Assembly (NCBI GenBank): GCA_947588765.1
Contig: CANPZG010000002.1
Coordinates: 9,794-73,793, forward strand
From: an uncultured Bacilli bacterium
Lineage (GTDB): Bacteria; Bacillota_I; Bacilli_A; RF39; UBA660
DNA length: 64,000 bases
Direction: 5' to 3'
In this document: positions 1 to 64,000 of the stretch, piece by piece
How the letters are laid out: each line of letters opens with the position of its first letter
How positions within the stretch are numbered: position 1 is the first letter of the stretch
The notes under the pieces: model-generated
Databases searched by the model: none
Seen by the model: only the letters and a program-made list of their open reading frames with translations
What the model was told of the DNA's origin: nothing
Program-made: the position numbers and the translations under genes

Positions 1-1725
1 ATCTTAATAAATGCTAGTGCCAATAATTTTGCTAAGGGTAGTGAAGACTTAAATGGTACAATAAAAGCAACAGCTAATTTAATAGCAAATAATAATACAA
101 ATACAACAGATAAATATTATTATAATGTATATCTAGATGTAATAGAAAATGAATTAGAATATTCCTCATTTACAGACCCAGATAATTTACAAAACAATTT
201 AGTATTTACAAATGAATATGATAAAACCTTAGGAAATAATAGAGATTATAATGGTCTAACAAAAGGGTATGACCCAATACCAGAATTATATTTAACCATA
301 ACAGGACCTAATGATTATGAATATAATATTAGTTTTCCAAAAGCAACATTAAAAGATGATGATGATGATAGTTATGATATAACAGAATTAAGAGAAGGAA
401 TATATCCATTGGTATTAAATAGAGCAATTCAAGTAGAAGCAACAGATAAAGGTACAAAGAAAGAAGATTGGCAAGTAAAAGTGACATTAAAGAATTTAGA
501 TAGTAATCAACAATTAAATACAGGAAAGACATTTAATGCGAAAGTAATAATCCAAGCAGAAAAAATACCAATGAATTTAATGGATGTATGCAAAGCAGGA
601 GATAACTTAGCAGAATGTATCAAAGAATTACATGATAAATCAACATATGGAGCAAGTAATTTAATCTATCATGATGGGGTTGCAGATTATGAAGGAATGC
701 CTAATGTAGAATTAGAAGCAGGAGATAAATCATATAGATATACAGGGTCATATGAAAAAGTAAATAATTATGTATGTTTTGGAGAAAAATGTTCACCAAC
801 ACCAGATGAAGACGGATATGATAATTTATATCGAATAATAGGAACATTTCAAAATGAAGAAGGGGAATATGAAACAAAACTTATCAAAGCAGACTATGCC
901 AATAAAGAATTATTAGGTGCTGGATCACAAACTCCAGGTGATTTAACCCAAGTAAATTCAGAAACAAATGGATCTTATTCTGGTAGTATTTATCAAGCTA
1001 CGAATGCTTCCACAGAAGAAAAAGATGAATATACCCATAGATATAAAGGTTTATTAGAACATGTAGATAGGTATAGATGGCAAAAAAACGAAACAAACGA
1101 TACGTTAGGAAATTGGCCAACATCACTATTAAACAAAATTCATTTAAATAATATTTATTATAATAAAATAGATCCAATATACCAAAGTCTAATAATAAAT
1201 CATGATTGGGTATTGACAAGTGATAAGACAGGATGGGGAGATATAGCATCAGGTGCAAATGCAAAAAAAACATACAGTAATGAACTAGGTGAAAATTCAA
1301 CAAATCAAGAAATAGTTCCCGAAAATATCGGATTAATGTATGTAAGTGATTACTTATATGGAGCAGCATCAAAGAATTGGAGTAAAAAAGCTTTTTTTGG
1401 TGGACATTGGCATTATGATACAAACACAGGCAAATCAGACAAATATGGTAATCCAGTATTAAGTTTTGATGAAGATGAAATATATAGTGATTATAGATCA
1501 ACCACAGATAGTAATTGGATATATATAGGATTATGGGAATGGTTTATGACTCAATGGAAAAATATAAAAAATAATACTTTCTTTATGTATATTGGTGGAC
1601 ATGTTGGTATTGGACAAGTCGGCTCAACCTCAAATGCAGTCCGTCCTACTTTCTATGTAACTAATGAAGCTAAATTTAAAAGTGGAACTGGTACAGCCAG
1701 TGATCCATATATTATTTCACAATAA
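1..1725 (+). CDS. Large secreted/surface protein, 5'-truncated by window edge; paralog of 26896..28821
   Basis: Frame 1 is open from nt 1 (ILINASANNFAKGSEDLNGT...) and aligns with the 26884..28821 product. It shares long near-identical stretches (KVTLKNLDSNQQLNTGKTFNAKVIIQAEKIPMNLMDVC) and the C-terminal VRPTFY...SGTGTxxDPY motif. Confidence 0.8.
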   Translation: MLINASANNFAKGSEDLNGTIKATANLIANNNTNTTDKYYYNVYLDVIENELEYSSFTDPDNLQNNLVFTNEYDKTLGNNRDYNGLTKGYDPIPELYLTITGPNDYEYNISFPKATLKDDDDDSYDITELREGIYPLVLNRAIQVEATDKGTKKEDWQVKVTLKNLDSNQQLNTGKTFNAKVIIQAEKIPMNLMDVCKAGDNLAECIKELHDKSTYGASNLIYHDGVADYEGMPNVELEAGDKSYRYTGSYEKVNNYVCFGEKCSPTPDEDGYDNLYRIIGTFQNEEGEYETKLIKADYANKELLGAGSQTPGDLTQVNSETNGSYSGSIYQATNASTEEKDEYTHRYKGLLEHVDRYRWQKNETNDTLGNWPTSLLNKIHLNNIYYNKIDPIYQSLIINHDWVLTSDKTGWGDIASGANAKKTYSNELGENSTNQEIVPENIGLMYVSDYLYGAASKNWSKKAFFGGHWHYDTNTGKSDKYGNPVLSFDEDEIYSDYRSTTDSNWIYIGLWEWFMTQWKNIKNNTFFMYIGGHVGIGQVGSTSNAVRPTFYVTNEAKFKSGTGTASDPYIISQ

Positions 1726-1744
1726 CAAATATAAATACTCTTAG

Positions 1745-3220
1745 CTCTGGACAGTTTTGAATAAAGCCAGGTGGAAACGGCAATTGCAGCGATAAAAGTA
1801 CGTCCAATTATTAAGAAAAATGATAGCTAAAAATTAAAAAAATGATAAAGAAATGAAAATAAGAGAAAAAGTAGGCAAAAATTCTCATGCGAAAAAAATT
1901 GTCTACTTTTTTAAATTGAATTTTAGATTAAATCATATGTCATATAACTTAAAAGTAAAAGGTAAGCGGATATAATGAAAAGAATTAAAAGCAATATTGA
2001 ATAAAGTTAAACCAGTATTAAATAAAGACATAACTCTTTTTTTAATGCGTTTATCATTAATAATATAAACTTTATGAGTAGTAATATTAACATTGTGATA
2101 GCATTTAGAGTTTTTAGAAAAATCAGTACCCAGAATAGTTAAATAAACAATACAAGTACAAAGAATAGAATACATGTTAGTGAAAGAATGAATAGACATA
2201 TTAGAAATTTTATTAAGATTAAAACCATTAGATTTTTGGTTTTTAAAAACACATTCAATAGAACCAAAACGATAAGAATAATTTAAAACAGCATGATCTA
2301 AATCATTATTTGAAGCAATAATCCAAGGAGTGGAAGTATTTAAAGAATTAGAATAGATGATATTAGATTTAAATCTATTGTCAGTAATAAGGACATCTTT
2401 ATGAACAACAGCATGATATTTCTGATGTTTAAGTTTTTTAGCAAGGAACTTTTTATTATCTTTAAAAACATGAATATTACCTTTTAATCTAACACAATAG
2501 GTATGACCTAAAGAATCAATATGATCTAAAATTAAAGTAGAAGAAAACCAACGATCAGCTAAAAAGATAAGCTCAAAGCCTTTACCATTAAATAAATTAT
2601 GAACAGCATTGATACCATTAATAATGGTATCAATTTTAAAAGCATCAGAATTATTACTACCTTTAAAACAATCAAAATAGATAGGAATACCTTGAGTACC
2701 AATACGCATGGAAAACATAAAAACAGTATAATTATCATGAGAAAACATATGATCAAAAGTAATATGAACTTTATTATTAGAATGTTTAGATTTGTAATTA
2801 TGAATAATAGAAGAAATTAAACTACTGAAGAAAACTTTACCCTGAAACAAATTATTATTCCAAAATCTATTAATGCGTTTAACAACAGAATCAAATTGAG
2901 CCCAGATTAATTCATCTTTTAAAGATTTAGCAATATCAGAAGAAGCACAAGATTCAGAATTAATCATACCAAACATTAAAGAAGGAATAAAATTAAGTTG
3001 AGTTTTTCTAAGATAAGGAATATTAAGGGAAAGAAAATTAGAAAAACCACTTGTAATATCAGACTGGATATTATATAATTTATTCATTAAACAACCTCAC
3101 TTTTTATTTTTTTTGATAATATAATAATAACAAAAAAAGGTTGTTTAATCAAATTAGAGAAAGAAATAGATATAGCTAGTATGTTATATCTATTTTAAAT
3201 TTTACAAAAAACTGTCCGTA
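1745..3220 (-). mobile_element. IS4-superfamily-like insertion sequence (about 1.48 kb)
   Basis: Imperfect terminal inverted repeats CTCTGGACAGTTTT (1745-1758) and AAAACTGTCCGTAG (3207-3220; 12/14 as reverse complement) bracket one DDE transposase ORF. No clear target-site duplication; boundaries are approximate. Confidence 0.65.
1933..3087 (-). CDS. DDE transposase (IS4/IS701-like)
   Basis: 384 aa. Contains LIFLADRWF and a C-terminal YSYRFGSIECVFKNQK block resembling the IS4 Y-x2-R-x3-E-x6-K signature. Lies between the inverted repeats. Confidence 0.75.
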   Translation of the reverse strand: MNKLYNIQSDITSGFSNFLSLNIPYLRKTQLNFIPSLMFGMINSESCASSDIAKSLKDELIWAQFDSVVKRINRFWNNNLFQGKVFFSSLISSIIHNYKSKHSNNKVHITFDHMFSHDNYTVFMFSMRIGTQGIPIYFDCFKGSNNSDAFKIDTIINGINAVHNLFNGKGFELIFLADRWFSSTLILDHIDSLGHTYCVRLKGNIHVFKDNKKFLAKKLKHQKYHAVVHKDVLITDNRFKSNIIYSNSLNTSTPWIIASNNDLDHAVLNYSYRFGSIECVFKNQKSNGFNLNKISNMSIHSFTNMYSILCTCIVYLTILGTDFSKNSKCYHNVNITTHKVYIINDKRIKKRVMSLFNTGLTLFNIAFNSFHYIRLPFTFKLYDI

Positions 3221-3235
3221 GGTAAGAAAAATAGT

Positions 3236-3272
3236 ATAAATAACTTTGCTTAATGTAAAGTTATTTTTTATC
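3236..3272 (+). terminator. Rho-independent terminator-like hairpin just outside the right IS end
   Basis: AAATAACTTT (about 3238-3247) pairs with AAAGTTATTT (about 3258-3267), followed by a T-run. Confidence 0.45.
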
Positions 3273-3352
3273 TAATTAATTAAATAAAAAGTTGAATTTG
3301 AAAATAGTTTTTGCTATACTATTAACCATAATTAAAAGGAGATGGAAGTATA

Positions 3353-3931
3353 ATGAATAAACATACCCAAGAAGAATTAAATAATATTTTATTAGCTAAA
3401 AAATTAAATGATTTTTATTTAGCTATAATTGAAAATCGCGATGTAATACTAACTGATGAAGAATATGCTGAAATGTTAAAAAGAGAAATAGTAACATATG
3501 GCAAATTACCTAAGGGATTAGATATGTTATTAAATCAAGTTAAAACTAATGAAGAATTAAAACAATATGAACCAGATTTAATGAGACTTATATATAGTTT
3601 TTCTCAAATAAGATATTTAGCAATATTAACAATGATCGATGATGACGTTTATAATATTGCTAATGCTAAATATGAAAATTTAAAAAGAAATAAAATAATT
3701 TGTTTTGATAATTTAACTAAATTCTTTAATGATTCTAATGCAAGAGTTAAAATATTTACACCAGAAGATGCTCCACAGTTAACTCAAAATCTAGCTTTAC
3801 TTGATGTTGATGATGCTTCTATTATTCAAAAATATGAAGATGATCATATTAAACAAAAGGAAAGTGAAGATTTAACTACTGAGTTCTTTAGTGAAATATT
3901 AGGTAAAGCAAGAACATTAAAAAAAGATTAA
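3353..3931 (+). CDS. Hypothetical protein (192 aa)
   Basis: Clean ORF with GGAG-type RBS (aaaggagatgg) upstream and a terminator downstream. No motif recognised. Confidence 0.6.
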   Translation: MNKHTQEELNNILLAKKLNDFYLAIIENRDVILTDEEYAEMLKREIVTYGKLPKGLDMLLNQVKTNEELKQYEPDLMRLIYSFSQIRYLAILTMIDDDVYNIANAKYENLKRNKIICFDNLTKFFNDSNARVKIFTPEDAPQLTQNLALLDVDDASIIQKYEDDHIKQKESEDLTTEFFSEILGKARTLKKD

Positions 3932-3938
3932 TATTAAA

Positions 3939-3971
3939 TTGTTAGATATTCAAATCTAACAATTTTTATTT
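3939..3971 (+). terminator. Rho-independent terminator of 3353..3931
   Basis: Stem TTGTTAGA (3939-3946) / TCTAACAA (3955-3962), then TTTTTATTT. Confidence 0.8.
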
Positions 3972-5860
3972 GTGTGCCGTGCATGGCATATATCTAGTTG
4001 GTGAAAGACCAATACACGCATAGGTATCGATGAAGTGTTAGGGAAGCACAAAGCATTAACAGTGATGTTAGGGCTAAAGGAAGTGTGGAACAAAATCGAG
4101 GGCTAACGAACAGAAACTTACTATAAGGCTATATAAACGGATAAGGTTGCTTAACAAACTAAAGTCCAAAAGATACTCGTAACTTTATATAGTAAAGTAA
4201 GTAGCTAATCGAGGAAAGATATATGTCTTACCGCGGGAGGTCTCATAGACATGAAAGTCAGGGAAACGACGAGGAGTACAAGGACAAGTAATGGTCGAAA
4301 AAGGTTTACTATGAGAAGTCAGCCGAGGTCGTAGTACTAGTTAGTTAGGAAGGACTGAATAATTTGTAGTTTTTACTACTGAAATTGGAATAGGTTAAAG
4401 TCAGAATAAATAAAAGGAAGAGTACCAAGCGTAACTTGGGAACGTGCCTCAAAAGATGATTAACCTATGAGCGAAATTAGAAAGGTGGAAACAGATATGG
4501 AACTTTTAGAGAAAGTACTTTCCAAAGACAATCTAAACAATGCCTATAAGCAAGTTTACAAAAACAAAGGAGCAAGTGGCGTCGACGGAGTAACAGTAGA
4601 CGAATTATTTTCTTATATCAAAGAACATAAGGAAGAGATACTTTATCAAATAAGAAATAGAAAATATAAACCACAACCAGTAAGAAGAGTATATATTCCA
4701 AAAGAAAACGGGAAACTTAGGAAACTAGGAATACCAAATGTCATAGATAGGGTATTACAACAAGCAATAGTACAAGTCTTAACCCCAATATATGAAGAAC
4801 AATTTTCTAATAATTCATATGGATTTAGAATAGGAAGAAGTTGTGAACAAGCAGTTATAAGAGCCCTTGAACTATTTAATGATGGATATGATTGGGTAGT
4901 AGATATAGACTTACAATCATTCTTTGATGAAGTAAACCAAGATAAACTAATAGGTATTATAAGAAGAACCATAAAAGATGGAAACCTAGTATCTCTAATA
5001 AGAAAGTTCTTACAAAGTGGAGTAATGGAAAAAGGAGTAATACAAGAAACAAATAAAGGGACACCCCAAGGAGGAAACCTAAGTCCATTACTATCAAACA
5101 TAATGTTAAATGAACTAGATAAAGAATTAGAAGCAAGAGGATTAAACTTTGTAAGATATGCAGATGATTGTCTAATAATGGTAAGAAGTGAAAAAGCAGC
5201 AAATAGAGTAATGGGAAGTATAACAACATTTATAACTAAGAAATTAGGACTAAAAGTAAATGTAGAAAAGAGTAAAGTAGCAAGACCTAATCAAATTAAA
5301 TACTTAGGTTTTGGATTTTACAAGAAAATTAATCAAAGTAAATGGAGACCAAAGCCACATATTAAATCAATGGAAAAATTTAAAACTAAAATACATGATA
5401 TACTTATAAGAAGTAGAAATGTAAAACTAGATACAAGATTAATTAAATTGAAACAAATAATATATGGATGGGTCAACTATTTTAAAATTGCAGACATGAA
5501 AGTATTTCTTAAGGAAATAGATAAATGGATAAGACGAAAACTTAGAGTTATCATATGGAAACAATGGAAAAAGGTAAGGAAAAGATATACTTGCCTCAGA
5601 AAACTCGGCATAGGTCATATAGATGCATATATAACAGCGAATGCTAGAAGAGGATATTATCATGTAGCTCATACCAGAGTGCTAGAAACTGCAATCTCAA
5701 AAGAAAGATTAAATAAAAGAGGTCTAGTAAATTCACTAGACCATTACCTAAAAGTTCATGTTATTACAAATTAAACCGCCGTATACCGAACGGTATGTAC
5801 GGTGGTGTGAGAGGGTATCATATCAATAAGTCAAATTATTGAAAATTTACTCTACTCGAT
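3972..5860 (+). mobile_element. Group II intron, class C (IIC)-like, with intron-encoded RT/maturase
   Basis: 5' GTGTG at 3972. A GC-richer structured region runs 3972-4460. Domain V hairpin at 5775-5806 has a CGC triad. Putative domain VI has a bulged A at about 5854. The 3' boundary is approximate (+/-10 nt). Confidence 0.8.
4467..5774 (+). CDS. Group II intron reverse transcriptase/maturase (no endonuclease domain)
   Basis: 435 aa. RT blocks include GVDG, PKxNGKLRxLGIP, TPQGGxLSPLLSN and YADD, followed by the maturase X domain (YGWVNYF). No HNH/En domain follows. Confidence 0.95.
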   Translation: MSEIRKVETDMELLEKVLSKDNLNNAYKQVYKNKGASGVDGVTVDELFSYIKEHKEEILYQIRNRKYKPQPVRRVYIPKENGKLRKLGIPNVIDRVLQQAIVQVLTPIYEEQFSNNSYGFRIGRSCEQAVIRALELFNDGYDWVVDIDLQSFFDEVNQDKLIGIIRRTIKDGNLVSLIRKFLQSGVMEKGVIQETNKGTPQGGNLSPLLSNIMLNELDKELEARGLNFVRYADDCLIMVRSEKAANRVMGSITTFITKKLGLKVNVEKSKVARPNQIKYLGFGFYKKINQSKWRPKPHIKSMEKFKTKIHDILIRSRNVKLDTRLIKLKQIIYGWVNYFKIADMKVFLKEIDKWIRRKLRVIIWKQWKKVRKRYTCLRKLGIGHIDAYITANARRGYYHVAHTRVLETAISKERLNKRGLVNSLDHYLKVHVITN

Positions 5861-5900
5861 TTATGATTGTGTAAAATTATATTAGAAGAAAGCAATAAAG

Positions 5901-5922
5901 AACCACATTTTGCAATGTGGTT
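5901..5922. terminator. Bidirectional-looking terminator hairpin
   Basis: AACCACATT (5901-5909) / AATGTGGTT (5914-5922), flanked by A/T runs. Overlaps the stop of the minus-strand 70-aa gene. Confidence 0.6.
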
Positions 5923-6134
5923 TATAATTTTTTCTTGATAGCCATTAAAGCTTTTTTATATTCTTCTTCATTTTCTAAATTTGTTAAATATTCTTTATCA
6001 TCTTTAATAGTTATTTTTTGAATAATAATATCTTTTTCTTCATCTTTATTTTGTAAATAAACATATGTAGTTTTATCAATAGTTAATTCTTGCATAATCA
6101 AATATTGTTTATTATTTTTTTCAATATATTTCAT
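5922..6134 (-). CDS. Hypothetical small protein (70 aa)
   Basis: ORF whose start codon shares 1 nt (6134) with the stop of the upstream 6134..6787 gene, which suggests coupling. No motif recognised. Confidence 0.5.
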   Translation of the reverse strand: MKYIEKNNKQYLIMQELTIDKTTYVYLQNKDEEKDIIIQKITIKDDKEYLTNLENEEEYKKALMAIKKKL

Positions 6135-6787
6135 TACTTACGGCCTCCTTTATTATCTAGTTGTTCTAAATAAGCATTAATGTATTTATCCCAATCTTCG
6201 TCAAGACTACTACCTAAACGATATAAAGTAGTATCTCCCCAATTTTGATAATCTTCTATAGATTCAAAACCATAAGTTTTCATATAATCTTTTAAAGTAG
6301 AGTAGCCAAACGTTTTCCACATACTATCAGTTATATTAGTTTGACTTTGCATTATTTTAATTATTTCTTGGAAAACAGTATCCATTTTGGTAGTATCATA
6401 ACCATATTGTAAGAAGTAAGCATAAATCATAGTATGGGCATCTCCAGAAGCATAAGAATTAAAGATATCATTCGCGGCATCTCGATAATTATCACTAGTT
6501 ACATATTCACTTTGGATAATTCGATCCGCTACTGTTTTAATTCTATTTTTATGAAAAGCGATATTATACATTTGGAAGAATACAATTACAATTGGAATTA
6601 TTGCTAAAGTATTATATAAAAAACTTTTAAATTTCGTGTATTTTTGCTTTTTTGTAGCCTCATCAACTTCAATATTTATAGGCTTATATTCAATTGAAGA
6701 TTCCTCAGTACTAGCACCAATACTATCAATAACATCTTTAAATTCATCAGTATAATCAATGAATTTTGCTGTATTCTTTTTATCCAC
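6134..6787 (-). CDS. Hypothetical single-pass membrane protein (217 aa)
   Basis: Central hydrophobic helix LYNTLAIIPIVIVFFQMYNIAF. RBS AGGTGG upstream (reverse complement of ccacct at about 6793). Confidence 0.6.
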   Translation of the reverse strand: MDKKNTAKFIDYTDEFKDVIDSIGASTEESSIEYKPINIEVDEATKKQKYTKFKSFLYNTLAIIPIVIVFFQMYNIAFHKNRIKTVADRIIQSEYVTSDNYRDAANDIFNSYASGDAHTMIYAYFLQYGYDTTKMDTVFQEIIKIMQSQTNITDSMWKTFGYSTLKDYMKTYGFESIEDYQNWGDTTLYRLGSSLDEDWDKYINAYLEQLDNKGGRK

Positions 6788-6951
6788 TTGTAACCACCTC
6801 TTATTTTAATTGTAACAATATCTTATTTTAAAAGCAATTATTTACCAAGATATTTGACAAGAATATGTCAAGAAATTTTTAAAAATTATTATTGCTATTG
6901 TCTTTAGTAAATGTTATAATATTAAAAGAAAAAACGGAAGGGAGGGTTAAA

Positions 6952-7137
6952 ATGACTAAAGTTGTTGTCCAAGGTGGCGATCTTGATGCGGCTATGCGTA
7001 AATTCAAGACTAAATTTGCAAGAAGTGGAGTCCCTTCTGAAGTAAAGAAAAGAAAAAATTATTTAAAACCAAGTATTAAGAGAAGAAACAAAAAAGAAGA
7101 AGGAATCAAAAATTCTCGTAAACATAATCGTGATTAG
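6952..7137 (+). CDS. rpsU: 30S ribosomal protein S21
   Basis: MTKVVVQGGDLDAAMRKFKTKFARSGV...KRRNKKEE is typical of S21. GGAGGG RBS lies before the ATG at 6952; the ORF-track start at 6892 is an upstream extension. Confidence 0.9.
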   Translation: MTKVVVQGGDLDAAMRKFKTKFARSGVPSEVKKRKNYLKPSIKRRNKKEEGIKNSRKHNRD

Positions 7138-7160
7138 AACTAGCAATAGTTCTTTTTTTA
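7136..7160 (+). terminator. rpsU terminator
   Basis: AGAACTA / TAGTTCT stem followed by TTTTTT. Confidence 0.7.
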
Positions 7161-7238
7161 TGCTTTTTATTAATTTATAAATTGCATTATTATTAAGAGT
7201 TTGATATAATTTATTATGATAGGTTGGGTGGATAGTAA

Positions 7239-8312
7239 GTGAGTAGCAATGTTATTACAAAATATAAGCAAAATAAACAAAAAGTTATCTTGGCTTATGC
7301 GAAAATATTAGAGACATTAATTACTTTAGAGGATAATACTTTATGGCAAAAATCCAAAGACTTTAATGAAATAGGTGAAGGAGTAGTTAATAATTTTGTC
7401 GAAAAATATTATTTTGATAATAATATTAATCGTAATAATCCGATTGAATACTTAAATGATAATATTAATGCGGTTTTGATATCAATTATGGATTATTATA
7501 AAGAAAAGAATAAACCAAATATAGTTAAAGAAAAGAAAAATGAAACATTCTTAATATCAGTTATTGTATGTACGGCAAGTTTTATTGATATCGCATCAAA
7601 TGTAGTTGATGGTAACTATATTGAGATGAAAAGTAATTTAAAGAAATTATTGAAACACTTAAGTAAAACGGAATTATTAAAAGTTTATTACAATAATAAG
7701 ATAATCTTAAATAAGTTATTTGCAGAAGTTAAGAAAAACATTAATAATGACAAAAAGTTCTTTAGTTATTTTAAAAATCCTAATTGGCATAATGAATATC
7801 AATTAGTAAGTAAGAATCCAGAATATTACCGAGTTAGATTTATTTATAAAGTTGAAGGCTTAGAAAATTACGAAAGAAAATTAGTTCAAAAATATCAAAA
7901 GAAATATCTAAAAGACTTTTTGAAAGTATGTTATGAGTTATTAGTCGTCTTATTAATGAAAGAATACATTATGAATAAAAAAGTTAATACTTATTTGATA
8001 CCCGTTATCGATGAAGTTAAAAATGATTTAAGTATTTTGGATATTCCATTAATAAGGGATAACATTAGATTATTTGTTCCAATCGAAAAATACGAAGAAT
8101 ACGAAAAAGAAGAACGATTTAAAGTTACTTACTTCTATCATGGCAAAGATATAAAAGTCTTTGATAATAAAAAGGATATTGAAGTCGTAGTTGATAAAGA
8201 GTTTATGACAAATAATAGTGCTAATTTAACAAATATAAAATTAATTGCTGAAGATTTAGGTAAAAATATGAAAGAAGAAGAAATATGCGTAATTAAGGAG
8301 AAAGTTTTATGA
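7239..8312 (+). CDS. Hypothetical protein, first gene of the four-gene McrB-like operon
   Basis: 357 aa, GTG start. Its stop overlaps the next start (ATGA at 8309-8312). No motif recognised. Confidence 0.6.
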   Translation: MSSNVITKYKQNKQKVILAYAKILETLITLEDNTLWQKSKDFNEIGEGVVNNFVEKYYFDNNINRNNPIEYLNDNINAVLISIMDYYKEKNKPNIVKEKKNETFLISVIVCTASFIDIASNVVDGNYIEMKSNLKKLLKHLSKTELLKVYYNNKIILNKLFAEVKKNINNDKKFFSYFKNPNWHNEYQLVSKNPEYYRVRFIYKVEGLENYERKLVQKYQKKYLKDFLKVCYELLVVLLMKEYIMNKKVNTYLIPVIDEVKNDLSILDIPLIRDNIRLFVPIEKYEEYEKEERFKVTYFYHGKDIKVFDNKKDIEVVVDKEFMTNNSANLTNIKLIAEDLGKNMKEEEICVIKEKVL

Positions 8313-9814
8313 ATATTTATGGTGAGTTTTTTACAAGTTTTATGGCGCCATTTTTTGATGGTTTAGTTCATATCTTTAAGTCTTTTTTTGAAGGCTTATA
8401 TCAAATGTTTAATGTATTAACATATATTGATGTAGTTACTAAGTATAAAGATAATTTAACCGGAGTAGGATTAGTTATCTTAATATTTTCAATTATTTTT
8501 CTATTAGCAATGTTTGCTTTCATTATCTTTTGTATTGTTCGCATCATTAGAACATATTTAAGATACAGAAGAAATGTAAGAAAAGAAGATATGTTAATTG
8601 AAGAAATTGAAAATTTAAATAATGATATTCTTAAATTAAGAAAACAAAATTCTAAATTTAGTGAATTAACAAACGATGAAGGTGAAATCGAATATGATGA
8701 AAATGGTAAGCCAGTTAATTCCCTAAAAGAAGGTGAAAGTAGATTCTTTAAATTAACTAGTGTGGATGAAAAATATAAAGATTATAAACCTGTTCCTATT
8801 GAAAATAAATTTACTTTAGCGGAATTTTGTGAATTATTCCGTAATTATTCGGCAAGTAAATTAAAATTATATTATGATCTTGATTTAATTAGATTATTTG
8901 TGGCTGCCTTAGCATCAAATAAATTAATTATTCTTGAAGGTATATCTGGTACTGGTAAAACTTCTTTAGCTTATGCTTTTGGTTCTTTAATTGACAATGA
9001 AACGACTGTGGCTTCTGTTCAACCTTCATGGCGTGACTCTACTGAAATCTTTGGTTATTTCAATGAATTTACCAAAAGATTTAATGAAACGGAAATCTTA
9101 GCTAAAATGTATGAAGCTCAATATACAGATGAAATATATATTACTTTATTAGATGAAATGAATATTTCCCGGGTTGAATATTATTTCGCGGAAATGTTAT
9201 CTGTTCTAGAACTACCAAATAAAAAAGATTGGATCGTAGAACTAGTACCTAATGTTTGGGAACATGACCCAATTAAATTAGATGAAGGTAAATTAAAAGT
9301 ACCAGAAAATATGTGGTATATTGGTACTATTAATAATGATGACTCAACATTTATGATTACCGATAAAGTTTATGATAGAGCAATGCCTATTGCTATTGAT
9401 ACTAAAGCTGAAGCTTTTGATGCTCCAGAAGTTGAACCATTTAAAGTAAGTTATAAATATTTAGATAATTTATTTGCTAAAGCTAGTAAAGAACATGCTG
9501 TAAGTGATGAAACATTAGCTAAAATTAATGAAATGGATCATTATGTTATTGAACATTTCCGTTTGGCATTTGGTAACCGAATTGTTAAACAATTAAAAGA
9601 ATTCGTTCCAGCTTTTGTTGCTTGTGGTGGTGAAGAAATTGTAGCAATCGATTACTTAATCGCTCATAAAATTTTAAGAAAATTTGAACAATTGAATTTA
9701 GCGTATATCAAAGATGAAATAGATGGATTTATTGCTTACTTAGAAAAATTATTTGGCGAAGGTAAAATGCCAGAATGTAAAGCTTATTTATTAAGATTAA
9801 AGAAAACAATCTAA
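8309..9814 (+). CDS. Membrane-anchored McrB-like AAA+ (AAA_5-type) NTPase
   Basis: N-terminal hydrophobic segment GVGLVILIFSIIFLLAMFAFIIFCIV. Walker A is GISGTGKTS. LLDEMNISRVEYYFAEMLSVLE and YIGTINNDDST mirror McrB DEINRANxSKxFGELxxLIE and IIGTMNTADRS. Confidence 0.7.
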   Translation: MNIYGEFFTSFMAPFFDGLVHIFKSFFEGLYQMFNVLTYIDVVTKYKDNLTGVGLVILIFSIIFLLAMFAFIIFCIVRIIRTYLRYRRNVRKEDMLIEEIENLNNDILKLRKQNSKFSELTNDEGEIEYDENGKPVNSLKEGESRFFKLTSVDEKYKDYKPVPIENKFTLAEFCELFRNYSASKLKLYYDLDLIRLFVAALASNKLIILEGISGTGKTSLAYAFGSLIDNETTVASVQPSWRDSTEIFGYFNEFTKRFNETEILAKMYEAQYTDEIYITLLDEMNISRVEYYFAEMLSVLELPNKKDWIVELVPNVWEHDPIKLDEGKLKVPENMWYIGTINNDDSTFMITDKVYDRAMPIAIDTKAEAFDAPEVEPFKVSYKYLDNLFAKASKEHAVSDETLAKINEMDHYVIEHFRLAFGNRIVKQLKEFVPAFVACGGEEIVAIDYLIAHKILRKFEQLNLAYIKDEIDGFIAYLEKLFGEGKMPECKAYLLRLKKTI

Positions 9815-9824
9815 GGAGTAGCTT

Positions 9825-10922
9825 ATGAAAATTGATGAATTTGTAAAAAACATTGAAGAAGAAAAACTACAAGATTTTCTTGATAGTACAAGTTCCCAAA
9901 TAAAAGCTACAACGAAAGTCCATAAAGTTATAACGGATACTTCTTGGATTGAAATGATTGAAAAGTCAATTCCTTATTTGGATAATATTATTCGTAATCC
10001 GCGAAAATTTATCGCCCAAGAAGAAGATATATTACCGATTGAAAAAACAAAATTTGTTACGGAAGAAAGTATTAAGCATTTAGCGCAAAATACAGGATTA
10101 ATTCAAGATGTTGATGAAGATGGTATGGTAATTCCTTTGAAATTACTAAATGTCTATCGGGAAGAAACTGTGGATTTATATGAAAATCGTTTCATCAAAT
10201 CTCTAGTAGATAATTTATATACTTTTGTTTCTGACAAGTTAAAAGGTAAAGTAGAAAAATCTAGTGTTAATACGACAAGTAATGTAACTTATGATGGTAC
10301 GTGTAAAGCTCAAAATAATACCGTTAAAGTAAGTTTAAAATTAGAAAGCGCTAGTAAAGATGAAATTGAAGAAGCTAATGAAAAAGAACAACATTTAGAA
10401 GAAAGAATCGAGCATATTAAAGATGTTATCGCAGCATTTCGAAGTAGTAAATTTATAAAGAATTTACAAGGATGTCAACCAGTACGGAGTCCTATTCGGA
10501 AAACTAATGTAATTTTGAAAGAACAAAACTTTGTCAAGGCTGTAGAATTATGGGAATATTTAGAAAGTAATGCTATAAAGCCAATGAGTGAAGTTACAAA
10601 TGAAGAATATGATTGCAGCGAAGATGTCAAAAAGACATATGATTTTACATTTTTTCTACAAAAAGAAGCATTAAAATTGCATAAAGATTCAAAATATGAT
10701 AAAGTAAAGATGGTAAAGAATATGGATTTAAATATTCTTTTAACCAATCTTATTAATGATAATGCCATGGAAGAACGGGAAGCCAATGCTTTAGTTCGTA
10801 AAAAAATAAGAAGTATTTATGCTGCTAAAAGAAAAGAAGAAATGGCAATTAATAAGTTATTTAGTGATTTTGTTAAAGATTTTGAAGGAAAGAAAAATAA
10901 AGCTATAGAAATATTAAAGTGA
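9825..10922 (+). CDS. DUF2357/McrC-N-terminal-like protein without recognisable nuclease domain
   Basis: 365 aa. Has the LYENRFIK motif and a later ELWEYL segment like the McrC/DUF2357 region. The C-terminus is short and coiled-coil-like, with no PD-(D/E)xK motif seen by eye. Confidence 0.45.
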   Translation: MKIDEFVKNIEEEKLQDFLDSTSSQIKATTKVHKVITDTSWIEMIEKSIPYLDNIIRNPRKFIAQEEDILPIEKTKFVTEESIKHLAQNTGLIQDVDEDGMVIPLKLLNVYREETVDLYENRFIKSLVDNLYTFVSDKLKGKVEKSSVNTTSNVTYDGTCKAQNNTVKVSLKLESASKDEIEEANEKEQHLEERIEHIKDVIAAFRSSKFIKNLQGCQPVRSPIRKTNVILKEQNFVKAVELWEYLESNAIKPMSEVTNEEYDCSEDVKKTYDFTFFLQKEALKLHKDSKYDKVKMVKNMDLNILLTNLINDNAMEEREANALVRKKIRSIYAAKRKEEMAINKLFSDFVKDFEGKKNKAIEILK

Positions 10923-10928
10923 GGGTAG

Positions 10929-12599
10929 ATGGCTATGGAAAAAGGAAAAAAAGAAAATAAAAGGGCCAAAATATTAGATAATCAAGATGTTCTAAATCTA
11001 AAAGAGTTTATGCTTTTACCTACGAGAGAACAAACTAATAAGATTAATGAGATATTAGCAAAATTATATGAAGATACTTTAAGTATAAGTCCTAAATATG
11101 TGGAAAAGGTTTTAAACTTATGTTATGAAGTTAAAGACAAAGATATATATTTACCTTATAACTTAAAAGTAAGTAAAGAAGGTAGTAAAGTAACTTTTGC
11201 TTTTGTAGAAAAAAGATATGGCTGGTTATTTTTACTATTTATCTTAGCCTTCTTATTTGCTGGTATCGCAGCAACTTATGTTGGGGTTCAATATATGAAT
11301 TCGATGAAGTTAAATATTGATATCAATGGTGATGGTATTGCCGATTTAAACATTGATATGCAAGGAAATGGTTATTGTGATATTAACTGTGATACGGATA
11401 ACGATGGTAAACCTGATGAAAATGTTGACTATCAAGGTAATCGAAATTCTTTATTTAATTCCGTAGATCCAACTGGTAAAGTTAATAATCCTGTAAATCA
11501 AGATTTAAATGATGATGGCAAATGTGATCTAAACTGTGATACAGATAATGATGGTTGGCCAGATATCAATTTAGATTTAGATGGTGATGGAAAAGCTGAT
11601 TTAAATGTTGATCGTAATAGTGATGGTATTCCTGATATAAATATTGATAACAATGGTGATGGTAAACCTGATATTAATGTTGATGTCAATGGTGATAGAA
11701 TTTGTGATTACAATTGTATTACAACGGATACAGATAATAAAAGAGAATTAAATGTTGATATTGATGGTAATGGTGCTTGTGATATCAACTGTGATACTAA
11801 TGATGATGGTATTCCAGATAAAAACTTAGATTATGCTGGTAATAAAGAATCAACATTTAATGCCGAAGATGAAAATGGTAATATTACTAATCGGACTAAT
11901 CAAGATCGCAATAATGATGGCAGATGTGATTTAAACTGTGATATTGATAAAGATGGTTGGCCTGATACTAATTTAGATATCAATGGTGATGGAAATCCAG
12001 ATTTAAATCTTGATACCAATAATGATGATTATCCAGACTTAAATATTGATACTGATGGTGATAAAGCTTGTGATTTAAACTGTGATGATGATGGTGATAA
12101 AGTATGTGATAGAGCATGTACAGATATAGTTGTTGAAGGTCACGGTAATGGTGTTATCGTTCAAGATGGTAATGGTGACACGGGAGTTGGAACTCCATCA
12201 ATAATTGTTAAATTTGAATCTAAAAATGAAGTTATAACTGATAATTTATATCCAGATGATCAAGGAAAAGAATATAATACTAAAGTTCCAGATTTAAGAT
12301 TCTCTATTGAAAATCCTAATGATATTCCAATACATTATAGTATGGAATGGATAATTGCAGAAAATACATTCACAACTGATAACTTATGGTATAAAGTTAC
12401 ATCTGATAATGAAGGTTATAATCAAGATTGGATAGCTACTCCAAAAGAAGATGCTTTAATCAATAATGAAATAATTATTCCACCTCATACAATTCAAAAT
12501 TATCAAATATCTTTAACATTACATGGTACTGGTGAAAACCAAAATGAAGACCAAGGTAAGAATTTTGAGGGAAAGGTTAGAATCGATATTATTAGATAA
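10929..12599 (+). CDS. Single-pass membrane protein with thrombospondin-type-3-like DxDxDG/Cys Ca-binding repeats and a C-terminal beta-sandwich-like domain
   Basis: TM helix GWLFLLFILAFLFAGIAATYVGV (aa about 98-120). Aa 129-398 are repeated D-x-N/D-x-D-G and C-D-x-N-C-D units. The start may instead be the second ATG at 10935. Confidence 0.7.
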   Translation: MAMEKGKKENKRAKILDNQDVLNLKEFMLLPTREQTNKINEILAKLYEDTLSISPKYVEKVLNLCYEVKDKDIYLPYNLKVSKEGSKVTFAFVEKRYGWLFLLFILAFLFAGIAATYVGVQYMNSMKLNIDINGDGIADLNIDMQGNGYCDINCDTDNDGKPDENVDYQGNRNSLFNSVDPTGKVNNPVNQDLNDDGKCDLNCDTDNDGWPDINLDLDGDGKADLNVDRNSDGIPDINIDNNGDGKPDINVDVNGDRICDYNCITTDTDNKRELNVDIDGNGACDINCDTNDDGIPDKNLDYAGNKESTFNAEDENGNITNRTNQDRNNDGRCDLNCDIDKDGWPDTNLDINGDGNPDLNLDTNNDDYPDLNIDTDGDKACDLNCDDDGDKVCDRACTDIVVEGHGNGVIVQDGNGDTGVGTPSIIVKFESKNEVITDNLYPDDQGKEYNTKVPDLRFSIENPNDIPIHYSMEWIIAENTFTTDNLWYKVTSDNEGYNQDWIATPKEDALINNEIIIPPHTIQNYQISLTLHGTGENQNEDQGKNFEGKVRIDIIR

Positions 12600-12605
12600 A
12601 AATTA

Positions 12606-12636
12606 AGCCTTGCAATTTGCAAGACTTTTTCTTTTG
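12606..12636. terminator. Terminator-like hairpin between convergent genes
   Basis: CTTGC (12609-12613) / GCAAG (12619-12623) stem followed by TTTTTCTTTT. Confidence 0.45.
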
Positions 12637-12639
12637 TAA

Positions 12640-13416
12640 TTATTTTTTAATCAATTTTAATAAAGTATTTGGAACTTCACATTCATAAGCATTATTTAGT
12701 ATTTGTTCTTTGGTTAATTCATTATTTTTACATAATGTTAAGAATCTTTTGTTGTTTCTATAATTATGGAAAAGTAAATATATAGGAGCAACATATTTCC
12801 TAAATTCGGGATTATGAATATCTTTTAAAATAGTAATTAATCTTGGATAATCAATAAATTCTCCTAAAGTAATAATTTGATTTTCTTCTTTAGTATACTC
12901 ATCATAATTAATACCATATTTCATCTTTTCCGCAATTTTAATATTTTCATCATTATAGCTAAATTCTTTATCAGTATTAAAATAAAAATAAATAATACTT
13001 TCTAATTCAACTTGCTTTATAGTCGTAGGAATATTGTTTAAACAATTAATTAATTCCATTAATCTATTTAATTTATTGATACTAGGATTTAAAACTAATT
13101 TATTTAAAATACCTAATAATCTTATTTTATATGGTTCTTTTATATTTAATATCATTTCTAATACTAAATTATAAGTATCATCTAAAGAATTAGATTTGAT
13201 TAGATTGCGAATAGTAAAAACATAGTAATTTAATTGATTATTAATTAATTTTCTTAAATTTTTATGCATTATTCTATCTTCGGGATTAGTAATATGAAAA
13301 TTACCATAATAAGTTAAGGTAGCATTACCAAATATAACTTTATTATTAGTAAAATCAATAGTTTGATCACGACAACCATCTATTACTTCTTTTAATATTT
13401 TACCACTTACATACAT
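12640..13416 (-). CDS. Hypothetical protein, paralog of 13788..14627
   Basis: Start moved to the ATG at 13416 (AAGGAG RBS 9-10 nt upstream). Shares ITLGEFIxxPRLxT...NP...APIYLL and the N-terminal block with the neighbouring gene. Confidence 0.6.
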   Translation of the reverse strand: MYVSGKILKEVIDGCRDQTIDFTNNKVIFGNATLTYYGNFHITNPEDRIMHKNLRKLINNQLNYYVFTIRNLIKSNSLDDTYNLVLEMILNIKEPYKIRLLGILNKLVLNPSINKLNRLMELINCLNNIPTTIKQVELESIIYFYFNTDKEFSYNDENIKIAEKMKYGINYDEYTKEENQIITLGEFIDYPRLITILKDIHNPEFRKYVAPIYLLFHNYRNNKRFLTLCKNNELTKEQILNNAYECEVPNTLLKLIKK

Positions 13417-13527
13417 AATAAACATCTCCTTAAGCAAAAAGTATTTTACTACATTTTTATGAAGAAAACAATATAAATATCTATACGCAATAGGACAAGT
13501 TAGCATATCCTATAGTAGGTGATATGA

Positions 13528-13791
13528 ATGAATATTAATATAACTGTTATTATTGCTTTAGTTGCTTATATCTTTGGAGCTATTACCAAAGTATTTATAA
13601 CTAAAATACCTAATAAATTTATTCCGTTACAAAATACGATTATTGGTATTATTAGTGCCATAATATGTTGGATAATAAAGTTAGAACCAAATTTTATTAC
13701 CGCTTTAATTGCTTGTATGATGGCAACAATGAGTGCTGGAGGAATAGCTGATTTAACAAAAATAACCAAGTCCGAAGAGGACGTTGGTTAA
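13528..13791 (+). CDS. Small membrane protein, phage holin-like (Listeria A118 / Phage_holin_1-like)
   Basis: 87 aa with 2-3 TM segments. KIPNKFIPLQNTIIGIISAI...MSAGGIADLTKITK with a charged tail resembles A118-type holins (recollection, not searched). Confidence 0.5.
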   Translation: MNINITVIIALVAYIFGAITKVFITKIPNKFIPLQNTIIGIISAIICWIIKLEPNFITALIACMMATMSAGGIADLTKITKSEEDVG

Positions 13792-14627
13792 TGTAAATTT
13801 TTTATATTAAGAGCAAGATGTAGTTCTTTGCTTTTAGCAGTTATTGCCTCTAAATCATCAGAAGTTAAATTTTCTTTTTGACAAGAACTTAAAAAGTTAG
13901 CTGCTTGATTAGGGTCTTTAATTAAAAAATAAATTGGGGCAATAATATTAGTTAAAGGATTATGACTTTTTAAATCAGTAGCAACAGTTTTTAATCTTTG
14001 AGGAGCTATGAATTCTCCAAGTAAAATAATATCTTTAATATCATTAAATGCTTCATCATTTTCATCAATTAAAAAAGCTTTTTTCTTTTCATCTCGTAAA
14101 TTAATACTAGGGTATTCATTAAATTCATAATTTTTTAAAAATAAGTCCATAATTAAGGTAATTTCAATTTGATTTAAATCGTTATTATTAATAAAACATT
14201 TAAGTAATTTAGCATATTGATCTAAAATATCTTTGATGTCTAATTTTAAAGTAATAGAATTATTAATAATATTATAAAATTGTTCGATTAAAATAAAAGT
14301 AAATTTACGATTAGTATTAAGAATTATTTTAATCATTTTGAGAACTATATCAGTTATATAAAAATCTTTATGATTAACATTAATGGTTTTGTCGGCATAA
14401 TTTTGTTTTATCTTTTGGTCTATTAAATGAGCATAATTTAAAATTTGTTTTTCTTCTCTTAAAGATAAAATTTCTAATTGACTTTTATTATCTAAAACTA
14501 AAGCTCCATCGTAAAATAATTGACCTTTAGGGAAAGTTACGCTTTCATCATCAAAATTTGTTATGCGATCGCGATAGAAATTAATCGCTTTATTTTTTAA
14601 TGAGCCACTTAAATATAATTCTTTCAT
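13788..14627 (-). CDS. Hypothetical protein, paralog of 12640..13416
   Basis: 279 aa. Shares the motif ILLGEFIAPQRLKT...NP...APIYFL. Its 3' end overlaps the holin-like gene by 4 nt (convergent). Confidence 0.6.
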   Translation of the reverse strand: MKELYLSGSLKNKAINFYRDRITNFDDESVTFPKGQLFYDGALVLDNKSQLEILSLREEKQILNYAHLIDQKIKQNYADKTINVNHKDFYITDIVLKMIKIILNTNRKFTFILIEQFYNIINNSITLKLDIKDILDQYAKLLKCFINNNDLNQIEITLIMDLFLKNYEFNEYPSINLRDEKKKAFLIDENDEAFNDIKDIILLGEFIAPQRLKTVATDLKSHNPLTNIIAPIYFLIKDPNQAANFLSSCQKENLTSDDLEAITAKSKELHLALNIKNLH

Positions 14628-14677
14628 AGTAAATACCTCCAGAAGTCCATTATAGAAAAATATTTAAATTTGTCAAG

Positions 14678-16582
14678 TTAATTTAACATTAAAGCGACAG
14701 TACTTCCTTCTTTAACATAAGTATTAGCATCAGGACTTTGATATATTACTTTATCGCCCGAACCACTGTATTCTACTTTAAAACCTTTTAATGTTTTCTT
14801 AGCTTCATCGATTGATGTATTTACAACATCTGGTAATAATACATATTTAGTATCAAGCCAAGTGTATTCTCTTGGCATAACATCTTTAGATGGAGCGATA
14901 TCAAAAATATTAATAGCACTGGTTAGAATGTTTTTGGCTATGGGTGCTGAAACCGTTCCTCCATATTGGACGACATTTTTAGCGTTTTGAATGGCCACAT
15001 AAACTACTATTTGAGGATTATCCGCAGGCATAAAACCAATGAAAGATAAAATATATTTGCTGGTAGAGTAAACGCCATTTTCAACAGTTTGAGCGGTACC
15101 AGTTTTGCCACCAATGCGATAATTTTCAATATATGCATTTTTCCCTGTTCCATTAGCAACAACACTCTCTAAAGCAAAACGTACGAGCTTAGAGGTATCT
15201 TCACTAATAACTTGTTTAACTTCTTCTTTATCTATTTGTTTAATAACACTATTAGTTTCACTTTCTAAAAATGCTTTAACCATATGAGGAACATATAAAT
15301 GCCCACCATTAATCGCAGCACTTACAGCTCTAATTTGTTGAATCGGAGTAACACTTATTCCTTGACCAAAGGCTGTGGTAGCAGTTTCAACTGGCCCCAT
15401 ACTTTCCGTTTTAAATAAAATACCGGTAGCCTCGCCATTTAAATCAATTCCCGTTTTTTTACCAAAACCAAATTCATGAATATATTTCATTAGGGTTTCA
15501 GTGCCTAATTTCATGCCAATCGAAACAAAACCGGTGTTACAACTATTTTCCACAACATTAAGATATGTTTGGGTGCCATGGCCGCCATGTTTCCAACAGT
15601 GTAGGGTAGCATCATCAACTTTAATAGCCCCTGTATCGGTGAAAGTATCTTCAAATAAATTAATGGCTTTTTCCTCTAAAGCACTAGTGAGTGATATAAT
15701 TTTGAAAGTACTTCCGGGTTCGAAAGTCATCCAGATAGGTAAGTTTCTATTGATAACGTCCGTATTAGCACTTTTATAATCATTGGAGTTAAAAGTAGGG
15801 CGACTACCCATGGCTAAAACTTCACCAGTGTTTGGATCCATCGCAATAGCAATAGCGCCATCGGCATTATATTTACTCATCGCTTTATCTAATTCATTTT
15901 CAATTGCTTGTTGTAATTCTAAATCAATGGATAATTGTAATGTTATGCCACTAGTAGGAGCTTCGTATATTTCGGATAAAGCTAAGCGGTGACCTTTACC
16001 GTCAGAAAAATACTTGATACTACCATTTTCTCCAGTTAGATATTTATCGTAATAAAGTTCTAGACCCGATAAACCTTGATTATCTATTCCTACATAACCT
16101 AAAACATGGCTAAGTAAATTATCATAAGGATAATATCTTTTTGATTCTTTAACTAAATAAACACCATCATAATTTAAGTTATTTATTTTTTCAGCAGTTT
16201 CATAATCTAATTGTCTTCCTTCGGGATGAACTCTTTCAATTGATGTTTTTTTCGTAATATGTTTATAAATATCTTCATAATCACAATTTAAGATATTAGC
16301 TAAATCACTAGCCACGCGTTTACTATTCACGATTTGGCTTGGGATAACCACTAAAGAAGTGGTCGTAATATTTGTTGCTAAAACTCGACCTTTACGGTCA
16401 ACTATTTTACCCCTATCAGCACTAATGGGAAGTTCCCGGCTCCATAGGGACTCGGCTAGAGTAGATAACTTTTTATATTGAAAAACTTGAATATAAAAAA
16501 CTCTACCAATAGTAATAATTAAACAAATAATAATAACTAAAAAGACATATCTAATTCTTATATGAATATCATTATAAAACAT
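14678..16582 (-). CDS. Class B penicillin-binding protein (PBP2B/SpoVD/FtsI-type) with C-terminal PASTA domain
   Basis: N-terminal TM anchor. Active-site motifs STFK, SCN and KTGT. PASTA-like C-terminus (LPDVVNTSIDEAKKTLKGFKVEYSGSG...). Confidence 0.9.
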   Translation of the reverse strand: MFYNDIHIRIRYVFLVIIICLIITIGRVFYIQVFQYKKLSTLAESLWSRELPISADRGKIVDRKGRVLATNITTTSLVVIPSQIVNSKRVASDLANILNCDYEDIYKHITKKTSIERVHPEGRQLDYETAEKINNLNYDGVYLVKESKRYYPYDNLLSHVLGYVGIDNQGLSGLELYYDKYLTGENGSIKYFSDGKGHRLALSEIYEAPTSGITLQLSIDLELQQAIENELDKAMSKYNADGAIAIAMDPNTGEVLAMGSRPTFNSNDYKSANTDVINRNLPIWMTFEPGSTFKIISLTSALEEKAINLFEDTFTDTGAIKVDDATLHCWKHGGHGTQTYLNVVENSCNTGFVSIGMKLGTETLMKYIHEFGFGKKTGIDLNGEATGILFKTESMGPVETATTAFGQGISVTPIQQIRAVSAAINGGHLYVPHMVKAFLESETNSVIKQIDKEEVKQVISEDTSKLVRFALESVVANGTGKNAYIENYRIGGKTGTAQTVENGVYSTSKYILSFIGFMPADNPQIVVYVAIQNAKNVVQYGGTVSAPIAKNILTSAINIFDIAPSKDVMPREYTWLDTKYVLLPDVVNTSIDEAKKTLKGFKVEYSGSGDKVIYQSPDANTYVKEGSTVALMLN

Positions 16583-16704
16583 ATTATCCCTCTTTTAACT
16601 ATATTAACTTTTAGCTTTTAAATGTCTATTTTTTGTCAAATATTTTATATTTACAAATAATTAAGAAGAAAATATAGTATAATTAATAAAGAAAGAGGTG
16701 CAGT

Positions 16705-17697
16705 ATGTTAATATTGGCTAAAGCAGCTATGGCTCTCATGTTAGGTTTTATTTTATCTATTGCCACAGCTTTAATAGTTATTCCTTTATTTCGTAAACTT
16801 GGTTTAGGCCAAAGTGTAAGTAAATTAATATCCAAAAGACATTTAAAAAAGGAAGGTACGCCAACAATGGGAGGAGTAATATTTATTATTCCGGTGATTC
16901 TTTCTTTAATATTTCTTTATTTTAATAAAAGTATTAATATAAGCTATAATTTAATTATTGTTATATTTGTATTTTGTGCTTATGCCTTTTTAGGATTTAT
17001 TGATGATTATTTAAAAGTAAAGTTAAAAAATAATGATGGATTATCCTTAATAACTAAATTTTTATTACAAATGGTTATTGCTTTAATCTTCTTCTATTTA
17101 TTTATGAAGGGTGGAGGAGATTCAACTTTAAGAATATCTTTCTTACATTTAAGAATTCCATTAGGTTGGACCTTTGGTTTATTTATTTTATTCTTACTTG
17201 TTGGTACCACTAATGCGGTTAATATATCTGATGGATTAGATGGACTAGCAGCCGGATTAAGTGCTATTGCTTTCTTTGCCTACGGTATTATCTCGTGGAA
17301 TACTGGTTGGTTAGAAGGCTATCAAGAAATTGCTATTTTCTGTTTTATACTAATTGGTGCTTTAATTGGTTTTCTGGTCTTCAATTCCCATCCGGCGAAA
17401 ATATTCATGGGTGATTTAGGATCTTTATCTTTAGGTGGAGCTTTAGCCACAATTGCCATTATTACTCGCCATGAATTTTCTCTAGTTATTATTGGAGGCG
17501 TATTCGTTTTAGAAACGTTAAGTAGTTTAATCCAAATAATAGCTATTCGCTATTTCAATAAAAAAGTATTCTTAAAGGCCCCTTTACATCATCATTTTGA
17601 AGAGTTAGGTTGGGCCGAACAAGATATTATAAAATTATTTTGGGTTGTAGGATTTATTCTTGCAATGGCCGCAATTACCTATGGAGTATGGTTATAA
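16705..17697 (+). CDS. mraY: Phospho-N-acetylmuramoyl-pentapeptide transferase
   Basis: Polytopic protein with GTPTMGG, NAVNISDGLDGLA and GDLGSLSLGG motifs. Confidence 0.95.
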   Translation: MLILAKAAMALMLGFILSIATALIVIPLFRKLGLGQSVSKLISKRHLKKEGTPTMGGVIFIIPVILSLIFLYFNKSINISYNLIIVIFVFCAYAFLGFIDDYLKVKLKNNDGLSLITKFLLQMVIALIFFYLFMKGGGDSTLRISFLHLRIPLGWTFGLFILFLLVGTTNAVNISDGLDGLAAGLSAIAFFAYGIISWNTGWLEGYQEIAIFCFILIGALIGFLVFNSHPAKIFMGDLGSLSLGGALATIAIITRHEFSLVIIGGVFVLETLSSLIQIIAIRYFNKKVFLKAPLHHHFEELGWAEQDIIKLFWVVGFILAMAAITYGVWL

Positions 17698-17708
17698 CAC
17701 CATACTTT

Positions 17709-18596
17709 TTAAATAATTTTAAATATATATTTTAATAAATTATCTTTAATAATCTTATCTTCTAATTTATTAATTGAAAATGTTTTACTACCAGCATAAT
17801 TAAGAGATGCTCCACAATGATAAATCTCTTTTTGATCTAATATAATGTATCGATCATGAAAATCATTATTATAAACTATATTTAGATTATTGTATTGTTT
17901 TTGATATTTATTTATATCTATTTCTTTTAATAAACAATTATTTTTACAGATTATAGTTACATTAACTTTTAAATTTCTTATCATATCTAAAACACTTTTA
18001 TCGGCATAGTTATCAATAATAATTATGTTATTATCTGCTTCTTTTAAAATATCAACTATTTTTGAATAAGCATCATAAATTTGCCCATTAAAATAAATTT
18101 CATTATCTTTTTTCTTTTCTTCGAATTTATTAAAGGATTCTTGTAATAATTTAATATCTTCATCATGTTTTATCACTAAATTATTAATATATTTTTGTTG
18201 AATCAATTCATTAGAAATATATTTTCGCATCAAAACAAAGGCACGCATAATGCTAATGCTTACTTTTGCGGCAACCGAAGTTCTTAAAATACTTGCAAGC
18301 ATAGCAACTCCTTGTTCTGTGAAGACATATGGATTTTTTCGAACTCCTCCATATTCTTTTAAACTTGAAGTCCCACTTTGGGACTTCAAGTTTAAAAATT
18401 CTTCATTAGTTAATTGAAAATAAAAATCATTAGGAAATCTATCAATATTCCTTTTTACCGACTGATTAATTGTTTTCGTACCATTTACACATTTATAAAG
18501 TTTTGCTAAATCAGAGTCTAACATTACTTGTTTTCCTCTTACTTCATAAATTATGTTTTCAATTATTCTTTCATCTAATACTTTAATATTATTCAT
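17709..18596 (-). CDS. ORF6N (KilA-N-related) DNA-binding domain protein
   Basis: N-terminal IYEVRGKQVMLDSDLAKLYKCVNGTKTINQSVKRNIDRFPNDFYFQLT is a typical ORF6N domain. The C-terminus has FHDRYIILDQKEIYHCGASLNYAGSKTF. Confidence 0.75.
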   Translation of the reverse strand: MNNIKVLDERIIENIIYEVRGKQVMLDSDLAKLYKCVNGTKTINQSVKRNIDRFPNDFYFQLTNEEFLNLKSQSGTSSLKEYGGVRKNPYVFTEQGVAMLASILRTSVAAKVSISIMRAFVLMRKYISNELIQQKYINNLVIKHDEDIKLLQESFNKFEEKKKDNEIYFNGQIYDAYSKIVDILKEADNNIIIIDNYADKSVLDMIRNLKVNVTIICKNNCLLKEIDINKYQKQYNNLNIVYNNDFHDRYIILDQKEIYHCGASLNYAGSKTFSINKLEDKIIKDNLLKYIFKII

Positions 18597-18772
18597 TTGT
18601 AATTCCCCCCCTATTTACATAACTAGACTATATCAAACAACTGTTCATATGTCAATGATATTTTAATTATTTTTTTGTTCGAAATTTGCGACCAAAAAAT
18701 ATTCACTTTCTTTATCAGTTAATTTAAAACAAATTTTTTCTGAAAATATTTCTATATTTTCTTTGCTAGTAA

Positions 18773-19864
18773 TTATTTAATGCCTTTAGAAATATTTAAA
18801 ATAATGCCAATACTAGCCATACTAACTAGTAAAGATGAGCCACCATAACTAAAGAAAGGAAGGGTTACGCCGGTAACAGGAATAAGGCCAATAACAACTG
18901 CAATATTAAGTAAAGCTTGAATAATTATACCAAAGCCTAGACCAAAAGATAAATACTTAGCAAATAAATTATCCGTTTTTAAACTAATTTTAATGATGCG
19001 ATAGAGAATAAAAGCAAAAAAGGATGTAACAATTAATATGCCAATGAAACCAAATTCTTCCGAGATAATAGAAAAGATAAAATCGGTTTGGGGTTCAGGC
19101 AAATAAAATTGTTTTTGGCGAGATTGAAGAAAACCTTGGCCGAGTAATCCTCCAGGACCAATAGCGTAGAGTGACTGAATAATTTGGTAACCACTACCTA
19201 AAGGATCACTCCACGGATTTAAAAAGGAAATAATTCGCATCATACGATAGGGAGCCATAATAATTAAACCAACAATTCCCATCAAACCGAGTAAACCTAT
19301 TTTAATAAAAAAAGAAAGTTTAACCCCCGAGATAAATATCATGACTACTAAAGTTAGAACAATAACCATAGCTGTACCAAAATCAGGTTCTAGCATTATT
19401 AAGCCAAAGAAGCAAGCAATAACTAAGAGTAAAGGCAAAACTCCTTTTTTAATATCTTTAATAATTCTATTATTACTAGCTAAATATTTTGATACATAAA
19501 TAATTAAACCAACTTTGGCAAATTCACTAGGTTGAATACCTAAACCTCCAATACCAAACCAACTTCTCGAACCATTTCTAATGCTTCCAATTCCTGGGAT
19601 TAAAACAAGAATCAATAAAATTAAACAAATTAATAATATTTTATTAGCGTGTTTTTCATACAAATGATAATCAATCTTACTTAGAAAAAGCATAGCTATA
19701 ACTCCTAGCAAAAAGAAAATACTTTGGGATTTAACAAATTTAAAAGCATCATTATATTTATATACCGCCCAAATACTACTTGCGGAATAAATCATAACTA
19801 TACCAAATATCGCAATAACAATAATAGCTAAAAACAAGTATTTATCGAAATGTTTACCTTTCAT
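18773..19864 (-). CDS. ftsW: SEDS-family peptidoglycan glycosyltransferase (FtsW/RodA)
   Basis: 363 aa polytopic protein. PSEFAK, EPDFGT, PEPQTDFIFS and LPFFSYGGSS motifs. The FtsW versus RodA assignment is uncertain. Confidence 0.85.
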   Translation of the reverse strand: MKGKHFDKYLFLAIIVIAIFGIVMIYSASSIWAVYKYNDAFKFVKSQSIFFLLGVIAMLFLSKIDYHLYEKHANKILLICLILLILVLIPGIGSIRNGSRSWFGIGGLGIQPSEFAKVGLIIYVSKYLASNNRIIKDIKKGVLPLLLVIACFFGLIMLEPDFGTAMVIVLTLVVMIFISGVKLSFFIKIGLLGLMGIVGLIIMAPYRMMRIISFLNPWSDPLGSGYQIIQSLYAIGPGGLLGQGFLQSRQKQFYLPEPQTDFIFSIISEEFGFIGILIVTSFFAFILYRIIKISLKTDNLFAKYLSFGLGFGIIIQALLNIAVVIGLIPVTGVTLPFFSYGGSSLLVSMASIGIILNISKGIK

Positions 19865-19986
19865 AATATCACTAATAAATTTTATTTTTTAATTAAATAA
19901 TTATGAAATATTTGACATAAAATAGTGATTATGTTAATCTAATAGCACAAAGATATTGAACTTAAATTTGGGAAGAAAGGTTATAT

Positions 19987-20607
19987 ATGGATGAACAATT
20001 ATTAAAAATATTAAATGAATTAGAAAAGAAAACTAATCAAAAAGAAAATTTATTAAAAAGCCGTAATAATTTAGAAAATTTTAATTTGGATTTAAATAAA
20101 TCAATTAGAGATTTAGAAAGACAAGTAAGAAAAGAAAAATTGAAATTTTCGAATAAACCAAGTTTAAAATATTATGTGTTAAAAACTTTTGCTATTCTTT
20201 TCTGGGGTATTCTTCTTGGAATAATTTTAAGTTATATTATCCAAGGTTTTATGATTGCTAACTTTTTTTCAATACTATCTAGTTTTATCTTTATGGTTAT
20301 GTTTATTTATGATGGTTTAGCTTATTTTAAAGTTAGTGCTAATCTTGATAAAAAATTTAAAAGTGATAAAGAAGCATCTATAAATGAATATCTAAATAGA
20401 GTTTTAAGTAATATTGAAAATAAAAAAAGACAAATGAATGAAAACGAAAAGGAAATAACTAATATTGATGAAGAAATTGCTGTACTTAATGAGGCAATCC
20501 AAAAGTTAACGAATGAAAAGGATTTAATCGAAACCCCAACTGTTTTAGAACAAACACCTGAAAAACCAATGAAGCGAGTTTTACGAAAGGAACATCACAA
20601 TGACTAA
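19987..20607 (+). CDS. Coiled-coil / TM-hairpin / coiled-coil membrane protein, unknown function
   Basis: 206 aa. Heptad-rich N and C termini flank two hydrophobic helices. Same architecture as 24402..25145 and 34913..35512. Confidence 0.55.
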   Translation: MDEQLLKILNELEKKTNQKENLLKSRNNLENFNLDLNKSIRDLERQVRKEKLKFSNKPSLKYYVLKTFAILFWGILLGIILSYIIQGFMIANFFSILSSFIFMVMFIYDGLAYFKVSANLDKKFKSDKEASINEYLNRVLSNIENKKRQMNENEKEITNIDEEIAVLNEAIQKLTNEKDLIETPTVLEQTPEKPMKRVLRKEHHND

Positions 20608-21790
20608 AAATAAAAAGTATCTTATCATAGGAATAATTACTTTTTTTATTGTTGCATGTTTAATAGCATTATTTATCTATTTTAATAATCGCAATATTCA
20701 AAAAGAAATTAATATTAAATGGAACGATTTAGTTATAAATGCTTATGAAGAAAAACATTTAAGTGATTTAATAAGTGAATCTAATGTTGATTTAAATGAT
20801 GTAGTTCTTGATACTAGTAAACTTGGTAAAAGCGAAATAACTTTTGATTATAAATATCGCAATCATAAATTTACGGATAAAGTAACTTATGAAGTTATTG
20901 ATACGGAAAAACCCCATATTTTTGGTGGTGTTAACAAAACTGTAGAAGTTAACTATGATAAAAATTTATGTGATTTAGTAATTATGATTGATAATTATGA
21001 TAGAAATTTAACTTGTGAGATTGAAGGGGACTATAATTTAAATAAAGTTGGAGTCTATAAAATAAAATTAAATGCAGCTGATGCTTCAGGTAATAAAAAT
21101 AATCATAATTTAACTTTAAATGTTGTTAGTAAAATAAATAATACCCCAAGTAAAAGCCCAAATTTGTTATTTGATGAAGCCAAGGTTAATTATTTAAAAG
21201 ATGGCTATGAAATAGGTATTGATGTTTCTAAATGGCAACAAGATGTAGATTTTAATAAAGTAAAGAATGCTGGAGCCACTTTTGTGATGATGCGTATTGG
21301 TATTCGTTCATCTATCGGTGGGGAAATAAATATGGATTCTTACTTTTTAAGTAATATTAAAAAAGCGAAAGAAGCTGGTTTAAAAGTAGGAGTATATTTA
21401 TATAGTAAAGCAAGTAGTGAAGATGAAGCGATAGAAGAAGCTAAATGGGTTATTAATGCTTTAAATGGGGAAAAGCTAGATTTACCAATTGCTTTTGACT
21501 GGGAAAACTGGAGTAGTTTTAATAGTTTTTATCTAAACTTTCATGATTTAAATAATTTAGCTAAGAGTTTTATTAAAACTGTCAAAGAAAGTGGTTATGA
21601 GGGTATGCTTTATAGCAGTAAATCTTATCTAGAAAACTTTTGGTTTGATGAAGAATTTAAACCAATTTGGTTAGCTCATTATACGAAAGAAACATCTTAT
21701 ACAGATTATACAATGTGGCAATTTTCAAATGTTGGGAAAATTGATGGGATAAATGGCGATGTTGATTTAGATATTTTAAAGATTAGTTAA
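20600..21790 (+). CDS. Membrane-anchored GH25 muramidase (lysozyme)
   Basis: N-terminal TM. C-terminal GIDVSKWQQDVDFNKVKNAGATFVMMRIG...DWE matches the GH25 signature. Confidence 0.85.
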   Translation: MTKNKKYLIIGIITFFIVACLIALFIYFNNRNIQKEINIKWNDLVINAYEEKHLSDLISESNVDLNDVVLDTSKLGKSEITFDYKYRNHKFTDKVTYEVIDTEKPHIFGGVNKTVEVNYDKNLCDLVIMIDNYDRNLTCEIEGDYNLNKVGVYKIKLNAADASGNKNNHNLTLNVVSKINNTPSKSPNLLFDEAKVNYLKDGYEIGIDVSKWQQDVDFNKVKNAGATFVMMRIGIRSSIGGEINMDSYFLSNIKKAKEAGLKVGVYLYSKASSEDEAIEEAKWVINALNGEKLDLPIAFDWENWSSFNSFYLNFHDLNNLAKSFIKTVKESGYEGMLYSSKSYLENFWFDEEFKPIWLAHYTKETSYTDYTMWQFSNVGKIDGINGDVDLDILKIS

Positions 21791-21868
21791 ATTAGCAAAG
21801 AAGGCAAGTTTTTTCTATTATTTTCTAAAAAAGTTTGGTATAATTTTGATATAGGAAGAGGTAATAAT

Positions 21869-22264
21869 ATGGCAATGACAAGAAGTGAATTAAGAGAAAA
21901 GATTATGATTATTTTATACCAAATTGATATTTATCAAGAACAAAAGATTAAATATGATGTGGAAAAAGTAATTAAAGAAAATCTACCGATTGATAATGAA
22001 TTTGTTAAAGATATTGTTTTTGGCGTTATTACCAGTAATGATTCTTTGATTGAAACAGCTAATAAATATATGGTTGATTGGACTATTGATCGTTTAGATA
22101 AAAGTGGCCAAGCAATTTTAAAAATGGCAATTTATGAATTAAATTATACGGATACACCAGAAGTAGTCGTTATTAATGAAGCTGTTGAATTAGCTAAAAA
22201 ATACTGTGATGAAAGTGTAAGAAAAATTATCAATGCTGTTTTAGATAGGATTATTAAAGAATGA
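21869..22264 (+). CDS. nusB: Transcription antitermination factor NusB
   Basis: 131 aa. RSELREKIMIILYQ...AILKMAIYEL...INEAVELAKKY is typical NusB. Confidence 0.9.
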   Translation: MAMTRSELREKIMIILYQIDIYQEQKIKYDVEKVIKENLPIDNEFVKDIVFGVITSNDSLIETANKYMVDWTIDRLDKSGQAILKMAIYELNYTDTPEVVVINEAVELAKKYCDESVRKIINAVLDRIIKE

Positions 22265-23148
22265 ATTTTACGACTTTAGATATTGAAAAAATTATTAAAT
22301 GTGAAAATGCCACTGCTTTAAATTTAAGCCATGGTAATTTTTTTGTTAAACGTGCTGTTGATAATGAGAAAAGAGAAGAGTATGTTTTATCACCTATAGA
22401 ATTAGGGATAAGGGAACTAGCTTATAGTATAATTGCGAAAGACATTGGTCTTGTAGCACCAAATGTTTACTTAGTTAAAAATAATGAAGATATTTTTGTA
22501 GTAACAACTAATTTAAATGATTTAGGTAAATTTAATACTTTAGAGGACTTAGGTTTAAGTAGAGAAGCAAGTTCATCTTTATATGAAATATGGGATTTTT
22601 TAGCTACGAAAAATGGTGAAAAAATAAAAAATGCGCAAGGCGAAATAATGGAAGATTTATTAAAAATATATTTTTTAGATATTTTCTTAAGTTGCTGGGA
22701 TCGCGTAAGTCGTAATATTGGCCTATTAGAAAAAGATAATACTTATCATTTGGTTCCTTTTGATAATGAATATGCTTTTAGTAATTTTATTCATAATATT
22801 TCGAGTGAAATGGAGGGTAGTTCTTGGTTTAATAAAAGAAAAAGTTTAGACCGAATAATGAATAAAAATTATGAAAAATTAAGAAAAGAAGCAATAATTA
22901 CGGATTTAAAAGAATTACTTCGCACATCAAGTAAAGAAACATGGGATATTTTTTATAACTTTTATATGTATTTAACTCCCGAATATATTGAATATACCTT
23001 AACGGAAATTGAAAATAATCATTATCTATATAGTTTAAATGGTAAAGAAAGAATAAAAATACCTGAAAAGGATATTTTTATTCAAAATTATGCGAAAGAT
23101 TATGCTATAATAAAAGAAGCATGGAAAGGACTAAAAAGTGGAAGATAG
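22261..23148 (+). CDS. Hypothetical protein with kinase-like catalytic-loop motif
   Basis: 295 aa. CWDRVSRNIGLL (D-x4-N) followed by PFDNEYAF resembles HipA or PI3/4-kinase-like catalytic and Mg-binding loops. Weak, by eye only. Confidence 0.35.
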   Translation: MNFTTLDIEKIIKCENATALNLSHGNFFVKRAVDNEKREEYVLSPIELGIRELAYSIIAKDIGLVAPNVYLVKNNEDIFVVTTNLNDLGKFNTLEDLGLSREASSSLYEIWDFLATKNGEKIKNAQGEIMEDLLKIYFLDIFLSCWDRVSRNIGLLEKDNTYHLVPFDNEYAFSNFIHNISSEMEGSSWFNKRKSLDRIMNKNYEKLRKEAIITDLKELLRTSSKETWDIFYNFYMYLTPEYIEYTLTEIENNHYLYSLNGKERIKIPEKDIFIQNYAKDYAIIKEAWKGLKSGR

Positions 23149-24409
23149 TAAATATTTAAAAATCAGTGAAATTAATAGCTATATTAAAAGTTTATTAGAC
23201 CATGATGGCTTTTTAAATAAAGTTTATTTAAAGGGAGAAATCAGTAACTTTAAAAATCATACTACGGGTCATTTATATTTTTCCTTAAAAGATGATTCTT
23301 CTCGAATTAATGCTGTCATGTTTTCTCGTGATGCTTTAAATTTAACATTTAAACCTGAAGATGGGATGAATGTTTTAGTAGAAGGTCGCATTAGTGCTTA
23401 TCCGGCTCAAGGTAGCTATCAAGTATATGTTGAAAAAATGGAAGTTGATGGCTTAGGTATTCTTTATATTGAATATGAAAAATTAAAAAAGAGATTGGCA
23501 GCGGAAGGATTATTTAATCCGGAGGCTAAAAAGTCTATTCCCCGGTTCCCTGAAAAGATTGGGGTAGTAACAGCATCAACAGGAGCCGCCGTAAGAGATA
23601 TCATGAGTACTATTAAAAGAAGATATCCTATTTGTGAAGTTATTTTATTTCCTTCTTTAGTCCAAGGCAAAGAGGCTGCACCAAATATTGTAAACCAAAT
23701 TAAAAGAGCTGATGAGTTTGGGGTTGATACCATTATTGTTGGACGCGGTGGTGGTTCTATTGAAGACTTATGGGCTTTTAATGAAGAAATTGTCGCCCGG
23801 GCTATTTATGAATGTAAAACACCTATAATTTCGGCTGTTGGTCATGAAATAGATTGGACTATTGCCGATTTTGTCGCTGACTTACGCGCGCCAACCCCGA
23901 CAGGCGCCGCGGAAATGGCTGTCCCGACAATTTTAGATATTAATAATATTTTAGATAACTTAAAAATTAGGTTAAATAAAAATATTAAAAATATGATTAA
24001 TACTAAATTTATTACTTTAAGAAGTTTAAAAAATAATTTTGTCTTAAAAAATCCACGAGCAATGTATGAAGTAAAAATGCAAAAGTTTTCTTCACTCGTT
24101 GAAAATTTAAGCAATGATTTACAAAAAATATTATTAAAGAAACAAACTGATTTTGAAAAACTAGGGGAATCATATATTTTAAAAAATCCTCTTAGTTTAA
24201 TAGATAATAAAAAAAGTAAATATGATTTATTAGTTAATACTTTAAAATTAGTTAATCCTTTAAATATTTTAGACAAAGGTTATTCTTTAGTTAAAGTAGA
24301 TAATAAGTTAATTAAAAGTAGCAAAGATTTAAAACTTAAAGATGAAATAAATATTAAATTTTCGGAAGGGGAAATAAAAGCAATAGTTAAGGAGATAAAT
24401 AATGGATAA
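23138..24409 (+). CDS. xseA: Exodeoxyribonuclease VII large subunit
   Basis: 423 aa. N-terminal OB fold (VYLKGEISNFKNHTTGHLYFSLKD), GVVTASTGAAVRD and RGGGSIEDLWAFNEE. Confidence 0.95.
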   Translation: MEDSKYLKISEINSYIKSLLDHDGFLNKVYLKGEISNFKNHTTGHLYFSLKDDSSRINAVMFSRDALNLTFKPEDGMNVLVEGRISAYPAQGSYQVYVEKMEVDGLGILYIEYEKLKKRLAAEGLFNPEAKKSIPRFPEKIGVVTASTGAAVRDIMSTIKRRYPICEVILFPSLVQGKEAAPNIVNQIKRADEFGVDTIIVGRGGGSIEDLWAFNEEIVARAIYECKTPIISAVGHEIDWTIADFVADLRAPTPTGAAEMAVPTILDINNILDNLKIRLNKNIKNMINTKFITLRSLKNNFVLKNPRAMYEVKMQKFSSLVENLSNDLQKILLKKQTDFEKLGESYILKNPLSLIDNKKSKYDLLVNTLKLVNPLNILDKGYSLVKVDNKLIKSSKDLKLKDEINIKFSEGEIKAIVKEINNG

Positions 24410-25145
24410 AATACTAAAAGACTTAGAAGAAAAATACAATGTTGTTAAAAGAAAAAGTATGGTACAACTAGAACAAAAAGATTCTTTAGACCAAAAATGG
24501 CAAGAAATAATGGCTAAAATTGATGATAAAGAAGAAGAAATTACTTATGAAGAATTAGGCATAAAACAAAGTAATTATGAAAGTAAAAGAAATTTAAAGC
24601 TAGATGCTAAGAGAAAATTTAAAAAACAAATATTAAAAGATTTAGGAACATTTCTTTTACTTACTGTTATTATTGTAGTAATAACGGCAGTCGTGGGAAT
24701 GGGATTTATTTCTGTATTAAGAGTCTTTGAATTCATTCATAATATTCATTTTTGGGCTTATATAGTTTTACCAATTATTGCAGCTTCTCTTTCTACTTAT
24801 TCTTTAGTTTGTTTAATTCATAGTTCTTATACTTATTATAAAAATGAATTAGCTAATATAGATAAAGATGGAGAAAGAGAACTAACTAGTCCCCATCTAG
24901 AAGAGTTAAATAAAGATTTACAATCTTTAAATAAAGAAAAAAATAATATAATCCGGTTAAAGAAAATTAATCAAGATAATATGGATAAATTAATAATTGA
25001 AAAAAGAAATTTAGAAATATTATATTTAGATTATTTCCATCAAAAAATATTTGCTGAAGAAAGTCTAAATTATTGGTTAAATGAAAATTTTATGGACGAT
25101 AAAATAACTTTAAAAAGAAAATTAAAAGAAGGAGAAGATAAATAA
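24402..25145 (+). CDS. Coiled-coil / TM / coiled-coil membrane protein inserted between xseA and xseB
   Basis: 247 aa. Overlaps the xseA stop by 8 nt, and its stop (TAA, 25143-25145) overlaps the xseB ATG (25145) by 1 nt. Hydrophobic helices at aa about 80-135. Confidence 0.6.
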   Translation: MDKILKDLEEKYNVVKRKSMVQLEQKDSLDQKWQEIMAKIDDKEEEITYEELGIKQSNYESKRNLKLDAKRKFKKQILKDLGTFLLLTVIIVVITAVVGMGFISVLRVFEFIHNIHFWAYIVLPIIAASLSTYSLVCLIHSSYTYYKNELANIDKDGERELTSPHLEELNKDLQSLNKEKNNIIRLKKINQDNMDKLIIEKRNLEILYLDYFHQKIFAEESLNYWLNENFMDDKITLKRKLKEGEDK

Positions 25146-25366
25146 TGGAAAAATCATTTGAAAATGCTTTAAGTGAATTAGAGGCAATAGTTAAAGAATT
25201 AGAAAGTGGTAATGTCGAATTAGATGATGCCATCAATAAATATACGGAAGCTATGCAATTAGTTAAATTTTGTAATGAAAAATTAAATAGTGCGACTAAA
25301 AAAGTTAATGAAATATTAACAATGGATAATGAATTAAAAGAATTTGATGTTGAAAAAGAAAGTTAG
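25145..25366 (+). CDS. xseB: Exodeoxyribonuclease VII small subunit
   Basis: 73 aa. FENALSELEAIVKELESGNVELDDAINKYTEAMQL is typical XseB. Confidence 0.9.
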   Translation: MEKSFENALSELEAIVKELESGNVELDDAINKYTEAMQLVKFCNEKLNSATKKVNEILTMDNELKEFDVEKES

Positions 25367-25373
25367 GTGTCTT

Positions 25374-26783
25374 ATGGAAGTTAAAGAAATAACTAATCGA
25401 GATGTTGATTTTGCGAAATGGTACACGGATGTTTGTAAAAAAGCAGATCTAGTGGATTATTCTTTAGTAAAGGGAAGTATGATTATTCGTCCACTTGGGT
25501 ATGCTATTTGGGAACAAATGCAAAGTGTTTTAGATCAAAAATTTAAAGAAACAGGCCATGAAAATGTGCAAATGCCTATGTTTATTCCTGAATCTTTATT
25601 AAATATTGAAAAAGAACATGTGGAAGGTTTTGCACCAGAAGTAGCTTGGGTTACTTATGGTGGTAAAGAAAAACTAGAAGAAAGAATGTGTGTAAGACCT
25701 ACCAGTGAAACTTTATTCTGTGAACATTTTAAAAAAATAATTCATTCTTATCGGGATTTACCTCTTTTATATAATCAATGGTGTACCATTGTTAGATGGG
25801 AAAAAACAACGAGACCATTTTTAAGAAGTAGAGAAATCCTTTGGCAAGAAGGACATACTATGCACGCAACAAAAGAAGAAGCTAAAGCTGAAACTTTAAG
25901 AATGTTTAATATTTATAAAGACTTTCAAGAAGAATATTTAGCTATGCCAGTTATCACGGGTAAAAAAACCGAAAAAGAAAAATTTGCTGGTGCGGAAGAA
26001 ACATATACTATTGAAGCAATGATGTATGATGGTTATGCTTTACAAAATGGTACTAGTCATTATTTCGGCCAACATTTTGCCAAAACTTTTGGTATTGAAT
26101 TTGTTAATAAAGATAATAAATTAGAAACCCCATATCAAACTAGTTGGGGAGTAACTACTCGTATGATAGGAGGACTTATTATGACTCATGGTGATAACAA
26201 TGGTTTAGTTTTACCTCCTAAAATTGCCCCTTGGAAAGTCATAATTATTCCAATTGGCGATGTTACTGAAAAATTAACAGATATTGAAAAACAACTTAAA
26301 GAAAATAATATTACTTACAAGATTGATAATTCTAATAAAACTCCCGGTTTTAAATTCGCGGAAGCCGAAGTTAAAGGTTATCCAATTCGCCTAGAACTTG
26401 GAGCAAGAGATTTAGAAAATAATGAAGTTACTTTAGTTAGACGTGATACTTTAGAAAAAATAAAAGTTTCATTTGAAGATACTCTTAAAACTATTCAAGA
26501 ATTATTAGTTACAATCCAACAAGATATGTATGATAGAGCTAAGGCAAGAAGAGATTCGATGATTTATGATGTTAATGATTATGAAACTTTAAAAGATTAT
26601 GCTATAAATAAACCTGGATTTATGAAAGTTAATTGGTGTGGTAGTGAAGAATGCGAAAACAAAATAAAAGAAGATACAACTTTAAAAACAAGATGTTTAA
26701 TTGAAAATGAAAAAGTAGATGGTAACTGTATTGTCTGTGGTAAAAAGGCTACTACCAAAGTTTATCTTGGAAAACAATATTAA
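25374..26783 (+). CDS. proS: Prolyl-tRNA synthetase, archaeal/eukaryote-like type
   Basis: DFAKWYTDV..., class II motifs and a C-terminal Zn-type CGSEEC...CIVCG. Start placed at ATG 25374 behind AGGTG; the ORF-track start at 25344 overlaps xseB. Confidence 0.9.
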   Translation: MEVKEITNRDVDFAKWYTDVCKKADLVDYSLVKGSMIIRPLGYAIWEQMQSVLDQKFKETGHENVQMPMFIPESLLNIEKEHVEGFAPEVAWVTYGGKEKLEERMCVRPTSETLFCEHFKKIIHSYRDLPLLYNQWCTIVRWEKTTRPFLRSREILWQEGHTMHATKEEAKAETLRMFNIYKDFQEEYLAMPVITGKKTEKEKFAGAEETYTIEAMMYDGYALQNGTSHYFGQHFAKTFGIEFVNKDNKLETPYQTSWGVTTRMIGGLIMTHGDNNGLVLPPKIAPWKVIIIPIGDVTEKLTDIEKQLKENNITYKIDNSNKTPGFKFAEAEVKGYPIRLELGARDLENNEVTLVRRDTLEKIKVSFEDTLKTIQELLVTIQQDMYDRAKARRDSMIYDVNDYETLKDYAINKPGFMKVNWCGSEECENKIKEDTTLKTRCLIENEKVDGNCIVCGKKATTKVYLGKQY

Positions 26784-26843
26784 GGAACTAGAAATTTTAG
26801 TTCTTTTCTTTTGGTAAACTTTTGTCAAATAAAAACCTCGCTC

Positions 26844-26870
26844 TTGATATATATATATATATAGTATAAT
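26844..26870 (+). promoter_or_regulatory. Candidate sigma-A promoter with (AT)8 tract in spacer
   Basis: TTGATA (26844-26849), a 15-nt spacer made almost entirely of ATATAT..., then TATAAT (26865-26870). Confidence 0.5.
26847..26863. repeat. Dinucleotide microsatellite (AT)8A
   Basis: Direct read: atatatatatatatata at 26847-26863. Confidence 0.95.
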
Positions 26871-26895
26871 GGGCTAAAAAGAGGTGTTTGATAAA

Positions 26896-28821
26896 GTGAA
26901 AGATAGAAAAAAAGAAATAACACTACTAATAATAGGAATATTAACTTTAGTTTCTTTAGTAGTTGGAGCAACATATGCATTCTTTAAAGCCCAAACTGGT
27001 CCAGCTGCCAATTTTAATGTAATTACAACTACGGGCACAACAGATAATCTAACATTTACAACAGTAGGTAATATTTTAATAAATGCAAGTGCCAATAATT
27101 TTGCTAAAGGTAGTGAGGATTTAAATGGTACAATAACAGCAACAGCTAGTTTAATAGCCAATGATAGTACAAATACAACAGAACCATATTATTATAATGT
27201 CTATTTAGAAGTAATGGAAAATGAATTAGAATATTCATCATTCAAAGATCACGATGGAGAATTACCAAATTTAGTGTTTAAAACTAGATATGATAAAACA
27301 TTAGGTAATAATATAGATTATAGAGGAGTAACAAATGGCTATGACCCAATACCTGAATTATATTTAACAATAACTGGTCCTAATGGATATAAATTTGATA
27401 TAGACTTTCCAGTAGCAACATTAAAAAATGAAGATGATAGTTATGATATAACAGAACTAAGAGAAGGGATATATCCTTTAGTATTAAATAAATCAATCCA
27501 AGTAGGGGAACTAGATAATGGAACAAAGAAAGAAGAATGGAAAGTAAAAGTAACATTAAAGAATTTAGACAGTAATCAACAATTAAATACTGGAAAGACA
27601 TTTAATGCTAAGGTAATAATACAAGCCGAAAAAATACCAATGAATTTAATGGATGTATGTAGTGAAGGTGATAACTTAGCAAATTGTATCCAATTATTAC
27701 ATGATAAATCAGAATTTGGAGCAAGTAATTTACTATATCATGATGGCAAAGCTGATTATGAAGGAGAAGAAAACTACACATTAGAAGCCGGAGATAATTC
27801 ATATCGCTATAGCGGTTCATATGAAAAGGTAAATAACTATATATGCTTTGGAACAAAATGTTCAACAGACCCAAAAGAAGAAGGATATAATAATTTATAT
27901 CGAATAATAGGAACATTTGGTAGTGATGGGATAAAGTTAGTCAAAGCCGATTATGCTAATAAAGAATTATTAGGTGAAGGAACACAAAAACCAACTGGTG
28001 ATTTATCTCAAGCAAATCCAGAAACCAATGGTTCACATTATACAGGAAATCCTTATCGAGCAACAACTGGAACTAACGGCGAAAAAGATGCGTATATACA
28101 TCGATATTATCAATATAAAGGAAATCTTACGCAAGTTGACAGATATAGATGGCAAGAAAATGGAAATGATAAAACAGCTGCAAATTGGAATACCTCATTA
28201 TTAAACAATATCCATTTAAATACCAATTATTATAATTCTATAGATTCGACATATCGAAGTTTAATAAAAGGCCATATATGGATATGGGGAAATAATAATG
28301 CAACATATAATAATATAGCTTTAGGAACAAATGCCAAATCAGTATATGATAATGAAATTGGCGCAAATTCAAAAACAAATCAAAAAACAACAGATTCAGA
28401 AAATATAGGATTATTATATGTAAGTGATTACCTATATGGAGCAACACCAAATAATTGGAGTAAACAACCATTTAATAATAAATGGTCATGGAATGATAGT
28501 AATGGAATAACGGATAAATTTGGAAACCCAACAGTAAGTTTTAATGAACACGAAGAAGAAACAGATTATCGATCAGCAACAGATAGTAACTGGCTATATA
28601 TGGGGTTATGGGACTGGTTAATAACTCAAAGACACGATGATACCAATGGAACCGATTCTCCTGTTTATGCATTCCCTTTGGATGCCTCCGGTCGTGTCCG
28701 CTACAACTATGTTGGCACGAACTCGTTTGTGGTTCGTCCTACCTTTTATCTCGATTCTAGCATGACAAAATATAAAAGTGGAACTGGGACAATTAATGAT
28801 CCATACACATTACAAGTTTAA
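26896..28821 (+). CDS. Large secreted/surface protein with SipW-class signal peptide (TasA/camelysin-like N-domain)
   Basis: N-terminus KDRKKEITLLIIGILTLVSLVVGATYAFFKAQTG matches the SipW-cognate signal pattern. Start is GTG 26896 (11 nt after GAGG) or GTG 26884. Paralog of 1..1725. Confidence 0.75.
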   Translation: MKDRKKEITLLIIGILTLVSLVVGATYAFFKAQTGPAANFNVITTTGTTDNLTFTTVGNILINASANNFAKGSEDLNGTITATASLIANDSTNTTEPYYYNVYLEVMENELEYSSFKDHDGELPNLVFKTRYDKTLGNNIDYRGVTNGYDPIPELYLTITGPNGYKFDIDFPVATLKNEDDSYDITELREGIYPLVLNKSIQVGELDNGTKKEEWKVKVTLKNLDSNQQLNTGKTFNAKVIIQAEKIPMNLMDVCSEGDNLANCIQLLHDKSEFGASNLLYHDGKADYEGEENYTLEAGDNSYRYSGSYEKVNNYICFGTKCSTDPKEEGYNNLYRIIGTFGSDGIKLVKADYANKELLGEGTQKPTGDLSQANPETNGSHYTGNPYRATTGTNGEKDAYIHRYYQYKGNLTQVDRYRWQENGNDKTAANWNTSLLNNIHLNTNYYNSIDSTYRSLIKGHIWIWGNNNATYNNIALGTNAKSVYDNEIGANSKTNQKTTDSENIGLLYVSDYLYGATPNNWSKQPFNNKWSWNDSNGITDKFGNPTVSFNEHEEETDYRSATDSNWLYMGLWDWLITQRHDDTNGTDSPVYAFPLDASGRVRYNYVGTNSFVVRPTFYLDSSMTKYKSGTGTINDPYTLQV

Positions 28822-28939
28822 TAAGAAATTAATTAGATGTTATGCTTATGTTCATAGCATCTTTTTAAAAAGAAATACTAAATTTTATTCTTTAGTTTTT
28901 CCTTTTATTTTAGTATAATAAATATAGGTGTTTATAAGT

Positions 28940-29251
28940 ATGGAAAGTAAAAAATTTAAAATGATAGATGAAGGATTTAAATGTATTTTATGTGGTGAAA
29001 TGGTTGAACCTTTAAAGTATAGTGCCAGAGATCATTGTCCCTATTGTTTAACTAGTATCCATATTGATATAAACCCTGGTGATAGATTAAATGAATGTAA
29101 AGGTATTTTAAAACCCATTGATATTGAAAAATATAAAGATACTTTTAAAATAATATATAAATGTGATAAATGTGGTATGATTCATAAAAATATCATGGCT
29201 AGTGATGATGATATGGATATGATAATTAATTTATCGAAAAAGGAGAAGTAA
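28940..29251 (+). CDS. RNHCP-domain zinc-ribbon protein
   Basis: FKCILCGE...ARDHCPYCLTSIHID...CDKCG fits the RNHCP domain pattern. ATG 28940 sits behind AGGTG. Its stop (TAA, 29249-29251) overlaps the polA ATG (29251) by 1 nt. Confidence 0.65.
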   Translation: MESKKFKMIDEGFKCILCGEMVEPLKYSARDHCPYCLTSIHIDINPGDRLNECKGILKPIDIEKYKDTFKIIYKCDKCGMIHKNIMASDDDMDMIINLSKKEK

Positions 29252-31809
29252 TGAAAAAGTTAATTTTAGTTGATGGAAATAATTTAATGTTTCGTTCTTA
29301 TTATGCAACAGCCTATAATGGCAATTTAATGAAAAACTCTAAAGGGTTTCCCACGAATGCATTATATGGTTTTGTATCTATGATTAATAAGATTATGGCT
29401 GAAGAAAAACCAGTTTATATGGCTGTGGCTTTTGACATTGGTAAAAACTTTCGCAAACAAGAATACGACTTTTATAAAGAAGGAAGAATTGCTACTCCAG
29501 AAGAATTAAAAATGCAAATGCCGGTAGCACGCGAAATATTAGATGCGATGAATATTAAGCACTTAGAACTTGCTCCATACGAAGCAGATGATATAATTGG
29601 TACTTTAGTAAAAATGACAGAAAGTGATAAAGATTTTGCCTCAACTATTGTTTCTAGTGATAAAGATTTACTTCAACTTATAAGTGATGAAACGGAAGTA
29701 AAATTACTTAAGCAAGTTGGCTTTATTAGATATAATAAAGAAACTTTTAAAAAAGATTATGGGATTGAACCAATAAGAATAATTGACTTAAAGGCTTTGA
29801 TGGGCGATGCATCAGATAATATTCCAGGAGTTAAAGGAATTGGTGAAAAAACAGCTTTAAAATTATTACAAGAATATGGAACTTTAGAAAATCTATATGA
29901 TAATGTCGATAAAGTAGGAGGCAAACTTCAAGAAAAGTTAGTTAATGATAAAGAAAATGCCTTTATGAGTAAAAAGATAGCTACTATATATCGTGATGTA
30001 CCACTTAATATTAATCTTGAAGATCTACATGTTGGTAAAATAAAAGCAAGGGTGGCTAAATTATTTCAAGAATTAGAGTTTTTCTCTTTACTTAAAACAA
30101 TGATGATACCGATTAAAGATGAAGAAACTGAAGTTGAAGTAAAAGAAATTGACAATATTGATGATATCACTTTAGATGATACAATCTCTTTATATTTAGA
30201 ATTAGATGATAATAATTATCATTTAGCCCATATTTTAGGTTTAGCTATTAAAGATTCTAAAGGAAGCTATTTTATAAGAAATAATATTGTGGAAACATTA
30301 GAAAAGATAAAAAATAAAAATATTATTACTTATGATGCAAAGAAAATAATTTGTAATACGGGAGTAAAAATTAATTGTACTTTTGATGTCATGATAGCAT
30401 CATACCTATGTAATTATATTAATAAAGAAGATATCGCATTTTTAATGCAACAATTTAATTTAAAAATTGACTTTTTCGATTCTTTTATGAAATATACTGA
30501 TCGAGATGAAAAAATAGCTCAATACTTAGGTCAAAAAGTAGACTTTTTATATAATATTAAAGAAACTTTAGAAAATAAATTAAAAGAAAATAATTATTAT
30601 GATTTATTTACCAATATTGAAATGCCTTTACTTTATGTTCTAGCGGATATGGAACAAACGGGAATCAAAGTTGAAAAAGATGTTTTAGAAGAAATGAAAG
30701 TTGAATTGAATGCTCGAATTGAAGAAATAAAAACTGAAATATATAATTACGCTGGGGAAGAGTTTAATATATCTTCACCTCGCCAACTTGGAGAAATATT
30801 ATTTGATAAAATGCATTTAGCTGTAGGTAAAAAGAATAAAACTGGTTATAAAACGGATGCTAAAGTTTTAGAAAAACTAGTTGGGAAACATCCAATTATT
30901 GAAAGTATTTTATTATATCGAAATTTAACTAAAATATATTCTACTTATATTGAGGGCTTGGAAAACTTTATCTTAAAGGATGGTAAAGTTCATACTATTT
31001 ATAAACAAACTTTAACGAGAACTGGTAGACTTTCATCAGTTGATCCTAATTTACAAAATATTCCCGTAAGAGAAGAATTAGGTCGTAAAATAAGAAAAGC
31101 TTTTGTGCCAGTCGGTGATGTCTTTTTAAGTGCTGATTATTCCCAAATAGAATTAAGAATACTAGCTCATATCTCTAATTGTAAACCATTAATTGATGCT
31201 TTTAAAAATGGGGAAGACATTCATACCAAAGTAGCAAGTGATATCTATGGTATACCAGCGAGTGGAGTAACTAAAAATATGCGAAGAACAGCTAAAGCAG
31301 TAATATTTGGGATAGTCTATGGTATAAGTGGGTTTGGCCTTGGGGAAAACTTAAATATTTCACGAAAAGATGCCGATGAATTTATCAAGAAGTATTATGC
31401 TTTTTATCCCGAAGTAAAAGAATATATGGATAGTATTATTTTAAAAACTCATGATTTAGGTTATGTAACAACTTTGTTTGGTCGGAGAAGAGTAATCGAT
31501 GAAATAAATAATACTAATTATATGATTAGATCAATGGGTGAAAGAATGGCTTTAAATACGCCAATTCAAGGCACTAGTGCGGATATTATGAAACTAGCGA
31601 TGATTAATGTTTATAATCGCTTTAAGAAAGAACATATCAAAAGTAAAATTCTTTTACAAGTTCACGATGAAATAATTATTGATTGTAAAAATGAAGAACT
31701 AGATAAAATAAAACAAATAGTTAAAGAAGAAATGGAAAATGTATTTCCTTTGAATGTACCATTAAAAGTAGAAATAGATACTGGTTCTAATTGGTATGAT
31801 ACAAAATAA
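29251..31809 (+). CDS. polA: DNA polymerase I
   Basis: 852 aa. 5'-nuclease N-domain (LILVDGNNLMFRSYYA), then polymerase motifs DYSQIELRILAH, RRTAKAVIFGIVYG and QVHDE. Confidence 0.97.
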   Translation: MKKLILVDGNNLMFRSYYATAYNGNLMKNSKGFPTNALYGFVSMINKIMAEEKPVYMAVAFDIGKNFRKQEYDFYKEGRIATPEELKMQMPVAREILDAMNIKHLELAPYEADDIIGTLVKMTESDKDFASTIVSSDKDLLQLISDETEVKLLKQVGFIRYNKETFKKDYGIEPIRIIDLKALMGDASDNIPGVKGIGEKTALKLLQEYGTLENLYDNVDKVGGKLQEKLVNDKENAFMSKKIATIYRDVPLNINLEDLHVGKIKARVAKLFQELEFFSLLKTMMIPIKDEETEVEVKEIDNIDDITLDDTISLYLELDDNNYHLAHILGLAIKDSKGSYFIRNNIVETLEKIKNKNIITYDAKKIICNTGVKINCTFDVMIASYLCNYINKEDIAFLMQQFNLKIDFFDSFMKYTDRDEKIAQYLGQKVDFLYNIKETLENKLKENNYYDLFTNIEMPLLYVLADMEQTGIKVEKDVLEEMKVELNARIEEIKTEIYNYAGEEFNISSPRQLGEILFDKMHLAVGKKNKTGYKTDAKVLEKLVGKHPIIESILLYRNLTKIYSTYIEGLENFILKDGKVHTIYKQTLTRTGRLSSVDPNLQNIPVREELGRKIRKAFVPVGDVFLSADYSQIELRILAHISNCKPLIDAFKNGEDIHTKVASDIYGIPASGVTKNMRRTAKAVIFGIVYGISGFGLGENLNISRKDADEFIKKYYAFYPEVKEYMDSIILKTHDLGYVTTLFGRRRVIDEINNTNYMIRSMGERMALNTPIQGTSADIMKLAMINVYNRFKKEHIKSKILLQVHDEIIIDCKNEELDKIKQIVKEEMENVFPLNVPLKVEIDTGSNWYDTK

Positions 31810-31831
31810 TTAACAAAATTAAATTATTTAG

Positions 31832-31860
31832 TTGACAAATTGTAAATCTTATGATAAGTT
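31832..31860 (+). promoter_or_regulatory. Promoter of the toxI-toxN locus
   Basis: TTGACA (31832-31837), 17-nt spacer, extended -10 TGATAAGTT (31852-31860). Confidence 0.65.
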
Positions 31861-31885
31861 TATATTGCATATAGAAATATATGCC

Positions 31886-31996
31886 AAAAGCGGTGAATCC
31901 AGCCATTAAGTGGAAACTAAAAAAGCGGTGAATCCAGCCATGAAATTGGAAGCTAAAAAAGCGGTGTACCCGGCCATTAAACTGGGAACTAAAAAA
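31886..31996 (+). ncRNA. toxI: ToxI-like antitoxin RNA: three tandem 35/36-nt repeats
   Basis: GCGGTG starts at 31890, 31925 and 31961 (periods 35 and 36 nt). Each unit ends in ACTAAAAAA. The array lies directly upstream of a ToxN/AbiQ gene, the canonical type III TA layout. Confidence 0.8.
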
Positions 31997-31999
31997 GTA

Positions 32000-32030
32000 G
32001 GATTAGAGAAAACACTCTAATCCTTTAATT
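32000..32030 (+). terminator. Intra-operon terminator between toxI and toxN
   Basis: GGATTAGAG (32000-32008) / CTCTAATCC (32015-32023), followed by TTTAATT. Confidence 0.7.
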
Positions 32031-32049
32031 AAAATAGGGGGAATTAATT

Positions 32050-32556
32050 ATGTTATTTAAATTTTTAATTGTTAATGTTGATAGTAATTATTGTGATTTT
32101 TTAAGAAAGTATGATACTAAAGTACCATATAATAAGGCTAATAAGGAAACTAGACCTTTTATTGGAGTTTTATTTTGGATAGGAGATATTGAATATTTTG
32201 CTCCTTTATCTAGTCCTAAAGCTAAACATATAAAGATGCGTAATACTATTGATTTTGTTAAAATTGATGGTGGTAAATTAGGAGCAATTAATTTTAATAA
32301 TATGATTCCAGTAAAAAAAGGAAACTATAAACTAGTTAATTTGGATGTTCCAAATGCTGATAAATATATTACTATGATAAAGAAACAATTATTATGGTTA
32401 AATAAACATAGACTTCAAATACTTTTTAAAGCTGATAGATTGTATGATTATTATCTAGCGAATCTATTACCAGATAACATTAAAAATCGTTGTTGTAATT
32501 TTAAATTATTAGAAGAAAAGTGTGAAGAATATAATAAAAATATTGTTAATACCTAG
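32050..32556 (+). CDS. toxN: Type III toxin-antitoxin endoribonuclease, ToxN/AbiQ family
   Basis: 168 aa. YCDFLRKYDTKVP, RPFIGVLFWIGDIEYFAPLSSPKAKH, GAINFNNMIPV and CCNFKLLEEK each align with Pectobacterium ToxN blocks (YIEYLKEFDDKVP, AFIGIV..YLAPLTSPK, GLINLKFMIPI, CNFSLLEEK). Confidence 0.9.
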   Translation: MLFKFLIVNVDSNYCDFLRKYDTKVPYNKANKETRPFIGVLFWIGDIEYFAPLSSPKAKHIKMRNTIDFVKIDGGKLGAINFNNMIPVKKGNYKLVNLDVPNADKYITMIKKQLLWLNKHRLQILFKADRLYDYYLANLLPDNIKNRCCNFKLLEEKCEEYNKNIVNT

Positions 32557-32591
32557 TGTATTATATATGCATAAGTAATTATGCTAAAAAA

Positions 32592-32655
32592 GTAGGGATA
32601 CCTAACCGTCAAATAGGAACTAAAAAAGATACTAGAGAGCACACTCTAGTTTTTA
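32592..32655 (+). ncRNA. Orphan ToxI-like single repeat plus hairpin terminator (downstream of toxN, upstream of mutM)
   Basis: The 36-nt GTAGGGATACCTAACCGTCAAATAGGAACTAAAAAA (32592-32627) aligns with the toxI units. It is followed by hairpin ACTAGAG (32631-32637) / CTCTAGT (32644-32650) and TTTT. Confidence 0.55.
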
Positions 32656-32717
32656 GTTGCAAAACTATCTTTTGTTTTAGTAAAAATAATTGTATAATTA
32701 ATAGGGAAGTGATAATA

Positions 32718-33536
32718 ATGCCAGAAATAGCAGAAGTTGAAACAGTAAGAAACACTTTAAAAAGACAAATATTAAATAAGAAAATTAAAAGTGTAAATGT
32801 AAGATATAATAAAATGATTGAAAGTGATATTAATACTTTTGAAAAAGGCTTAATTGGTGATGAATTTATTGATATTAAAAGAAGAGGAAAATGGTTAATT
32901 TTTGAATTACATAATCATTATTTATTATCTCATTTAAGAATGGAAGGTAAGTTTTTCTTAAAAAATAGTGCTGAAGAAATAATTAAACATGAACATGTAA
33001 TTATAACATTTATAGATAATACGGATTTAAGATATCATGATACTAGAAAGTTTGGCAGAATGAATCTAATTAAAAAAGAAGATTTAGAAAATACGGAATG
33101 TATTAAAAAACAAGGTTTAGAACCGGGAGATAAGAATTTAACTAGTAAGTATTTATTAACTAAATTTAAAAATAAAAAGTTACCAATAAAAACTGTATTA
33201 TTAGATCAAACAATTATAAGTGGCTTAGGAAATATCTACGTTAATGAAGTATTATTTTATGCAAAAATTAACCCTTTAAAAGAAGCTGGCAAAATTACAG
33301 ATAAAGAAGCTAATTTAATTGCTGAAGGAGCAAATACTATCATTAAAGAAGCGATAAAAATGGGTGGTACAACAATTAAAAGTTATACTTCATCTTTAGG
33401 GGTAACTGGTCGTTTTCAAAATAAATTAAAGGTTCATAAAAAAGAAGGACAACCTTGTCCTATCTGTAATACACCAATCGAAAATGTTAAAATTAATGGT
33501 CGAAGTACTTATTTTTGCCCTCAATGTCAAAAGTAA
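32718..33536 (+). CDS. mutM: Formamidopyrimidine-DNA glycosylase
   Basis: True start is MPEIAEVETV (catalytic Pro2) at 32718, behind GGGAAG and a TGTATAAT -10 (32691-32698). C-terminal zinc finger CPICNT...YFCPQCQ. The ORF-track start at 32556 is an extension. Confidence 0.93.
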   Translation: MPEIAEVETVRNTLKRQILNKKIKSVNVRYNKMIESDINTFEKGLIGDEFIDIKRRGKWLIFELHNHYLLSHLRMEGKFFLKNSAEEIIKHEHVIITFIDNTDLRYHDTRKFGRMNLIKKEDLENTECIKKQGLEPGDKNLTSKYLLTKFKNKKLPIKTVLLDQTIISGLGNIYVNEVLFYAKINPLKEAGKITDKEANLIAEGANTIIKEAIKMGGTTIKSYTSSLGVTGRFQNKLKVHKKEGQPCPICNTPIENVKINGRSTYFCPQCQK

Positions 33537-34496
33537 TTATTTAAATTCTAAATAATATCGGGCATCAAAGTTATGTTCTTCTAAAACAGTTTCACCTTTG
33601 TCAGCTTCGTGCATTGCTTCAGTATTAACTAAAAAATAAGTATGGAATAAGTAATCTTTAATATTACCATCTTTATCATAACTCACGGGATCATCCCAAG
33701 TTAAATCAATATGAACCCATTCGTTATTATAATAGACTGCATTCCAAATATGTCCGGAATCAGAATAACTAATAGCACTCGCCGGAGTTGCTATTTTATA
33801 ATTGTTGAAACCTAACTTAGTTAAGAATATTGCCATTAAATCAGTATAGCCACTGCATGTTGCATAGCCTTGAAACAATGGCCCATAGGCAGTATAAGAA
33901 GTGTAATCACTTTTATCATTTTCATTTCTTTCAATATCATATCTAACATTATTCGCAATATAATCATGAATAGTTTTTATTTTGTCATAATCATCCATAT
34001 CATCTTTAATTATTTCTTTTAAAATACTATCTGTTTTTTCATTAATTTTTAAGATATCATCTTTTTTATATAAAAATTCCACATTAATTGTAATTTCACC
34101 ACTTTCACTAATAGAAGTATTAACATTCGTAAAACTATTAAATGGATGAACATAATTATTGATATGCGTAAATAACATTTCATCATTACTTATTTTTTCC
34201 ATATCTTTTAGACAATTTTGATATTCATTAGGGCAATAAAAAGTAAATGTGTCCCAACCATTATTAATACTAGCATAAATTATATTTAATAAATCTTGAT
34301 AAGAGTAGGGCACAAAATCTTTACTTCTTTGGATAAACATATAATCATAATCCTTCGTATATTCATTACTTGGTTTCATAACTAAACTAGGATGCTTATT
34401 AATTTCACTTGCTAAAAAATCACTGATGGGATTAAGAAAAAATATAGTTGCTCCAAGAAATACCAAAGAGACAATTAAAAACACAACTTTTTTCAT
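33537..34496 (-). CDS. Transglutaminase-like domain protein with N-terminal signal/anchor
   Basis: ATCSGYTDLMAIFL ... SGHIWNAVYYNNEWVHIDLTWDDP gives the Cys-His-Asp transglutaminase core. Confidence 0.75.
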   Translation of the reverse strand: MKKVVFLIVSLVFLGATIFFLNPISDFLASEINKHPSLVMKPSNEYTKDYDYMFIQRSKDFVPYSYQDLLNIIYASINNGWDTFTFYCPNEYQNCLKDMEKISNDEMLFTHINNYVHPFNSFTNVNTSISESGEITINVEFLYKKDDILKINEKTDSILKEIIKDDMDDYDKIKTIHDYIANNVRYDIERNENDKSDYTSYTAYGPLFQGYATCSGYTDLMAIFLTKLGFNNYKIATPASAISYSDSGHIWNAVYYNNEWVHIDLTWDDPVSYDKDGNIKDYLFHTYFLVNTEAMHEADKGETVLEEHNFDARYYLEFK

Positions 34497-34521
34497 TTAC
34501 TTCACCTATATTAATAATATC

Positions 34522-34559
34522 AAAAAAAAAAGAAGTAAACAATCAAAAATTATTACTTC
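34522..34559 (-). terminator. rpsT terminator
   Basis: On the minus strand, GAAGTAA / TTACTTC stem (34533-34539 / 34553-34559) followed by T10 (A-run 34522-34531 on plus). Confidence 0.6.
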
Positions 34560-34816
34560 ATATTTTTTACTTTTTCTGTCAATCTTGATTTTTGTCTATC
34601 AGCAGTATTCTTTTTTATTAAACCTTTACTAACAGCTTTGTCAGTATATTTTTGAATATCTTTTAATAGGGCTAAAGCCTTATCAGTTTCTCCAGCACTA
34701 ACAGCTTTTTCACAATTTTTAATTAAATTAGCAACACGCATTTTTAACTCATGATTGTTAGCAGTTTTTTTAGCAATAACTTTTACTGCTTTTTTTGAAC
34801 TCTTAATGTTTGGCAT
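34553..34816 (-). CDS. rpsT: 30S ribosomal protein S20
   Basis: MPNIKSSKKAVKV... is typical S20. Start moved to 34816, behind GGAAGGAG. Confidence 0.92.
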   Translation of the reverse strand: MPNIKSSKKAVKVIAKKTANNHELKMRVANLIKNCEKAVSAGETDKALALLKDIQKYTDKAVSKGLIKKNTADRQKSRLTEKVKNMK

Positions 34817-34912
34817 TCTTAGACGCTCCTTCCTCATTACTTAAATAATTTTAACAAATAATTCTTATTTTAGCAAGTAAATATACTATATTTTATTATT
34901 TTTCCTTTAAAT

Positions 34913-35512
34913 TTATTTGTTTTTAGTTAGTTTTAATACTTGAATTACTTCTTCTTCGTGATTTATGGCATCTTCTTTATCAATTACAAAATTATTATTT
35001 AAATCAGCAATTTTGTGATATTCATTTTCTTCTTTTAAAGTAACAATATTTTCTTTAACTTTAGTCATTTTTTGAAATGTTTCATTTATTAATTCATTGA
35101 TTATTTCTTTTTTAGCCAGATACTTTTTTCTAGTTGGAGCACTATTTATAATAGCGTAAAAATATATGAGTAGACATACAAACTCTCCAGTCATTACAAT
35201 AGAGTCAATAATTGTTAGGAAAGTATTTAAAGGAAAAAACTTTAACAATATAATTATTAAAAATAATAATGTTGGAACTATTTTATCAAATGTGACTTTA
35301 GTTTTATAATATTTATTTAGTTCCCTAAGTCTTTCACAATAAAAATGATAGTAATTATCTAAATTTTCTAAATCATTTTCTTGTTCTAGTATTTTACTGG
35401 TAGCAATAATATCTCCTTTACTGGTAATTAATTTCATTTTTTCTTCATCATCAATAACCTCATAATAATTCTTTTTAAATGTTGATAATAGTTTTATATG
35501 CATACTTTTCAC
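34913..35512 (-). CDS. Coiled-coil / TM-hairpin / coiled-coil membrane protein, unknown function
   Basis: 199 aa. Same architecture as 19987..20607 and 24402..25145. Confidence 0.5.
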   Translation of the reverse strand: MKSMHIKLLSTFKKNYYEVIDDEEKMKLITSKGDIIATSKILEQENDLENLDNYYHFYCERLRELNKYYKTKVTFDKIVPTLLFLIIILLKFFPLNTFLTIIDSIVMTGEFVCLLIYFYAIINSAPTRKKYLAKKEIINELINETFQKMTKVKENIVTLKEENEYHKIADLNNNFVIDKEDAINHEEEVIQVLKLTKNK

Positions 35513-35634
35513 CTCTTAAGAATATTTTACATTATATTAATAAAATAATCAATATGAAAAAAATTTGAATATTCTTCCTTAATTCGACAAGTTTTTCACT
35601 TTAAATGTAGTAATATAGATTAAAGGAGAGACTC

Positions 35635-36588
35635 ATGAAAAAAAGATTTAAGAGTAGAAGTAAAGTTAAAATATTTGTTTTAAGATTCCTTAGTTTAGGA
35701 GCAATCCTTTTGTTTTCTTTTTGGTTAGTTTTTAAAGTCTTATATCAAAAAATAGATTTTGATATAAATAATGAGAAATATTTACAGTTTTTAATTAATG
35801 ATGGGATTGGTAGTTATAGTATTGGGGATATTGCTTCCTTAAATAGTACGGAGTTTTTATTAAAGTATTCTTTAGGTATTGATAAAGTAAGTAATTTAGT
35901 ATCTAAAGAAGTGGAAAGTGAGATAAGTGAGCCTGAGGTTGAGGTATCCCCAAAAATAGAACCTACAATTTATTTATATAATTCGCATCAAACGGAAGGC
36001 TATAAAACTAATTTTTTGGAAAGTTTTAATATTAATAATACCGTTTTAATTGCTTCTTATATATTAAAAGAGTATTTAAATGATTTAGGAATAAATACTA
36101 TTGTCGAAGAACAAAAAATAGCTGATATCTTAAATAAAAATAATTGGAAATATGGCTATTCTTATAAAGCTAGTAGATTGCTGATGGAAGAAGCTAAAAA
36201 GAATAATCCGTCTTTAGAAATGTTTATTGATATCCACCGGGATTCTTCAGCCTATAAAAATACGGTCACGGAAATTGAAGGAAAAAAGTATGCTCGAGTT
36301 TTGTTTGTAGTTGGGTTAGAACACACGAATTACGAGGTTAACCTTAATGAGGCAAAAAAAATAAATGAAAAAATAAAAGCTTTCAATGTTTCTTTAAGTC
36401 GAGGGATAATGCAAAAGAAAGGTCCGGGTGTTAATGGCATCTATAATCAAGATTTTGATAAATATACATTTTTGATGGAAATCGGAGGACAATACAATAC
36501 GATTGAAGAAATTAATAATACTTTAAAAGTTTTAGCTAATGTTATTTATGAATATACGACGGAGGAATTTAATGAAAAAACAACCTAA
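35635..36588 (+). CDS. spoIIP: Stage II sporulation protein P
   Basis: IYLYNSHQTEGY, IDIHRDS, RVLFVVGLEH, GIYNQDF and LMEIGGQYNTIEE match the SpoIIP family. Position next to rpsT/lepA as in Bacillus. Confidence 0.85.
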   Translation: MKKRFKSRSKVKIFVLRFLSLGAILLFSFWLVFKVLYQKIDFDINNEKYLQFLINDGIGSYSIGDIASLNSTEFLLKYSLGIDKVSNLVSKEVESEISEPEVEVSPKIEPTIYLYNSHQTEGYKTNFLESFNINNTVLIASYILKEYLNDLGINTIVEEQKIADILNKNNWKYGYSYKASRLLMEEAKKNNPSLEMFIDIHRDSSAYKNTVTEIEGKKYARVLFVVGLEHTNYEVNLNEAKKINEKIKAFNVSLSRGIMQKKGPGVNGIYNQDFDKYTFLMEIGGQYNTIEEINNTLKVLANVIYEYTTEEFNEKTT

Positions 36589-36895
36589 TCGTTTTTTACA
36601 AATATTAGGGTTATTATTTGTGGTCTTTATTGCCTTATTTATTTCGAGTAAAAGTGGTTATTATGAGGCATCGTTGAATGACAAAATAGTTTTAACAGAT
36701 AAACAAATTGAAAAATTCGAACAAGATGTTTTAAATGGCGAAGTCGTTGATGTTAATTCCTATATTCTCGAGGAAAGAAAAGATTATTCTAATAAATTTA
36801 CAAATGCTGGTGATAAATTTAATGAAGTAGTGGAAGGTTTCTTAACAGATGGTTTACAGGGAGCATTTAAGGTTTTAAAAACTTTGTTTTTGTAA
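36572..36895 (+). CDS. Small membrane protein in the YqxA position
   Basis: ATG 36572 sits behind GGAGGA and overlaps the spoIIP 3' end. One TM (ILGLLFVVFIALFI). The YqxA/DUF3679 assignment rests on synteny only. Confidence 0.5.
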   Translation: MKKQPNRFLQILGLLFVVFIALFISSKSGYYEASLNDKIVLTDKQIEKFEQDVLNGEVVDVNSYILEERKDYSNKFTNAGDKFNEVVEGFLTDGLQGAFKVLKTLFL

Positions 36896-36936
36896 AAAGA
36901 GCTAATCTATAGTATAATCTTTATGGGTGGCTTAAT

Positions 36937-38727
36937 ATGAATAAGACAATTAGAAACTTTTCCATTATTGCTCATATTGATCATGGTAAATCAACTTTAG
37001 CGGATCGTATCTTAGAAATTACAAAAGCAGTTGATACGAGAGAAATGAAAGACCAATTGCTTGATAATATGGATTTGGAAAGAGAAAGAGGCATAACTAT
37101 TAAACTAAATGCTGTGCATTTAAATTATGAGTATCAAAATGAAGTCTATACTTTAAATTTAATTGATACTCCCGGACATGTCGATTTTTCTTATGAAGTT
37201 TCGCGTTCTTTAGCAGCTTGTGAAGGCGCCATATTAGTTGTTGATGCAGCCCAAGGAATTGAAGCCCAAACGTTAGCCAATTTATATTTAGCCTTAGAAA
37301 ATGATTTAACCATAATACCAGTTATTAATAAAATTGACTTACCTAATGCTGATGTTGAAAGAGTTAAGAAAGAATTAAAAAATACTTTAGGTTTTAAGGA
37401 AGAAGAAATTATTCTTTGTAGTGCCAAAACTGGTTATGGAGTCGAAGACATCATTAAAGCTGTTATTGAAAGAATTCCGGCTCCTGTTGATAACAAGAAT
37501 GAAAAAACTCGAGCCTTAATTTTTGATAGTTATTTTGATTCCTATCGGGGGGTAATTTTATTAGTCAAAGTAGTTGATGGGGTAATTAAAGTAGGCGATA
37601 CTATTAAGTGTTTAGCTTCCAATAGTGAGTTTTTAGTGGTTGAGTTAGGTGTGCATACTCCGAAGGATAAGAAGTTAGATTCTTTGTCTAGTGGGGAAGT
37701 TGGTTTTATTGCGGCAGCCATTAAAGATATATCCAAAGTAACGGTGGGTGATACCATAACTACGTTAGAACGTTGTACCGATGTTCCCCTTGCTGGCTAT
37801 AAACCCATGAAACCAATGGTATTCTCTGGCTTATTCCCAACCGAACCAAATAGATACGATGAATTAAAAGAAGCCTTGAATAAATTAAAACTTAATGATG
37901 CGGCTTTAACTTTTGAAGGGGAAACATCCGCGGCTTTAGGTTTTGGTTTTCGGGTTGGTTTTCTAGGTTTACTGCATATGGATGTCATAATTACGCGTAT
38001 TGAAAGAGAGTTTGGGATTGATATTATTGCGACAAGTCCTAGTGTTGTTTATGAAGTTACTTTAACGGATGGTAATGTGATTAATATCGATTCCCCTCAT
38101 AAAATGCCTGACCGGGTAAAAATAAAAGATATTAAGGAACCATTTATTTATACCAATATTATTGCTCCGAGTGAATATATTGGCGCCATTATGGAATTAT
38201 GTCAAAATAAAAGAGGCATATATAAATCAGTTGATTATATTGATGAGGAAAGAGTTAATATTCATTATGAAATACCTTTATCTGAAATCGTCTATGATTT
38301 TTATGATAAATTAAAAAGTTTCACCAAAGGTTATGCTTCATTTGATTATGAGATAAGTGAATATTTGAGTAGTGATTTAGTTAAAATGGATATTCTACTC
38401 AATGGGGAAGTAGTTGATGCTTTAAGTGTTATCGTTCATAAAGATTTGGCTTATAGCAAAGGCCGCGCCGTCGTTAGTAAATTAAGAGAGTTAATTCCCC
38501 GGCAAATGTTTCAAATCCCAATTCAAGCAAGTATTGGTTCCAAAGTAATTGCCCGGGAAAATATTAGTGCAATGCGGAAAAATGTCCTAGCTAAATGTTA
38601 TGGTGGAGACGTCAGCCGCAAAAGAAAATTATTAGAAAAACAAAAAGAAGGTAAAAAAAGGATGAAAATGGTTGGTTCAGTTGAAGTACCCCAAGAAGCC
38701 TTTTTAGCAATATTAAGTGAGGAGTAG
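36937..38727 (+). CDS. lepA: Elongation factor 4
   Basis: 596 aa. [24 protein letters not shown] and the conserved LepA C-terminal domain. Confidence 0.97.
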
Positions 38728-38731
38728 AAAA

Positions 38732-39424
38732 ATGGAAAAGAAATTAAATATTAAAGAAATGCAAATGTTTGTAAGAAGAATCAATGGGACCGATGAAGGA
38801 TATGTTAATTTTCTATTGAAAGTAACTTTAACTTTTGGTTTTCGTTATAGTACCGTAAGTAAATTATTTGATATTCCGGAAGAAGAAGTGGGTAGATTCT
38901 TACGTCAAAATTATAATAATCCGGGAGTAACAATGGATGCTAGAAAAGAAATGGAAGCTAAAAGAAATATTATGACTTTAGATAATTTACATAGCTATGG
39001 TAAGAAAAATCAAGAAGCTGCTGAAGCCGAATACTTTGATTTTATTAATGAATTATACCAAGCTTATATGAATAAAGATAGAGCTAAAGTTATTGAACTC
39101 ATTGGATTTATTAACGATATTCCTTTTGTTAAATTTAAACAAAATCATGAAAAAGGAATGCCTTTAAATGTTGATGAAGCCTTAGCATTAATTCGTTACC
39201 AAGTTAAATATTTTATTCCTACAGTTCAATTATGTACTAAAGTTGGCCTAACTAATGCAGAATTTTTAGAAGCTGTAAAATTAGTTAAGGAAAATAATCC
39301 CGTATTATATGAATACTATATAAATTTAATTAAAGAAACAACAAGAGATGAAAAAACTAAAGAACAAGAAGCCAAAAGAAATAGTATTAAAATTAGTGTC
39401 AATGGCACTCGTCGTAAAGGATAA
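38732..39424 (+). CDS. Hypothetical protein (230 aa)
   Basis: ATG 38732 sits behind GAGGAG. Lies between lepA and hemW. No motif recognised. Confidence 0.55.
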   Translation: MEKKLNIKEMQMFVRRINGTDEGYVNFLLKVTLTFGFRYSTVSKLFDIPEEEVGRFLRQNYNNPGVTMDARKEMEAKRNIMTLDNLHSYGKKNQEAAEAEYFDFINELYQAYMNKDRAKVIELIGFINDIPFVKFKQNHEKGMPLNVDEALALIRYQVKYFIPTVQLCTKVGLTNAEFLEAVKLVKENNPVLYEYYINLIKETTRDEKTKEQEAKRNSIKISVNGTRRKG

Positions 39425-39426
39425 TA

Positions 39427-40506
39427 ATGGCTAAATCCGTTTATATTCATATTCCTTTTTGTCGGACAATTTGCGCCTATTGTGATTTTTGCAAATTTAT
39501 ATACAATGAAAAATGGGCTAGTGTCTATCTTGATACTTTAAAAAAGGAAATAACTGATCGGTATTTAGATGATGAAGTAAATACCATTTACATAGGAGGG
39601 GGAACACCTTCCGTTTTGTCTTTGTCGGAAATTAAAAGATTATTAGAAATGACGCAAATATTTAAAAGAAATAATTTACAAGAATTTACTTTTGAATGCA
39701 ATATTGAAGATATAAATGCCGATTTATTAACTTTATTAAAAGAATATGGAGTTAATCGTTTAAGTATTGGTATTGAATCATTTCAAGAAAAGAACTTAGA
39801 GTTTATGCAACGCCATGCGGATTTCAAAGATACGGAAGCCAAAATAAAATTATGTCGCTCTTTAGGTTTTAATAATATAAATTTAGATTTAATCTATGCC
39901 ATACCTAATGAAACATTGAAAGATTTAAAAAAAGATTTAAAACTATTTTTGAAATTAAAACCAGAACATATTAGTACCTATAGCTTAATGATTGAAGATC
40001 ATACAATGTTAAAGTTGAAAAATACGGAACCAATTGATGAAGAACTAGATTATTTAATGTTTTTAGAAATAGAGAAAATGTTAAAAGATTATAATCATTA
40101 TGAAATCAGTAATTTTGCTTTAAAAGGTTATGAATCGAAACATAATTTAACTTATTGGCACAATGAAGAATACTATGGTTTTGGTCTCGGGGCCTCTGGT
40201 TATATTGATGAAGTTAGATACGATAATACTAAAAATTTAAAAAGTTATCTTTTAGGTAATTATGTTGCTAAAGAAGAATTTGTTAAAGGTAAAGATAAAA
40301 TGGATTATGAAGTAATGCTTCATTTACGTTTATTAAAAGGTATTAATCTAAAAGAATTTGAAAAAAAATATAATATTGCTTTTGATAAAGCTTATGATTT
40401 AACCAAAGTTTTAAAAAACAAAGATTTAATTATAAAAGGAGGTAATATTTTCATAAATCCGGACAAAATATATGTAATGAATGAAATTTTATTAAAAATT
40501 TTGTAA
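39427..40506 (+). CDS. hemW: Radical SAM heme chaperone HemW (HemN-like)
   Basis: YIHIPFCRTICAYCDFC (CxxxCxxC), IYIGGGTPS. Position after lepA as in Bacillus. Confidence 0.9.
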   Translation: MAKSVYIHIPFCRTICAYCDFCKFIYNEKWASVYLDTLKKEITDRYLDDEVNTIYIGGGTPSVLSLSEIKRLLEMTQIFKRNNLQEFTFECNIEDINADLLTLLKEYGVNRLSIGIESFQEKNLEFMQRHADFKDTEAKIKLCRSLGFNNINLDLIYAIPNETLKDLKKDLKLFLKLKPEHISTYSLMIEDHTMLKLKNTEPIDEELDYLMFLEIEKMLKDYNHYEISNFALKGYESKHNLTYWHNEEYYGFGLGASGYIDEVRYDNTKNLKSYLLGNYVAKEEFVKGKDKMDYEVMLHLRLLKGINLKEFEKKYNIAFDKAYDLTKVLKNKDLIIKGGNIFINPDKIYVMNEILLKIL

Positions 40507-40519
40507 GGGGAATTGCATA

Positions 40520-40927
40520 ATGTTAAAGGATTTAAAAATATTAAATGGGGAATTAAGTCCTCTTTTTGATATTAATAATGATACTTATACCGTATTTGTA
40601 AATAATGATGTAACACATTTAGAAATAAGTTATAGTGTAAGTGAAAGTAGTAATGTTAATATCTATGGTAATGATAACTTAGTAGTTGGTGAAAATATAG
40701 TTATAATTGATGTTACCAATACTGATGGTGATATTTCCAGCTACAATTTACTGGTAACTAGAGAAGAAGAACAAAGGGTAAGTAATTTCGAAGTAATGGC
40801 TGATGCTATTGAAGTTAAAAAAGAATTACCTACATATGTTGCTCCCGTTATAGCTAGCATTTGCTTTCTACTTATTTTAATATCTTTTGCGATTATTTTT
40901 AAATCTAAAAAACATAAAATAAAATAA
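40520..40927 (+). CDS. Cadherin-like beta-sandwich domain protein with C-terminal TM anchor
   Basis: LKILNGELSPLFDINNDTYTVFV...THLEISY...YNLLV pattern. C-terminal helix VAPVIASICFLLILISFAIIF. Confidence 0.6.
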   Translation: MLKDLKILNGELSPLFDINNDTYTVFVNNDVTHLEISYSVSESSNVNIYGNDNLVVGENIVIIDVTNTDGDISSYNLLVTREEEQRVSNFEVMADAIEVKKELPTYVAPVIASICFLLILISFAIIFKSKKHKIK

Positions 40928-40957
40928 CTTTAGTATAAATTACTAAGGTGATTTTTT

Positions 40958-41560
40958 TTGCAATTAATTATTCATCGTGGTTTCCATGATAAAAAAGAAG
41001 AAGAAAATAAACTGCCCGCTTTTCAAAAAGTCTTTGAGAATAAAAAATATGCTGGTATTGAAACAGATATTAGAGTAACTTTAGATAAAGTGTTTGTTCT
41101 TTATCATAGTCCTCTTTATAAAGGAAAATTAATAAATGAGTGTCTATATAAAGAATTAAAAAAGGATAATATTCCCAAACTAGAGGATTTATTAAAAATA
41201 CCTACATCGAAAATATTATTGTTAGAAATAAAAGACTTTAATCTTAACCTACCTAAATTATTAAAGTTATTAGATAAGTACCAAAGAATTATTTACCTAA
41301 TGAGTTTTAGTAATAAAGTCATTAAAAAATTAAAAGATTTAAAGTGTCAGTATCCAATTGGGGTATTAAATTATGTTTTTAACAGTACCGAAAATTACGA
41401 TTATGATTTTATTTGTCTAATAAGTGATATTTTAACACCATCTATGATTGCAAGTTTTAAAGAGTTAAATATTCAAGTATTTGTCTATGGGATAAGAGGA
41501 AAAGATATGATGAAATATCCTAAATTAACTTATATAGTTGATAATAAATACTTAGATTGA
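40958..41560 (+). CDS. Glycerophosphodiester phosphodiesterase family protein
   Basis: TTG start behind AAGGTGA. IIHRGF...EN...AF...GIETDIRVTLDKVFVLYHS is the GDPD signature. Confidence 0.7.
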   Translation: MQLIIHRGFHDKKEEENKLPAFQKVFENKKYAGIETDIRVTLDKVFVLYHSPLYKGKLINECLYKELKKDNIPKLEDLLKIPTSKILLLEIKDFNLNLPKLLKLLDKYQRIIYLMSFSNKVIKKLKDLKCQYPIGVLNYVFNSTENYDYDFICLISDILTPSMIASFKELNIQVFVYGIRGKDMMKYPKLTYIVDNKYLD

Positions 41561-41632
41561 TTTGACATAGCTAGACAAATAATATTATTAAATATTGAGA
41601 TTTTATTGTATAATTATTATAGGTGAGAAAGA

Positions 41633-42715
41633 ATGAAAATTATTATTTCCGCGGGTGGTACAGGTGGACATATTTATCCAGCTTTAGCCATAATAAAAAA
41701 ATTTCAAGAAAAAGAACCTACTTTAGAGGTTTTATATATAGGTACGCATAATCGAATGGAAAAAGATATTGTTCCAAAGATGGGCATAAAATATGAAGCT
41801 TTAGAAATATATGGTTTTAGTAAAACCAAAATAATGCAAGATATAAAAAATCTTAATTTAATAAAAAAAGCTGAAGCTAAATGTTTAAAGATTATGAAAG
41901 AGTTTCAACCAGATTTAGTTATTGGCGTCGGTGGTTATGTAACTTATCCGGTTATTAAGGCGGCCAAGAAATTAGGCATTAAAACTATTTTACACGAACA
42001 AAATAGTATACCCGGTAAGTCCAATATATGGTTAAGTAAAAATGTGGATTTAGTTTGTATTTCTTTTGAAAGTACTAAAAATTATTTTAATAAAGCTAAA
42101 AAAGTTATTTATTCTGGCAATCCATGTGGAGATGGAGCTTTAAGTATTCCTAAATTAAATAAAGAAACTTTAGGTTTTAAGAAAAATAAAAAATTAATTA
42201 TTGTGGTTGCGGGTTCTTTAGGTAGTAGAACCATTAATGAAAAATTTAAACCTTTCTTAAGTTTAATTGATGATGCTGATTATGAAGTTTTATATATTGC
42301 CGGTAAAAATTTATATGCTGATTTTGTTAAGGATAGTCATTTTTCGAAAAATGTTAAAGTTGTTCCATATATGGATAATTTAAATTCTTTAATGAAAGAT
42401 GCTTATTTAATAATTACAAGAGCTGGGGCATCAACCATTAGTGAAATTTTAGCTTTAAATATTCCAAGTATTTTAATTCCTAGTCCATATGTAGCTAATA
42501 ATCATCAATATTATAATGCCCTAGATTTAGTTAATTTTGGGGTTGCCGAATTAATTGAAGAAAAGAATTTAAAAGCTGATATCCTTCAAATTGCCATCAA
42601 TGAATTAGTTAATAATACTGAAAAATATAATGAAATGGTAGATAAATTAAAGACAATTAAAACTACATCTTCTAGTGAAATTATTTATAATGAAGCAAAG
42701 GAATTATTAAAATGA
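41633..42715 (+). CDS. murG: UDP-N-acetylglucosamine--N-acetylmuramyl-(pentapeptide) pyrophosphoryl-undecaprenol GlcNAc transferase
   Basis: GGTGGHIYPALA, HEQNSIPG and RAGASTISE motifs. Confidence 0.95.
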   Translation: MKIIISAGGTGGHIYPALAIIKKFQEKEPTLEVLYIGTHNRMEKDIVPKMGIKYEALEIYGFSKTKIMQDIKNLNLIKKAEAKCLKIMKEFQPDLVIGVGGYVTYPVIKAAKKLGIKTILHEQNSIPGKSNIWLSKNVDLVCISFESTKNYFNKAKKVIYSGNPCGDGALSIPKLNKETLGFKKNKKLIIVVAGSLGSRTINEKFKPFLSLIDDADYEVLYIAGKNLYADFVKDSHFSKNVKVVPYMDNLNSLMKDAYLIITRAGASTISEILALNIPSILIPSPYVANNHQYYNALDLVNFGVAELIEEKNLKADILQIAINELVNNTEKYNEMVDKLKTIKTTSSSEIIYNEAKELLK

Positions 42716-43593
42716 TTAAGTTAGAAAAGTATGGCGAAGTTTTAACTAATGTTGATTTAAAAAAATATAATACTTATGGTATCGGGGGTATGGCTAAATA
42801 TTTAGTTAAACCTACAAGTGTATCTTCTTTGCAAAATTTAATTAGTGATTTAAAAAAGAACAATATTTCTTATTATTTATTAGGCATGGGTTCTAATGTT
42901 ATCTTGCCAGATAATGATTATGATGGGGTAATTATTCGCTTAGATAATTTAAATAAAATAACTATTAAAGATGAAAAAGTCGAAGTTGAAGGAGGAGTCC
43001 TTTTAACTTATTTTAGTAATTATTTAATTGATAGGGGATATGTTAATTTTGCTTTTTGTAATGGCGTACCCGGAACAGTTGCAAGTGCCGTTATCGGTAA
43101 TGTCGGTTGTTTTAAACATGAAATTTTTGATTATTTAATTAATGTAACTATTATTAATGAAGAAGGTAATATTGAGATAGTAGCCAAAGAAAATATTAGT
43201 TATGGTTACCGATATACGGAATTTAAAAAGCAAAATGTTGTGATTATTGCGGCTACTTTTGTAATAGAAAAAGGGGATAAGCTTTTAGCTCAAAAAGAAG
43301 TTCAAGAAAATAATTTATATCGCCAAGCCCATCAACCATTAGGTACTAAAAATGCGGGTTCTGTTTTTCGTAATCCTATAGGTTACGCTGCTGGGAAATT
43401 AATTGAAGATGCTAAGTTAAAAAAGATGATGGTAGGTGGAGCTATGGTTAGTGAAAAACACGCCAACTTTATAATTAATTATCATAATGCGACAAGTAGT
43501 GATATAATAGAATTAATTACAAAAATAAAAAAAGAAATAAAAAGGATATACGATATTGATTTAGAATTAGAACAGATTATCGTAAAATGGTAA
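42712..43593 (+). CDS. murB: UDP-N-acetylenolpyruvoylglucosamine reductase
   Basis: YNTYGIGGMAKYLVKP, GMGSNVI, NAGSVFRNP and ANFIIN motifs. Confidence 0.93.
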   Translation: MIKLEKYGEVLTNVDLKKYNTYGIGGMAKYLVKPTSVSSLQNLISDLKKNNISYYLLGMGSNVILPDNDYDGVIIRLDNLNKITIKDEKVEVEGGVLLTYFSNYLIDRGYVNFAFCNGVPGTVASAVIGNVGCFKHEIFDYLINVTIINEEGNIEIVAKENISYGYRYTEFKKQNVVIIAATFVIEKGDKLLAQKEVQENNLYRQAHQPLGTKNAGSVFRNPIGYAAGKLIEDAKLKKMMVGGAMVSEKHANFIINYHNATSSDIIELITKIKKEIKRIYDIDLELEQIIVKW

Positions 43594-43597
43594 TAAT

Positions 43598-44371
43598 ATG
43601 AAAAAGAAAGTAAAAAGGAAATTATCCATAAAAGGTCTTTTAGTAGTTATCCTTGGCATTTATTTATTATGTATGGTTGTTTATGTAATTTATAAAATGC
43701 CCGTTAAATTAATTATTGTGAAAGGTAATTCTTTAACTAGCGAAAATGAAATTTTAGAAGCTAGTAATATTAGCAAGGGAACATCTATTTGGTCTTTATT
43801 AGGTAAAAAAAATAAAATAAAAGCTTTAGATTATGTCAATGATGCTAAAATTAGATTTAATCTTTTAGGTAAAGTTACCATTGATATTGATGAAGCCCGT
43901 ATTCTTTATGCTTATGAAGATGAGTATGTTTTAAGTAATGGTAAGAAAATTGTTCCTAAGACTAAAGTTTTGGGTGTACCAACTTTAATTAATTTTTGTC
44001 CGAGTGAAGTTGAAAATAGGTTTATTGATAGACTTAAGACGATTGATTCGGCAGTTTTAAAAATGGTTAGTGAAATAAAATATGATCCTGATATCAGTGG
44101 AGATATAACTTTAGATAGTGAACGCTTCCTTCTTAAAATGAATGATGAAAATAGTGTTTATATCAATATTGTTAATATTCAAAAGCTAAATCGTTATAAA
44201 GAAGTAATTGCTACTTTAAAAGCTGAAGAAAAAGGTGTATTATATTTAGATAGTAATTCTTCAAATACTTATTTTGAAACTTACGACAAGATTTTATCTG
44301 ATAGAGAAGAAAAAGAGAAAGAAGCTGAAACTGATGAATTACCAAACGAAACTGCTGGAGATAGTGAATAA
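43598..44371 (+). CDS. divIB: Cell division protein DivIB/FtsQ
   Basis: N-terminal TM followed by a POTRA-like region. Position after murB. Confidence 0.75.
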   Translation: MKKKVKRKLSIKGLLVVILGIYLLCMVVYVIYKMPVKLIIVKGNSLTSENEILEASNISKGTSIWSLLGKKNKIKALDYVNDAKIRFNLLGKVTIDIDEARILYAYEDEYVLSNGKKIVPKTKVLGVPTLINFCPSEVENRFIDRLKTIDSAVLKMVSEIKYDPDISGDITLDSERFLLKMNDENSVYINIVNIQKLNRYKEVIATLKAEEKGVLYLDSNSSNTYFETYDKILSDREEKEKEAETDELPNETAGDSE

Positions 44372-44927
44372 TTTAGATGGCACTAAGAAGTTACTTTTAC
44401 ATAGTTGCTGTGGTCCTTGTTCGACTACTTGTATTTCTTTTTTAACTAATTATTTTGATATAACGGTTTTGTATTATAATCCTAATATTGAACCAAAGGA
44501 TGAATACGAAAAAAGAAAAAACGAACAATTAAAGTTTTTACATAATTTTGAAGGCAAACATAAAATTGAATTTCTTGATTGTGATTATGATAATGAAGCT
44601 TTTGAGGCCATAGCTAAAGGTTATGAAGAAGAAAAAGAAGGGGGAGCTAGATGTAGTAGGTGTTTTTACTTAAGACTAAAAAAAACAGCAATGCTAGCCA
44701 AAGAAAAAGGTTTTGATTATTTTGGGACAACATTAACTGTTAGTCCTCATAAAAATAGTCAAGTTATAAATACGATTGGAGAAAAAATAAGTAAAGAAGT
44801 GGGAATACCATTTTTATATAGTGATTTTAAAAAACAAGATGGATATAAGAAAAGTATTGAATTAAGTAAAGAATATGACTTATATCGTCAAAATTATTGT
44901 GGGTGTAGTTATGGAAATAAATCTTAA
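44334..44927 (+). CDS. queH: Epoxyqueuosine reductase QueH
   Basis: NYQTKLLEIV...LLLHSCCGPCS, YYNPNIEP, RCSRCFYLRL, TLTVSPHKNS and NYCGC match QueH (DUF208). Start chosen at ATG 44334, overlapping the divIB 3' end. Confidence 0.88.
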   Translation: MNYQTKLLEIVNNLDGTKKLLLHSCCGPCSTTCISFLTNYFDITVLYYNPNIEPKDEYEKRKNEQLKFLHNFEGKHKIEFLDCDYDNEAFEAIAKGYEEEKEGGARCSRCFYLRLKKTAMLAKEKGFDYFGTTLTVSPHKNSQVINTIGEKISKEVGIPFLYSDFKKQDGYKKSIELSKEYDLYRQNYCGCSYGNKS

Positions 44928-45393
44928 AAATATTTTATTATGGCTTAGTTTTATTATTTGGTTTATTTATTGTATTATTAATGCCATTTATATTATTAAA
45001 AGAAACAATACTTTAGAAGTTTCTTATTTTGAATATTTAAAAAAGAATTTTTTGCAAGTATTTAGATTAGATAAATTAATCTTAATCATTGTGTTTTATT
45101 TATATACAAGATTAAAAAATACGACAGTAAATATTTATTTATTTTTGATAATTATGTTATATTTCTTAGTTAATTTATTTTATGAAGAAAAAGTTAATCA
45201 AAAATTTAATTTCAAAAAAGATTGGTTTTCTTTACTTATTATGATTCTAATTTTTTTAATTCCCATCATTTATTATTTATTTAAAATGAATAAAGTTATG
45301 ACAACTTATTTAATGATGTTAGGTATATTTTATTTCGAACAAATACTTTTCCTTATTCCAATATTTTTAAGAAAACTAGTAAAAAAGAAATAA
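44911..45393 (+). CDS. Polytopic membrane protein, unknown function
   Basis: About 160 aa, 4-5 hydrophobic helices. Start uncertain (ATG 44911 or 44875). Confidence 0.5.
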   Translation: MEINLKNILLWLSFIIWFIYCIINAIYIIKRNNTLEVSYFEYLKKNFLQVFRLDKLILIIVFYLYTRLKNTTVNIYLFLIIMLYFLVNLFYEEKVNQKFNFKKDWFSLLIMILIFLIPIIYYLFKMNKVMTTYLMMLGIFYFEQILFLIPIFLRKLVKKK

Positions 45394-45423
45394 ATATAAT
45401 ATAATTAAAGTGGAAGTGAGATT

Positions 45424-45846
45424 ATGAATTGGATTTATTGGTTAATAGTAATTATTATTTTAACAATTGTTGAAGCAAGTACGGTTAATTTGGTATCTAT
45501 TTGGTTTATTGCGAGTGCGATAGTGAGTTTAGTTTTATCTTTTATTTATGATTCTTTATTTTTAGAAATTGGTACCTTTGTTATTGTAGGAATTATCCTA
45601 ATGATTTTAACTAAACCATTATTAGATAAATACGTTAAGAGTAAAAGTGTTAAAACTAATTTAGACCGGGTTATAGGAATGCATGGAATATGCACAGAAG
45701 AAATAAAGAAAAATGTAATTGGGGAAGTAAAAGTTGATGGTAAAAGATGGAGTGCAATAAGCACAGAAAAGATAAATGTTAATGATGAAGTTTTAATTGA
45801 AGCGATAGATGGCGTTAAATTAAAAGTTAGAAAGGAGGGTAAATAA
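45424..45846 (+). CDS. NfeD-family membrane protein
   Basis: Three N-terminal TM helices plus a C-terminal OB-like GEVKVDGKRWSAIS...IDGVKLKV. Precedes an SPFH gene. Confidence 0.8.
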   Translation: MNWIYWLIVIIILTIVEASTVNLVSIWFIASAIVSLVLSFIYDSLFLEIGTFVIVGIILMILTKPLLDKYVKSKSVKTNLDRVIGMHGICTEEIKKNVIGEVKVDGKRWSAISTEKINVNDEVLIEAIDGVKLKVRKEGK

Positions 45847-46736
45847 TGGAAGTATTTATTGTTATTTTGGTAATTGTATTACTCTTAATTATTCCTAATA
45901 TTAAAATTGTACCTCAAGCTAAAAGTTATGTTATTGAAAGATTAGGTTCTTATCATACAACATGGCAAAATGGTTTACATTTTAAATTACCTTTTATAGA
46001 TTCTATATCTAATAAAGTAACTTTAAAGGAAATAGTTAAAGATTTTGATCCTCAACCAGTTATAACGAAAGATAATGTTACAATGCAAATTGATACGGTA
46101 GTATATTATTCTATAACTGATCCAAAATTATATACTTATGGAATTGAATTTCCTGTTAGTGCAATTGAAAATTTAACAGCAACTACTTTAAGAAATATTA
46201 TTGGGGATTTAGAATTAGATCAAACTTTAACTAGTAGAGATATAATTAATACTAAAATGAGAGCAATTCTTGATGAAGCTACAGACCCATGGGGAATTAA
46301 AGTTAATCGTGTCGAAGTAAAAAATATTTTGCCACCGAGAGATATTCAAGAAGCTATGGAAAAACAAATGCGAGCTGAAAGAGAACGAAGAGAAAAAATA
46401 TTACAAGCCGAAGGGGAAAAGAAAAGTAGTATTTTAATTGCTGAAGGTGAAAAAGAAAGTGCGATATTACGTGCTGAAGCTCAAAAAGAAAGTAATATTA
46501 AAATTGCTGAAGGAGAAGCTGAAGCTTTATTAAAATTAAAACAAGCTGAAGCTGATGGTATTAGATTATTAAAAGAAGCTAAAGCTGATGAAGCCGTATT
46601 AAAATTAAAAAGTTATGAAACTTTATCAAAAGTTGCCGATGGCAAATCAACAAAAATAATCGTTCCTGCTGATTTACAAAATGTAGTTACATTTGGAACT
46701 ACTTTAAAAGAATCAATGCAAGAAGAAAAGAAATAA
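45846..46736 (+). CDS. SPFH/Band 7 (stomatin-like) protein
   Basis: IKIVPQAKSYVIERLGSY, PQPVITKDNVTMQIDTVVYY, GIKVNRVEVKNILPP and EAMEKQMRAERERR. Confidence 0.88.
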   Translation: MEVFIVILVIVLLLIIPNIKIVPQAKSYVIERLGSYHTTWQNGLHFKLPFIDSISNKVTLKEIVKDFDPQPVITKDNVTMQIDTVVYYSITDPKLYTYGIEFPVSAIENLTATTLRNIIGDLELDQTLTSRDIINTKMRAILDEATDPWGIKVNRVEVKNILPPRDIQEAMEKQMRAERERREKILQAEGEKKSSILIAEGEKESAILRAEAQKESNIKIAEGEAEALLKLKQAEADGIRLLKEAKADEAVLKLKSYETLSKVADGKSTKIIVPADLQNVVTFGTTLKESMQEEKK

Positions 46737-46808
46737 TTAAAGAATATTTTCTCTTTGATTATTTTTTTGTTAGAAAAACTTTCCTAGTGGATTTAGGAAA
46801 GTGTTCTT

Positions 46809-47648
46809 TTACATTAATTTTTGAACTTGAGCCTCTGATAAGTTGGTTACTTCAACAATTTTATCTATTGGTAAATTAATTTTTAGTAAATTTTTAGCCA
46901 TTTCTATTTGTTTCTTTTTCATACCTTGTTTCATGCCTTTTTCATAACCTTCCAATCTAAATGAATTGGCTAAAAGTTTATTATCTTCTTCATAATCCCA
47001 ATTAAATTTAAAGTTACTATTCATTTTATTCATTGCTTTTTCATAATCCATTATAATATCATCATCCTTTCTTTCTTTTCTTAAAATTTTTAATTCTTCT
47101 TTTTCTAAACATAGCATTAGAACATAAATATATTCATTTACTTTTTCATCTTTAGCATACCATAGTTTCTTTAAATAGTCCATATTTATTTCCACAATTT
47201 GTAAATTATCAATATACTTTTGATTTATATGGCTATCTTGCATAAAATAATCATATCTTTTTATTGTTCCACCATGTCTATAATTTAAATTTATTTGATA
47301 AAATTTCTTTTCATTATTATAAAAAGTGTTATTACCCGTGAACTGATTATAGAAAGTAGTAATATATTTAAAATTTCTTTTTTTAATAATTCTATTGATA
47401 TTACTATTTACTTCGATATTAACATATGCATCAACAGTTTCAACCAAAATATCCATTATCTTAACTCTTTCTTTCGTATTTTTAACTTTATTTTCGGTGG
47501 ATAGGTTATTTATAACTTCTTCTTTTGTGCCTATTATCTCACTTAATAAAGCATTTAAAAATAGATAATTATTACTTAACATAATACTTTTAAATACTTT
47601 ATCATACTTACAAGACAGCCATTTGTCTTCATTTTTTATTGGAACCAT
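46809..47648 (-). CDS. Rpn-family PD-(D/E)XK recombination-promoting nuclease / putative transposase
   Basis: KYDKVFKSIM..., MDILVE...YVNIEVN core and a C-terminal helical repeat (IEMAKNLLKINLPIDKIVEVTNLS). ATG 47648 sits behind GGGAGG. Confidence 0.75.
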   Translation of the reverse strand: MVPIKNEDKWLSCKYDKVFKSIMLSNNYLFLNALLSEIIGTKEEVINNLSTENKVKNTKERVKIMDILVETVDAYVNIEVNSNINRIIKKRNFKYITTFYNQFTGNNTFYNNEKKFYQINLNYRHGGTIKRYDYFMQDSHINQKYIDNLQIVEINMDYLKKLWYAKDEKVNEYIYVLMLCLEKEELKILRKERKDDDIIMDYEKAMNKMNSNFKFNWDYEEDNKLLANSFRLEGYEKGMKQGMKKKQIEMAKNLLKINLPIDKIVEVTNLSEAQVQKLM

Positions 47649-47858
47649 AAAACCTCCCTTCACTTATATATATATCCCCTTACCCCCAGATTTCCTTTTT
47701 TTTAAGATAAATTTTTTAAATTTGTTAAAAAATTTGTCGAAATGTATCTAAATGCCTCAAAAAAAGACAAACTTTGGTGAATGATTTTTCTTGACTTTTA
47801 TTAATAGCTATAACTTATAGTTTTAAAACTAAAGCATATAATTAGTTAGGGTGAAATT

Positions 47859-48104
47859 ATGCATATAAGAGAAAACCTAACTAATTTTTTATATGATAAA
47901 AATTATTTTATAAGTATATATGATAATTATATTTATGTTTATAATTATTTTGATTTATTACTATTAACAGATATAAAAATAGTTTTAAAATTAGAAAAAT
48001 TTAATTTAACTATCAATGGCGAAAATTTATATATTTCCAAACTTTTACCTAAAGAAATACTCATTAAAGGTAAAATAATAAATATAGGTATTGATTATGA
48101 ATAA
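47859..48104 (+). CDS. yqfC: Sporulation protein YqfC (YabP family)
   Basis: 81 aa. Pattern ...KIVLKLEKFNLTINGENLYISKL..EILIKGKI. Followed by yqfD. Confidence 0.75.
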   Translation: MHIRENLTNFLYDKNYFISIYDNYIYVYNYFDLLLLTDIKIVLKLEKFNLTINGENLYISKLLPKEILIKGKIINIGIDYE

Positions 48105-49284
48105 ACATTATATTTGGGTTAAAAGTAAATGTTTAGATTATTATAAATTTGTTAATCGTTTAGCTAAATTAAATTTAAAAATATATAATATTAAATATGT
48201 TAATAAAGAAATTTATTTAAAAATAGAGGAAGATACTTTAGCTAAATTAAATAAATATTTAGTTAGTTATAAATTTAAAGTAGTTAAAGAATTAGGTATT
48301 TATAATTTTAAAAATAGTTTAATCAAATATAAAGAATTATTAATTTGTTTAGTTATTGGCCTTGTTTTATTATTTATTTGTACTAATTTAGTAGTGGAAG
48401 TAAATATTATTCATGAAAATAAAGAAATTAGAGAACTTTTAATGGATGAATTAGAAAGTGTAGGGATTAAAACTTTATCCTTTAAAAAAAGTTATAACGA
48501 ATTACAAAAAATAAAAGAAAATATTTTAGAAAAATATCCGACTAAAATAGATTGGTTAGAGTTTGAAACCGATGGGATGATTTTAAATGTTAAAGTGGAA
48601 GAAAGAATAATTACGGATACGACGAAAGATAATAAAAAATGTAATATTATTGCGAAAAAAGAAGGAACGATATCATCATTGCTAGTATCAAATGGCGAAG
48701 CTTTAGTTCGACCTAATGACCTAGTTAAAAAAGGTGATGTTTTAATAAGTGGGATTGTTACTTACAATAATGAAGAAAAAATGCGGGTATGTGCGAAGGG
48801 GGAAGTTTTTGCTCATACTTGGTATACTATCAAGGTGAGTATTCCCTTTGAATATAATGAATACACTTTAACGGGTAAAAAGAAATATAATCTTATTTGG
48901 TCTAATAAAGGTAATAAGACAAGAATATTTAAAGACCGTTTCTCAAGTTTTGAAAGTAAAGATAAACTTTTACTTAAAGCCTTTGACTATGAATTACTTT
49001 TAGAAACGGAATATGAAAATAATAAACAAACCTTAACATTTACCGAAGAAGAGGCCTTAAATGAAGGAATTAATAAGGGAATAGAAAATCTAAAAACTAA
49101 ATTAGGTGAAAAAGATACCATAATTGATAAAAAAGTTTTGAAAAAAGTAGTAAATGATAGTACAATGGATATAGAAATATTTATAGTAGTAAACGAGCTT
49201 ATTAGTGAAGAACAAATCATAGCAAATGAAGCAGAAAGGATTGATGAAAGTGATATGGGAAACAATCAAAACAACACTGAATGA
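48091..49284 (+). CDS. yqfD: Sporulation protein YqfD
   Basis: 397 aa with one central TM. Size and position match YqfD; overlaps the yqfC 3' end. Confidence 0.75.
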   Translation: MIMNKHYIWVKSKCLDYYKFVNRLAKLNLKIYNIKYVNKEIYLKIEEDTLAKLNKYLVSYKFKVVKELGIYNFKNSLIKYKELLICLVIGLVLLFICTNLVVEVNIIHENKEIRELLMDELESVGIKTLSFKKSYNELQKIKENILEKYPTKIDWLEFETDGMILNVKVEERIITDTTKDNKKCNIIAKKEGTISSLLVSNGEALVRPNDLVKKGDVLISGIVTYNNEEKMRVCAKGEVFAHTWYTIKVSIPFEYNEYTLTGKKKYNLIWSNKGNKTRIFKDRFSSFESKDKLLLKAFDYELLLETEYENNKQTLTFTEEEALNEGINKGIENLKTKLGEKDTIIDKKVLKKVVNDSTMDIEIFIVVNELISEEQIIANEAERIDESDMGNNQNNTE

Positions 49285-49870
49285 TAATTGGCCAGTCTTA
49301 ACAATTTTCTTAGTAACAATGATATCTTTAAGATTCTTTTATTATCGTCATAATCGCGAAAAGATGTATTTATATAAAGAATTATTTAATGTTTTATCTA
49401 TTATTTATATCTTTTTATTATTCCAATTATTAACTAAAGTTGAATTAAATACTTCATCGGGTGTTAATCTAGTTCCTTTCACCGAAATTATAAGATATGA
49501 GTTTGGCAGTAAATTATTTTATTACAATGTTATTGGTAATATTATTTTATTTATGCCTTTTGGTTATTGTATTGCCGATTATGTGAAATCGAAAAATATT
49601 TTTCCAGCTTTAATTATTAGTGCGATTGTAAGTACTACAGTTGAGGTTATTCAATTAAAAATTGGTCGTTCCTTTGATATTGATGATATTATTTTAAATG
49701 TTCTTGGAGGTATCGTCGGTTATTTAGTATATATTGCTTGGGAAGCTATTAAAAGTCACTTACCAAGAATTTTTCGCAGTGATGGCTTATATAACTTTTT
49801 AGCCTTAATAGTTATTGTAATCATTATTTGGTATATTTTAGTTTCTTTGAAAGTGGTGCCTAATCTATGA
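49244..49870 (+). CDS. VanZ-family membrane protein
   Basis: LVPFTEI...NVIGNIILFMPFGY...DIDDIILNVLGG is the VanZ-like pattern. Start uncertain (49226 or 49244). Confidence 0.7.
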   Translation: MKVIWETIKTTLNDNWPVLTIFLVTMISLRFFYYRHNREKMYLYKELFNVLSIIYIFLLFQLLTKVELNTSSGVNLVPFTEIIRYEFGSKLFYYNVIGNIILFMPFGYCIADYVKSKNIFPALIISAIVSTTVEVIQLKIGRSFDIDDIILNVLGGIVGYLVYIAWEAIKSHLPRIFRSDGLYNFLALIVIVIIIWYILVSLKVVPNL

Positions 49871-50313
49871 ATAAGTTTGAAATAATTGATGAATATGGTT
49901 ATAAAGATTATAAATATTTAAATAAAATAATAAAGCGAACTTTAAAAATGGAGAAAGTTAAATCTTCATTCTTTAGTATTGTCTTTATTGACGATGAAAA
50001 AATGCATCAAATGAATTTAGAGTATCGGAAAATTGATCGAACAACGGATGTTTTATCTTTTGCATTTGAAGATAATGAAAAAATGCGTTATAATATTCGC
50101 CAATTGGGAGAAATATATATTTCGATACCCAAAATGAAGGAACAAGCTAAAGAATATGGTCATAGTGAAAAAAGAGAACTTGCCTTTTTAACTGTCCATG
50201 GAATATTACATTTATTAGGTTATGATCATACTTTAGGCGAAAAAGAAGAAAAAGAAATGTTTGCAAAGCAGGAGTTGGTATTAAATGGATTTAAAGAAAC
50301 GAAAAGAAAATAA
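49867..50313 (+). CDS. ybeY: rRNA maturation endoribonuclease YbeY
   Basis: TDVLSF and the HGILHLLGYDH zinc motif. Confidence 0.93.
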   Translation: MNKFEIIDEYGYKDYKYLNKIIKRTLKMEKVKSSFFSIVFIDDEKMHQMNLEYRKIDRTTDVLSFAFEDNEKMRYNIRQLGEIYISIPKMKEQAKEYGHSEKRELAFLTVHGILHLLGYDHTLGEKEEKEMFAKQELVLNGFKETKRK

Positions 50314-50683
50314 GAAATTAGGAATTAAAAGGTTTTTTAATAGTATTAAATATACGATAGATGGCCTAGCTTATGCTTATCAAAATGAACAAAGTTTAAT
50401 TATTCATGGGGTAGGGACAATTTTAATTATTGTTTTAGCCTTAATTTTTCAAGTTACTTTTGTGCAATGGGCCGTTTTAATTATTGCTTCCATTAGTGTT
50501 ATGGCAATTGAACTACTTAATACCGCGATTGAAGCCGTGGTTGATTTAGTAACGGATAAATATCACCCTTTAGCTAAAATTGCTAAAGATTGTGGTTCGG
50601 CTGCCGGGGGCGTAATGGGCGTTATGCAAGCAGTTATTGCTTTAGTTATCTTTATGCCTTATATTATTAATTTATTTAAGTAG
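50285..50683 (+). CDS. dgkA: Diacylglycerol/undecaprenol kinase
   Basis: 132 aa, 3 TM. AYQNEQS, ELLNTAIEAVVD and AKDCGSAA motifs. Confidence 0.9.
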   Translation: MDLKKRKENKKLGIKRFFNSIKYTIDGLAYAYQNEQSLIIHGVGTILIIVLALIFQVTFVQWAVLIIASISVMAIELLNTAIEAVVDLVTDKYHPLAKIAKDCGSAAGGVMGVMQAVIALVIFMPYIINLFK

Positions 50684-50689
50684 GTTAAT

Positions 50690-51580
50690 ATGAGAAGTGG
50701 TTTTGTAAGTATAATTGGTCGACCTAATGTGGGTAAAAGTACCTTAATTAATTCTTTAATTAAAGAAAAAGTAGCGATTACTTCTGATAAAAGCGGGACA
50801 ACGCGTAATATTATTCAAGGCATATATAACGATGATGATTATCAAATTGTTTTAGTGGATACTCCAGGTATTCATAAACCTATGGGTAAATTTGGTAAAG
50901 TTTTAAATAAACAAGCTTTAGCTTTAACTAAAGACGTAGATTTAATTTTATTTATGGTTGATATTGCTTCCGGCATTGGCAAGGGTGATGAATATATCTT
51001 AAATTTACTAAAAAAGGAAAAGGTTCCCGTTATTTTAGTAATGAATAAAATAGATAAATTAAGTAAAGAAAAGATATTGACAGCTATTGATGAATATAAA
51101 GATATTTATCCTTTCGTCGAAATTGTGCCTATTTCTGCCTTACATAGTGATAATACTTCTCATTTAATAGATGTAATTAAAAAATATATGAAGGATGAAG
51201 TCTTGTATTTTCCTAAAGATATGTATACGAGTAGTTCTAAAAATTTTATGATTAGTGAAATCGTGAGAGAAAAATTATTGTCTGTTACCGAAGATGAAGT
51301 TCCTCATAGTATTACTTGTTTTACCACTCTTTTTGACGAAAAAACAAATATCATTAATATAAATGTCGATATTATAGTGGACCGGGATTCCCTAAAAAAG
51401 ATTATCATTGGGAAAAATGGTAGTCGTTTAAAAATAGTAGGAACTTTATCACGCATGGAAATAGAAAAAATGCTTGATAAAAAAGTTTATTTAGAGTTAT
51501 ACGTTAAAACTATCAAAAATTGGAAAGAAAAAGAAAAATATTTAATTGAATTAGGTTTTATTGATAAATTTGAAAAATAA
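50690..51580 (+). CDS. era: GTPase Era
   Basis: GRPNVGKSTL, DTPGIH, NKIDK and a C-terminal KH domain. Confidence 0.96.
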   Translation: MRSGFVSIIGRPNVGKSTLINSLIKEKVAITSDKSGTTRNIIQGIYNDDDYQIVLVDTPGIHKPMGKFGKVLNKQALALTKDVDLILFMVDIASGIGKGDEYILNLLKKEKVPVILVMNKIDKLSKEKILTAIDEYKDIYPFVEIVPISALHSDNTSHLIDVIKKYMKDEVLYFPKDMYTSSSKNFMISEIVREKLLSVTEDEVPHSITCFTTLFDEKTNIININVDIIVDRDSLKKIIIGKNGSRLKIVGTLSRMEIEKMLDKKVYLELYVKTIKNWKEKEKYLIELGFIDKFEK

Positions 51581-51637
51581 TCTTTACTTTGAATAAAAAT
51601 TTAAAATTATTCTCATTATAATTTTAGGTGAGGAAAA

Positions 51638-51724
51638 ATGAAAAAAAATAAATTATGGGAAAATTTTAAAAAATCGGGTAAAGTAGAAGATTATTTAAAA
51701 TATAAACAAAGTAAAGAAGGTTAG
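51638..51724 (+). CDS. yqzL: YqzL-like small protein (28 aa)
   Basis: Not in the ORF track. MKKNKLWENFKKSGKVEDYLKYKQSKEG sits behind AGGTGAGG between era and recO, as B. subtilis yqzL does. Shows the W..F..(S/T)G.(I/V)E.YL pattern. Confidence 0.6.
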   Translation: MKKNKLWENFKKSGKVEDYLKYKQSKEG

Positions 51725-51725
51725 T

Positions 51726-52457
51726 ATGTTAAAAGAAGTTGAAGGTTTTATTTTTAAGGAAACACCCTATGGTGAAACTAGTAAAATAATTAGTGTTTTT
51801 ACCAAAGAATACGGTTTAATTAGCATTATGTGTAAAGGTGCTAAATCCATTAAAAGTAAAGATAGAGCCTTAACTTTAAGATTTACTTATGCAAAATTTA
51901 ATATTTATTACAAAGAAAACAAACTTTCTTTATTTAAAAGTGCAGATATTATTAGACCTTTAAAAAATATTAATAGTGATATCATTTTAATTAGTTATTT
52001 ATCTTATTTAGTAGATTTAACTACCCAAGTATTAAAACAAAGTAATGATGAAACTATTTATGAAGATTTTATTAATACGGTTTTAAAACTTGAAGATGGT
52101 TTAGATCCATTAGTCCTTATGAATATTCTAGAATTAAAATTTTTAGATTATTTAGGGGTAGGTATTAATTTAAATGAATGTATTATTTGTGGTAGTAAAA
52201 CAAATATTGCAACTATTGATGGGGATAAAGGTGGATACATTTGTTTAAATTGTTTAACCGATGAAAGAATAGTTGCTAAAAAAGTAATTCAAATGCTTAG
52301 AATGTATTATTATGTAAATATTAAAAGTATTTCTAAATTAGATATTGATGAAGATACTAAAAATGAAATTAATTTCTTTTTAGATATGTATTATGAAAGA
52401 TATACTGGTCTATATTTAAAAAGTAAAGATTTTTTAAAGAATTTAGCTTCTTTATAA
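51726..52457 (+). CDS. recO: DNA repair protein RecO
   Basis: 243 aa. N-terminal OB (GFIFKETPYGETSKII) and zinc motif CIICGS...CLNC. Confidence 0.9.
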   Translation: MLKEVEGFIFKETPYGETSKIISVFTKEYGLISIMCKGAKSIKSKDRALTLRFTYAKFNIYYKENKLSLFKSADIIRPLKNINSDIILISYLSYLVDLTTQVLKQSNDETIYEDFINTVLKLEDGLDPLVLMNILELKFLDYLGVGINLNECIICGSKTNIATIDGDKGGYICLNCLTDERIVAKKVIQMLRMYYYVNIKSISKLDIDEDTKNEINFFLDMYYERYTGLYLKSKDFLKNLASL

Positions 52458-52522
52458 ATCTTTTTTATTGCAATAAATTTCTTTTTCTTTTATAATAATT
52501 TTTTATAAAGGAAGTGTAATGT

Positions 52523-53653
52523 ATGAATTTAAAAAATATTAATTTATATAAATTAAGAACTCTATTAGAAAAAAATAACAATTATGTTGAACTTAATAAT
52601 TTAGTTACAGAAGTATTAACTGATATTTATGGGAATAATACCAAAATTGATTACAATTTTTTTCATGATTTAAAAATTAGTGATAGTAATATTAAATTTC
52701 TTCTTGATTTAGAACGGCAAAGTAAAAATGATAGTGAGAGATTAAAAGTTAAAAAAATATTTTTAACTTTAGCCATTAGTGGGGCTCAACCTAATGAATT
52801 ATTTGTGAAATATGCTAAAGAAAATTCCCAAGATTTAGAAATTCTTTCAACTTTGTTTGTTCGCGATTTAGTCACTCTAGAGGAAATAAATGAGGCAATA
52901 AATTCTACGGATAGTATTGCTAAAATATGTTTTGAAGTTCTAGAAACTGGTCTTAAAAAATTTGATTTAAATGTTGTAAAGGAAAGAATAATTTATTTAT
53001 TAAAAAATGGAAATGTGACGGCTCAAGATTATAAATATCTTTTTAAGTTTTTAAAAGAAAATGAAGATAAAGATATTGATATTATTGATGAAGTAATAAA
53101 TAAAAAAGAAGCTTATCCATATTTATATAATTATTTCAAATATGTATTTACAATTTATACAGGAAAAATTAATTTTGATGAAAATCTTAAATATATTGAA
53201 CCTACATCTAAAAAAATGGTATATTGTTTAAACGAATATCCAATGTTATATAAACTTTATAATTTATTTGTTTATCAAAGAGAAGATAAAACAATAAAAT
53301 ATTCTTTTAATAAATTTAAATGTAGTGAATATAGAGAAATAGATGATCTAATTCTTTTAATTGAAAAATTAGAAAGAGAAATTTTAACAGGTATAAAAAA
53401 TGGGGTAGTAACTGATGTAGCCTTATTTTTAGAAATATTTAATAATCATAATGATAAAGCAACATTTGATGAAATAAAAACAGAAATTATGAATGCTTGG
53501 ATTAATAATGAAAATATGATAGCTTATGAAAAATATAAATATTTAATATTTAGAGATTATTTAAATTATTATGATAGTTTTACTAAAAAAATAGATGAAA
53601 CTTATGAAGAAGAAATAGAGACTCTAAAAAGAAAAAAGATTAATATTAATTGA
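52523..53653 (+). CDS. Hypothetical protein (376 aa)
   Basis: Clean ORF behind AAGGAAG. No motif recognised. Confidence 0.55.
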   Translation: MNLKNINLYKLRTLLEKNNNYVELNNLVTEVLTDIYGNNTKIDYNFFHDLKISDSNIKFLLDLERQSKNDSERLKVKKIFLTLAISGAQPNELFVKYAKENSQDLEILSTLFVRDLVTLEEINEAINSTDSIAKICFEVLETGLKKFDLNVVKERIIYLLKNGNVTAQDYKYLFKFLKENEDKDIDIIDEVINKKEAYPYLYNYFKYVFTIYTGKINFDENLKYIEPTSKKMVYCLNEYPMLYKLYNLFVYQREDKTIKYSFNKFKCSEYREIDDLILLIEKLEREILTGIKNGVVTDVALFLEIFNNHNDKATFDEIKTEIMNAWINNENMIAYEKYKYLIFRDYLNYYDSFTKKIDETYEEEIETLKRKKININ

Positions 53654-53705
53654 CATATTCTAAAAAAAGGTTATATTATAGATACATAAGAAATTATGTT
53701 AAAAA

Positions 53706-53770
53706 GTGGTGTTTCCCGGCCATATACTAGGGACCTAAAAAAGCTAGAGATTTTCTCTAGTTTTGTTTTG
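53706..53770 (+). ncRNA. Orphan ToxI-like single repeat plus hairpin terminator with its own promoter-like element
   Basis: GTGGTGTTTCCCGGCCATATACTAGGGACCTAAAAAA (53706-53742) aligns with toxI unit 3. Followed by hairpin CTAGAGA (53744-53750) / TCTCTAG (53754-53760) and TTTTGTTTT. TTGACA at 53650-53655 lies upstream. Confidence 0.55.
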
Positions 53771-53827
53771 GTATCTTGCAATAACTTTCAATTTATTTTA
53801 TAATTCTCTTATAAAGAGGTAGTAAAA

Positions 53828-54706
53828 ATGATTATAGGTTCACATGTTAATTTTGGGGTTAATCAATTATTAGGTTCAACAGAACAAGCTTTAAGTTATG
53901 GTGCTAATACTTTTATGTTTTATACGGGAGCACCTCAAAATACAATAAGAAAAGAAATTGATATGAATTTAACTAATGAAGCATTAAATTTAATGATAAA
54001 TAAAGGAATTGATATTAATAAAGTTATTTGTCATGCTCCATATATCATTAATTTAGGTAATAAAGAAAAGCCAGAAGCTTGGGATTTTTCCGTTAATTTT
54101 TTAAAAAGGGAAATAGATCGAATAGAGAAGTTACATGTTAAATATATGGTTTTACATCCCGGCAATTATTTAAAACAAGAAGTTTCCGTGGCTTTAGACA
54201 ATATCGTAGAAGGATTAAATAAGATATTAGAACATAATGATAAAGTTATGATATTACTTGAAACTATGGCCGGCAAAGGAACAGAATGTGGAAGAAGTAT
54301 GGATGAAATAAAATATATTATTGACCATGTAATAAAGAATGATAGTGTTGGTGTTTGTCTTGATACATGCCACTTAAATGATTCTGGAGTTGACATTGCT
54401 AATTTTGATTCCTATCTAGAGGACTTTAATCAAAAAATCGGCATTGAGAAAATAAAATGTGTGCATGTTAATGATAGTAAAAATGAACTTGGTTCTCATA
54501 AAGATCGGCATGAAAATATTGGCCTAGGTACGATTGGTTTTGATAACTTAATGAATGTTATAAATAATGAAAAATTAAAAGATGTTCCTAAAATATTAGA
54601 AACACCTTATGTTGGTGATAAAGCACCATATAAATATGAAATAGCAATGATTAAAAACAATACCTTTAATTCTCATTTAATTGAAGATATAACTAAAGAA
54701 ATCTAG
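53828..54706 (+). CDS. nfo: Endonuclease IV
   Basis: IGSHV, HAPYIINL, VLHPG, LETMAGKG, CLDTCH and HVNDSK motifs. Own promoter: TTGCAA (53776-53781), 17 nt, TATAAT (53799-53804). Confidence 0.95.
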   Translation: MIIGSHVNFGVNQLLGSTEQALSYGANTFMFYTGAPQNTIRKEIDMNLTNEALNLMINKGIDINKVICHAPYIINLGNKEKPEAWDFSVNFLKREIDRIEKLHVKYMVLHPGNYLKQEVSVALDNIVEGLNKILEHNDKVMILLETMAGKGTECGRSMDEIKYIIDHVIKNDSVGVCLDTCHLNDSGVDIANFDSYLEDFNQKIGIEKIKCVHVNDSKNELGSHKDRHENIGLGTIGFDNLMNVINNEKLKDVPKILETPYVGDKAPYKYEIAMIKNNTFNSHLIEDITKEI

Positions 54707-54953
54707 CAAATTTTTGATAATATTCTTGATATACCCGTTTTATCTTTTCAAAATTCTCGGGACTATAATTACTTTTATATCTATTTATATCAAAAACACT
54801 GGGGTTTCCTAAAATATCGCGCCAATTTTTCTTAATAAATAGATAGGTAAAATTTAACTCTTCTTGCGATAAAGTACAATTTTTACTTAAAGCAAAATTA
54901 TTAACATCTTCAATAGTTAATCTATTCATATATTTTTCAATTATACTAAACAT
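54693..54953 (-). CDS. DUF2624 / YqfT-like small protein
   Basis: Start moved to 54953, behind AGGTGG. 86 aa. Convergent with nfo, as yqfT is in Bacillus. Confidence 0.6.
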   Translation of the reverse strand: MFSIIEKYMNRLTIEDVNNFALSKNCTLSQEELNFTYLFIKKNWRDILGNPSVFDINRYKSNYSPENFEKIKRVYQEYYQKFARFL

Positions 54954-55004
54954 AATACCACCTAATATATTGTATGAAATAATAAAAAAAGAAAATACTA
55001 AATA

Positions 55005-56960
55005 ATGATTAAGATGAAAAAAAATAATATTTTTATTTATCAATTAGTCATTATTTTTTTTCTAATTGCGAGTTTGCGATTAGTTTATTTAAATATGGTG
55101 GAAAAACCAACATTTAAAGAAAAATTAATTGCCAAAACGGAAATTATTGTTAATGGTTCTTCAGCTCCTAGAGGAAGAATTATTGATACTACTGGTAAAA
55201 TTATTGTGGATAATAAAGGAATTAATACAATTTATTATAATAAAATAAAAGGAATATCTTTAAAAGAAGAGTTAGATATTGCTTTACGTTTGGCTAGTAT
55301 CATAGATATAAAAAAAGATAATATTGAGGCTTTAAAAAAGTATTGGTTAATATTGCATAATAACGGTAAAAGTTTAATTACGGATGAAGAATATGAACTT
55401 TTAAGGATGCGAAAATTAACTATTGATGAAATAAATCAAAAAATAGATGAAAGAATCCCTTTGGAAGATTTAGAGGATCTAAGTGATATCGAAAAAGAAC
55501 AAGCTAATATATATTATTTAATGAATAATGGTTTTACTTATCAAAAAAAGTTAATTTTAAATAACCCATCAGATGAAGCGATAGCTAAAATTGTCGAAGA
55601 AGAAATACCCGGCATAACTATTGAAGTAAATTGGGAAAGAGAATATTTATATGGTAATGTCATGAGATCTATTTTAGGTAGTATTGGTAGTATTCCGGTT
55701 GAAGAAAAGGATGAATATTTAAAAAATGGTTATGAATTAACGGATATTGTGGGTAGAAGTTATTTAGAAAAAGAATATGAAGATTATCTAAAGGGCGAAA
55801 AAGGCATATACAAAGTAAATAAAGATAATACTTTAACTTTAATTAAAGAACCTAAAAAAGGTAATGATTTAGTTTTAAATATTGATATTGAATTACAAGA
55901 AAAGATAGAAGAAATACTAAAAGATAAAATTTTATTTGGAAAAAAGAATTATGCCAATACGGAATATTATAAAGAAAGTTATGCTTTAGTTAGTAATCCT
56001 TTAACGGGGGATATTTTAGCCATGGCCGGACAAAGATTAAATGATGATGGTTCTTTTTCGGATGTTGCCACCAATAATATTACAAATACTTTTACAATTG
56101 GAAGTGCCGTTAAAGGGGCAACTATTGGGGTGGGTTATAAATATAATTTAATTGAAGCTGGCAAATATATCACGGATGGTTGTGTTAAGTTATATTTTGT
56201 TCCGGCGAAGTGTTCCCATAAAAGATTAGGTAGAATTAATGATTTAGATGCTTTAGCGAAATCTAGCAATTATTTTCAATTTTTAATTGCCATCAATTTA
56301 ACGGGTAATAAATATAAACCAAATATGCAGTTAAATGCGACGGAAGAACATTTTAATATCTACCGTGATATGTTAGCATCATTCGGCCTAGGTGCTAAAA
56401 CTAATATTGATTTACCTAATGAAGTTGAAGGAATTAAAGGTTCTGAAATCGCTGATGATTTACTTCTTAATTTAAGTATTGGTCAGTATGATACTTATAC
56501 CCCAGTTGAAGTCATTCAATATGTTAATAGTGTGGCCAGTGGTAAGAGAATGAATTTAAATGTTATGCAAAAAATTATGGATAACGATGATATTGTTAAA
56601 GAAAGAGATGTTAACGTTTTAAATGAAGTTGATTTAAATAATGAATACTTAGATAGAATTAGATTAGGGATGAATAAAGTATTATTGGAAGGTACTGGTA
56701 AAGGTTATGTACCGGTAGAATTAAAACCCGTGGGTAAAACGGGAACTAGTGAAACTTTTATTGATGCCAATAATGATGGAAAAATGGATGCAGCGACTAT
56801 TACATCCACTTTCGTGGGCTTTTTCCCTAAGGATAATCCCAAATATAGTGTTGTAGTCATAACTCCTAATATATCACATAAAAACGGGGTAAATGATACT
56901 ATGTATTTTGGGGCTAGAAGAATAACTAATGAAATAACTACTTATTTAGCTAATAAATAA
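55005..56960 (+). CDS. Class B penicillin-binding protein (PBP2/MrdA-like)
   Basis: N-terminal TM, then SAVK, SSN and KTGTSE motifs. Confidence 0.88.
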   Translation: MIKMKKNNIFIYQLVIIFFLIASLRLVYLNMVEKPTFKEKLIAKTEIIVNGSSAPRGRIIDTTGKIIVDNKGINTIYYNKIKGISLKEELDIALRLASIIDIKKDNIEALKKYWLILHNNGKSLITDEEYELLRMRKLTIDEINQKIDERIPLEDLEDLSDIEKEQANIYYLMNNGFTYQKKLILNNPSDEAIAKIVEEEIPGITIEVNWEREYLYGNVMRSILGSIGSIPVEEKDEYLKNGYELTDIVGRSYLEKEYEDYLKGEKGIYKVNKDNTLTLIKEPKKGNDLVLNIDIELQEKIEEILKDKILFGKKNYANTEYYKESYALVSNPLTGDILAMAGQRLNDDGSFSDVATNNITNTFTIGSAVKGATIGVGYKYNLIEAGKYITDGCVKLYFVPAKCSHKRLGRINDLDALAKSSNYFQFLIAINLTGNKYKPNMQLNATEEHFNIYRDMLASFGLGAKTNIDLPNEVEGIKGSEIADDLLLNLSIGQYDTYTPVEVIQYVNSVASGKRMNLNVMQKIMDNDDIVKERDVNVLNEVDLNNEYLDRIRLGMNKVLLEGTGKGYVPVELKPVGKTGTSETFIDANNDGKMDAATITSTFVGFFPKDNPKYSVVVITPNISHKNGVNDTMYFGARRITNEITTYLANK

Positions 56961-57071
56961 CTAAAATTACGAAATTATTAATATATTTTAGAAGAATAGT
57001 TACTTTTTTGTTTGAAAAAATAGAAAAGTTTGGTATAATGGTTAAGAAATCAATGCGGAGGAGGGAAATTT

Positions 57072-57236
57072 ATGGCTAAAAAAGAAAATCGTGTTCGTGC
57101 ACAAATGAAATGCCCTAACTGTGGTTTTGAAATACGTCCGACAGAAAAAAATAAGAAAAATACAGCTGATCGTTTAGAACTAAATAAATATTGTCCTAAA
57201 TGTCAAAAAACTGTTACATTTAAAGAAAAGAAATAG
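57072..57236 (+). CDS. rpmG: 50S ribosomal protein L33 (zinc-ribbon form)
   Basis: Not in the ORF track. MAKKENRVRAQMKCPNCGFEIRPTEKNKKNTADRLELNKYCPKCQKTVTFKEKK, behind GGAGGAGGG. Confidence 0.88.
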   Translation: MAKKENRVRAQMKCPNCGFEIRPTEKNKKNTADRLELNKYCPKCQKTVTFKEKK

Positions 57237-57249
57237 AAGGTGAGTTTAG

Positions 57250-57810
57250 ATGGATATCAATATTAATGATATAAAAAATGGAATGACTATCATTATTGAT
57301 GGTAATTTATGTAATATTGTGGAATTTCAACATGTTAAACCTGGTAAAGGTCCAGCTTTTGTTAGAATTAAATTAAAGAATTTAAGAACTGGTTCGATAG
57401 TTGAAAATACTTATAATACGAATATTAAAATAACTAGAGCTCATGTTGATAAAGTAAAAGCTCAATATTTATATAGTCAAGGTACTGATTATGTTTTCAT
57501 GGATTCAAATACTTATGAACAAATTGAAATTCCTACTTCGACATTAGGTAATAGTGTCAACTTTATTAAAGAAGGAATGGAAATTGACATTGATTCTTAT
57601 GAAGGCGAAATAATTGGTATTACTTTACCAGAAAAAGTAGAATATGAAGTTATTGAAACTGAACCAGCAGTAAAAGGTAATACCGCAACTAATGCTACTA
57701 AAGATGCTAAAATTGAAACTGGTTATACTGTTAAAGTTCCTTTATTTATTAATGAAGGTGAAAGAATAGTTATTTCTACTAAAGATGGTAAATATTCAAG
57801 TAGAGCATAA
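57250..57810 (+). CDS. efp: Elongation factor P
   Basis: 186 aa. FQHVKPGKGPAFVRIKLKNLRTG is the typical EF-P loop. Confidence 0.96.
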   Translation: MDININDIKNGMTIIIDGNLCNIVEFQHVKPGKGPAFVRIKLKNLRTGSIVENTYNTNIKITRAHVDKVKAQYLYSQGTDYVFMDSNTYEQIEIPTSTLGNSVNFIKEGMEIDIDSYEGEIIGITLPEKVEYEVIETEPAVKGNTATNATKDAKIETGYTVKVPLFINEGERIVISTKDGKYSSRA

Positions 57811-57991
57811 GTAAACTAAGAATTTTTCTTAGTTTTTTAAGTTGTAAATTGTCATGTATTTGACAATTTATTTTTTTAATATTTACATAAAAATTTTTTA
57901 AAAAAATTAACATTTATTACACAGTTCGACAAATTTTTTAAGATGGATGTGTTATAGTTATCATGTTTCTTTATATGAAGGGGGTGAAAAC

Positions 57992-58834
57992 ATGATAACA
58001 GAAACACTAGTTCCAACTTCTTTAGCTAATGATCTTTTATTTAAGGAAGTATTATCTCATCCTGATAATCGAGATAAATTAATTTATTTTTTATCTGTCT
58101 TAATGGACCTTAGTGAAGATTATCTAAAGAATAATTTCAAGAAAGTATTATACGAAAGTATTCTTTTAAAAACTAAGGTAAAAGATAAAGCGTATCGAGG
58201 CGATGTAGTAATTGAATTAAATAATTTAAAAATAAATTTAGAATGTTATTCAATCTTTGATAAAGCATCATTTATAAAATCATTATCCTATGTGCTTAGA
58301 ATATATTCAACAGGTATGGAAAGAGGAGATAAAGAATATAGTAAGATGGATAAAGTTATAGGAATAAATATAATAGATAATGTAAATTATGACTTTATGG
58401 AAGAAAAGGATTATTCAAAAGTAAAATTAGTATATGAAAAAAAGACAATTACTAACACCATAGAACTTGAATTTTATCGCCTTGACAAAATAAGGAATAA
58501 AACCTATAATGAAAGTGATAAAAAGATGCAATGGTTGAAGTTTATAGGAGCAAAGGACTATGAAGAAAGAAAGACCATAGCCAAGGGGGATGAGAGATTA
58601 ATGGAACTAAATGAATGGGTGGAAGCCTATATAAATGATGAACATACCAAAGAAGTGTATGGAAAATGGGCGGAAGAAATAGCCTTAAATAAAGGGATAA
58701 GAGTTGGAATAAAAGATACTACAAATTCAATAGCTAGAGAAATGATAAGAAATAGTTATTCAAATGAAGAAATTCAAAAAATAACTAAATTATCAATAAA
58801 AGAAATAAATGAACTTAAAGAAGAAATGAAATAA
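57992..58834 (+). CDS. Rpn-family PD-(D/E)XK recombination-promoting nuclease / putative transposase
   Basis: ATG 57992 sits behind GGGGGTG. DLLFKEVLSHPDN..., RGDVVIELNNLKINLECYS core and a C-terminal IAREMIRNSYSNEEIQKITKLSIKEI repeat. Confidence 0.75.
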   Translation: MITETLVPTSLANDLLFKEVLSHPDNRDKLIYFLSVLMDLSEDYLKNNFKKVLYESILLKTKVKDKAYRGDVVIELNNLKINLECYSIFDKASFIKSLSYVLRIYSTGMERGDKEYSKMDKVIGINIIDNVNYDFMEEKDYSKVKLVYEKKTITNTIELEFYRLDKIRNKTYNESDKKMQWLKFIGAKDYEERKTIAKGDERLMELNEWVEAYINDEHTKEVYGKWAEEIALNKGIRVGIKDTTNSIAREMIRNSYSNEEIQKITKLSIKEINELKEEMK

Positions 58835-58975
58835 TAATCATTTCTTTTTCTTTACATAAAAATATATTGTTTACAGTAAAATAAAATTATAAGACATTTT
58901 TATACATTTTCAAAATATTTTAATTTTGAAATTATTCGTTTGACAAAATTAACCAAAAATTTTTTATGAAAATAG

Positions 58976-59005
58976 TTGACTTTTTTTTTTTTTTTTTGAT
59001 AGTAT
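58976..59005 (+). promoter_or_regulatory. Promoter with T17 homopolymer in the -35/-10 spacer
   Basis: TTGACT (58976-58981), T-run 58981-58997 (17 T), extended -10 TGATAGTAT (58997-59005). The spacer is 18 nt. Confidence 0.6.
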
Positions 59006-59036
59006 GGGACTTGGAAAGGAGAGAATAAGAGGAAAT

Positions 59037-60839
59037 ATGAAAAATTTAAAGAAAATTGTATTTGGTTTACTAGCTATGCTAGTAATGGTTACGAGTGTTA
59101 ATGCTGCTGAAGTTAAAGGACCTAACGCAGTTGAATTAAAAAAATGTTTAAAGGGAACCGATGAAGTATGTACTTTAACAGAAGATATTACAGCAACAGG
59201 TTTTGTAAATGTTGAAAGAGATGTTACTATTGATTTAAATACGCATATCTTTACAATTAAAGATGATGTAGATCTTCAAGTTGATGCAGGTGTAACTTTA
59301 AATTTAAAAAATGGTACTTTAGTTCAAGAATCATCTGATTCTTATGCAGTTGAAGTATTTGGTAATATTGTAACTAGTAATTTAAAAATCAATGTTACTG
59401 GCGAATCAACTGATGGTGAAGGAGATACTGCTGCTATTTGGTTAAGAGGTGATGCTACAGATATCGCAACAGCTACAATTAGTGAAGATACAGAAATAAC
59501 AGTACCTCATGGTAATGGGTTAGCTTTCTCTGATCATATTAATGCAACTTTGAATGGAAAATGGGAAACATATTATTCTACAATTTATGCTGATGGTGCA
59601 AATAGTACAAGCAATGTAACAATTAATGGTGGTAATTATATCTCTACTAATGCTAATGCATTAAAGATTATAAAAGGAAATTGGACTATTAACAACGGTG
59701 TATTTACATCTAAAATTGATGATGCTGTTAATATAAGCGCAATCCCTAAAAAAGCAGAAAATTTATCTGTAATAATTAATGATGGTACATTTATTACTAA
59801 TGATTACTATCATAAACCAATTCATTCAGGAGCATTAGATGGATCAGAAGCATTAGAAGGATTTATATATGGTGGAATATATGAAACTCCAAATACTGGA
59901 TTAATAGATAAATATATTGCTGAAGGATATACATATATTACTACTTCTGAAAAAGATGTTACTCCAATAGTACAAAAAGTTGTTAAACCAATAAGTATTA
60001 TTGTTGAAAACGTAAATGATCCTGTTGAAAAATCAGATTTACAAAAGACATATTCTTATGATGCTACAGGAGCAAATACTAAATTAAAACAACTTTACTC
60101 TGGTAATACAATAAACTTAGATGAATTTTTAGGTATTCGTGCTTTAGATAATAAATATTATAAAGATTATACAGCAATAATAACTATAAAAGAAACCGGA
60201 GAAAAATTTTATACTAAGTTATATACAAACTATAATGCAGGGGGAATGTTTGGCTCTTATGTAATAGGACCAGATGATGCAGATAATTCATTTGTATTAC
60301 CTAAAGAAGATGTTACTGTAACAATTGAATTTGTAAAAACAGAAACTTTAAAACCACATACAGTTGAAGTTGCTGCAGATATAATAAATGGTAAAGTTTC
60401 AGTTGGAGGTAAAACTGAAGCTAATGAAGGAGAAATAATAAATATTACTGTAACTCCTAATGAAGGCTATGAAGTAAGTAAGGTTTTCGTAAATGGTGTT
60501 GAAATAACAGCTAACGAAGATGGAACTTATAGTTATGTAATGGGAGTAGAAAATATTGTAGTTTCTGCAGAATTTAAAAAAGTTGAAACACCAGTTCAAC
60601 CTCAAAACCCTACTGGAGATGGTAGTGAAACCGAATCTGGAAAAGGTGATGAAAATAATAATACTGGATCAACTAATGAAAATGAAAAACCAAATCAAAA
60701 TACAACAGAAAATAAACCAGCTGATGAAGTAATTGATAAAAATTCACCAACATTAGATAGTATTGTAAGCATCGTAACCCTTGCAATCTCAAGCTTAGGA
60801 ACAGCTGGATACTCAATTAAGAAATTTATTAGAAAATAA
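59037..60839 (+). CDS. Surface protein 1: signal peptide, beta-helix-like body, InlB-B-repeat-like domain, C-terminal anchor
   Basis: Real start is MKNLKKIVFGLLAMLVMVTSVNA behind AAGAGGA (the ORF-track start at 59004 lies in the promoter/5' UTR). Ends TLDSIVSIVTLAISSLGTAGYSIKKFIRK. Confidence 0.8.
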   Translation: MKNLKKIVFGLLAMLVMVTSVNAAEVKGPNAVELKKCLKGTDEVCTLTEDITATGFVNVERDVTIDLNTHIFTIKDDVDLQVDAGVTLNLKNGTLVQESSDSYAVEVFGNIVTSNLKINVTGESTDGEGDTAAIWLRGDATDIATATISEDTEITVPHGNGLAFSDHINATLNGKWETYYSTIYADGANSTSNVTINGGNYISTNANALKIIKGNWTINNGVFTSKIDDAVNISAIPKKAENLSVIINDGTFITNDYYHKPIHSGALDGSEALEGFIYGGIYETPNTGLIDKYIAEGYTYITTSEKDVTPIVQKVVKPISIIVENVNDPVEKSDLQKTYSYDATGANTKLKQLYSGNTINLDEFLGIRALDNKYYKDYTAIITIKETGEKFYTKLYTNYNAGGMFGSYVIGPDDADNSFVLPKEDVTVTIEFVKTETLKPHTVEVAADIINGKVSVGGKTEANEGEIINITVTPNEGYEVSKVFVNGVEITANEDGTYSYVMGVENIVVSAEFKKVETPVQPQNPTGDGSETESGKGDENNNTGSTNENEKPNQNTTENKPADEVIDKNSPTLDSIVSIVTLAISSLGTAGYSIKKFIRK

Positions 60840-60866
60840 TAAATTTAGAAATTTCCAAATTTCTCG

Positions 60867-60903
60867 AAAACGCTGATATCCCAAATACAGCGTTTTTCTT
60901 TTG
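60867..60903 (+). terminator. Terminator of surface protein gene 1
   Basis: AAAACGCTG (60867-60875) / CAGCGTTTT (60888-60896) followed by a T-run. Identical copy at 63671-63707. Confidence 0.8.
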
Positions 60904-60922
60904 TGTTAAAAAGTTTTTATAT

Positions 60923-60956
60923 AAATGTTGACTTTTTCAACATTTATGCATATACT
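60923..60956 (+). promoter_or_regulatory. XRE-gene promoter overlapped by a perfect 9-bp inverted repeat (candidate operator)
   Basis: AAATGTTGA (60923-60931), 5 nt, TCAACATTT (60937-60945). -35 TTGACT (60928-60933), 17 nt, -10 TATACT (60951-60956). Confidence 0.6.
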
Positions 60957-60989
60957 AATAGTGGAAAAATTATTACTGGAGGTGAGCAA

Positions 60990-61319
60990 ATGAAAGAAGT
61001 AAACTATGAAAAAATTGGTATGAGGTTAAGAAAAGCCAGAGAATACCTTGAGTTAACTCAAGAACAGGTAGCAAATATTTTAAATATTGGTAGAGATGCA
61101 ATTATAAGAATCGAAAAAGGAACACGAAAAGTTAGTGCTGATGAATTAAATAATTTTTCTCGTTTATATAAAATTAGTATGGACGAAATTATGGCAGAAA
61201 AGCCATATATTTCTAATGAACAAGCATATGCAAGGGGATTTAAAAAACTAAGTTTGAAAGATCAAAAAGAAATACTTGATTTGATAAAGTTAAAAAATGA
61301 GTATAGAAAGAATAAATAA
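60990..61319 (+). CDS. XRE-family helix-turn-helix transcriptional regulator
   Basis: IGMRLRKAREYLELTQEQVANILNIGRDAIIRIEKGTRKVSADEL is a canonical HTH_3. ATG 60990 sits behind GGAGGTG. Confidence 0.88.
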   Translation: MKEVNYEKIGMRLRKAREYLELTQEQVANILNIGRDAIIRIEKGTRKVSADELNNFSRLYKISMDEIMAEKPYISNEQAYARGFKKLSLKDQKEILDLIKLKNEYRKNK

Positions 61320-61413
61320 TTCAATTTATGTATAAATAAGTATAAGAAATGGAAAAAATAAATCTATTTCTTTTTGTTTGACAAAAATTGCAAAACTATT
61401 TTTATAAAAATAG

Positions 61414-61443
61414 TTGACTTTTTTTTTTTTTTTTTGATAGTAT
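61414..61443 (+). promoter_or_regulatory. Promoter with T17 homopolymer in the -35/-10 spacer (copy 2)
   Basis: TTGACT (61414-61419), T-run 61419-61435 (17 T), TGATAGTAT (61435-61443). Offset of exactly 2438 nt from copy 1. Confidence 0.6.
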
Positions 61444-61474
61444 GGGACTTGGAAAGGAGAGAATAAGAGGAAAT

Positions 61475-63643
61475 ATGAAAAATTTGAAAAAAATTGTATT
61501 TGGTTTACTAGCTATGCTAGTAATGGTTACGAGTGTTAGTGCTGAAGATTTAACAGCAATGCCTACTCCTGATGAAAATGGAGTTATTAAATTAGAAAGT
61601 AATGTAAATTTAAGTCAAACTTATGTAATTGAATCATATGTAACAATTACTATTGATTTGAATGGTCATACGATTACTGGTCCTACAAGTGGATATGCTA
61701 TTAATAATAAAGGTACATTAACAATTCAAGATACTGCTGAAACAAAAGGATTAATTACTTGTACAACTGAAGAAAATCAAAATTCATGCATTAGAAATGC
61801 TAAAAAATTAGTTGTTGATGGTGCAAAAGTAAATAGTGCAAAATTTGTTGCATTAAAAAATGAATCAACTGGTACAATGACTGTTAGAAATCAATCCGTT
61901 ATTTCTTCAGGGGTAGATAATTCTACAATAAAAGGTAATACTGCAACTATCTTTAATTTAGGTGATTTAACTATTGATAATAGTAAAGTAGAATCAACTG
62001 GTAGTCAAGGTGTAGCAGTAATGAGTTTGGATTATCCTGGACCTGAAGAAGGTGAAGGTAATGCAACAGCTACTATTACAAATAGTACTATAACTGCTAC
62101 AGGTTCTAAGAGTGTTGCCATCAATTCAACTAATGGTGGTGAAATGAAGGTTGAAAACTCTACTGTAGATTCCGTTGCTGCAAGTGGAAATGGAAGTGCA
62201 ATAATTAAAGATTCTACAATTAATGGTAGTGTTGCTGGTCCCGATAAGGATGTTGCTTTAGAAGGCGATATTAAAACTAAATATGTTGCAGTTGTTAAAT
62301 ATGCTAAAGAAAATTCAAAAATAGAATTAACTGCAAATGATAGTATTAATAATGATACAACTGTCGTACCTGAAGGAGTTACTTTAGTTATACCAAAAGG
62401 AATAAGTTTATCATTAGATCATAAAAAAGTATTTGGTTTAATGAAAAATGGAACACTTACAGTTAATGGTACGATTGAAGGTGAACTTGGTGCAGTAGCT
62501 TATAATGAAGAAACTGGTACTTATTATGCAACTTTAGAAAGAGCAATAGAAGATGCCAAGGATGGAGAAACTATTACAGTTTTGAAAGAATCTGAAGAAA
62601 CATATGATTATTTAACTTTAGATGAAAATTTTAAACCTGTTGGTAATAATAATGATGCTATTGAAATATTAGCTAAAAATGTTACTTTAAATCTTAATGG
62701 TCATAAAGTTGATGCAAATATTTTAGTTAATGCAGAAAAATCAATGACTATTGTTGATGAAGCTGGTAGAGGGGAATATAATGGTTCTCTTACAAATAAT
62801 GGTGAATTAACACTTGCTTCTGGATATTTTGCAAAACTTCCAGTAACTGGTGAAAATGCTACAACTAATTTAGTTGGTGGTACATTCCCAGCAAATCAAG
62901 TGTCTGAAGATTTATTACCTGAAGGTAAAGAATTATCTAAAAATACAGATGGTACTGTTTCAATAGTTGATTCAAAAACTAATGAACCAGCAGATACACC
63001 TCAAGATAAGCCTACTGGTGAAGGTGATGGTAATGAAGAAACTGAATCAACAACTGAAGTAAAAGTAGAAGAAACTGAAGGTACTAAAGAAGTAACATTA
63101 TCAACTGAAGCTAATGATGTATTAAGAGATTCTTTAGCTAAAACAGAAGATAAAGAACTACAAGAATTTTTAGCAAATAATAATGTAACTGTACATTTAG
63201 AATCTAATAAAGTTGCTAGAGAAAATGTTGCAAAAGATGTAGTAGCAAAATTTGAAAGTGTTATAAAAGGTGCAACTGTAGCTGAATACTTTGATTTAGA
63301 TATTCTAGTTACAGCAGAAGGACAAGATGTTCATTATCTAAAAGAATTAAGTAAACCAATAACACTAACAGTTGATCTACCAAAATTACCAGAAGTAGCT
63401 AAAGGATATACAAGAACATACTATATCCTAAGAGAACATGATGGTAAAGTAGAAAAACTAGATGCAACATTAACAGAAGATGGTAAATTATCATTTGCCA
63501 CAGATAAATTCTCAAAATATGCAATAGCATATGAAGATGTAAAAAACCCAGGTACATTAGATAGTATTGTAAGTATCGTAACCCTTGCAATATCAAGTTT
63601 AGGTACAGCCGGATACTCAATTAAGAAATTTATTAGAAAATAA
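61475..63643 (+). CDS. Surface protein 2: same signal peptide and anchor as protein 1, different beta-helix-like body
   Basis: MKNLKKIVFGLLAMLVMVTSVSA... The body is rich in N/T/G repeats (NSTITATGS, VENSTVDS). Same C-terminal TLDSIVSIVTLAISSLGTAGYSIKKFIRK. Confidence 0.8.
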   Translation: MKNLKKIVFGLLAMLVMVTSVSAEDLTAMPTPDENGVIKLESNVNLSQTYVIESYVTITIDLNGHTITGPTSGYAINNKGTLTIQDTAETKGLITCTTEENQNSCIRNAKKLVVDGAKVNSAKFVALKNESTGTMTVRNQSVISSGVDNSTIKGNTATIFNLGDLTIDNSKVESTGSQGVAVMSLDYPGPEEGEGNATATITNSTITATGSKSVAINSTNGGEMKVENSTVDSVAASGNGSAIIKDSTINGSVAGPDKDVALEGDIKTKYVAVVKYAKENSKIELTANDSINNDTTVVPEGVTLVIPKGISLSLDHKKVFGLMKNGTLTVNGTIEGELGAVAYNEETGTYYATLERAIEDAKDGETITVLKESEETYDYLTLDENFKPVGNNNDAIEILAKNVTLNLNGHKVDANILVNAEKSMTIVDEAGRGEYNGSLTNNGELTLASGYFAKLPVTGENATTNLVGGTFPANQVSEDLLPEGKELSKNTDGTVSIVDSKTNEPADTPQDKPTGEGDGNEETESTTEVKVEETEGTKEVTLSTEANDVLRDSLAKTEDKELQEFLANNNVTVHLESNKVARENVAKDVVAKFESVIKGATVAEYFDLDILVTAEGQDVHYLKELSKPITLTVDLPKLPEVAKGYTRTYYILREHDGKVEKLDATLTEDGKLSFATDKFSKYAIAYEDVKNPGTLDSIVSIVTLAISSLGTAGYSIKKFIRK

Positions 63644-63670
63644 TAAATTTAGAAATTTCCAAATTTCTCG

Positions 63671-63707
63671 AAAACGCTGATATCCCAAATACAGCGTTTT
63701 TCTTTTG
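63671..63707 (+). terminator. Terminator of surface protein gene 2
   Basis: AAAACGCTG / CAGCGTTTT followed by a T-run; duplicate of 60867-60903. Confidence 0.8.
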
Positions 63708-63796
63708 CTTAAAAATAGTTCTGTTTACAAAATAGAAAAAATATTTAGCAAAAAATTTATTGCTATTTTGTGATTTAATGGTAAAGGAGTAATTAA

Positions 63797-63844
63797 ATTT
63801 ATATAGACATTTATATAGACATTTATATAGACATTTGCTATAAT
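63797..63844 (+). repeat. Three perfect 12-nt tandem repeats (ATTTATATAGAC) plus a degenerate fourth unit carrying the -10
   Basis: Units at 63797-63808, 63809-63820 and 63821-63832. Then ATTTGCTATAAT (63833-63844), which contains the extended -10 TGCTATAAT. Confidence 0.9.
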
Positions 63845-63863
63845 TTATTCAAGAGGGTGAATC

Positions 63864-64000
63864 ATGATAAATGTAATAGAAGATAAAAGAAATGAATTTA
63901 AGGCTAAATTAACTGACGATTTAGAAAAAGAAGTTATTTCATTTTTAAATACTGATGGAGGAAATTTATTTATTGGAATTGATGATAAAGGAAATATCTC
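63864..64000 (+). CDS. AlbA_2 (Schlafen-like) domain putative DNA-binding protein, 3'-truncated by window edge
   Basis: MINVIEDKRNEFKAKLTDDLEKEVISFLNTDGGNLFIGIDDKGNI matches the E.K...L.K.I.AF.N..GG.L.IG(I/V)DD.G pattern. RBS AGAGGGTG. Confidence 0.6.
   Translation, partial: MINVIEDKRNEFKAKLTDDLEKEVISFLNTDGGNLFIGIDDKGNI

Follow-up and report, generated by a model that had tools for sequence, protein, structure and literature searches.

Organization of the Locus

The locus lies in a window of 64,000 nucleotides, the whole stretch of DNA analyzed, from an uncultured Bacilli bacterium. Between positions 7239 and 12599, this window carries four open reading frames, all on the + strand and exactly at the coordinates given in an earlier note made from the sequence alone. 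The genes and the boundaries of the unit are the following:

7136–7158, + strand: intrinsic terminator of rpsU, stem-loop GAACTA-GCAA-TAGTTC then T7; upstream boundary of the unit
7193–7220, + strand: promoter-like site 5′ of gene 1, TTAAGA-16-TATGAT, 9/12 matches, by consensus match only
7239–8312, + strand: gene 1, soluble two-domain protein, 357 aa, GTG start (AlphaFold2 model)
8309–9814, + strand: gene 2, membrane-anchored McrB-family NxD GTPase, 501 aa (McrB matches)
9825–10922, + strand: gene 3, McrC N-terminal-domain protein without nuclease, 365 aa (Pfam DUF2357)
10929–12599, + strand: gene 4, single-pass surface protein, 556 aa (at +2 in the 15 loci nearest the window)
12605–12627, either strand: bidirectional terminator-like hairpin; downstream boundary of the unit

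Genes 1 and 2 overlap through an ATGA at 8309–8312, and gaps of 10 nt and 6 nt separate genes 2 and 3 and genes 3 and 4, respectively. The rpsU terminator has a folding energy of -8.8 kcal/mol (z = -2.1), and the downstream hairpin, which has the appearance of a terminator on either strand, one of -9.4 kcal/mol (z = -2.3). Reading frames, spacing and both hairpins thus bear out the proposed packing of four same-strand genes between hairpin terminators. Promoter-like sites across the region are no more numerous than in shuffled sequence. Every motif quoted earlier is present: gene 2 contains GISGTGKTS, LLDEMNISRVEYYFAEMLSVLE and YIGTINNDDST, and gene 3 contains LYENRFIK and ELWEYL.

A Membrane-Anchored McrB-Like GTPase and Its Nuclease-Less Partner

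Gene 2 encodes an NxD GTPase of the McrB family, anchored in the membrane by an N-terminal transmembrane segment. Its main features are:

8447–8563, + strand: transmembrane segment, aa 47–85, Kyte-Doolittle score > 1.6
8939–8965, + strand: Walker A GISGTGKTS, aa 211–219, with residues invariant among 31 homologs
9332–9343, + strand: NxD signature N342-N-D344-D345, N342 and D344 being invariant and D345 not among 31 homologs

The protein matches the NCBIfam McrB model (E = 1.2e-7) and, over aa 194–383, the McrB structure 6hz4 of the PDB (E = 3e-7), and its family profile aligns with E. coli McrB (hhalign probability 96.9%, E = 1.5e-10, 259 columns). These comparisons place the AAA+ domain with McrB. 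Within the 31 diverse homologs, G211, G214, G216 and K217 of Walker A, D282 and E283 of Walker B, and R357 are invariant. Kyte-Doolittle windows reveal a single strong transmembrane segment; after it (about aa 86–125) come a basic stretch and a charged, heptad-like helix. The McrB matches and the segment at aa 47–85 thus confirm the idea of a McrB-type motor anchored in the membrane at its N-terminus. Homologs form 744 clusters (50% identity, E ≤ 1e-30), and relatives occur in at least 596 species genomes.

Gene 3 is a McrC-type partner of gene 2 that retains the DUF2357 domain only. The Pfam match (42.8 bits for a cut-off of 23.3, E = 4.7e-11) covers no more than aa 20–150. In McrC, this domain binds and activates McrB. 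Among the matches listed, all 120 homologs measure 361–368 aa, too short for a nuclease domain. Both the extent of the Pfam match and the homolog lengths agree with the view that gene 3 ends after the DUF2357 region, with no intact nuclease of the kind found in an ordinary McrBC. Its model is mediocre (pLDDT 69) and comprises a helix bundle, a long beta-hairpin (aa 147–180) and an all-helical C-terminus of low conservation closed by a long helix (aa 317–364). Foldseek searches, which returned weak EAL-domain matches for gene 1 (see below), did not recover McrC structures with this model.

Gene 1, a Conserved Soluble Partner

Gene 1 had been counted among the membrane proteins, but the AlphaFold2 model is that of a confidently folded soluble protein (pLDDT 90.9, pTM 0.87), made of an N-terminal helical bundle (aa 1–176) and a C-terminal beta/alpha domain (aa 183–350) with a weakly EAL-like fold. 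Sequence searches against Pfam, NCBIfam, PADLOC and the PDB gave no significant match. With Foldseek, the top PDB matches are EAL domains (FimX 4ag0_B, E = 0.02, prob 1.0, TM 0.29–0.39), and FimX-type degenerate EAL receptors are the best structural matches of the C-terminal domain. In FimX, the EAL domains are receptors of cyclic di-GMP that control type IV pili. However, the resemblance is weak (TM < 0.4), profile comparison with EAL by hhalign reaches 0.3–2.8%, and no EAL sequence motifs are detectable. Gene 1 may nevertheless act as a cyclic di-GMP receptor with a degenerate EAL fold, nucleotide binding being putative.

In distant loci, the gene directly 5′ of gene 2 is homologous to gene 1 (hhalign 98.9%, E = 2.8e-17), and 51 of 77 loci have a member of this family immediately before gene 2 (position -1). 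True EAL genes (Pfam 1.4e-46) are present in 14 loci, none of which (0/14) has a member of the gene 1 family. Gene 1 is a conserved soluble partner, and probably a regulatory input; it may replace the true EAL enzymes of a sister subtype.

Gene 4, a Surface Protein With a Camelysin/TasA-Like Domain

Gene 4 encodes a membrane-anchored surface protein with three successive regions:

11211–11297, + strand: transmembrane segment or signal-anchor, aa 95–123, with the conserved end motif AATY(A/V)G(V/L)(Q/R)Y
11319–12128, + strand: acidic repeat region, 12 DxDxDG-type motifs and 7 CxxxC pairs
12168–12596, + strand: camelysin/TasA-like C-terminal domain, aa 414–556 (hhalign)

A cytoplasmic tail of ~95 aa precedes the one strong transmembrane segment seen in Kyte-Doolittle windows. 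The 12 repeats conform to D-x-[DN]-x-[DN]-G-x-x-D, a pattern that suggests calcium binding, and the prediction of a single-pass surface protein with repeats holds. Homologs range from 416 to 698 aa, with a variable number of repeats. The end motif of the anchor resembles the ATYA(W/F)F end of the SipW-type signals in neighboring genes, a weak likeness (hhalign 32–42%). The C-terminal domain aligns with small camelysin-like proteins that carry AYF-type signals (hhalign 99.2%, E = 2.2e-19, 137 columns; blastp E = 1.7e-8). One small AYF-signal protein matches Pfam Peptidase_M73 (27.6 bits, cut-off 22.5), whereas Pfam gives no match, Peptidase_M73 included, for gene 4 itself or its C-terminal domain. 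The TasA-likeness of gene 4 is therefore indirect.

Conservation and Genomic Neighborhood

Genes 2 and 3 are adjacent in 80 genome loci with a sole exception at a contig end, and gene 4 is found in the 15 closest loci. SipW-like S24/S26 peptidases occur in 65 of 81 loci, accompanied around genes 2 and 3 by secreted proteins with AWF/AYF (SipW-type) signals; in the main cluster of these proteins, 53 of 72 members carry the motif. Camelysin (Peptidase_M73) matches are found in locus L001. No signal-peptidase gene is present at the locus studied here or elsewhere in the 64-kb window, nor in the 14 closest loci. Gene 4 occupies position +2, which SipW holds in the majority of the other loci that have a gene 1 homolog. 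The subtype of the window is a derived one, without a SipW gene.

Relatives at 76–80% identity keep the same neighborhood of rpsU/DUF1292 or a penicillin-binding protein (PBP). In related genomes, gene 2 is 80% and 77% identical, versus 77% and 72% for the adjacent PBP. Searches of 72,556 plasmids and 50,697 phages gave no full-length homolog. The window has a class B PBP gene 2 kb downstream of the operon, encoded on the other strand, and so have loci L008 and L009.

Relationship With Known Systems

The earlier note held that this architecture matched nothing named. It fits, however, the CoCoPALM branch within the NxD clade of McrB GTPases defined in section 7 of Bell et al. (2024, eLife, PMC11090510). 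There, in one paragraph that leaves the details to later work, CoCoPALM systems are described: their McrB GTPase, of the NxD type, is joined to an FtsB-like transmembrane segment and coiled coil, their McrC homologs have coiled coils and are often nuclease-less, and signal-peptidase and pilus genes lie nearby. Gene 2 has the NxD signature (invariant N342-x-D344, then D345) and an N-terminal transmembrane and coiled-coil fusion, gene 3 has DUF2357 plus helices and no nuclease, and more distant gene 2-gene 3 pairs (47–55% identity) sit among SipW-like peptidases and secreted proteins. The window differs by the absence of the signal peptidase that, in this description, defines CoCoPALM, by gene 4 at the usual SipW position, and by short coiled coils. 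The available text of PMC11090510 makes no mention of gene 1, EAL proteins or TasA-like proteins.

With E. coli McrBC, a type IV restriction enzyme, the operon shares the AAA+ GTPase core, Walker A, Walker B, the Nx(x)D motif and a partner with the McrB-activating DUF2357 domain. In contrast, gene 2 is membrane-anchored and has no DNA-binding N-terminal domain, gene 3 has no PD-(D/E)xK nuclease, and the invariant pattern is NxD, not NxxD. CoCoNuT systems, of the same clade, likewise have an NxD GTPase and coiled-coil fusions, and have often lost the nuclease of McrC. Yet their GTPases are not membrane-anchored, and those without the McrC nuclease always have HEPN or other nucleases nearby according to the same study (PMC11090510), whereas none is present at the window operon. 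Finally, the tapA-sipW-tasA and sipW-bsaA operons of Bacillus and Clostridium, which produce TasA/camelysin/BsaA fibers, share a domain of the camelysin family and SipW-type signals with A-x-(W/Y/F)-F at their end, but the conserved core here consists of the McrB-like GTPase with its McrC-like partner.

Envelope Assembly or Defense?

Two functions had been proposed, a cell-envelope machine and a defense module, and the former is the better supported. It is favored because of the SipW-like neighbors and the camelysin/TasA-like domain of gene 4, and because the position beside housekeeping genes is kept and gene 2 is as conserved as the PBP. We consider it unlikely that the operon is a membrane-acting anti-phage or abortive-infection module, with gene 4 as sensor or decoy at the surface and a response transduced or executed by the McrBC-like GTPase. 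McrBC ancestry, the predicted defense role of the sister CoCoNuT systems, and the RloB/AAA_21 genes and DGR-like element near the L001 cassette speak for such a module. So does the match of gene 2 to the PADLOC candidate PDC-M26A (3e-40), but it reflects the shared GTPase core only, and the partner proteins match no PADLOC model. Conservation, synteny and the lack of an effector domain disfavor defense: domain searches of the four proteins found no nuclease, pore-former, protease or other effector, the chromosomal position beside rpsU and PBP is kept in related genomes, gene 2 is conserved to the level of an essential PBP, and the full-length form is absent from plasmids and phages.

A little less probable still is a division or cell-wall remodeling factor unrelated to fibers, whose FtsB/FtsL-like transmembrane segment and coiled coil would dock the GTPase to the divisome. 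The N-terminal fusion is called FtsB-homologous in the section cited (Bell et al., PMC11090510), aa 64–118 of gene 2 give FtsL-type matches, and the class B PBP gene is near in the window, L008 and L009. However, the FtsL/FtsB similarity is weak and far below threshold (NCBIfam E = 0.013, Pfam FtsL E = 0.095), the PBP gene runs in the opposite direction and is unlinked in most loci, and over 81 loci the genes that recur nearby encode signal peptidases and secreted proteins instead of divisome components. Ordinary McrBC restriction in which gene 1 would be the detached PD-(D/E)xK or ERCC4-like nuclease appears very improbable. The Pfam ERCC4 match that would suggest it (aa 189–239, E = 0.086) scores 13.2 bits, well under the 24-bit threshold; the only nuclease matched by the gene 1 model is Ecl18kI (probability 0.04), its invariant residues show no D...(D/E)xK pattern on adjacent strands, and in gene 2 the membrane anchor replaces the canonical McrB DNA-binding domain.

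We thus lean, somewhat beyond even chances, toward a compact CoCoPALM subtype that lacks SipW and would act on TasA-like surface proteins. Against a motor role in fiber formation, TasA/camelysin/BsaA fibers form through donor-strand exchange, without a dedicated NTPase (PMC9674648, PMC11580942); the TasA and camelysin fibers of Bacillus need none. In the surface-fiber mechanism that we infer, where the link with fibers is suggested by guilt by association, gene 2 would form a hexameric ring beneath the membrane, which gene 3 would plug and activate as McrC does on McrB. The likeliest handle for this motor would be the cytoplasmic tail and signal-anchor of gene 4. GTP hydrolysis would then be spent not on DNA but on the cytoplasmic side of envelope assembly, that is, on the export, anchoring or polymerization of TasA-like surface proteins or fibers.

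Organization of the operon

The window has a G+C content of about 27%, and its nearest relatives are metagenome-assembled genomes of uncultured gut "Bacilli" and "Tenericutes." It carries the four open reading frames described in the earlier note, with the spacing and every motif quoted there; that anatomy is accurate and the finding is real. The operon and its boundaries are as follows:

7136-7158, AT-rich hairpin with a T7 run after rpsU, which ends at 7137
7239-8312 (+), gene 1
8309-9814 (+), gene 2
9825-10922 (+), gene 3
10929-12599 (+), gene 4
12605-12627, hairpin scoring as a terminator on both strands

Two paralogous genes devoid of any Pfam match are found just 3' of the operon, at 12640-13506 (-; 288 aa) and 13788-14627 (-; 279 aa), flanking an 87-aa membrane ORF. 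A relative of these paralogs is seen in a single other locus, L007.

Gene 2, a putative GTPase tethered to the membrane

Gene 2 matches the NCBIfam McrB profile (1.2e-7), and its residues 194-383 match the McrB structure 6hz4 of the PDB (3e-7). A profile of 31 diverse gene 2 homologs aligns with the whole GTPase domain of Escherichia coli McrB over 259 columns (hhalign 96.9%, E = 1.5e-10). The Walker A, Walker B and Nx(x)D motifs of a McrB-type AAA+ GTPase core are all present. Among the 31 homologs, G211, G214, G216 and K217 of Walker A, D282 of Walker B, as well as N342, D344 and R357, are invariant, and E283 of Walker B is kept in at least 90%. The NxD signature reads N342-N-D344-D345, D345 not being invariant.

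N-terminal to the GTPase core, one strong transmembrane segment (aa 47-85) leads into a run of basic residues and then a charged helix of heptad-like pattern. The similarity of gene 2 to FtsL/FtsB is weak (NCBIfam E = 0.013, Pfam E = 0.095). The N-terminal DNA-binding specificity domain of McrB was not found in residues 1-140, where Pfam returned only weak matches of membrane or FtsL type. Judging from its sequence, gene 2 is apparently a catalytically competent McrB-type GTPase tethered to the membrane.

Thousands of close homologs are found in gut metagenomes. The family comprises 744 clusters at 50% identity (E <= 1e-30), and relatives were found in the species-representative genomes of at least 596 Bacilli and Clostridia. 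The GTPase domain alone also matches, at about 38-40% identity, five plasmid genes without a membrane anchor (H1-H5, from Pseudanabaena, Deinococcus, Rhodoferax, Polaromonas and Nostoc), which probably belong elsewhere in the NxD clade, for example to CoCoNuT-like systems.

Gene 3, a McrC-type partner without nuclease

Residues 20-150 of gene 3, and these only, match Pfam DUF2357 (PF09823) with 42.8 bits, for a cut-off of 23.3 bits. The 120 gene 3 homologs among the matches listed all carry a precomputed DUF2357 assignment and are all 361-368 aa long. The McrC-type assignment is based on this Pfam family instead of on alignment to E. coli McrC: when the gene 3 family was compared with that single sequence by hhalign, ENRFIKSL was aligned to ANRIIKST, but the match is not significant (E = 0.33).

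Beyond residue 150, no Pfam or PDB match to a PD-(D/E)xK nuclease was obtained, and a separate Pfam search with the C-terminus gave no match. In the structural model (pLDDT 69), there are a bundle of helices and a long beta-hairpin, and the C-terminus is entirely helical, with one long helix (aa 317-364) modelled at pLDDT 81-90. Conservation is poor at this C-terminus. Foldseek of the model against the PDB gave nothing significant, McrC structures included, a result that counts neither for nor against the assignment because the model is too uncertain. The view that gene 3 had lost its nuclease is upheld by the lack of any match past residue 150, the helical modelled C-terminus and the length of the listed homologs. 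Gene 3 is a nuclease-less McrC-type partner.

Gene 1, a conserved soluble partner

Gene 1 has no family match in Pfam, PADLOC or NCBIfam profile searches, nor do its two halves searched separately against Pfam. Its model is confident (pLDDT 90.9, pTM 0.87) and shows a helical N-domain followed by a beta/alpha C-domain. The best structural matches in the PDB (Foldseek), weak as they are (E = 0.02, TM 0.29-0.39), are to EAL domains, chiefly that of FimX. All sequence-profile tests of gene 1 as an EAL domain (PF00563) failed. Across loci, the gene 1 family occurs in 52 and true EAL genes in 14, with no overlap. It is because of the structural matches and this mutual exclusivity, and of nothing else, that the EAL idea survives.

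The gene 1 family is joined across subtypes by profile comparison (hhalign 98.9%, E = 2.8e-17) and in 51 of 77 loci one of its members immediately precedes gene 2. Gene 1 is a conserved soluble partner.

Gene 4 and its secreted relatives

Gene 4 starts with a cytoplasmic part of about 95 residues, followed by one transmembrane segment (aa 95-123), a repeat region with 12 DxDxDG-type motifs and seven CxxxC pairs, and a C-terminal domain. Pfam gave no match, Peptidase_M73 included, when run directly on gene 4, and none with its N- and C-terminal parts. The C-terminal domain is related to small secreted proteins whose signal peptides are of the AYF type (hhalign 99.2%, E = 2.2e-19), one of which (8219-8803 of locus L001) passes the cut-off of Pfam Peptidase_M73, the camelysin/TasA family. 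From these comparisons, gene 4 is predicted to be exposed at the surface and to carry a camelysin-like domain. The TasA-likeness is seen only for the subfamily of the window type, because hhalign of the C-terminal domain with the secreted-protein clusters c2-c5 of distant loci showed no similarity.

Elsewhere in the window, a 645-aa secreted protein (26884-28821, +) carries a SipW-type signal, GATYAFF (LVVGATYAFFKAQ). It shares a C-terminal domain containing GLW(E/D)W with a 5'-truncated paralog located at the window start (1-1725, +). Both proteins may serve the operon machinery as substrates or partners. Between the truncated paralog and rpsU, a transposase-like ORF (1933-3087, -; 384 aa) and a group II intron reverse transcriptase (4467-5774, +; 435 aa) suggest that the paralog was disrupted by mobile-element insertion. 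In L001, on a Hadza gut contig, a DGR-like cassette (bAvd accessory protein and reverse transcriptase, 16335-18350) is found directly 3' of the four-gene cassette, among camelysin/TasA-like genes, suggesting targeted diversification of these surface proteins.

Genomic neighborhoods

In a set of 81 loci, gene 3 directly follows gene 2 in every case except at a contig end. SipW-like S24/S26 peptidases are present in 65 of the 81 loci, and the signal motif A-x-(W/Y/F)-F is found in 53 of the 72 members of the main neighboring secreted-protein cluster. The genomic link of the gene 2-gene 3 family to SipW-type secretion is strong and family-wide.

Two layouts are observed. In layout one, gene 1, gene 2 and gene 3 come in this order, gene 3 being short, with a median of 370 aa, and SipW is usually the second gene downstream of gene 2. 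In layout two (27 loci), SipW immediately precedes gene 2, and gene 3 is long, with a median of 717 aa; a true EAL protein (Pfam 1.4e-46) is encoded in 12 of these 27 loci. Of the genes immediately preceding gene 2, 51 were placed in the gene 1 family and 27 were taken as SipW; as these counts together exceed the 77 loci, at least one gene must match both, and may be a gene 1-SipW fusion. Long upstream genes (682-726 aa) matching the SipW-like HMM are found in L078, L082 and L084.

A derived subtype of layout one is made up of the window and the 14 loci nearest to it, with gene 4 as second gene downstream of gene 2 and no SipW in view. The SipW-like HMM found nothing when run on six-frame ORFs across all 64 kb of the window, and nothing in 14 of the 16 loci closest to it. 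Of the 17 loci closest to the window, six have extra camelysin-like genes in their vicinity. Six loci of Bacillota type (L016, L036, L040, L043, L062, and L072; 51-61% identity) come from genomes labelled Muribaculaceae, Bacteroidales or Bacteroidaceae, which likely reflects binning or labelling errors in the source assemblies, not horizontal transfer.

Relationship to known systems

The operon had been thought to match no named architecture. It does fit a named one: the CoCoPALM branch of McrBC-derived GTPases, of which it appears to be a new, SipW-less four-gene variant. In the available text of Bell et al., 2024 (PMC11090510), this unexplored branch is named in one paragraph and its analysis is deferred to later work; the available text supplements make no mention of CoCoPALM family or accession numbers. 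Among the papers available to us, we found no mention of CoCoPALM in later ones and none linking McrB with TasA or SipW.

As described in that text, the NxD clade has N-x-D, usually followed by D or E, a signature shared by CoCoPALM and by gene 2 (N342-N-D344-D345). The CoCoPALM GTPase is fused to an FtsB-like transmembrane segment and a coiled coil; in gene 2 the transmembrane segment is clear, whereas the FtsL/FtsB match is weak. The coiled coil on the McrC homolog may have a counterpart in the long modelled C-terminal helix of gene 3. Signal-peptidase-family genes lie near CoCoPALM, as in most of the 81 loci, but not in the window. Three elements found here go unmentioned in that same text: a gene 1 family that is conserved and never coexists with EAL genes, a surface component of putative camelysin/TasA type, and a housekeeping-like pattern of conservation.

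With McrBC type IV restriction systems, the operon has in common the GTPase core and the DUF2357 domain of McrC, but it lacks the DNA-binding N-terminal domain of McrB and the PD-(D/E)xK nuclease of McrC. CoCoNuT systems have a HEPN or other nuclease nearby when the McrC nuclease is lost, whereas none of the four proteins of the operon has a nuclease-family match. The PADLOC search proposed in the earlier note gave a match of gene 2 to PDC-M26A, whose best-scoring stretch lies at profile positions 314-438 of 724, that is, the GTPase core; PDC-M26 had no match in genes 1, 3, and 4 or in the partners at L037 and L041. Identity with this PADLOC candidate was rejected because the GTPase core alone is shared. 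No paper mentioning PDC-M26 was found.

Possible function

It is possible, rather than probable, that the gene 1-2-3 core is a GTP-driven machine of Gram-positive gut bacteria, in which a McrBC-derived ring motor is coupled to the export, anchoring or polymerization of TasA-like fibers, under cyclic di-GMP control via EAL enzymes or gene 1. In the mechanism that we favor, gene 2 as the ring and gene 3 as its activator would work at the cytoplasmic face of an assembly pathway for surface fibers or surface proteins, the likeliest contact for the motor being the cytoplasmic tail of gene 4. Gene 1 would provide a regulatory input, possibly as a degenerate cyclic di-GMP receptor. The weakest links of such a mechanism are that TasA fibers of Bacillus need no NTPase (PMC9674648) and that the EAL assignment comes from structure alone.

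A defence module, which the McrBC ancestry might suggest, is disfavored. The locus keeps its position beside rpsU, DUF1292 or PBP in relatives, and gene 2 shows identities of 80% and 77%, against 77% and 72% for the neighboring PBP. In addition, an effector domain is absent from the four proteins, and no full-length copy was found on 72,556 plasmids and 50,697 phages. A role of gene 2 in the divisome has only the sub-threshold similarity to FtsL in its favor. Finally, the idea of a split nuclease, whose missing part would be carried by gene 1, stems from a 13-bit ERCC4 match of gene 1 (Pfam); it is contradicted by the gene 1 model and was rejected.

McrBC is a textbook GTP-driven restriction enzyme. 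Here, its motor-activator pair has a membrane tether but neither DNA-binding domain nor nuclease, and is kept in at least about 600 gut Bacillota species beside signal peptidases and TasA-like secreted proteins. The subtype of the window is a minimal four-gene version of a named family, convenient for experiments. If the motor does act on surface-fiber assembly, a defence enzyme would have been repurposed as envelope machinery, and an energy-dependent step would be added to TasA-type fiber biogenesis, now thought to need none. The gene 1-2-3 core would then represent a new class of pilus or fiber assembly apparatus descended from a restriction enzyme.

Follow-up and report, generated by a model that had tools for sequence, protein, structure and literature searches.

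A probable ToxIN-family type III toxin-antitoxin locus between polA and mutM on the chromosome of an uncultured gut Bacilli bacterium

The window (the whole stretch of DNA that we analyzed, 64,000 nucleotides) contains two core genes, polA (29251-31809; DNA_pol_A and 5'-3' exonuclease domains) and, downstream, mutM/fpg (Fapy_DNA_glyco, H2TH, and zf-FPG domains; real start at 32718 and end at 33536). The original prediction was that a toxIN/abiQ-like locus lies between them, and the domains identify both flanks as expected. ToxIN systems are pairs of a toxin and its RNA antidote, and usually act as phage-defence or addiction modules. Reading from polA towards mutM, all on the plus strand, we found promoter-like elements, a leader hairpin, a tandem array of toxI repeats, a second hairpin, a ribosome-binding site, the toxN open reading frame, and the remnant of a second, different toxI. 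The order of array, hairpin, ribosome-binding site, and reading frame is the layout of repeats, terminator, and endoribonuclease that had been described as the hallmark of type III systems. We also note that the polA ATG is overlapped by the stop codon of a gene for a 107-amino-acid RNHCP-domain protein (28928-29251; PF12647, E = 1.9e-26).

The toxN gene (32050-32556, plus strand) encodes a putative endoribonuclease of the ToxN/AbiQ family. It was expected to be a 168-aa protein 3' of the hairpin, and it is: the reading frame starts with ATG, is full length, and has no internal stops. A ribosome-binding site can be read directly 8 nt upstream of the ATG (GGGGG, 32037-32041, plus strand). The Pfam search that had been suggested as a check gave a match to ToxN_toxin (PF13958) with E = 2.9e-50 and 171 bits (the cut-off is 25) that covers positions 3-159 of the 159 in the profile. 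PADLOC's model of AbiQ also matches (E = 2.3e-36), which shows homology, not phenotype. A search of NCBIfam with the protein gave no match. Among sequences in the PDB, the best match is ToxN from Bacillus thuringiensis (4ATO; E = 6.5e-23, residues 10-163), followed by ToxN from Pectobacterium atrosepticum, ToxN from E. coli, and AbiQ, with E-values rising to 9e-9.

The predicted structure agrees with these assignments. The AlphaFold model (pLDDT 87.4, pTM 0.83) has the ToxN fold, a type defined by a twisted six-stranded beta core and a long kinked helix, and its four top matches by Foldseek are the structures of just these four proteins, 4ATO, 7D8O, 2XD0, and 4GLK (TM-scores of 0.76-0.79, E about 1e-11 to 1e-9). 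The fifth, CptN (4RMO), is distant, and the MazF toxins are far behind. We considered whether the locus might belong to the CptIN family instead and rejected this, given the TM-score of 0.53 and 16% identity to CptN and repeats of 35-36 nt, not about 40-50 nt.

All four of the motif blocks that had been claimed as similar to Pectobacterium ToxN were found, and they align with the P. atrosepticum protein (ToxN_Pa). The active site of ToxN_Pa includes Lys33, Thr52, Ser53, and Lys55 (PMC5086642, PMC8860590), which align to Arg35, Ser54, Ser55, and Lys57 of our protein. Both kinds of replacement are documented as functional variants of the active site (PMC8860590, PMC5086642): lysine 33 is also replaced by arginine in clusters of E. 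coli ToxN (PMC8860590), and serine in place of threonine is functional in AbiQ (PMC5086642). Across 28 distinct homologues from related genomes, Arg35, Ser55, Lys57, Gly39, and the APL strand are invariant. Tyr29 of ToxN_Pa is not conserved, as our protein has asparagine at the aligned position.

Upstream of toxN, direct reading of the sequence gave three tandem repeats at 31890-31996, with the same lengths and coordinates as in the original prediction: repeat 1 (31890-31924, 35 nt, GCGGTGAATCCAGCCATTAAGTGGAAACTAAAAAA), repeat 2 (31925-31960, 36 nt), and repeat 3 (31961-31996, 36 nt), all on the plus strand. Tandem Repeats Finder reports 31886-31997, with a period of 36, 3.1 copies, 84% matches, and a score of 150. 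All three repeats were also found by nhmmer with a profile of the toxI unit (E = 6e-7 for repeat 1), and repeat 3 has support from covariation as well (see below). The repeats were said to share their 3' ends. All three do end in CTAAAAAA, but repeat 2 ends in GCTAAAAAA, not ACTAAAAAA. Within the 1.27-Mb genome, just four sites match the unit profile, so chance and an AT-rich composition do not explain the array.

A search of Rfam at a permissive E-value, across 31500-33000, gave no match, so the earlier comment that protein-centric annotation would miss the RNA antitoxin was fair. The null results from Rfam (for the RNA) and NCBIfam (for the protein) reflect what these libraries cover and are not evidence against membership in the family. 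Because no curated model of ToxI matched, we defined the toxI RNA from its relatives. In each of the related loci that we inspected, a promoter, a leader hairpin, about 3-5 units of 33-37 nt that are related to our units, and another hairpin all lie upstream of toxN.

The toxI units covary as an H-type pseudoknot, like known ToxI. In our units, the first stem (H1) is G3G4U5 paired with G13C14C15, and the second (H2) is U9C10C11(A12) paired with (U22)G23G24A25. If only nested pairs are allowed, then one unit on its own is predicted to fold no more stably than shuffled sequences do (z = +0.2). A pseudoknot should behave in this way, so we relied on covariation under an explicit pseudoknot model, using a MAFFT alignment of 62 distinct units from related loci. 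The proposed pairs form in 84% of cells, versus 74% if columns are shuffled, and the covariation score is 0.323 versus 0.148; neither value was reached by any of 500 shuffles. (The alignment was used without re-fitting to the structure, and a few units whose loops are longer are out of register in it, so the pairing counts for H1 are lowered.) In controls where the 3' partner was slid along the unit, pairing was at most 57%. Double changes were seen in five of the seven pairs; for instance, pair 10-28 is UA in 23 units, CG in 21, GC in 9, and UG in 6. Within our own array, units 1 and 2 have UCCA/UGGA in the second stem and unit 3 has CCCG/UGGG; all three units retain both stems, unit 3 by a compensatory double change. 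The lengths of the successive stems and loops (3 bp, 3 nt, 3-4 bp, 0-1 nt, 3 bp, and 6-7 nt) fit the "group I" pattern of ToxI (PMC3401426). They also agree with the general architecture of an H-type ToxI pseudoknot, in which two nested stems of 3-4 bp are combined with a 1a-2a loop of 3-4 nt, a 2a-1b loop of 0-2 nt, and a longer 1b-2b loop.

Among the single-stranded parts of the 62 aligned units, only the junction is near-invariant, with AAA at the end of one unit and G at the start of the next. It had been suggested that an A-rich junction fits the cleavage preference of ToxN, and the AAA-G junction is compatible with the published specificities (A^AAAA for ToxN from B. thuringiensis and AA^AK for ToxN_Pa; PMC5408214). 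The junction is AACAAAG or AAUAAAG in some congeners, so five consecutive A's do not seem to be required, and we predict that ToxN cuts within the last AAA|G. We also asked if the conservation of toxI is unusual when compared with that of toxN, and it is not: DNA identity to the orthologous loci is 77-83% for toxI and 72-76% for toxN.

The promoter was described as a consensus promoter at 31832-31860, and this was an overstatement. The -35 hexamer (TTGACA, 31832-31837, plus strand) does match the consensus, but at the 17-nt spacing, the -10 hexamer is TAAGTT, which matches at only 3 of 6 positions, and a scan for consensus promoter elements did not list it. There is a TG at 31852-31853, which makes an extended -10 element (TGaTAAGTT, 31852-31860, plus strand). 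The position of the promoter is supported by comparison to orthologous loci, which have TTGACA-17-TATATT at an equal distance from the leader hairpin. TTGACA is found 29 nt 5' of this hairpin in three related loci with toxN sequences (L015, L016, and L018) and also in L019, an array without toxN; L021, which has a different type of toxI at the same site, has TTGATT instead.

The leader hairpin itself (31867-31884, plus strand) lies at the predicted start of the transcript. It is a perfect 7-bp stem (GCAUAUA-GAAA-UAUAUGC; -6.7 kcal/mol, z = -4.0), and in every related toxI locus of the genus a hairpin begins 6-7 nt past the -10 element. The pairing is kept while the letters vary (GCATAA..TTATGC versus ACATAA..TTATGT), by swaps of G-C and A-U pairs. 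We did not find any description of this hairpin in the papers that we consulted. It may be a 5' stabilizer of the toxI precursor.

Between toxI and toxN, a hairpin terminator had been proposed at 32000-32030. There is a 10-bp hairpin (31999-32024, plus strand; -13.4 kcal/mol, z = -4.5) that ends 25 nt 5' of the ATG, but it is followed by UUUAAUU, which is a poor U-tract. It fails the canonical rule for intrinsic terminators on the plus strand, and our terminator scan listed it on the minus strand only. By sequence, it looks like a leaky terminator, as the layout of ToxIN needs.

In many of the relatives (L016, L018, L006, L007, and L009), the stretch that separates toxN from the toxI terminator contains an additional -10 element of the TATAAT type, which suggests a separate promoter for toxN. 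Our locus, L015, and L021 do not have this element, so toxN in these three must depend on read-through.

ToxN is very common in this genus. We found homologues in 16 of the 24 genomes that we sampled, often in multiple copies (up to five in one 1.1-Mb genome), whereas 16 genomes belonging to other families in the class had none. The relatives in the public records are MAGs of "uncultured Bacilli bacterium" from human and rabbit gut. Our toxIN is accessory, and the region between polA and mutM is a variable insertion slot. We examined the mutM loci of 30 congeners, and in 13 of them just 11-18 nt separate the polA stop codon from the mutM ATG. In others, the slot carries HExxH proteins that have no match in Pfam, a peptidase C26/GATase, an AAA_14/DUF4143 ATPase, a repeat protein, or an LRR protein. 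A more distant congener (G013) has toxN immediately 5' of mutM.

Even within the closest subclade, whose MutM proteins are 80-82% identical, the slot exists in several states. L016 and L018 have an intact, orthologous toxIN with ToxN that is 62-65% identical to ours, and in a tree of ToxN proteins these two and our protein, which share this site, form one clade (support 97/92). In L015, from the closest relative (G052), the three toxI units are intact and toxN is split into ToxN-like reading frames of 73 and 108 amino acids by a 28-nt tandem duplication (gap coordinates 429-484); either true decay or an error of assembly could account for this. In L019 (from G054), there is a five-unit toxI array with a promoter, leader, and terminator, but without toxN, and a peptidase C26-like gene is next to it. 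Both L015 and L019 contain a unit that is identical to our unit 3. In L021, the slot holds a toxIN of a different lineage and another peptidase C26-like gene, which we assigned to this family by scanning its 211-aa homologue from L019. There have thus been at least two independent acquisitions of toxIN at this slot.

In L016 and L018, toxN abuts mutM, and there is a TATAAT 3' of the toxI terminator. In our genome and in L015, a conserved element (TTTTGTTTTA...TTGTATAAT) lies ahead of mutM instead. More precisely, 32670-32717 of the window is TTTTGTTTTA-TAAAAATAATTGTATAAT plus a ribosome-binding site, and this arrangement is also found before mutM in L015 and L020, and before the cargo gene in L019. 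It resembles a module in L016 and L018, made of a terminator tail plus TATAAT, that is 5' of toxN; this hints at a cassette promoter having been borrowed by mutM. The expression of mutM seems to have been preserved in two ways, by the TATAAT in L016 and L018 or by the TTTTGTTTTA element in our genome and L015.

Our genome also contains toxI sequences that are not followed by toxN. One of these is the second toxI remnant, between toxN and mutM (32569-32655, plus strand), which was identified by direct reading, the unit profile, folding, and the terminator scan. It has its own leader hairpin (32569-32584), a single 36-nt unit (32592-32627), and a terminator (32631-32650) with a T-run; including the T-run (32631-32655), this terminator was rated as good. 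Compared with toxI of L021, its unit is 89% identical and its terminator is 84% identical. Pseudoknot pairing is retained in this unit, via a compensatory CCUA/UAGG. There is no toxN after the remnant, and mutM is next. It looks like the stump of a second cassette that was displaced, and it probably doubles as the 3' end of the toxN mRNA.

The unit profile found two more toxI loci elsewhere in the genome. A complete solo toxI gene at about 53650-53770 of the window has TTGACA-17-TATATT, a leader (ACATAA-GAAA-TTATGT), a 37-nt unit (53706-53742), and a terminator, and it lies 5' of the next reading frame, with no toxN. The other is on the minus strand of contig C41 (bases 106-300), with a promoter, leader hairpins, three units of the type GCGGTGATTCC(G/C)ACC, and a terminator that is only 75 nt from the end of the contig, so any toxN that follows would lie beyond it. 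Only one ToxN gene is detectable in this assembly, which is 92% complete.

Our three toxin-less copies (32569-32655, about 53650-53770, and C41) and the array of L019 could be explained if toxIN cassettes are modular units, each made of a promoter, leader hairpin, repeats, terminator, and toxin, that are repeatedly swapped, stacked, or partially deleted at set positions between core genes (the polA-mutM slot being one of these), with the toxin-less toxI kept because it has a function and not just left over as a scar. We consider this to be rather unlikely. If it is true, then the toxin-less toxI could conceivably be decoys that give immunity against related ToxN proteins on phages or plasmids. 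Alternatively, the unit 3' of toxN, which is on the toxN transcript and is flanked by ToxN-type cut sites, could let ToxN trim and destabilize its own mRNA.

The same observations raise the question of whether our locus is a recently inactivated relic, with an intact sequence that is no longer expressed or toxic and is heading for the decay that is seen in sister genomes. The -10 element is TAAGTT at the 17-nt spacing where all of the relatives have TATATT, the orthologue in L015 is frameshifted, toxN has been lost from L019, and toxin-less copies of toxI are frequent in our genome. However, toxN is full length and free of stop codons, and every catalytic or core residue that does not vary among the 28 homologues is retained. 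The three units keep both pseudoknot stems, including by the compensatory double change in unit 3, and the weak -10 hexamer is accompanied by the TG of an extended -10 motif and by a strong ribosome-binding site. We therefore view inactivation as quite improbable.

Another explanation, that the repeats are a cis-regulatory leader (an attenuator or a protein-binding array) of a housekeeping ribonuclease that is linked to polA and mutM, would fit with the location inside what is otherwise a polA-mutM operon, but we give it almost no credence: the cassette is missing from 13 of the 30 polA-mutM sites in congeners, so it is not tied to either gene, and it also occurs at unrelated sites (near look-alikes of dnaG, glyQS, and sufS, as judged from their first residues only), while the unit has the covarying pseudoknot architecture of ToxI and the protein is ToxN by sequence and by fold, in a family whose repeats are a proven antitoxin (PMC3401426, PMC5086642). 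For the same reason (absent in many congeners and located elsewhere in others), we rejected the idea of a functional tie between the repeats and polA or mutM.

We are confident that this is a bona fide chromosomal type III toxin-antitoxin locus of the ToxIN family. Blower et al. (2012) identified toxIN loci by a toxN homologue with a palindromic terminator upstream of it and, further upstream, an array of tandem repeats, with a promoter as a preferred feature (PMC3401426), and the toxN homologue, the upstream hairpin, and the tandem array are all present here. A known family gains a member; it is not a new kind of system. Because toxN is split in L015 and the array of L019 lacks toxN, there is decay in this lineage, and we consider it likely but not certain that our copy is active.

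How the locus would work can be proposed by homology with ToxIN_Pa, ToxIN_Bt (from B. thuringiensis), and ToxIN_Ec (from E. coli) (PMC3401426, PMC5086642, PMC8860590). The putative promoter, TTGACA-17-TGnTAAGTT, would start a transcript at about 31867 that comprises the 5' hairpin, three toxI units, and the hairpin terminator. Given the poor U-tract, most transcripts would stop at the hairpin and some would read through into toxN, so the RNA antitoxin would be in excess over the toxin. ToxN, as a sequence-specific endoribonuclease, would cut the precursor in the A-run (AAA|G) to give pseudoknots of 35-36 nt, and these would bind ToxN head-to-tail, blocking Arg35, Ser54, Ser55, and Lys57 in a closed RNA-protein complex. 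In the toxIN family, the single units are released with a 2',3'-cyclic phosphate and the closed complex has 3:3 stoichiometry. If the synthesis of toxI stops, for example due to the shut-off of transcription by a phage or to loss of the locus, then the labile RNA would decay. Free ToxN would then cut A-rich RNAs of the cell and the phage and halt growth, leading to abortive infection or addiction. It is only by analogy with these systems that we infer this ToxN to be toxic and to be neutralized by toxI, and the same applies to its cut site, stoichiometry, and role in the cell.

The locus gives an uncultured lineage of Bacilli from the gut, whose genomes are about 1.2 Mb, a well-supported toxIN with an RNA antitoxin that was not annotated. 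In this lineage, toxIN is newly described and ToxN homologues are very frequent. Our understanding of how type III systems work is unchanged. The 62 natural variants of the unit are a ready covariation set for the ToxI pseudoknot, and the intact, broken, toxin-less, and swapped cassettes at a single slot are material for studying the turnover of type III systems. We find this turnover, along with the toxin-less copies of toxI, to be more interesting than the toxIN locus itself.

Among the characterized systems, the closest solved structure, by sequence and by fold, is that of ToxIN_Bt, from plasmid pAW63 of B. thuringiensis (4ATO; TM-score 0.76 for the fold, 32% identity). It is also from a Firmicute and has a short array (about three units of 34-36 nt), and the A-run at our junctions would suit its preference for cutting at A^AAAA (PMC5408214). 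In contrast to our locus, which is chromosomal and between core genes, ToxIN_Bt is on a plasmid, and its unit has another sequence; also, the junction in this genus is AAAG rather than five A's, so the exact cut may differ. ToxIN_Pa, from plasmid pECA1039 of P. atrosepticum (2XD0, 2XDB, and 2XDD), shares the Pfam family and the fold (E = 3.7e-16, TM-score 0.78), equivalent active-site residues, a 36-nt unit that forms an H-type pseudoknot with two stems of 3-4 bp, and the order of promoter (putative in our locus), repeats, terminator, and toxN (PMC3401426). It differs in having 5.5 repeats instead of 3, Lys33 instead of Arg35, and Tyr29 instead of asparagine, and in being on the plasmid of a Gram-negative bacterium; anti-phage activity is proven for ToxIN_Pa. 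AbiQ/antiQ from plasmid pSRQ900 of Lactococcus lactis (4GLK) is similar in fold (TM-score 0.78) and in the PADLOC match (E = 2.3e-36), and its catalytic Ser51 (PMC5086642) corresponds to the conserved pair of serines in our protein, but its sequence is more distant (E = 9e-9, 25% identity). In collections of plasmids and phages, the nearest matches to our ToxN are 41-46% identical over about 90% of its length. These include proteins annotated as ToxN/AbiQ from a plasmid of Fusobacterium polymorphum and from plasmids of Clostridium botulinum, as well as unannotated homologues from Clostridium phage D-1873 and Clostridioides phage pCD1602_4. Whereas those genes are on mobile elements, our toxN and its relatives within the genus (50-65% identity) are chromosomal.

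What the first reader, a model, noticed from the sequence alone, without database searches (positions are those of the whole stretch)
32592..32655. Orphan ToxI-like repeat plus homologous hairpin immediately downstream of toxN and upstream of mutM
36 nt after the toxN stop there is a 36-nt sequence: GTAGGGATACCTAACCGTCAAATAGGAACTAAAAAA. It aligns position-for-position with the toxI units, sharing the G-Y-R-G-G start, the CC...GG internal pairing with compensatory changes, and the GGAACTAAAAAA end.

A hairpin follows (ACTAGAG-AGCACA-CTCTAGT). Its TAGAG/CTCTA core is the same as that of the toxI terminator (ATTAGAG-AAAACA-CTCTAAT). So the 'last repeat + terminator' module occurs on both sides of toxN.

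Possible explanations:
- The cassette integrated into, or arose from, a pre-existing single-repeat sRNA locus.
- The module is a second, read-through-expressed antitoxin dose.
- It is a ToxN-cleavable leader affecting mutM.
Basis: partly seen in the sequence, partly recalled or inferred. Interest (0 to 1): 0.6.

Follow-up and report, generated by a model that had tools for sequence, protein, structure and literature searches.

The report
Relic antitoxin repeat behind toxN
The 36-base repeat and hairpin just after the toxN toxin gene are the worn-down remains of the RNA-antitoxin gene of a second toxin-antitoxin cassette that has lost its toxin gene, which is ordinary gene decay but a clear case of the toxin going first and the antitoxin lingering.

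Summary
Unit 32592-32627 and hairpin 32631-32650 match the upstream toxI region far beyond chance (local alignment 46 against 20.3±2.7 in shuffles; nhmmer genome-wide E 1e-4).

It is not a copy of the upstream repeat. It belongs to a second, paralogous repeat type ("B"). A model built only from B units of other species scores it 52 bits. A model built from the upstream A units scores it 18.6 bits.

A contig about 95% identical in the flanks (L078) carries, at exactly this place, a complete second cassette between toxN-A and mutM:
- a promoter
- a leader hairpin
- three B units
- the identical hairpin
- a 169-aa toxN-B

Sister strains about 99% identical have 3, 2 or 1 units and no toxN-B. The window therefore holds the last stage of decay. 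The -35 box, toxN-B and two units are gone.

The relic diverges at about the neutral rate, while the functional toxI-A array is almost invariant. Its hairpin probably now terminates toxN-A transcripts.

Across the genus, 19 of 52 toxI-like arrays have no toxN behind them. No RNA data could be obtained.

The parts
31832..31860 (+). Promoter of the intact cassette toxIN-A (TTGACA, 17 nt, TAAGTT)
   Evidence: Read from the sequence. The same TTGACA box is conserved in G026, G036, G075, G025 and L078.
31867..31884 (+). 5' leader hairpin of toxI-A (GCATAT-AGAA-ATATGC)
   Evidence: Read from the sequence. An equivalent hairpin precedes every A and B array in relatives, with changed but still complementary arms.
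31890..31996 (+). toxI-A antitoxin array: three units of 35, 36 and 36 nt
   Evidence: TRF gives period 36 and 3.1 copies. The covariance model scores the units 47-62 bits. The stem at unit positions 9-13/22-26 is 96.9% paired, with CG<->UA covariation. The array is 106/107 identical to L078.
31999..32024 (+). Hairpin between toxI-A and toxN-A (10-bp stem, -13.4 kcal/mol, poor U-tract), the leaky attenuator typical of type III loci
   Evidence: The role is inferred from the published architecture (PMC3401426, PMC5086642).
32050..32556 (+). toxN-A, a 168-aa ToxN/AbiQ-family endoribonuclease toxin and the only ToxN in this genome
   Evidence: Pfam ToxN_toxin 2.9e-50, full length. PADLOC AbiQ 2.3e-36. 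Best solved relative is ToxN of B. thuringiensis, 4ATO, 6.5e-23. It is the single ToxN hit in the genome.
32559..32564 (+). Remnant -10-like box (TATTAT) of the former toxI-B promoter; the -35 is missing
   Evidence: Alignment A6 shows a 26-nt gap in the window where L078 and G025 carry TTGATT. The nearest -35-like hexamer, TTGTTA 32543-32548, lies inside toxN-A and only 10 nt upstream.
32569..32584 (+). Relic leader hairpin of toxI-B (GCATAA-GTAA-TTATGC)
   Evidence: Fold of -5.6 kcal/mol, z -2.6. It is homologous to the leaders of toxI-B in L078, G025 and G026.
32585..32591 (+). A-run (UAAAAAA) at the 5' boundary of the unit, the presumed ToxN processing site
   Evidence: Read from the sequence. 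ToxN enzymes cut A-rich sites, AAA|AA for ToxN of B. thuringiensis (PMC8860590). Cleavage here is inferred.
32592..32627 (+). Single surviving toxI-B unit (the finding)
   Evidence: B-only model R3 gives 52.1 bits, E 1.6e-10. A-only model R1 gives 18.6 bits. The unit is 32/36 identical to B units of G026 and G025. It is identical to the last unit of the 2- and 3-unit arrays in sister strains L058-L060.
32631..32655 (+). toxI-B terminator hairpin (7-bp stem, 6-nt loop, then UUUUA); probably now the terminator of toxN-A transcripts
   Evidence: Terminator scan. Fold of -7.9 kcal/mol, with the stem extended by A-run/U-run pairing in the 106-nt fold. The stem-loop is identical to the toxI-B terminators of L078 and G074.
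32656..32662 (+). Deletion scar where toxN-B used to be (about 590 nt are missing relative to L078)
   Evidence: Alignment with L078 and G025. The exact break points are uncertain.
32663..32717 (+). mutM promoter and 5' UTR (TTTTGTTTTAGTAAAAATAATTGTATAAT ... GGGAAGTGA)
   Evidence: Conserved in G036, G075, L078 and L058-60. It lies downstream of the hairpin.
32718..33536 (+). mutM (fpg), 272 aa, starting Met-Pro-Glu
   Evidence: Pfam Fapy_DNA_glyco, H2TH and zf-FPG. The start is set by the catalytic N-terminal proline of Fpg (established knowledge). The longer open frame from 32556 is not the gene.

Best explanation
The unit and hairpin are what is left of toxI-B, the RNA-antitoxin gene of a second ToxIN/AbiQ-type cassette. 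That cassette once lay in tandem behind toxIN-A, between polA and mutM.

In this lineage the following were lost:
- the toxI-B promoter's -35 region
- the toxN-B gene
- two of the three repeat units

What remains:
- a -10-like box
- the leader hairpin
- one unit flanked by A-runs
- the Rho-independent terminator

The order toxin-first, antitoxin-later is what a toxin-antitoxin pair allows, because losing the antitoxin first would be lethal.

Present-day role, all inferred. The module lies in the 3' untranslated region of toxN-A, and its hairpin probably ends toxN-A transcripts ahead of mutM's own promoter. The unit itself has no cognate toxin in the genome and is drifting.

Shown: homology, B-type identity, the intact orthologous cassette, the copy-number series and the near-neutral divergence. 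Inferred: the direction of change, termination, and the lack of antitoxin function.
For: 1. Repeat type. The B-only covariance model, built from other species, scores the unit 52.1 bits. The A-only model scores it 18.6 bits. The window's own A units score only 15-29 bits on the B model. Identity is 32/36 to B units and 24-26/37 to A units.

2. Intact orthologue. L078 is 96.2% identical in polA and 94.9% in mutM, and its ToxN-A is 98.1% identical. At the same place it carries TTGATT-17-TATATT, a leader hairpin, three near-identical B units, the identical hairpin ACTAGAGAGCACACTCTAGT and a 169-aa toxN-B, followed by the same mutM promoter. G025 has the same toxIN-A/toxIN-B tandem.

3. Decay series. 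Contigs about 99% identical have 3 (L059), 2 (L058, L060) or 1 (L057, window) units. All lack toxN-B. All end in the window's exact unit and hairpin.

4. Relaxed constraint, measured against L078:
- toxI-A array: 1/107 differences (p 2.8e-4 against third codon positions)
- relic B array: 8/107 differences
- whole B module: 21/176 = 11.9%
- third codon positions: 10.3% (B module against these, p 0.5)
Extra units in sister strains carry a C>A change at a position invariant in all the functional A and B units aligned here (A1, A5).

5. No cognate toxin. ToxN-A is the only ToxN in the genome. It is 52.7% identical to L078's ToxN-B and 50-52% identical to G025's.

6. The pattern is general. Of 52 toxI-like arrays in 56 genomes of the genus, 27 precede an intact toxN, 6 precede a broken one and 19 precede none. 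G033 compared with G074, and G019 compared with G035/G021/G030, are further toxN deletions at orthologous sites.

7. Empty polA-mutM sites are 8-15 nt long.
Against: - Read-through expression, termination at the hairpin and the absence of a processed 36-nt RNA are all untested.
- The surviving unit keeps the core positions shared by A and B units. Its one stem change is compensatory: C-G becomes U-A, at the pair that also alternates CG/UA among functional A units. Both A-run boundaries are intact. A single ToxI repeat can be enough to inhibit ToxN, as predicted from genetic studies and tested with single-repeat clones for other type III loci (PMC3401426).
- Against the more distant G026, the B module is more conserved (0.86-0.91) than third codon positions (0.64-0.71). 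The deletion junctions differ, however, which points to independent and possibly recent losses.
- The direction (loss, not gain, of toxN-B) rests on parsimony.
- Relatives G034 and G074 manage without any terminator between toxN-A and mutM, so the hairpin is not indispensable.
Confidence: 0.82

Rival explanations
1. The module is a retained, functional orphan antitoxin. On this view the single B unit is cut out of toxN-A read-through transcripts at its two A-runs. It then either tops up inhibition of ToxN-A or gives standing immunity against B-type ToxN arriving on mobile elements or phages (an 'anti-addiction' role).
For: - The unit keeps the conserved core, a compensatory stem change, both A-run boundaries, the leader hairpin and the terminator.
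- Its 3' tail GGAACUAAAAAAG is identical to that of A unit 3, and ToxN reads ToxI overhangs base-specifically (PMC8860590).
- This genome has two further toxin-less toxI-like genes with good promoters, at window 53650-53770 and on G000:C3.
- About a third of the arrays in the genus are toxin-less.
- A single repeat can be enough to inhibit ToxN (PMC3401426).
- Phage TE escapes ToxIN by means of pseudo-ToxI repeats (PMC5086642).
Against: - The B module diverges at about the neutral rate, while toxI-A is nearly frozen.
- Units are being lost (3, then 2, then 1) and are picking up changes at otherwise invariant positions.
- The -35 box is gone.
- Published ToxI and CptI antitoxins are highly specific, with no cross-talk between the Pectobacterium and Bacillus systems (PMC5086642). 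ToxN-A and ToxN-B are only 53% identical.
- Older orphan arrays such as the one in G064 are visibly degenerate.
Confidence: 0.1
2. One reading: the downstream module is a duplicate of the upstream toxI-A 'last repeat + terminator', or a pre-existing single-repeat sRNA locus into which the toxIN cassette integrated.
For: An 84-nt significant alignment links the two intergenic regions, and they share an exact 13-mer.
Against: - The unit fits the B model far better than the A model (52 against 18.6 bits).
- Empty sites are 8-15 nt long with no such element, and relatives with only toxIN-A lack it.
- The full B cassette sits at this place in L078 and G025.
- No other toxIN locus examined has a unit downstream of toxN.
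Confidence: 0.02
3. The unit is a cis-acting, ToxN-cleavable leader that couples mutM expression to ToxN activity.
For: It lies 90 nt upstream of mutM on the same strand. A-runs are potential ToxN sites (PMC8860590).
Against: - A terminator hairpin and a conserved promoter region (…TGTATAAT) lie between the unit and mutM.
- The same promoter drives mutM or the neighbouring peptidase C26-like ORF (hereafter 'C26') in relatives that have no unit.
- Unit number varies from 1 to 3 among near-identical strains.
- Orphan arrays in the genus sit in front of many unrelated housekeeping genes.
Confidence: 0.03

Closest known systems
ToxIN of Bacillus thuringiensis pAW63 (ToxN_Bt, PDB 4ATO) and AbiQ/antiQ of Lactococcus lactis (PDB 4GLK): type III toxin-antitoxin / abortive-infection systems
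   Same: - toxN-A is a full-length ToxN/AbiQ protein.
- Units are 34-36 nt, end in an A-run and are followed by a hairpin.
- A Lactococcus plasmid AbiQ locus has units GCGGTGAATCTCCACCATCAAGTGAGAATCAAAAAA, close to the A units here.
- The relic unit has the same layout as these units.
   Different: - The relic is a single unit, not an array.
- It has no toxin gene behind it and no -35 box.
- It lies downstream of another toxN.
- The Lactococcus locus has only a plain terminator after its toxN.
Tandem type III cassettes at the same site in relatives (L078: toxIN-A + toxIN-B; G025: cptIN + toxIN-A + toxIN-B)
   Same: Same genomic slot (polA-mutM), same leader, same B-type units and an identical terminator hairpin.
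   Different: The relatives keep the promoter, three units and toxN-B. The window keeps one unit and the hairpin.
Pseudo-ToxI of Pectobacterium phage TE (toxin-less ToxI-like repeats that vary in copy number)
   Same: Toxin-less ToxI-like repeats whose number changes by expansion or contraction (PMC5086642).
   Different: The phage repeats expand under selection to neutralise a host ToxN. Here the repeats are chromosomal, are contracting and drift neutrally. No phage record matches them.
Orphan or solitary antitoxins of type II systems, and chromosomal 'anti-addiction' modules (own knowledge)
   Same: The antitoxin gene outlives its toxin, which is the expected order of decay.
   Different: Those are protein antitoxins, and some have shown protective roles. 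No role is shown here. In the type III papers checked, the word 'orphan' does not occur and searches start from the toxin.

Membership tests
toxI antitoxin gene of a ToxIN/AbiQ-family type III toxin-antitoxin locus (criteria of Blower et al. 2012, PMC3401426) | A tandem array of short (about 34-36 nt) repeats | tested here: not met
   There is only one unit in the window. Sister strains have 2 or 3, and L078 has 3.
toxI antitoxin gene of a ToxIN/AbiQ-family type III toxin-antitoxin locus (criteria of Blower et al. 2012, PMC3401426) | [quoted passage not shown] | tested here: met
   Hairpin 32631-32650 plus a U-run. It is identical to the toxI-B terminators of L078 and G074.
toxI antitoxin gene of a ToxIN/AbiQ-family type III toxin-antitoxin locus (criteria of Blower et al. 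2012, PMC3401426) | A toxN-family toxin gene lies directly downstream of the terminator | tested here: not met
   mutM follows. No ToxN-B-like sequence exists anywhere in the genome. The feature is met at the orthologous site in L078 and G025.
toxI antitoxin gene of a ToxIN/AbiQ-family type III toxin-antitoxin locus (criteria of Blower et al. 2012, PMC3401426) | -35 and -10 promoter elements lie upstream of the repeats | tested here: not met
   A -10-like TATTAT is present at 32559-32564. The TTGATT -35 of L078 and G025 falls in a 26-nt gap. The promoter scan reports no + strand site here.
toxI antitoxin gene of a ToxIN/AbiQ-family type III toxin-antitoxin locus (criteria of Blower et al. 2012, PMC3401426) | The unit matches, in sequence and structure, units of arrays that do precede a toxN | tested here: met
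   R3 gives 52.1 bits, E 1.6e-10. The stem CCUA/UAGG is kept through a compensatory change.
toxI antitoxin gene of a ToxIN/AbiQ-family type III toxin-antitoxin locus (criteria of Blower et al. 2012, PMC3401426) | The RNA is processed by, binds and inhibits ToxN | not testable with these tools
   This needs co-expression or in-vitro assays.
ToxN/AbiQ toxin (for the neighbouring gene 32050-32556) | Full-length match to the ToxN_toxin/AbiQ profile, and a toxI array plus hairpin upstream | tested here: met
   Pfam 2.9e-50 over positions 3-159 of 159. PADLOC AbiQ. PDB 4ATO 6.5e-23. Array 31890-31996 and hairpin 31999-32024.

The most novel reading that the evidence does not exclude
Toxin-less toxI genes are not just debris. 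On this reading they are kept, at least for a time, as stand-alone antitoxin sRNAs in these small-genome gut Bacilli. This genome has three: 32557-32655, 53650-53770 and one on contig C3. About a third of all arrays in the genus are toxin-less. Such sRNAs would give standing immunity against ToxN toxins of incoming elements, or would buffer the resident ToxN-A. That would be a type III counterpart of chromosomal anti-addiction modules, and it is invisible to toxin-centred surveys.
Probability: 0.1. Interest if true: 0.6.

Novelty: new member of a known kind. Interest (0 to 1): 0.3.

Why it matters
For this locus: it explains an odd-looking element as decay of a known system, and it corrects the idea that toxN is flanked by two copies of one module.

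For annotation:
- The relic can be mistaken for a regulatory leader of mutM.
- It is swallowed by over-long mutM gene calls of 319-326 aa.

More generally:
- The series full cassette, then 3, 2 and 1 units, seen within about 95-99% identical genomes, is a clean natural record of how a type III toxin-antitoxin cassette dies. The toxin goes first, then the promoter, then the repeats one by one.
- The genus census suggests that toxin-less toxI arrays are common. Published type III surveys start from the toxin and so would miss them.
- The polA-mutM junction is a hot spot that can hold up to three tandem type III cassettes.

Tried and rejected
- Rfam gave no toxI-like family hit in 31000-33500, only chance-level matches.
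- RNAalifold on the mixed A+B alignment predicted no structure, because MAFFT shifts the B units by one column. I therefore tested a named stem on an A-only alignment and built separate A-only and B-only models.
- Two metagenome contigs pattern scans, one with the window unit and one with the B consensus core, found nothing.
- The phage collection has no match to the module, so a phage pseudo-ToxI origin was dropped.
- The genome-contig scan with ToxN-A gave only 54-66% relatives in uncultured Bacilli and Clostridia MAGs, and none had a downstream unit.
- I first thought toxN-B was removed by recombination between the toxI-B terminator and a similar hairpin behind toxN-B, as seen in G025. L078 has no such second hairpin, so the mechanism of the deletion stays open.
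- I first took the higher-than-synonymous conservation against G026 as a hint of selection. The closer comparison with L078 shows near-neutral divergence.
- I rejected a real N-terminal extension of MutM through the relic (open frame from 32556), because Fpg needs its N-terminal proline.

Full report
**Setting.** The window comes from a 1.27-Mb, 58-contig genome. Its relatives are titled uncultured Bacilli MAGs. The genes around the finding are:
- polA, 29251-31809
- a ToxN/AbiQ toxin gene, 32050-32556 (Pfam ToxN_toxin 2.9e-50; PADLOC AbiQ; best solved relative ToxN of B. thuringiensis, 4ATO)
- mutM/fpg, 32718-33536
- a transglutaminase-like gene on the other strand

Upstream of toxN lies a canonical type III antitoxin gene. 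It has a TTGACA-17-TAAGTT promoter, a leader hairpin, three units of 35, 36 and 36 nt (31890-31996) and a strong hairpin at 31999-32024. I call this cassette toxIN-A.

- The repeat finder puts the unit's 3' two-thirds in register with the three upstream units. It finds the hairpin cores 14/16 identical and an exact 13-mer, CTAAAAAAGTAGG, at both places.
- A local alignment of the polA-toxN and toxN-mutM spacers runs for 84 nt. It scores 46 against 20.3 ± 2.7 in 1000 dinucleotide-preserving shuffles.
- A profile of toxI units that excludes this unit retrieves it from the whole genome at E 1.1e-4.
- Rfam has no matching family.

**It is not a copy of the upstream repeat.** The unit shares only 24-26 of 36-37 positions with the window's own units. 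It shares 32/36 with a second repeat type seen in relatives, consensus GAGGGA(A/T)ACCCAACCGTTAAATGGGAACTAAAAAA, which I call B.
- A covariance model built only from A units scores A units 34-62 bits and this unit 18.6 bits.
- A model built only from B units of three other species (G025, G026, G074) scores it 52.1 bits, E 1.6e-10. The same model scores the window's A units 15-29 bits.
- The internal stem is real. In A units, positions 9-13/22-26 are 96.9% paired, with CG<->UA covariation at two pairs.
- The unit's C>U and G>A changes relative to the B consensus fall on one of those covarying pairs and keep it paired.

**What the module was.** The polA-mutM junction is a variable slot in this genus.
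- In many species the two genes are 8-15 nt apart.
- Others carry one unrelated gene: an unknown 290-aa ORF or a weak peptidase C26-like ORF ('C26' below).
- The clade closest to the window carries toxIN-A there.

G025 has toxIN-A followed directly by a complete toxIN-B. That second cassette has its own promoter, a leader hairpin, three B units, the hairpin ACTAGAGAGCAAAACTCTAGT and a toxN that is 50-52% identical to the window's ToxN-A. A cptIN cassette precedes both; its toxin matches CptN (4RMO) at 6.9e-20.

The decisive relative is contig L078 (ENA ERZ27249651). I found it by searching with ToxN-B of G025.
- It is 96.2% identical to the window in polA and 94.9% in mutM, and 98.1% in ToxN-A protein.
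- Between toxN-A and mutM it holds TTGATT-17-TATATT, a leader hairpin, three near-identical B units, a stem-loop identical to the window's and a 169-aa toxN-B.
- The same mutM promoter region as in the window follows.

**The decay series.** Contigs about 99% identical to the window, found through near-identical ToxN-A proteins, all lack toxN-B. All share the window's junctions.
- They carry 3 units (L059), 2 units (L058, L060) or 1 unit (L057, identical to the window).
- In each, the last unit is exactly the window's unit.

Relative to L078, this lineage lacks three things:
- a 26-nt stretch that contains the -35 box
- about 590 nt holding toxN-B
- up to two units

The window keeps a -10-like TATTAT (32559-32564), the leader hairpin (32569-32584), A-runs on both sides of the unit, and the terminator. 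The genome has no other ToxN-like sequence.

**Is the relic still under selection?** Against L078, third codon positions of polA, mutM and the transglutaminase gene differ at 10.3% (147/1434).
- The functional toxI-A array differs at 1/107 (p 2.8e-4 against third positions).
- The relic B array (3-unit form) differs at 8/107.
- The whole B module differs at 21/176 = 11.9%, which cannot be told apart from third positions (p 0.5).
- Two of the relic units in sister strains carry a C>A change at a position that is invariant in all the functional A and B units aligned here.

So the module drifts, while the neighbouring functional antitoxin is frozen. The comparison with the more distant G026 looked like conservation (0.86-0.91 against 0.64-0.71 at third positions). 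But G026 has a different junction behind its two B units, and L078 shows that toxN-B was still present recently in the window's lineage. The losses are therefore independent and probably recent.

**How it most likely works now (inferred).** Without a -35, the module is probably transcribed mainly as the 3' end of toxN-A mRNA. The hairpin has a 7-bp stem at -7.9 kcal/mol, lengthened by pairing of the unit's A-run with the U-run in the 106-nt fold. It is the only terminator-like structure between toxN-A and mutM. It sits just upstream of a promoter region conserved in G036, G075, L078 and the sister strains. It probably ends toxN-A transcripts and leaves mutM to its own promoter.

This is not essential, since G034 and G074 have toxN-A running into mutM with a 13-nt spacer. 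ToxN enzymes cut A-rich sites, AAA|AA for the B. thuringiensis enzyme (PMC8860590). ToxN-A could therefore release the unit, but whether it binds ToxN-A is unknown. Published ToxI and CptI antitoxins are highly selective (PMC5086642).

**The wider pattern.** I combined a covariance model of A+B units with the Pfam ToxN profile across 56 genomes of the genus. This gave 52 arrays:
- 27 precede an intact toxN.
- 6 precede a broken toxN.
- 19 precede none. Two of these are at contig ends, and a third, G012:C17, stops 29 nt after the array.

I inspected twelve of the toxin-less arrays. Most of those with enough downstream sequence have recognisable promoters and terminators. They lie in front of genes that I recognised from their N-terminal sequences, without a family search, as housekeeping genes: tyrS, dnaG, rpmB, engB, rpsD and cca. 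They range from homogeneous to badly degenerate.

Two are clear toxN deletions at orthologous sites:
- G033 against G074
- G019 against G035/G021/G030 upstream of dnaG

G075 keeps a five-unit toxI-A array at polA-mutM with no toxN. The window's own genome has two more toxin-less toxI-like genes, at 53650-53770 and on contig C3. No other toxIN locus examined has a unit downstream of toxN.

**Literature.** The type III surveys I could read define loci from the toxin outward and never use the word 'orphan' (PMC3401426, PMC5086642, PMC12283969). The only toxin-less ToxI-like repeats they discuss are the phage TE pseudo-ToxI.

**Verdict.** The thing is a relic of a second toxIN cassette. It is a degenerate member of a known family and of modest interest. 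Its main value is a well-resolved decay series and a pointer to how common toxin-less type III antitoxin genes are in this group.

Noticed in passing
window 53650-53770: A complete solo toxI-like gene upstream of nfo: TTGACA-17-TATATT, a leader hairpin ACATAAGAAATTATGT, one A-like unit GTGGTGTTTCCCGGCCATATACTAGGGACCTAAAAAA and a hairpin GCTAGAGATTTTCTCTAGT, with no toxin. Model R2 scores it 30.4 bits. It is already an earlier finding (e1-2865750).
   Followed up: partly
own genome, contig C3 about 36230-36400, minus strand (L052 about 1440-1600): A third toxin-less toxI-like mini-gene. It has TTGACA-17-TAAAAT, two units of about 33-35 nt (GTAACCCCCGACCGTTAACAGGGAAAATTAAAA and GAGGGAACCCCAACCGTCAAAAGGGAAGATTAAAA) and a hairpin followed by T7. 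A 148-aa membrane-anchored ORF with no Pfam hit follows.
   Followed up: partly
polA-mutM junction (window 31810-32717) and loci L016-L045: This junction is an insertion hot spot in the genus. Its contents vary: empty (8-15 nt), an unknown 290-aa ORF with no Pfam hit, a weak peptidase C26-like ORF, one toxIN, two toxIN, or cptIN + toxIN-A + toxIN-B + C26 in G025.
   Followed up: partly
L058, L059, L060 (strains about 99% identical downstream of codon 35 of toxN): A mosaic cassette. The first 35 or so codons of toxN and the whole upstream antitoxin differ from the window; a different, GC-richer repeat type is visible (…GCCTCCAAATGGAGGCCGCCAGTAACCGGCCTTATAGGCC…). The rest is near-identical. This suggests that antitoxin and toxin N-terminus are exchanged together by recombination.
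   Followed up: no
L017 (G036:C7): toxN-A at polA-mutM is broken by an internal direct duplication of about 32 nt (…AAAAATGCATAACACTTTAGACTTTGTTAAAA… occurs twice), which splits the ORF. The three toxI-A units and the promoter are intact.
   Followed up: no
window 32556-33536; L058 670-1629: The mutM reading frame stays open upstream through the relic (326 aa from GTG 32556). Gene callers in public assemblies call a 319-aa product. The true start must be ATG 32718 (Met-Pro-Glu…), because Fpg uses its N-terminal proline in catalysis.
   Followed up: partly
L021 (G075:C10 28472-28650): A five-unit toxI-A array with promoter and hairpin at polA-mutM but no toxN anywhere in that genome (0 PF13958 hits). 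This is another toxin-less antitoxin gene at the same slot.
   Followed up: partly
window 32631-32650, both strands: The hairpin scores as a terminator on both strands, because the unit's A-run mirrors the U-run. There is no convergent gene, so the bidirectional look is a by-product of toxI unit tails.
   Followed up: yes

Follow-up and report, generated by a model that had tools for sequence, protein, structure and literature searches.

Why a single ToxI-type repeat should stand directly upstream of nfo, without a toxN of its own, is the question raised by this locus. The answer that we favour, with a probability of roughly 0.6, is that a toxIN cassette gave rise to a solo toxI gene here, i.e. 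to a complete antitoxin RNA gene of the ToxIN family (ToxN_Bt-like) that has one repeat and lacks its own toxN. Judged by sequence, its promoter, leader hairpin and repeat all have homologues among the corresponding parts of toxI genes that precede an intact toxN in gut Firmicutes of the same group. A previous sequence-only reading of the window (the whole stretch of DNA analysed, 64 kb in length) had proposed that a toxI-like gene with one repeat stands here by itself, equipped with a promoter and a terminator but lacking an adjacent toxN; the present analysis supports this proposal, and all coordinates and sequences given for the nfo locus were verified against the sequence.

Organization of the probable solo toxI gene

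The module spans positions 53650-53769 of the forward strand and consists of a strong sigma-70-type promoter, a GNRA hairpin, a single 37-nt repeat and an intrinsic terminator. The promoter (53650-53679) combines a -35 box, TTGACA (53650-53655), which overlaps the stop codon of an upstream 376-aa open reading frame (ORF376), with a -10 box that may be read either as TATATT (53672-53677) or as TATTAT (53674-53679). A consensus scan ranks these boxes, which match at 11 of 12 positions, above all other promoter-like sites of the region. They are kept in strain L133 (L numbers denote loci in other genomes) and match, position for position, the TTGACA-17-TATATT promoters of the toxIN operons at L026, L127 and L018. 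The predicted transcript begins at or close to a leader hairpin that had escaped the sequence-only reading (ACATAA-GAAA-TTATGT with a GNRA loop, ACATAAgaaaTTATGT, 53684-53699, forward strand) and that both the MFE and the centroid folds predict. Kindred leader hairpins are present in the two other modules of the window (31867-31884 and 32569-32584), and an identical 16-nt motif, RCATAAGNAATTATGY, is found directly 5' of the ToxI arrays at L005, L018, L026, L076 and L127 as well as directly 5' of the solo unit at L117. The hairpin probably stabilises the RNA.

The 37-nt ToxI-type repeat itself (GTGGTGTTTCCCGGCCATATACTAGGGACCTAAAAAA, 53706-53742, forward strand) is preceded by the A-tract AAAAA (53701-53705, forward strand), read in the sequence as a candidate ToxN processing site, and ends in an A6 tract, the second candidate site. 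These tracts, at which cleavage is predicted, bound the unit in the same way as the A-rich toxin cleavage motif bounds ToxI repeats. Further downstream, the hairpin CTAGAGA-TTT-TCTCTAG (53744-53760) is followed by the T-tract TTTTGTTTT, and the element (53744-53769, forward strand) is identified as an intrinsic terminator by both the terminator scan and the fold, with 0.1 such sites expected by chance in the region. As an A-tract precedes the hairpin, it is terminator-like on the minus strand as well. It resembles the terminator between recO and nfo at L132 and may in fact be the ancestral recO-nfo terminator, older than the toxI-derived part of the module. Transcription from the solo promoter would yield an RNA composed of GNRA hairpin, A-tract, 37-nt repeat, A-tract and terminator, with a predicted length of ~85 nt, in agreement with the roughly 85 nt suggested previously. 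The gene nfo (53828-54706; Pfam AP_endonuc_2 at 3e-53) starts 85 nt downstream of the solo unit, and its promoter and ribosome-binding region (53776-53823, forward strand; TTGCAA-17-TATAAT at 53776-53804) lie outside the RNA gene.

A toxIN system in the same window

A possible partner in trans of the solo unit is the resident toxN (32050-32556, forward strand), which is located 21 kb away, encodes an intact type III toxin endoribonuclease (Pfam ToxN_toxin 2.9e-50; PADLOC AbiQ 2.3e-36) and is served by its own three-repeat toxI gene (31832-32026, forward strand). The latter has a -35 box TTGACA at 31832-31837, a leader hairpin at 31867-31884, an array of three repeats before toxN (31890-31996; 3.1 copies with a period of 36) and a terminator at ~31999-32024. 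A second toxN was not found in the 64 kb, nor did tblastn identify a toxN fragment at the solo locus. The closest solved structure to the resident ToxN is that of ToxN_Bt (4ATO, E=6.5e-23), an enzyme which cuts A/AAAA (PMC5086642). As the A-tracts of the solo unit fit this specificity, the ToxN encoded 21 kb away could excise the solo repeat and be occupied by it. The repeat would in that case add a small, separately transcribed share to the antitoxin pool, or cross-protect against related ToxN toxins. In the 'spare copy' role put forward in the sequence-only reading, it may feed the pool available to the resident ToxN.

A second single-unit module is found on the forward strand in the gap between toxN and mutM (32569-32650), with a leader hairpin at 32569-32584, a divergent unit at 32591-32626 and a terminator at 32631-32650. 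This module is retained at L003 and L004 (ToxN 74% identical), with a compensatory change from CCU/AGG to CCC/GGG; between lineages that share 74% identity in ToxN, the mutM-type unit reaches 92%.

Kinship and fold of the repeat

When an HMM was built from the three units of the resident array only, the nfo unit ranked right after the array (E=8.6e-5 in 64 kb). A covariance model, run over the 64 kb with filters off, returned the five known units only, at 43-63 bits (50.1 bits for the nfo unit), the next match scoring 15.7 bits. The nfo unit also retains every near-invariant position of the 113 ToxI repeats that adjoin an intact toxN among the matches listed. Rfam gave no family for the repeats, either for the whole window at the gathering threshold or for both loci at permissive E-values. 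The sequence-only reading had considered that the motif might turn out to be a generic or REP-like repeat unlinked to toxIN, and neither the covariance scan of the window nor the clusters in other genomes point to such an element. A REP-like or generic dispersed repeat is rejected, as there are five units in 64 kb and three of these are in the toxI array; elsewhere, 59 of the 78 clusters whose downstream sequence is long enough for a judgement adjoin an intact toxN (among the matches listed). What sets the solo locus apart is its one unit, as opposed to the tandem arrays of at least two direct repeats expected of ToxI.

Identity of the nfo unit to the units of the resident array is 70-84%. Its closest repeats among the matches listed are those of the toxIN array at L093 (33 of 37 positions), with resident unit 3 identical at 31 of 37. 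Among the matches listed, repeats inside one array are typically 0.91 identical, and family repeats from different genomes have a median identity of 0.83. A recent duplication of a resident array unit is rejected, since identity to the array does not exceed that between unrelated genomes. The nfo unit is no nearer to the resident array than random family members from different genomes are to one another, and cognate recognition is for this reason not assured.

The hairpin of the repeat family covaries, with U-A/C-G exchanges at columns 14-33 and C-G/U-A exchanges at columns 17-31, and 80% of cells are paired compared with at most 48% when the partners are slid. By inspection of the sequence, the three central C-G pairs of this hairpin are available to the nfo unit, and one bulged A would also allow an outer U-A and inner G.U/G-C pairs; relative to unit 3, the nfo hairpin carries either a G.A mismatch or a bulged A. 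Taken alone, the nfo unit folds no better than shuffled sequence.

Arrival of the module at nfo

The genes flanking the module (era, recO, nfo and a PBP gene) are ordered as in relatives, and there are no phage genes nearby. At L130 and L132 recO and nfo are adjacent and the module is absent, L131 has an ORF376 homologue and no module, and L133, a strain with 95.4% nucleotide identity, carries the module. By this comparison the module is a recent arrival, placed between recO and nfo in this lineage only. The region upstream of nfo (53776-53823) is homologous to that of L132. Together with 52468-52515, in front of ORF376, it forms a 48-nt direct repeat whose two copies are 77% identical, the nfo copy being the one on the right. 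The duplicated nfo promoter brackets a 1.3-kb segment made up of the orphan ORF376 and the module. ORF376 was considered as a partner toxin of the solo unit and rejected, as it has no significant match in Pfam, PADLOC or NCBIfam and as its sole relative seen, at L131, has no unit behind it. No homologue beyond its own cluster was found in 5.8 billion proteins, and an exhaustive HMMER search gave one marginal match (E=6e-4).

Loss of toxN in related genomes

A scan of a genome collection of related gut Firmicutes gave at least 120 loci, each contained in a fixed 8-kb block. Among the matches listed, which also underlie the counts that follow, the clusters range from intact toxIN, via deleted or fragmented toxN, to toxI alone. 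An intact toxN is present in 59 clusters, 45 of which have three units, a deleted or fragmented toxN in ~10, and no toxN in seven, five of the latter being scored as single-unit. One locus scored in this way, L078, shows two more degenerate units by eye. L117, scored apart with just 320 nt of downstream sequence, is a one-unit copy of the three-unit toxI gene of the L127 type. Solo units with a complete promoter, leader and terminator are found in at least seven other genomes. Among cultured relatives, Massilimicrobiota timonensis f30 has a solo unit (NZ_AP031415.1, within 2,576,001-2,584,000). The toxIN cassettes of this group commonly lose toxN, with toxI staying behind. The sequence-only reading had also offered a small RNA family ancestral to the toxI arrays; the decay series, together with the one-unit copy at L117, indicates the opposite direction. 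At L088 one repeat accompanies an intact toxN, which suggests that members of this subfamily may do without an array, and single repeats have served as antitoxins in published over-expression assays.

Neighbourhood of repair genes

The two solo modules of the window are both situated directly 5' of repair genes and on the same strand as these, in which the sequence-only reading had seen a special link to base-excision repair. This link did not hold up in other genomes, where none of the ~87 ToxI clusters sampled adjoins nfo (among the matches listed). The neighbours of other solo units are metK, pfkA, mutL/miaA, a sigma factor gene and others, and a repair association as a general rule is rejected, since solo units flank unrelated genes elsewhere. 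DNA-repair neighbours (nfo/recO, mutL, and mutM via the toxIN site) occur at two to three of the nine toxN-less clusters among the matches listed, too few to judge, and the adjacency to mutM stems from the toxIN cassette itself, whose old place is between polA and mutM. A module acting as a cis-regulatory leader that ties the expression of nfo (and, for the sister module, of mutM) to ToxN activity would suit this placement, and read-through of the terminator would put ToxN sites into a long 5' leader. However, the unit is followed by a strong terminator and then by nfo's own promoter, which in conserved form also drives nfo in relatives without the module, so that, with the unrelated neighbours elsewhere, we regard such a leader as highly improbable. 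The retention of the nfo promoter in relatives lacking the module implies that nfo is independent of it, and we infer that the solo toxI does not regulate nfo.

Competing explanations

One explanation, serious though rather unlikely in our view, is that the module is an inert relic, i.e. toxIN debris from a deletion of toxN or from illegitimate recombination, which is perhaps transcribed but decaying, and of no consequence for ToxN or for fitness. Such a relic could well be lineage-specific, as is the module with its absence from L130, L131 and L132; missing from the nearest other relatives, it shows no long-term conservation. Between the window and L133 the nfo unit differs at 3 of 37 columns, against 1.5-7% for the non-coding segments around it and 4-6% for genes of the same two strains, i.e. 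the unit is conserved no better than its surroundings. In addition, a 2-nt deletion in the L133 unit takes out inner stem pairs, the nfo hairpin has its mismatch or bulge, and clear intermediates of toxN decay exist in other genomes; ToxI activity can be lost through single substitutions (PMC3475682). On the other hand, both strains have kept intact the promoter hexamers, the leader hairpin, the two A-tracts, all family-invariant positions of the unit and the terminator stem, and the strain differences fall into the segment which is the most variable, in sequence and length, across functional arrays. The recurrence of fully equipped solo units in other genomes, and the conservation of the sister module at mutM with its compensatory change, likewise argue against a relic.

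The unit might instead be the antitoxin for another toxin, either a second ToxN encoded outside the window (e.g. L093-like) or a ToxN borne by a plasmid or phage, and would then be an anti-addiction or immunity element and not a resident buffer. This is consistent with the L093 array holding the nearest repeats, its ToxN being ~40% identical to the resident one, and with the lack of special kinship to the resident array; the toxN-less pseudo-ToxI of phage PhiTE, moreover, counters ToxN (PMC3475682). However, the gap between 33/37 and 31/37 is small, the 64 kb are without a second toxN, and repeats of the nfo and L093 types were not found in viral or JGI metagenome contigs. In IMG/VR the three repeat patterns gave chance matches or nothing, and in the JGI metagenomes the mutM-type pattern gave 0 matches and the nfo/L093-type pattern three chance matches in high-GC DNA. 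We thus consider another toxin a distinctly poor candidate. The preferred reading, a complete solo toxI gene, can be taken a step further in that such genes may be selectively maintained, chromosomal, trans-acting type III antitoxins of gut Firmicutes, which tune or cross-neutralise resident or mobile ToxN after loss of the cognate toxN, the mutM-type unit being a second conserved RNA partner of ToxIN. This extension is tentative and somewhat doubtful.

Relation to known antitoxins

The solo locus shares with ToxIN_Bt of Bacillus thuringiensis, ToxIN_Pa of Pectobacterium atrosepticum and AbiQ/antiQ of Lactococcus a repeat of ~36 nt that has the A-rich motif of the toxin's cut sites at its bounds. 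ToxIN-family toxI genes further have a constitutive promoter, a terminator downstream of their repeats and a core folded as hairpin/pseudoknot; the solo locus has a predicted promoter and terminator of its own, and its unit may form part of such a core. It differs from these in having one repeat, compared with the 2.8-5.5 described, and nfo instead of toxN downstream. The closest known case is the pseudo-ToxI of phage PhiTE (PMC3475682), which is toxI-like, lacks toxN, has 1.5 repeats, is expressed alone and counters ToxN in trans. Unlike the solo locus, this is a phage-borne anti-defence element which works once expanded to 4.5-5.5 repeats (PMC3475682), whereas the solo locus is chromosomal, has the housekeeping context of recO and nfo and belongs to a genome with its own toxIN. 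With type I and II orphan antitoxins and anti-addiction modules it has in common the absence of an adjacent toxin, an origin in cassette decay and possible cross-neutralisation, but those orphans are proteins or antisense RNAs and the solo toxI belongs to the toxin-binding RNA class (type III). The sequence-only reading knew of no orphan toxI genes, and our literature search likewise found no published chromosomal solo or orphan type III antitoxin. Type III systems are sought via the toxin gene and then via the repeats before it, so that current surveys miss any toxI that lacks a toxin gene.

Should solo toxI RNAs prove to be expressed and to bind ToxN, they would alter the ease with which ToxIN fires during phage infection or after loss of the cassette, and would be the chromosomal equivalent of the pseudo-ToxI employed by the phage. 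Inert relics would still be a useful caveat for annotation, but with little biological consequence. The decay series as such offers a natural record of the death of type III cassettes, in which the antitoxin outlasts the toxin. On a plasmid of Fusobacterium polymorphum, too, toxN is preceded by repeats with the architecture seen in this family (GGUG ... CC-R-U ... GAACU-A6).

A putative solo toxI gene upstream of nfo

The region ahead of nfo (53828-54706, plus strand; Pfam AP_endonuc_2) contains, on the same strand, a small module (53650-53769) whose elements are evident on inspection of the sequence. A -35 box TTGACA (53650-53655) and the -10 candidates TATATT and TATTAT (53672-53679) are followed by a GNRA-capped 5' hairpin, ACATAAgaaaTTATGT (53684-53699), directly before the first A-tract, by a 37-nt ToxI-type unit (53706-53742) and by the hairpin CTAGAGA-TTT-TCTCTAG with a T-tract behind it (53744-53760). 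A consensus promoter scan places the TTGACA promoter (11/12) at the top of the region, and a terminator scan calls the hairpin a terminator, with 0.1 such sites expected by chance in the region. No ORF of at least 40 aa spans the module in an ORF scan of the window. As the sequence-only reading had maintained, nfo has a promoter of its own, TTGCAA-17-TATAAT (53776-53804, plus strand), separate from that of the module, and all elements it listed (promoter boxes, unit, hairpin, T-tract and nfo promoter) are found where it had placed them. A promoter-like site on the minus strand, TTAACA-16-TATAAT (11/12; 53675-53702), overlaps the leader hairpin and is directed into the 3' end of the upstream 376-aa ORF (ORF376); it probably arises from the AT-rich palindromic character of the sequence.

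The toxIN locus that served as reference for this claim is genuine, as its array, its terminator and the Pfam ToxN_toxin match of its toxN (2.9e-50) attest. Downstream of the polA 3' end (31809), a TTGACA box (31832) and a GNRA-capped 5' hairpin, GCATATAgaaaTATATGC (31867-31884), directly before the first A-tract, precede three toxI repeats with a period of 35-36 nt (31890-31996), a terminator hairpin and toxN (32050-32556), a 168-aa ORF (PADLOC AbiQ) whose nearest solved structure is 4ATO, the ToxN of Bacillus thuringiensis. The order polA-toxIN-mutM (29251-33536) is kept at loci L003/L004, L018, L123 and L124 of other genomes with PolA 68-78% identical, which indicates that this chromosomal type III system has been inherited vertically over a long time. 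The ToxN proteins of these loci (52-74% identical) diverge faster than the neighbouring genes, and toxN of L018 is split by a frameshift. Elsewhere in the window, group II intron domains are found at 4056-4355 (Rfam RF02001, 131 bits; RF01998, 42 bits).

The likeness of the nfo unit to toxI repeats exceeds chance, in line with the original observation: with a profile HMM derived from the array's three repeats alone, it ranks right behind the array in the 64-kb window (E=8.6e-5), followed by the unit of a second single-unit module between toxN and mutM (E=1.8). A covariance model built from 40 family repeats, run over the window with filters off, detects just the five known units (43-63 bits, array unit 2 being partly matched), and the best other match reaches 15.7 bits; the reading as a dispersed or generic repeat is accordingly rejected. 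The closest repeats among the matches listed are those of the L093 toxIN array (33/37), then resident unit 3 (31/37). The toxIN operons of L026 and L127 align with the module over TTGACA, a spacer of 16-17 nt, TATATT, roughly 6 nt and ACATAAGAAATTATGT, and the 16-nt leader hairpin motif is also present upstream of the arrays in L005, L018 and L076. Because repeat, promoter and leader are all homologous to those of toxIN operons, the module is, judged by its sequence, a bona fide toxI gene with one repeat and without toxN, a reading to which we assign a probability of about 0.9.

Compared with the closest family, toxI of ToxIN, the nfo module is alike in sequence homology, A-tract boundaries and promoter/leader, but has neither a tandem array nor an adjacent toxN. 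The closest functional analogue is the pseudo-ToxI of phage PhiTE, which comprises 1.5 repeats without toxN and is trans-active after expansion (PMC3475682). Neither the 2012 survey of type III systems nor the 2016 review mentions orphan toxI genes, and full-text searches of one open-access library found no orphan antitoxins in such systems, which agrees with the earlier impression that single-repeat orphans had not been described. A solo toxI is thus of interest to specialists in toxin-antitoxin systems and phage defence.

The ToxI repeat family and its leader

In all, 1971 ToxN homologues were detected. One genome per species was scanned with a degenerate repeat pattern, which gave at least 120 loci; at least about 85 of those listed carry real ToxI repeats, nearly all in gut MAGs labelled Clostridia, Bacilli or Clostridium sp. 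CAG, the remainder being chance matches in unrelated high-GC genomes. The consensus of the 113 distinct repeats adjoining intact toxN among the matches listed is G-Y-GGUG-WWY-CC-R-GCCAU-(U)AAAU(U)-GG(G)A-NNU-A6. The central hairpin covaries in its outer (U-A/C-G) and third (C-G/U-A) pairs, and 80% of cells are paired, compared with at most 48% when the partners are slid. In the nfo unit the three central C-G pairs are predicted to form; by eye, bulging of one A would further allow an outer U-A pair and inner G.U and G-C pairs. A plasmid of Fusobacterium polymorphum, which encodes a ToxN of 46% identity, has the same repeat architecture 5' of its toxN.

The GNRA-capped hairpin directly before the first A-tract, absent from the sequence-only reading, is common to all three modules of the window, and RCATAAGNAATTATGY or a close variant is found at the predicted toxI 5' end of these and of L005, L018, L026, L076, L117 and L127. 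No description of this conserved leader hairpin for toxI was found in the literature searched; it may stabilise the toxI RNA or serve as a processing signal.

The sister module at mutM

The second module (32569-32650) likewise opens with a GNRA-capped 5' hairpin, GCATAAgtaaTTATGC (32569-32584), directly before the first A-tract. Its unit (32591-32626) breaks family-invariant positions (AGGG for GGUG, ACCGU for GCCAU) and is retained between toxN and mutM in L003 (6030-6140, with two such units) and L004 (640-725), where ToxN is 74%, PolA 77% and MutM 79-80% identical. It is 33/36 (92%) identical to these, compared with 61-78% at four-fold degenerate sites of the flanking genes, and two of the three substitutions form a compensatory hairpin change, CCU/AGG to CCC/GGG. 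The unit is missing at the polA-toxIN-mutM loci L018, L123 and L124, and no toxN-linked array of such units was found in any collection scanned. Selection is better evidenced for this unit than for the nfo unit, and its conservation with compensatory change suggests a function for some solo units at least.

Origin at the recO-nfo locus

Two relatives, L130 (Nfo 74% identical) and L132 (71%), retain the order era-recO-nfo-PBP, and their recO-nfo gap of 40-100 nt holds neither ORF376 nor the module; in L131 (Nfo 71%) the module is missing and a 358-aa ORF abuts nfo. ORF376 (52523-53653), whose stop codon overlaps the solo toxI -35 box, has no significant match in Pfam, PADLOC or NCBIfam and is essentially without homologues among billions of proteins, its relatives being just the L131 ORF, which is fused to nfo and weakly related (34% identity over 94 aa), and one match at E=6e-4. 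ORF376 and the module lie between two direct copies (48 nt, 77% identical) of the nfo promoter and ribosome-binding region, at 52468-52515 and 53776-53823; relatives lacking the insert possess a single copy. This bracketing suggests that the nfo promoter was duplicated in one or two events of insertion or recombination. Since the terminator behind the unit is similar to the recO-nfo terminator of L132, the toxI-derived part may amount to only about 90 nt (promoter, leader and unit). The solo toxI is a recent acquisition, unrelated to nfo's own promoter.

Possible function and decay

As proposed here, transcription of the solo toxI would yield an RNA of about 85 nt, from which resident ToxN could excise the nfo repeat; the repeat would then occupy the toxin just as ToxN's own repeats do. 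Excision is conceivable because ToxN_Bt-type enzymes cleave A/AAAA (PMC5086642); A-tracts lie on both sides of the repeat. Over-expressed single repeats served as antitoxins in published assays (PMC3401426, PMC3475682), whereas 2.5 ToxI_Pa or 1.8 antiQ repeats were required in other settings (review of type III systems), and single substitutions can abolish ToxI activity (PMC3475682). That a toxin can naturally be paired with a single repeat is seen at L088 (2634-3280), where one ToxI repeat precedes an apparently intact toxN. The identity of the nfo unit to resident units 3, 1 and 2 is 0.84, 0.76 and 0.70, compared with medians of 0.91 within arrays (5th percentile 0.81) and 0.83 between genomes. 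As identity to the array does not exceed that between unrelated genomes, recent duplication of a resident unit is rejected, and cross-recognition by resident ToxN would be plausible but not assured; that the unit measurably neutralises this toxin is a tentative proposition, at somewhat less than even odds.

Unless function is shown, a solo toxI is an expected kind of decay product, and an inert relic is a rather unlikely, though not negligible, reading of the nfo module. The unit retains all near-invariant positions of the 113 repeats adjoining intact toxN, departures being confined to variable ones. In L133, a strain with 95.4% nucleotide identity that carries the module, promoter, leader, A-tracts and terminator stem are all intact, and the L133 unit has one substitution and lacks 2 nt, both changes lying in the loop-proximal segment, the most variable part across the family in sequence and length. 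This divergence (3/37 columns) is no lower than that of the surroundings (1.5-7% in neighbouring non-coding sequence, 4-6% in genes), the numbers being too small to tell constraint from drift.

Sampled ToxI clusters were classed by the content of the 900 nt downstream. Intact toxN follows at least 59 clusters, at least 45 of them with three repeats; toxN is deleted, frame-shifted or fragmentary in at least about 10 (clear deletions in L015, L049, L062, L067 and L104) and undetectable in at least seven besides the window (L011, L027, L078, L086, L106, L125 and L128). Five of these seven have single units by HMM among the matches listed, although in L078 two more degenerate units are visible by eye. 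L117 is a copy of the L127-type toxI gene that has one repeat and an almost identical promoter, leader and terminator; the automatic classification left it undecided because its downstream sequence is just 320 nt. One orthologous toxIN site, upstream of orthologues of the window ORF 25338-26780, presents all stages: intact (L089), frame-shifted (L063), internally deleted (L062, L104) and a toxN-free array (L125).

The supposed association of solo units with base-excision repair does not extend to the other genomes sampled, where they flank metK, pfkA, mutL/miaA, a sigma-factor gene and others; nfo adjoins none of the sampled clusters among the matches listed. A solo single ToxI-type unit with leader hairpin and terminator-like hairpin, and no toxN within the 8-kb block, lies at L128 (5511-5542) in the complete genome of the cultured Massilimicrobiota timonensis f30 (NZ_AP031415.1, block 2576001-2584000), a species that is a possible experimental model for solo toxI.
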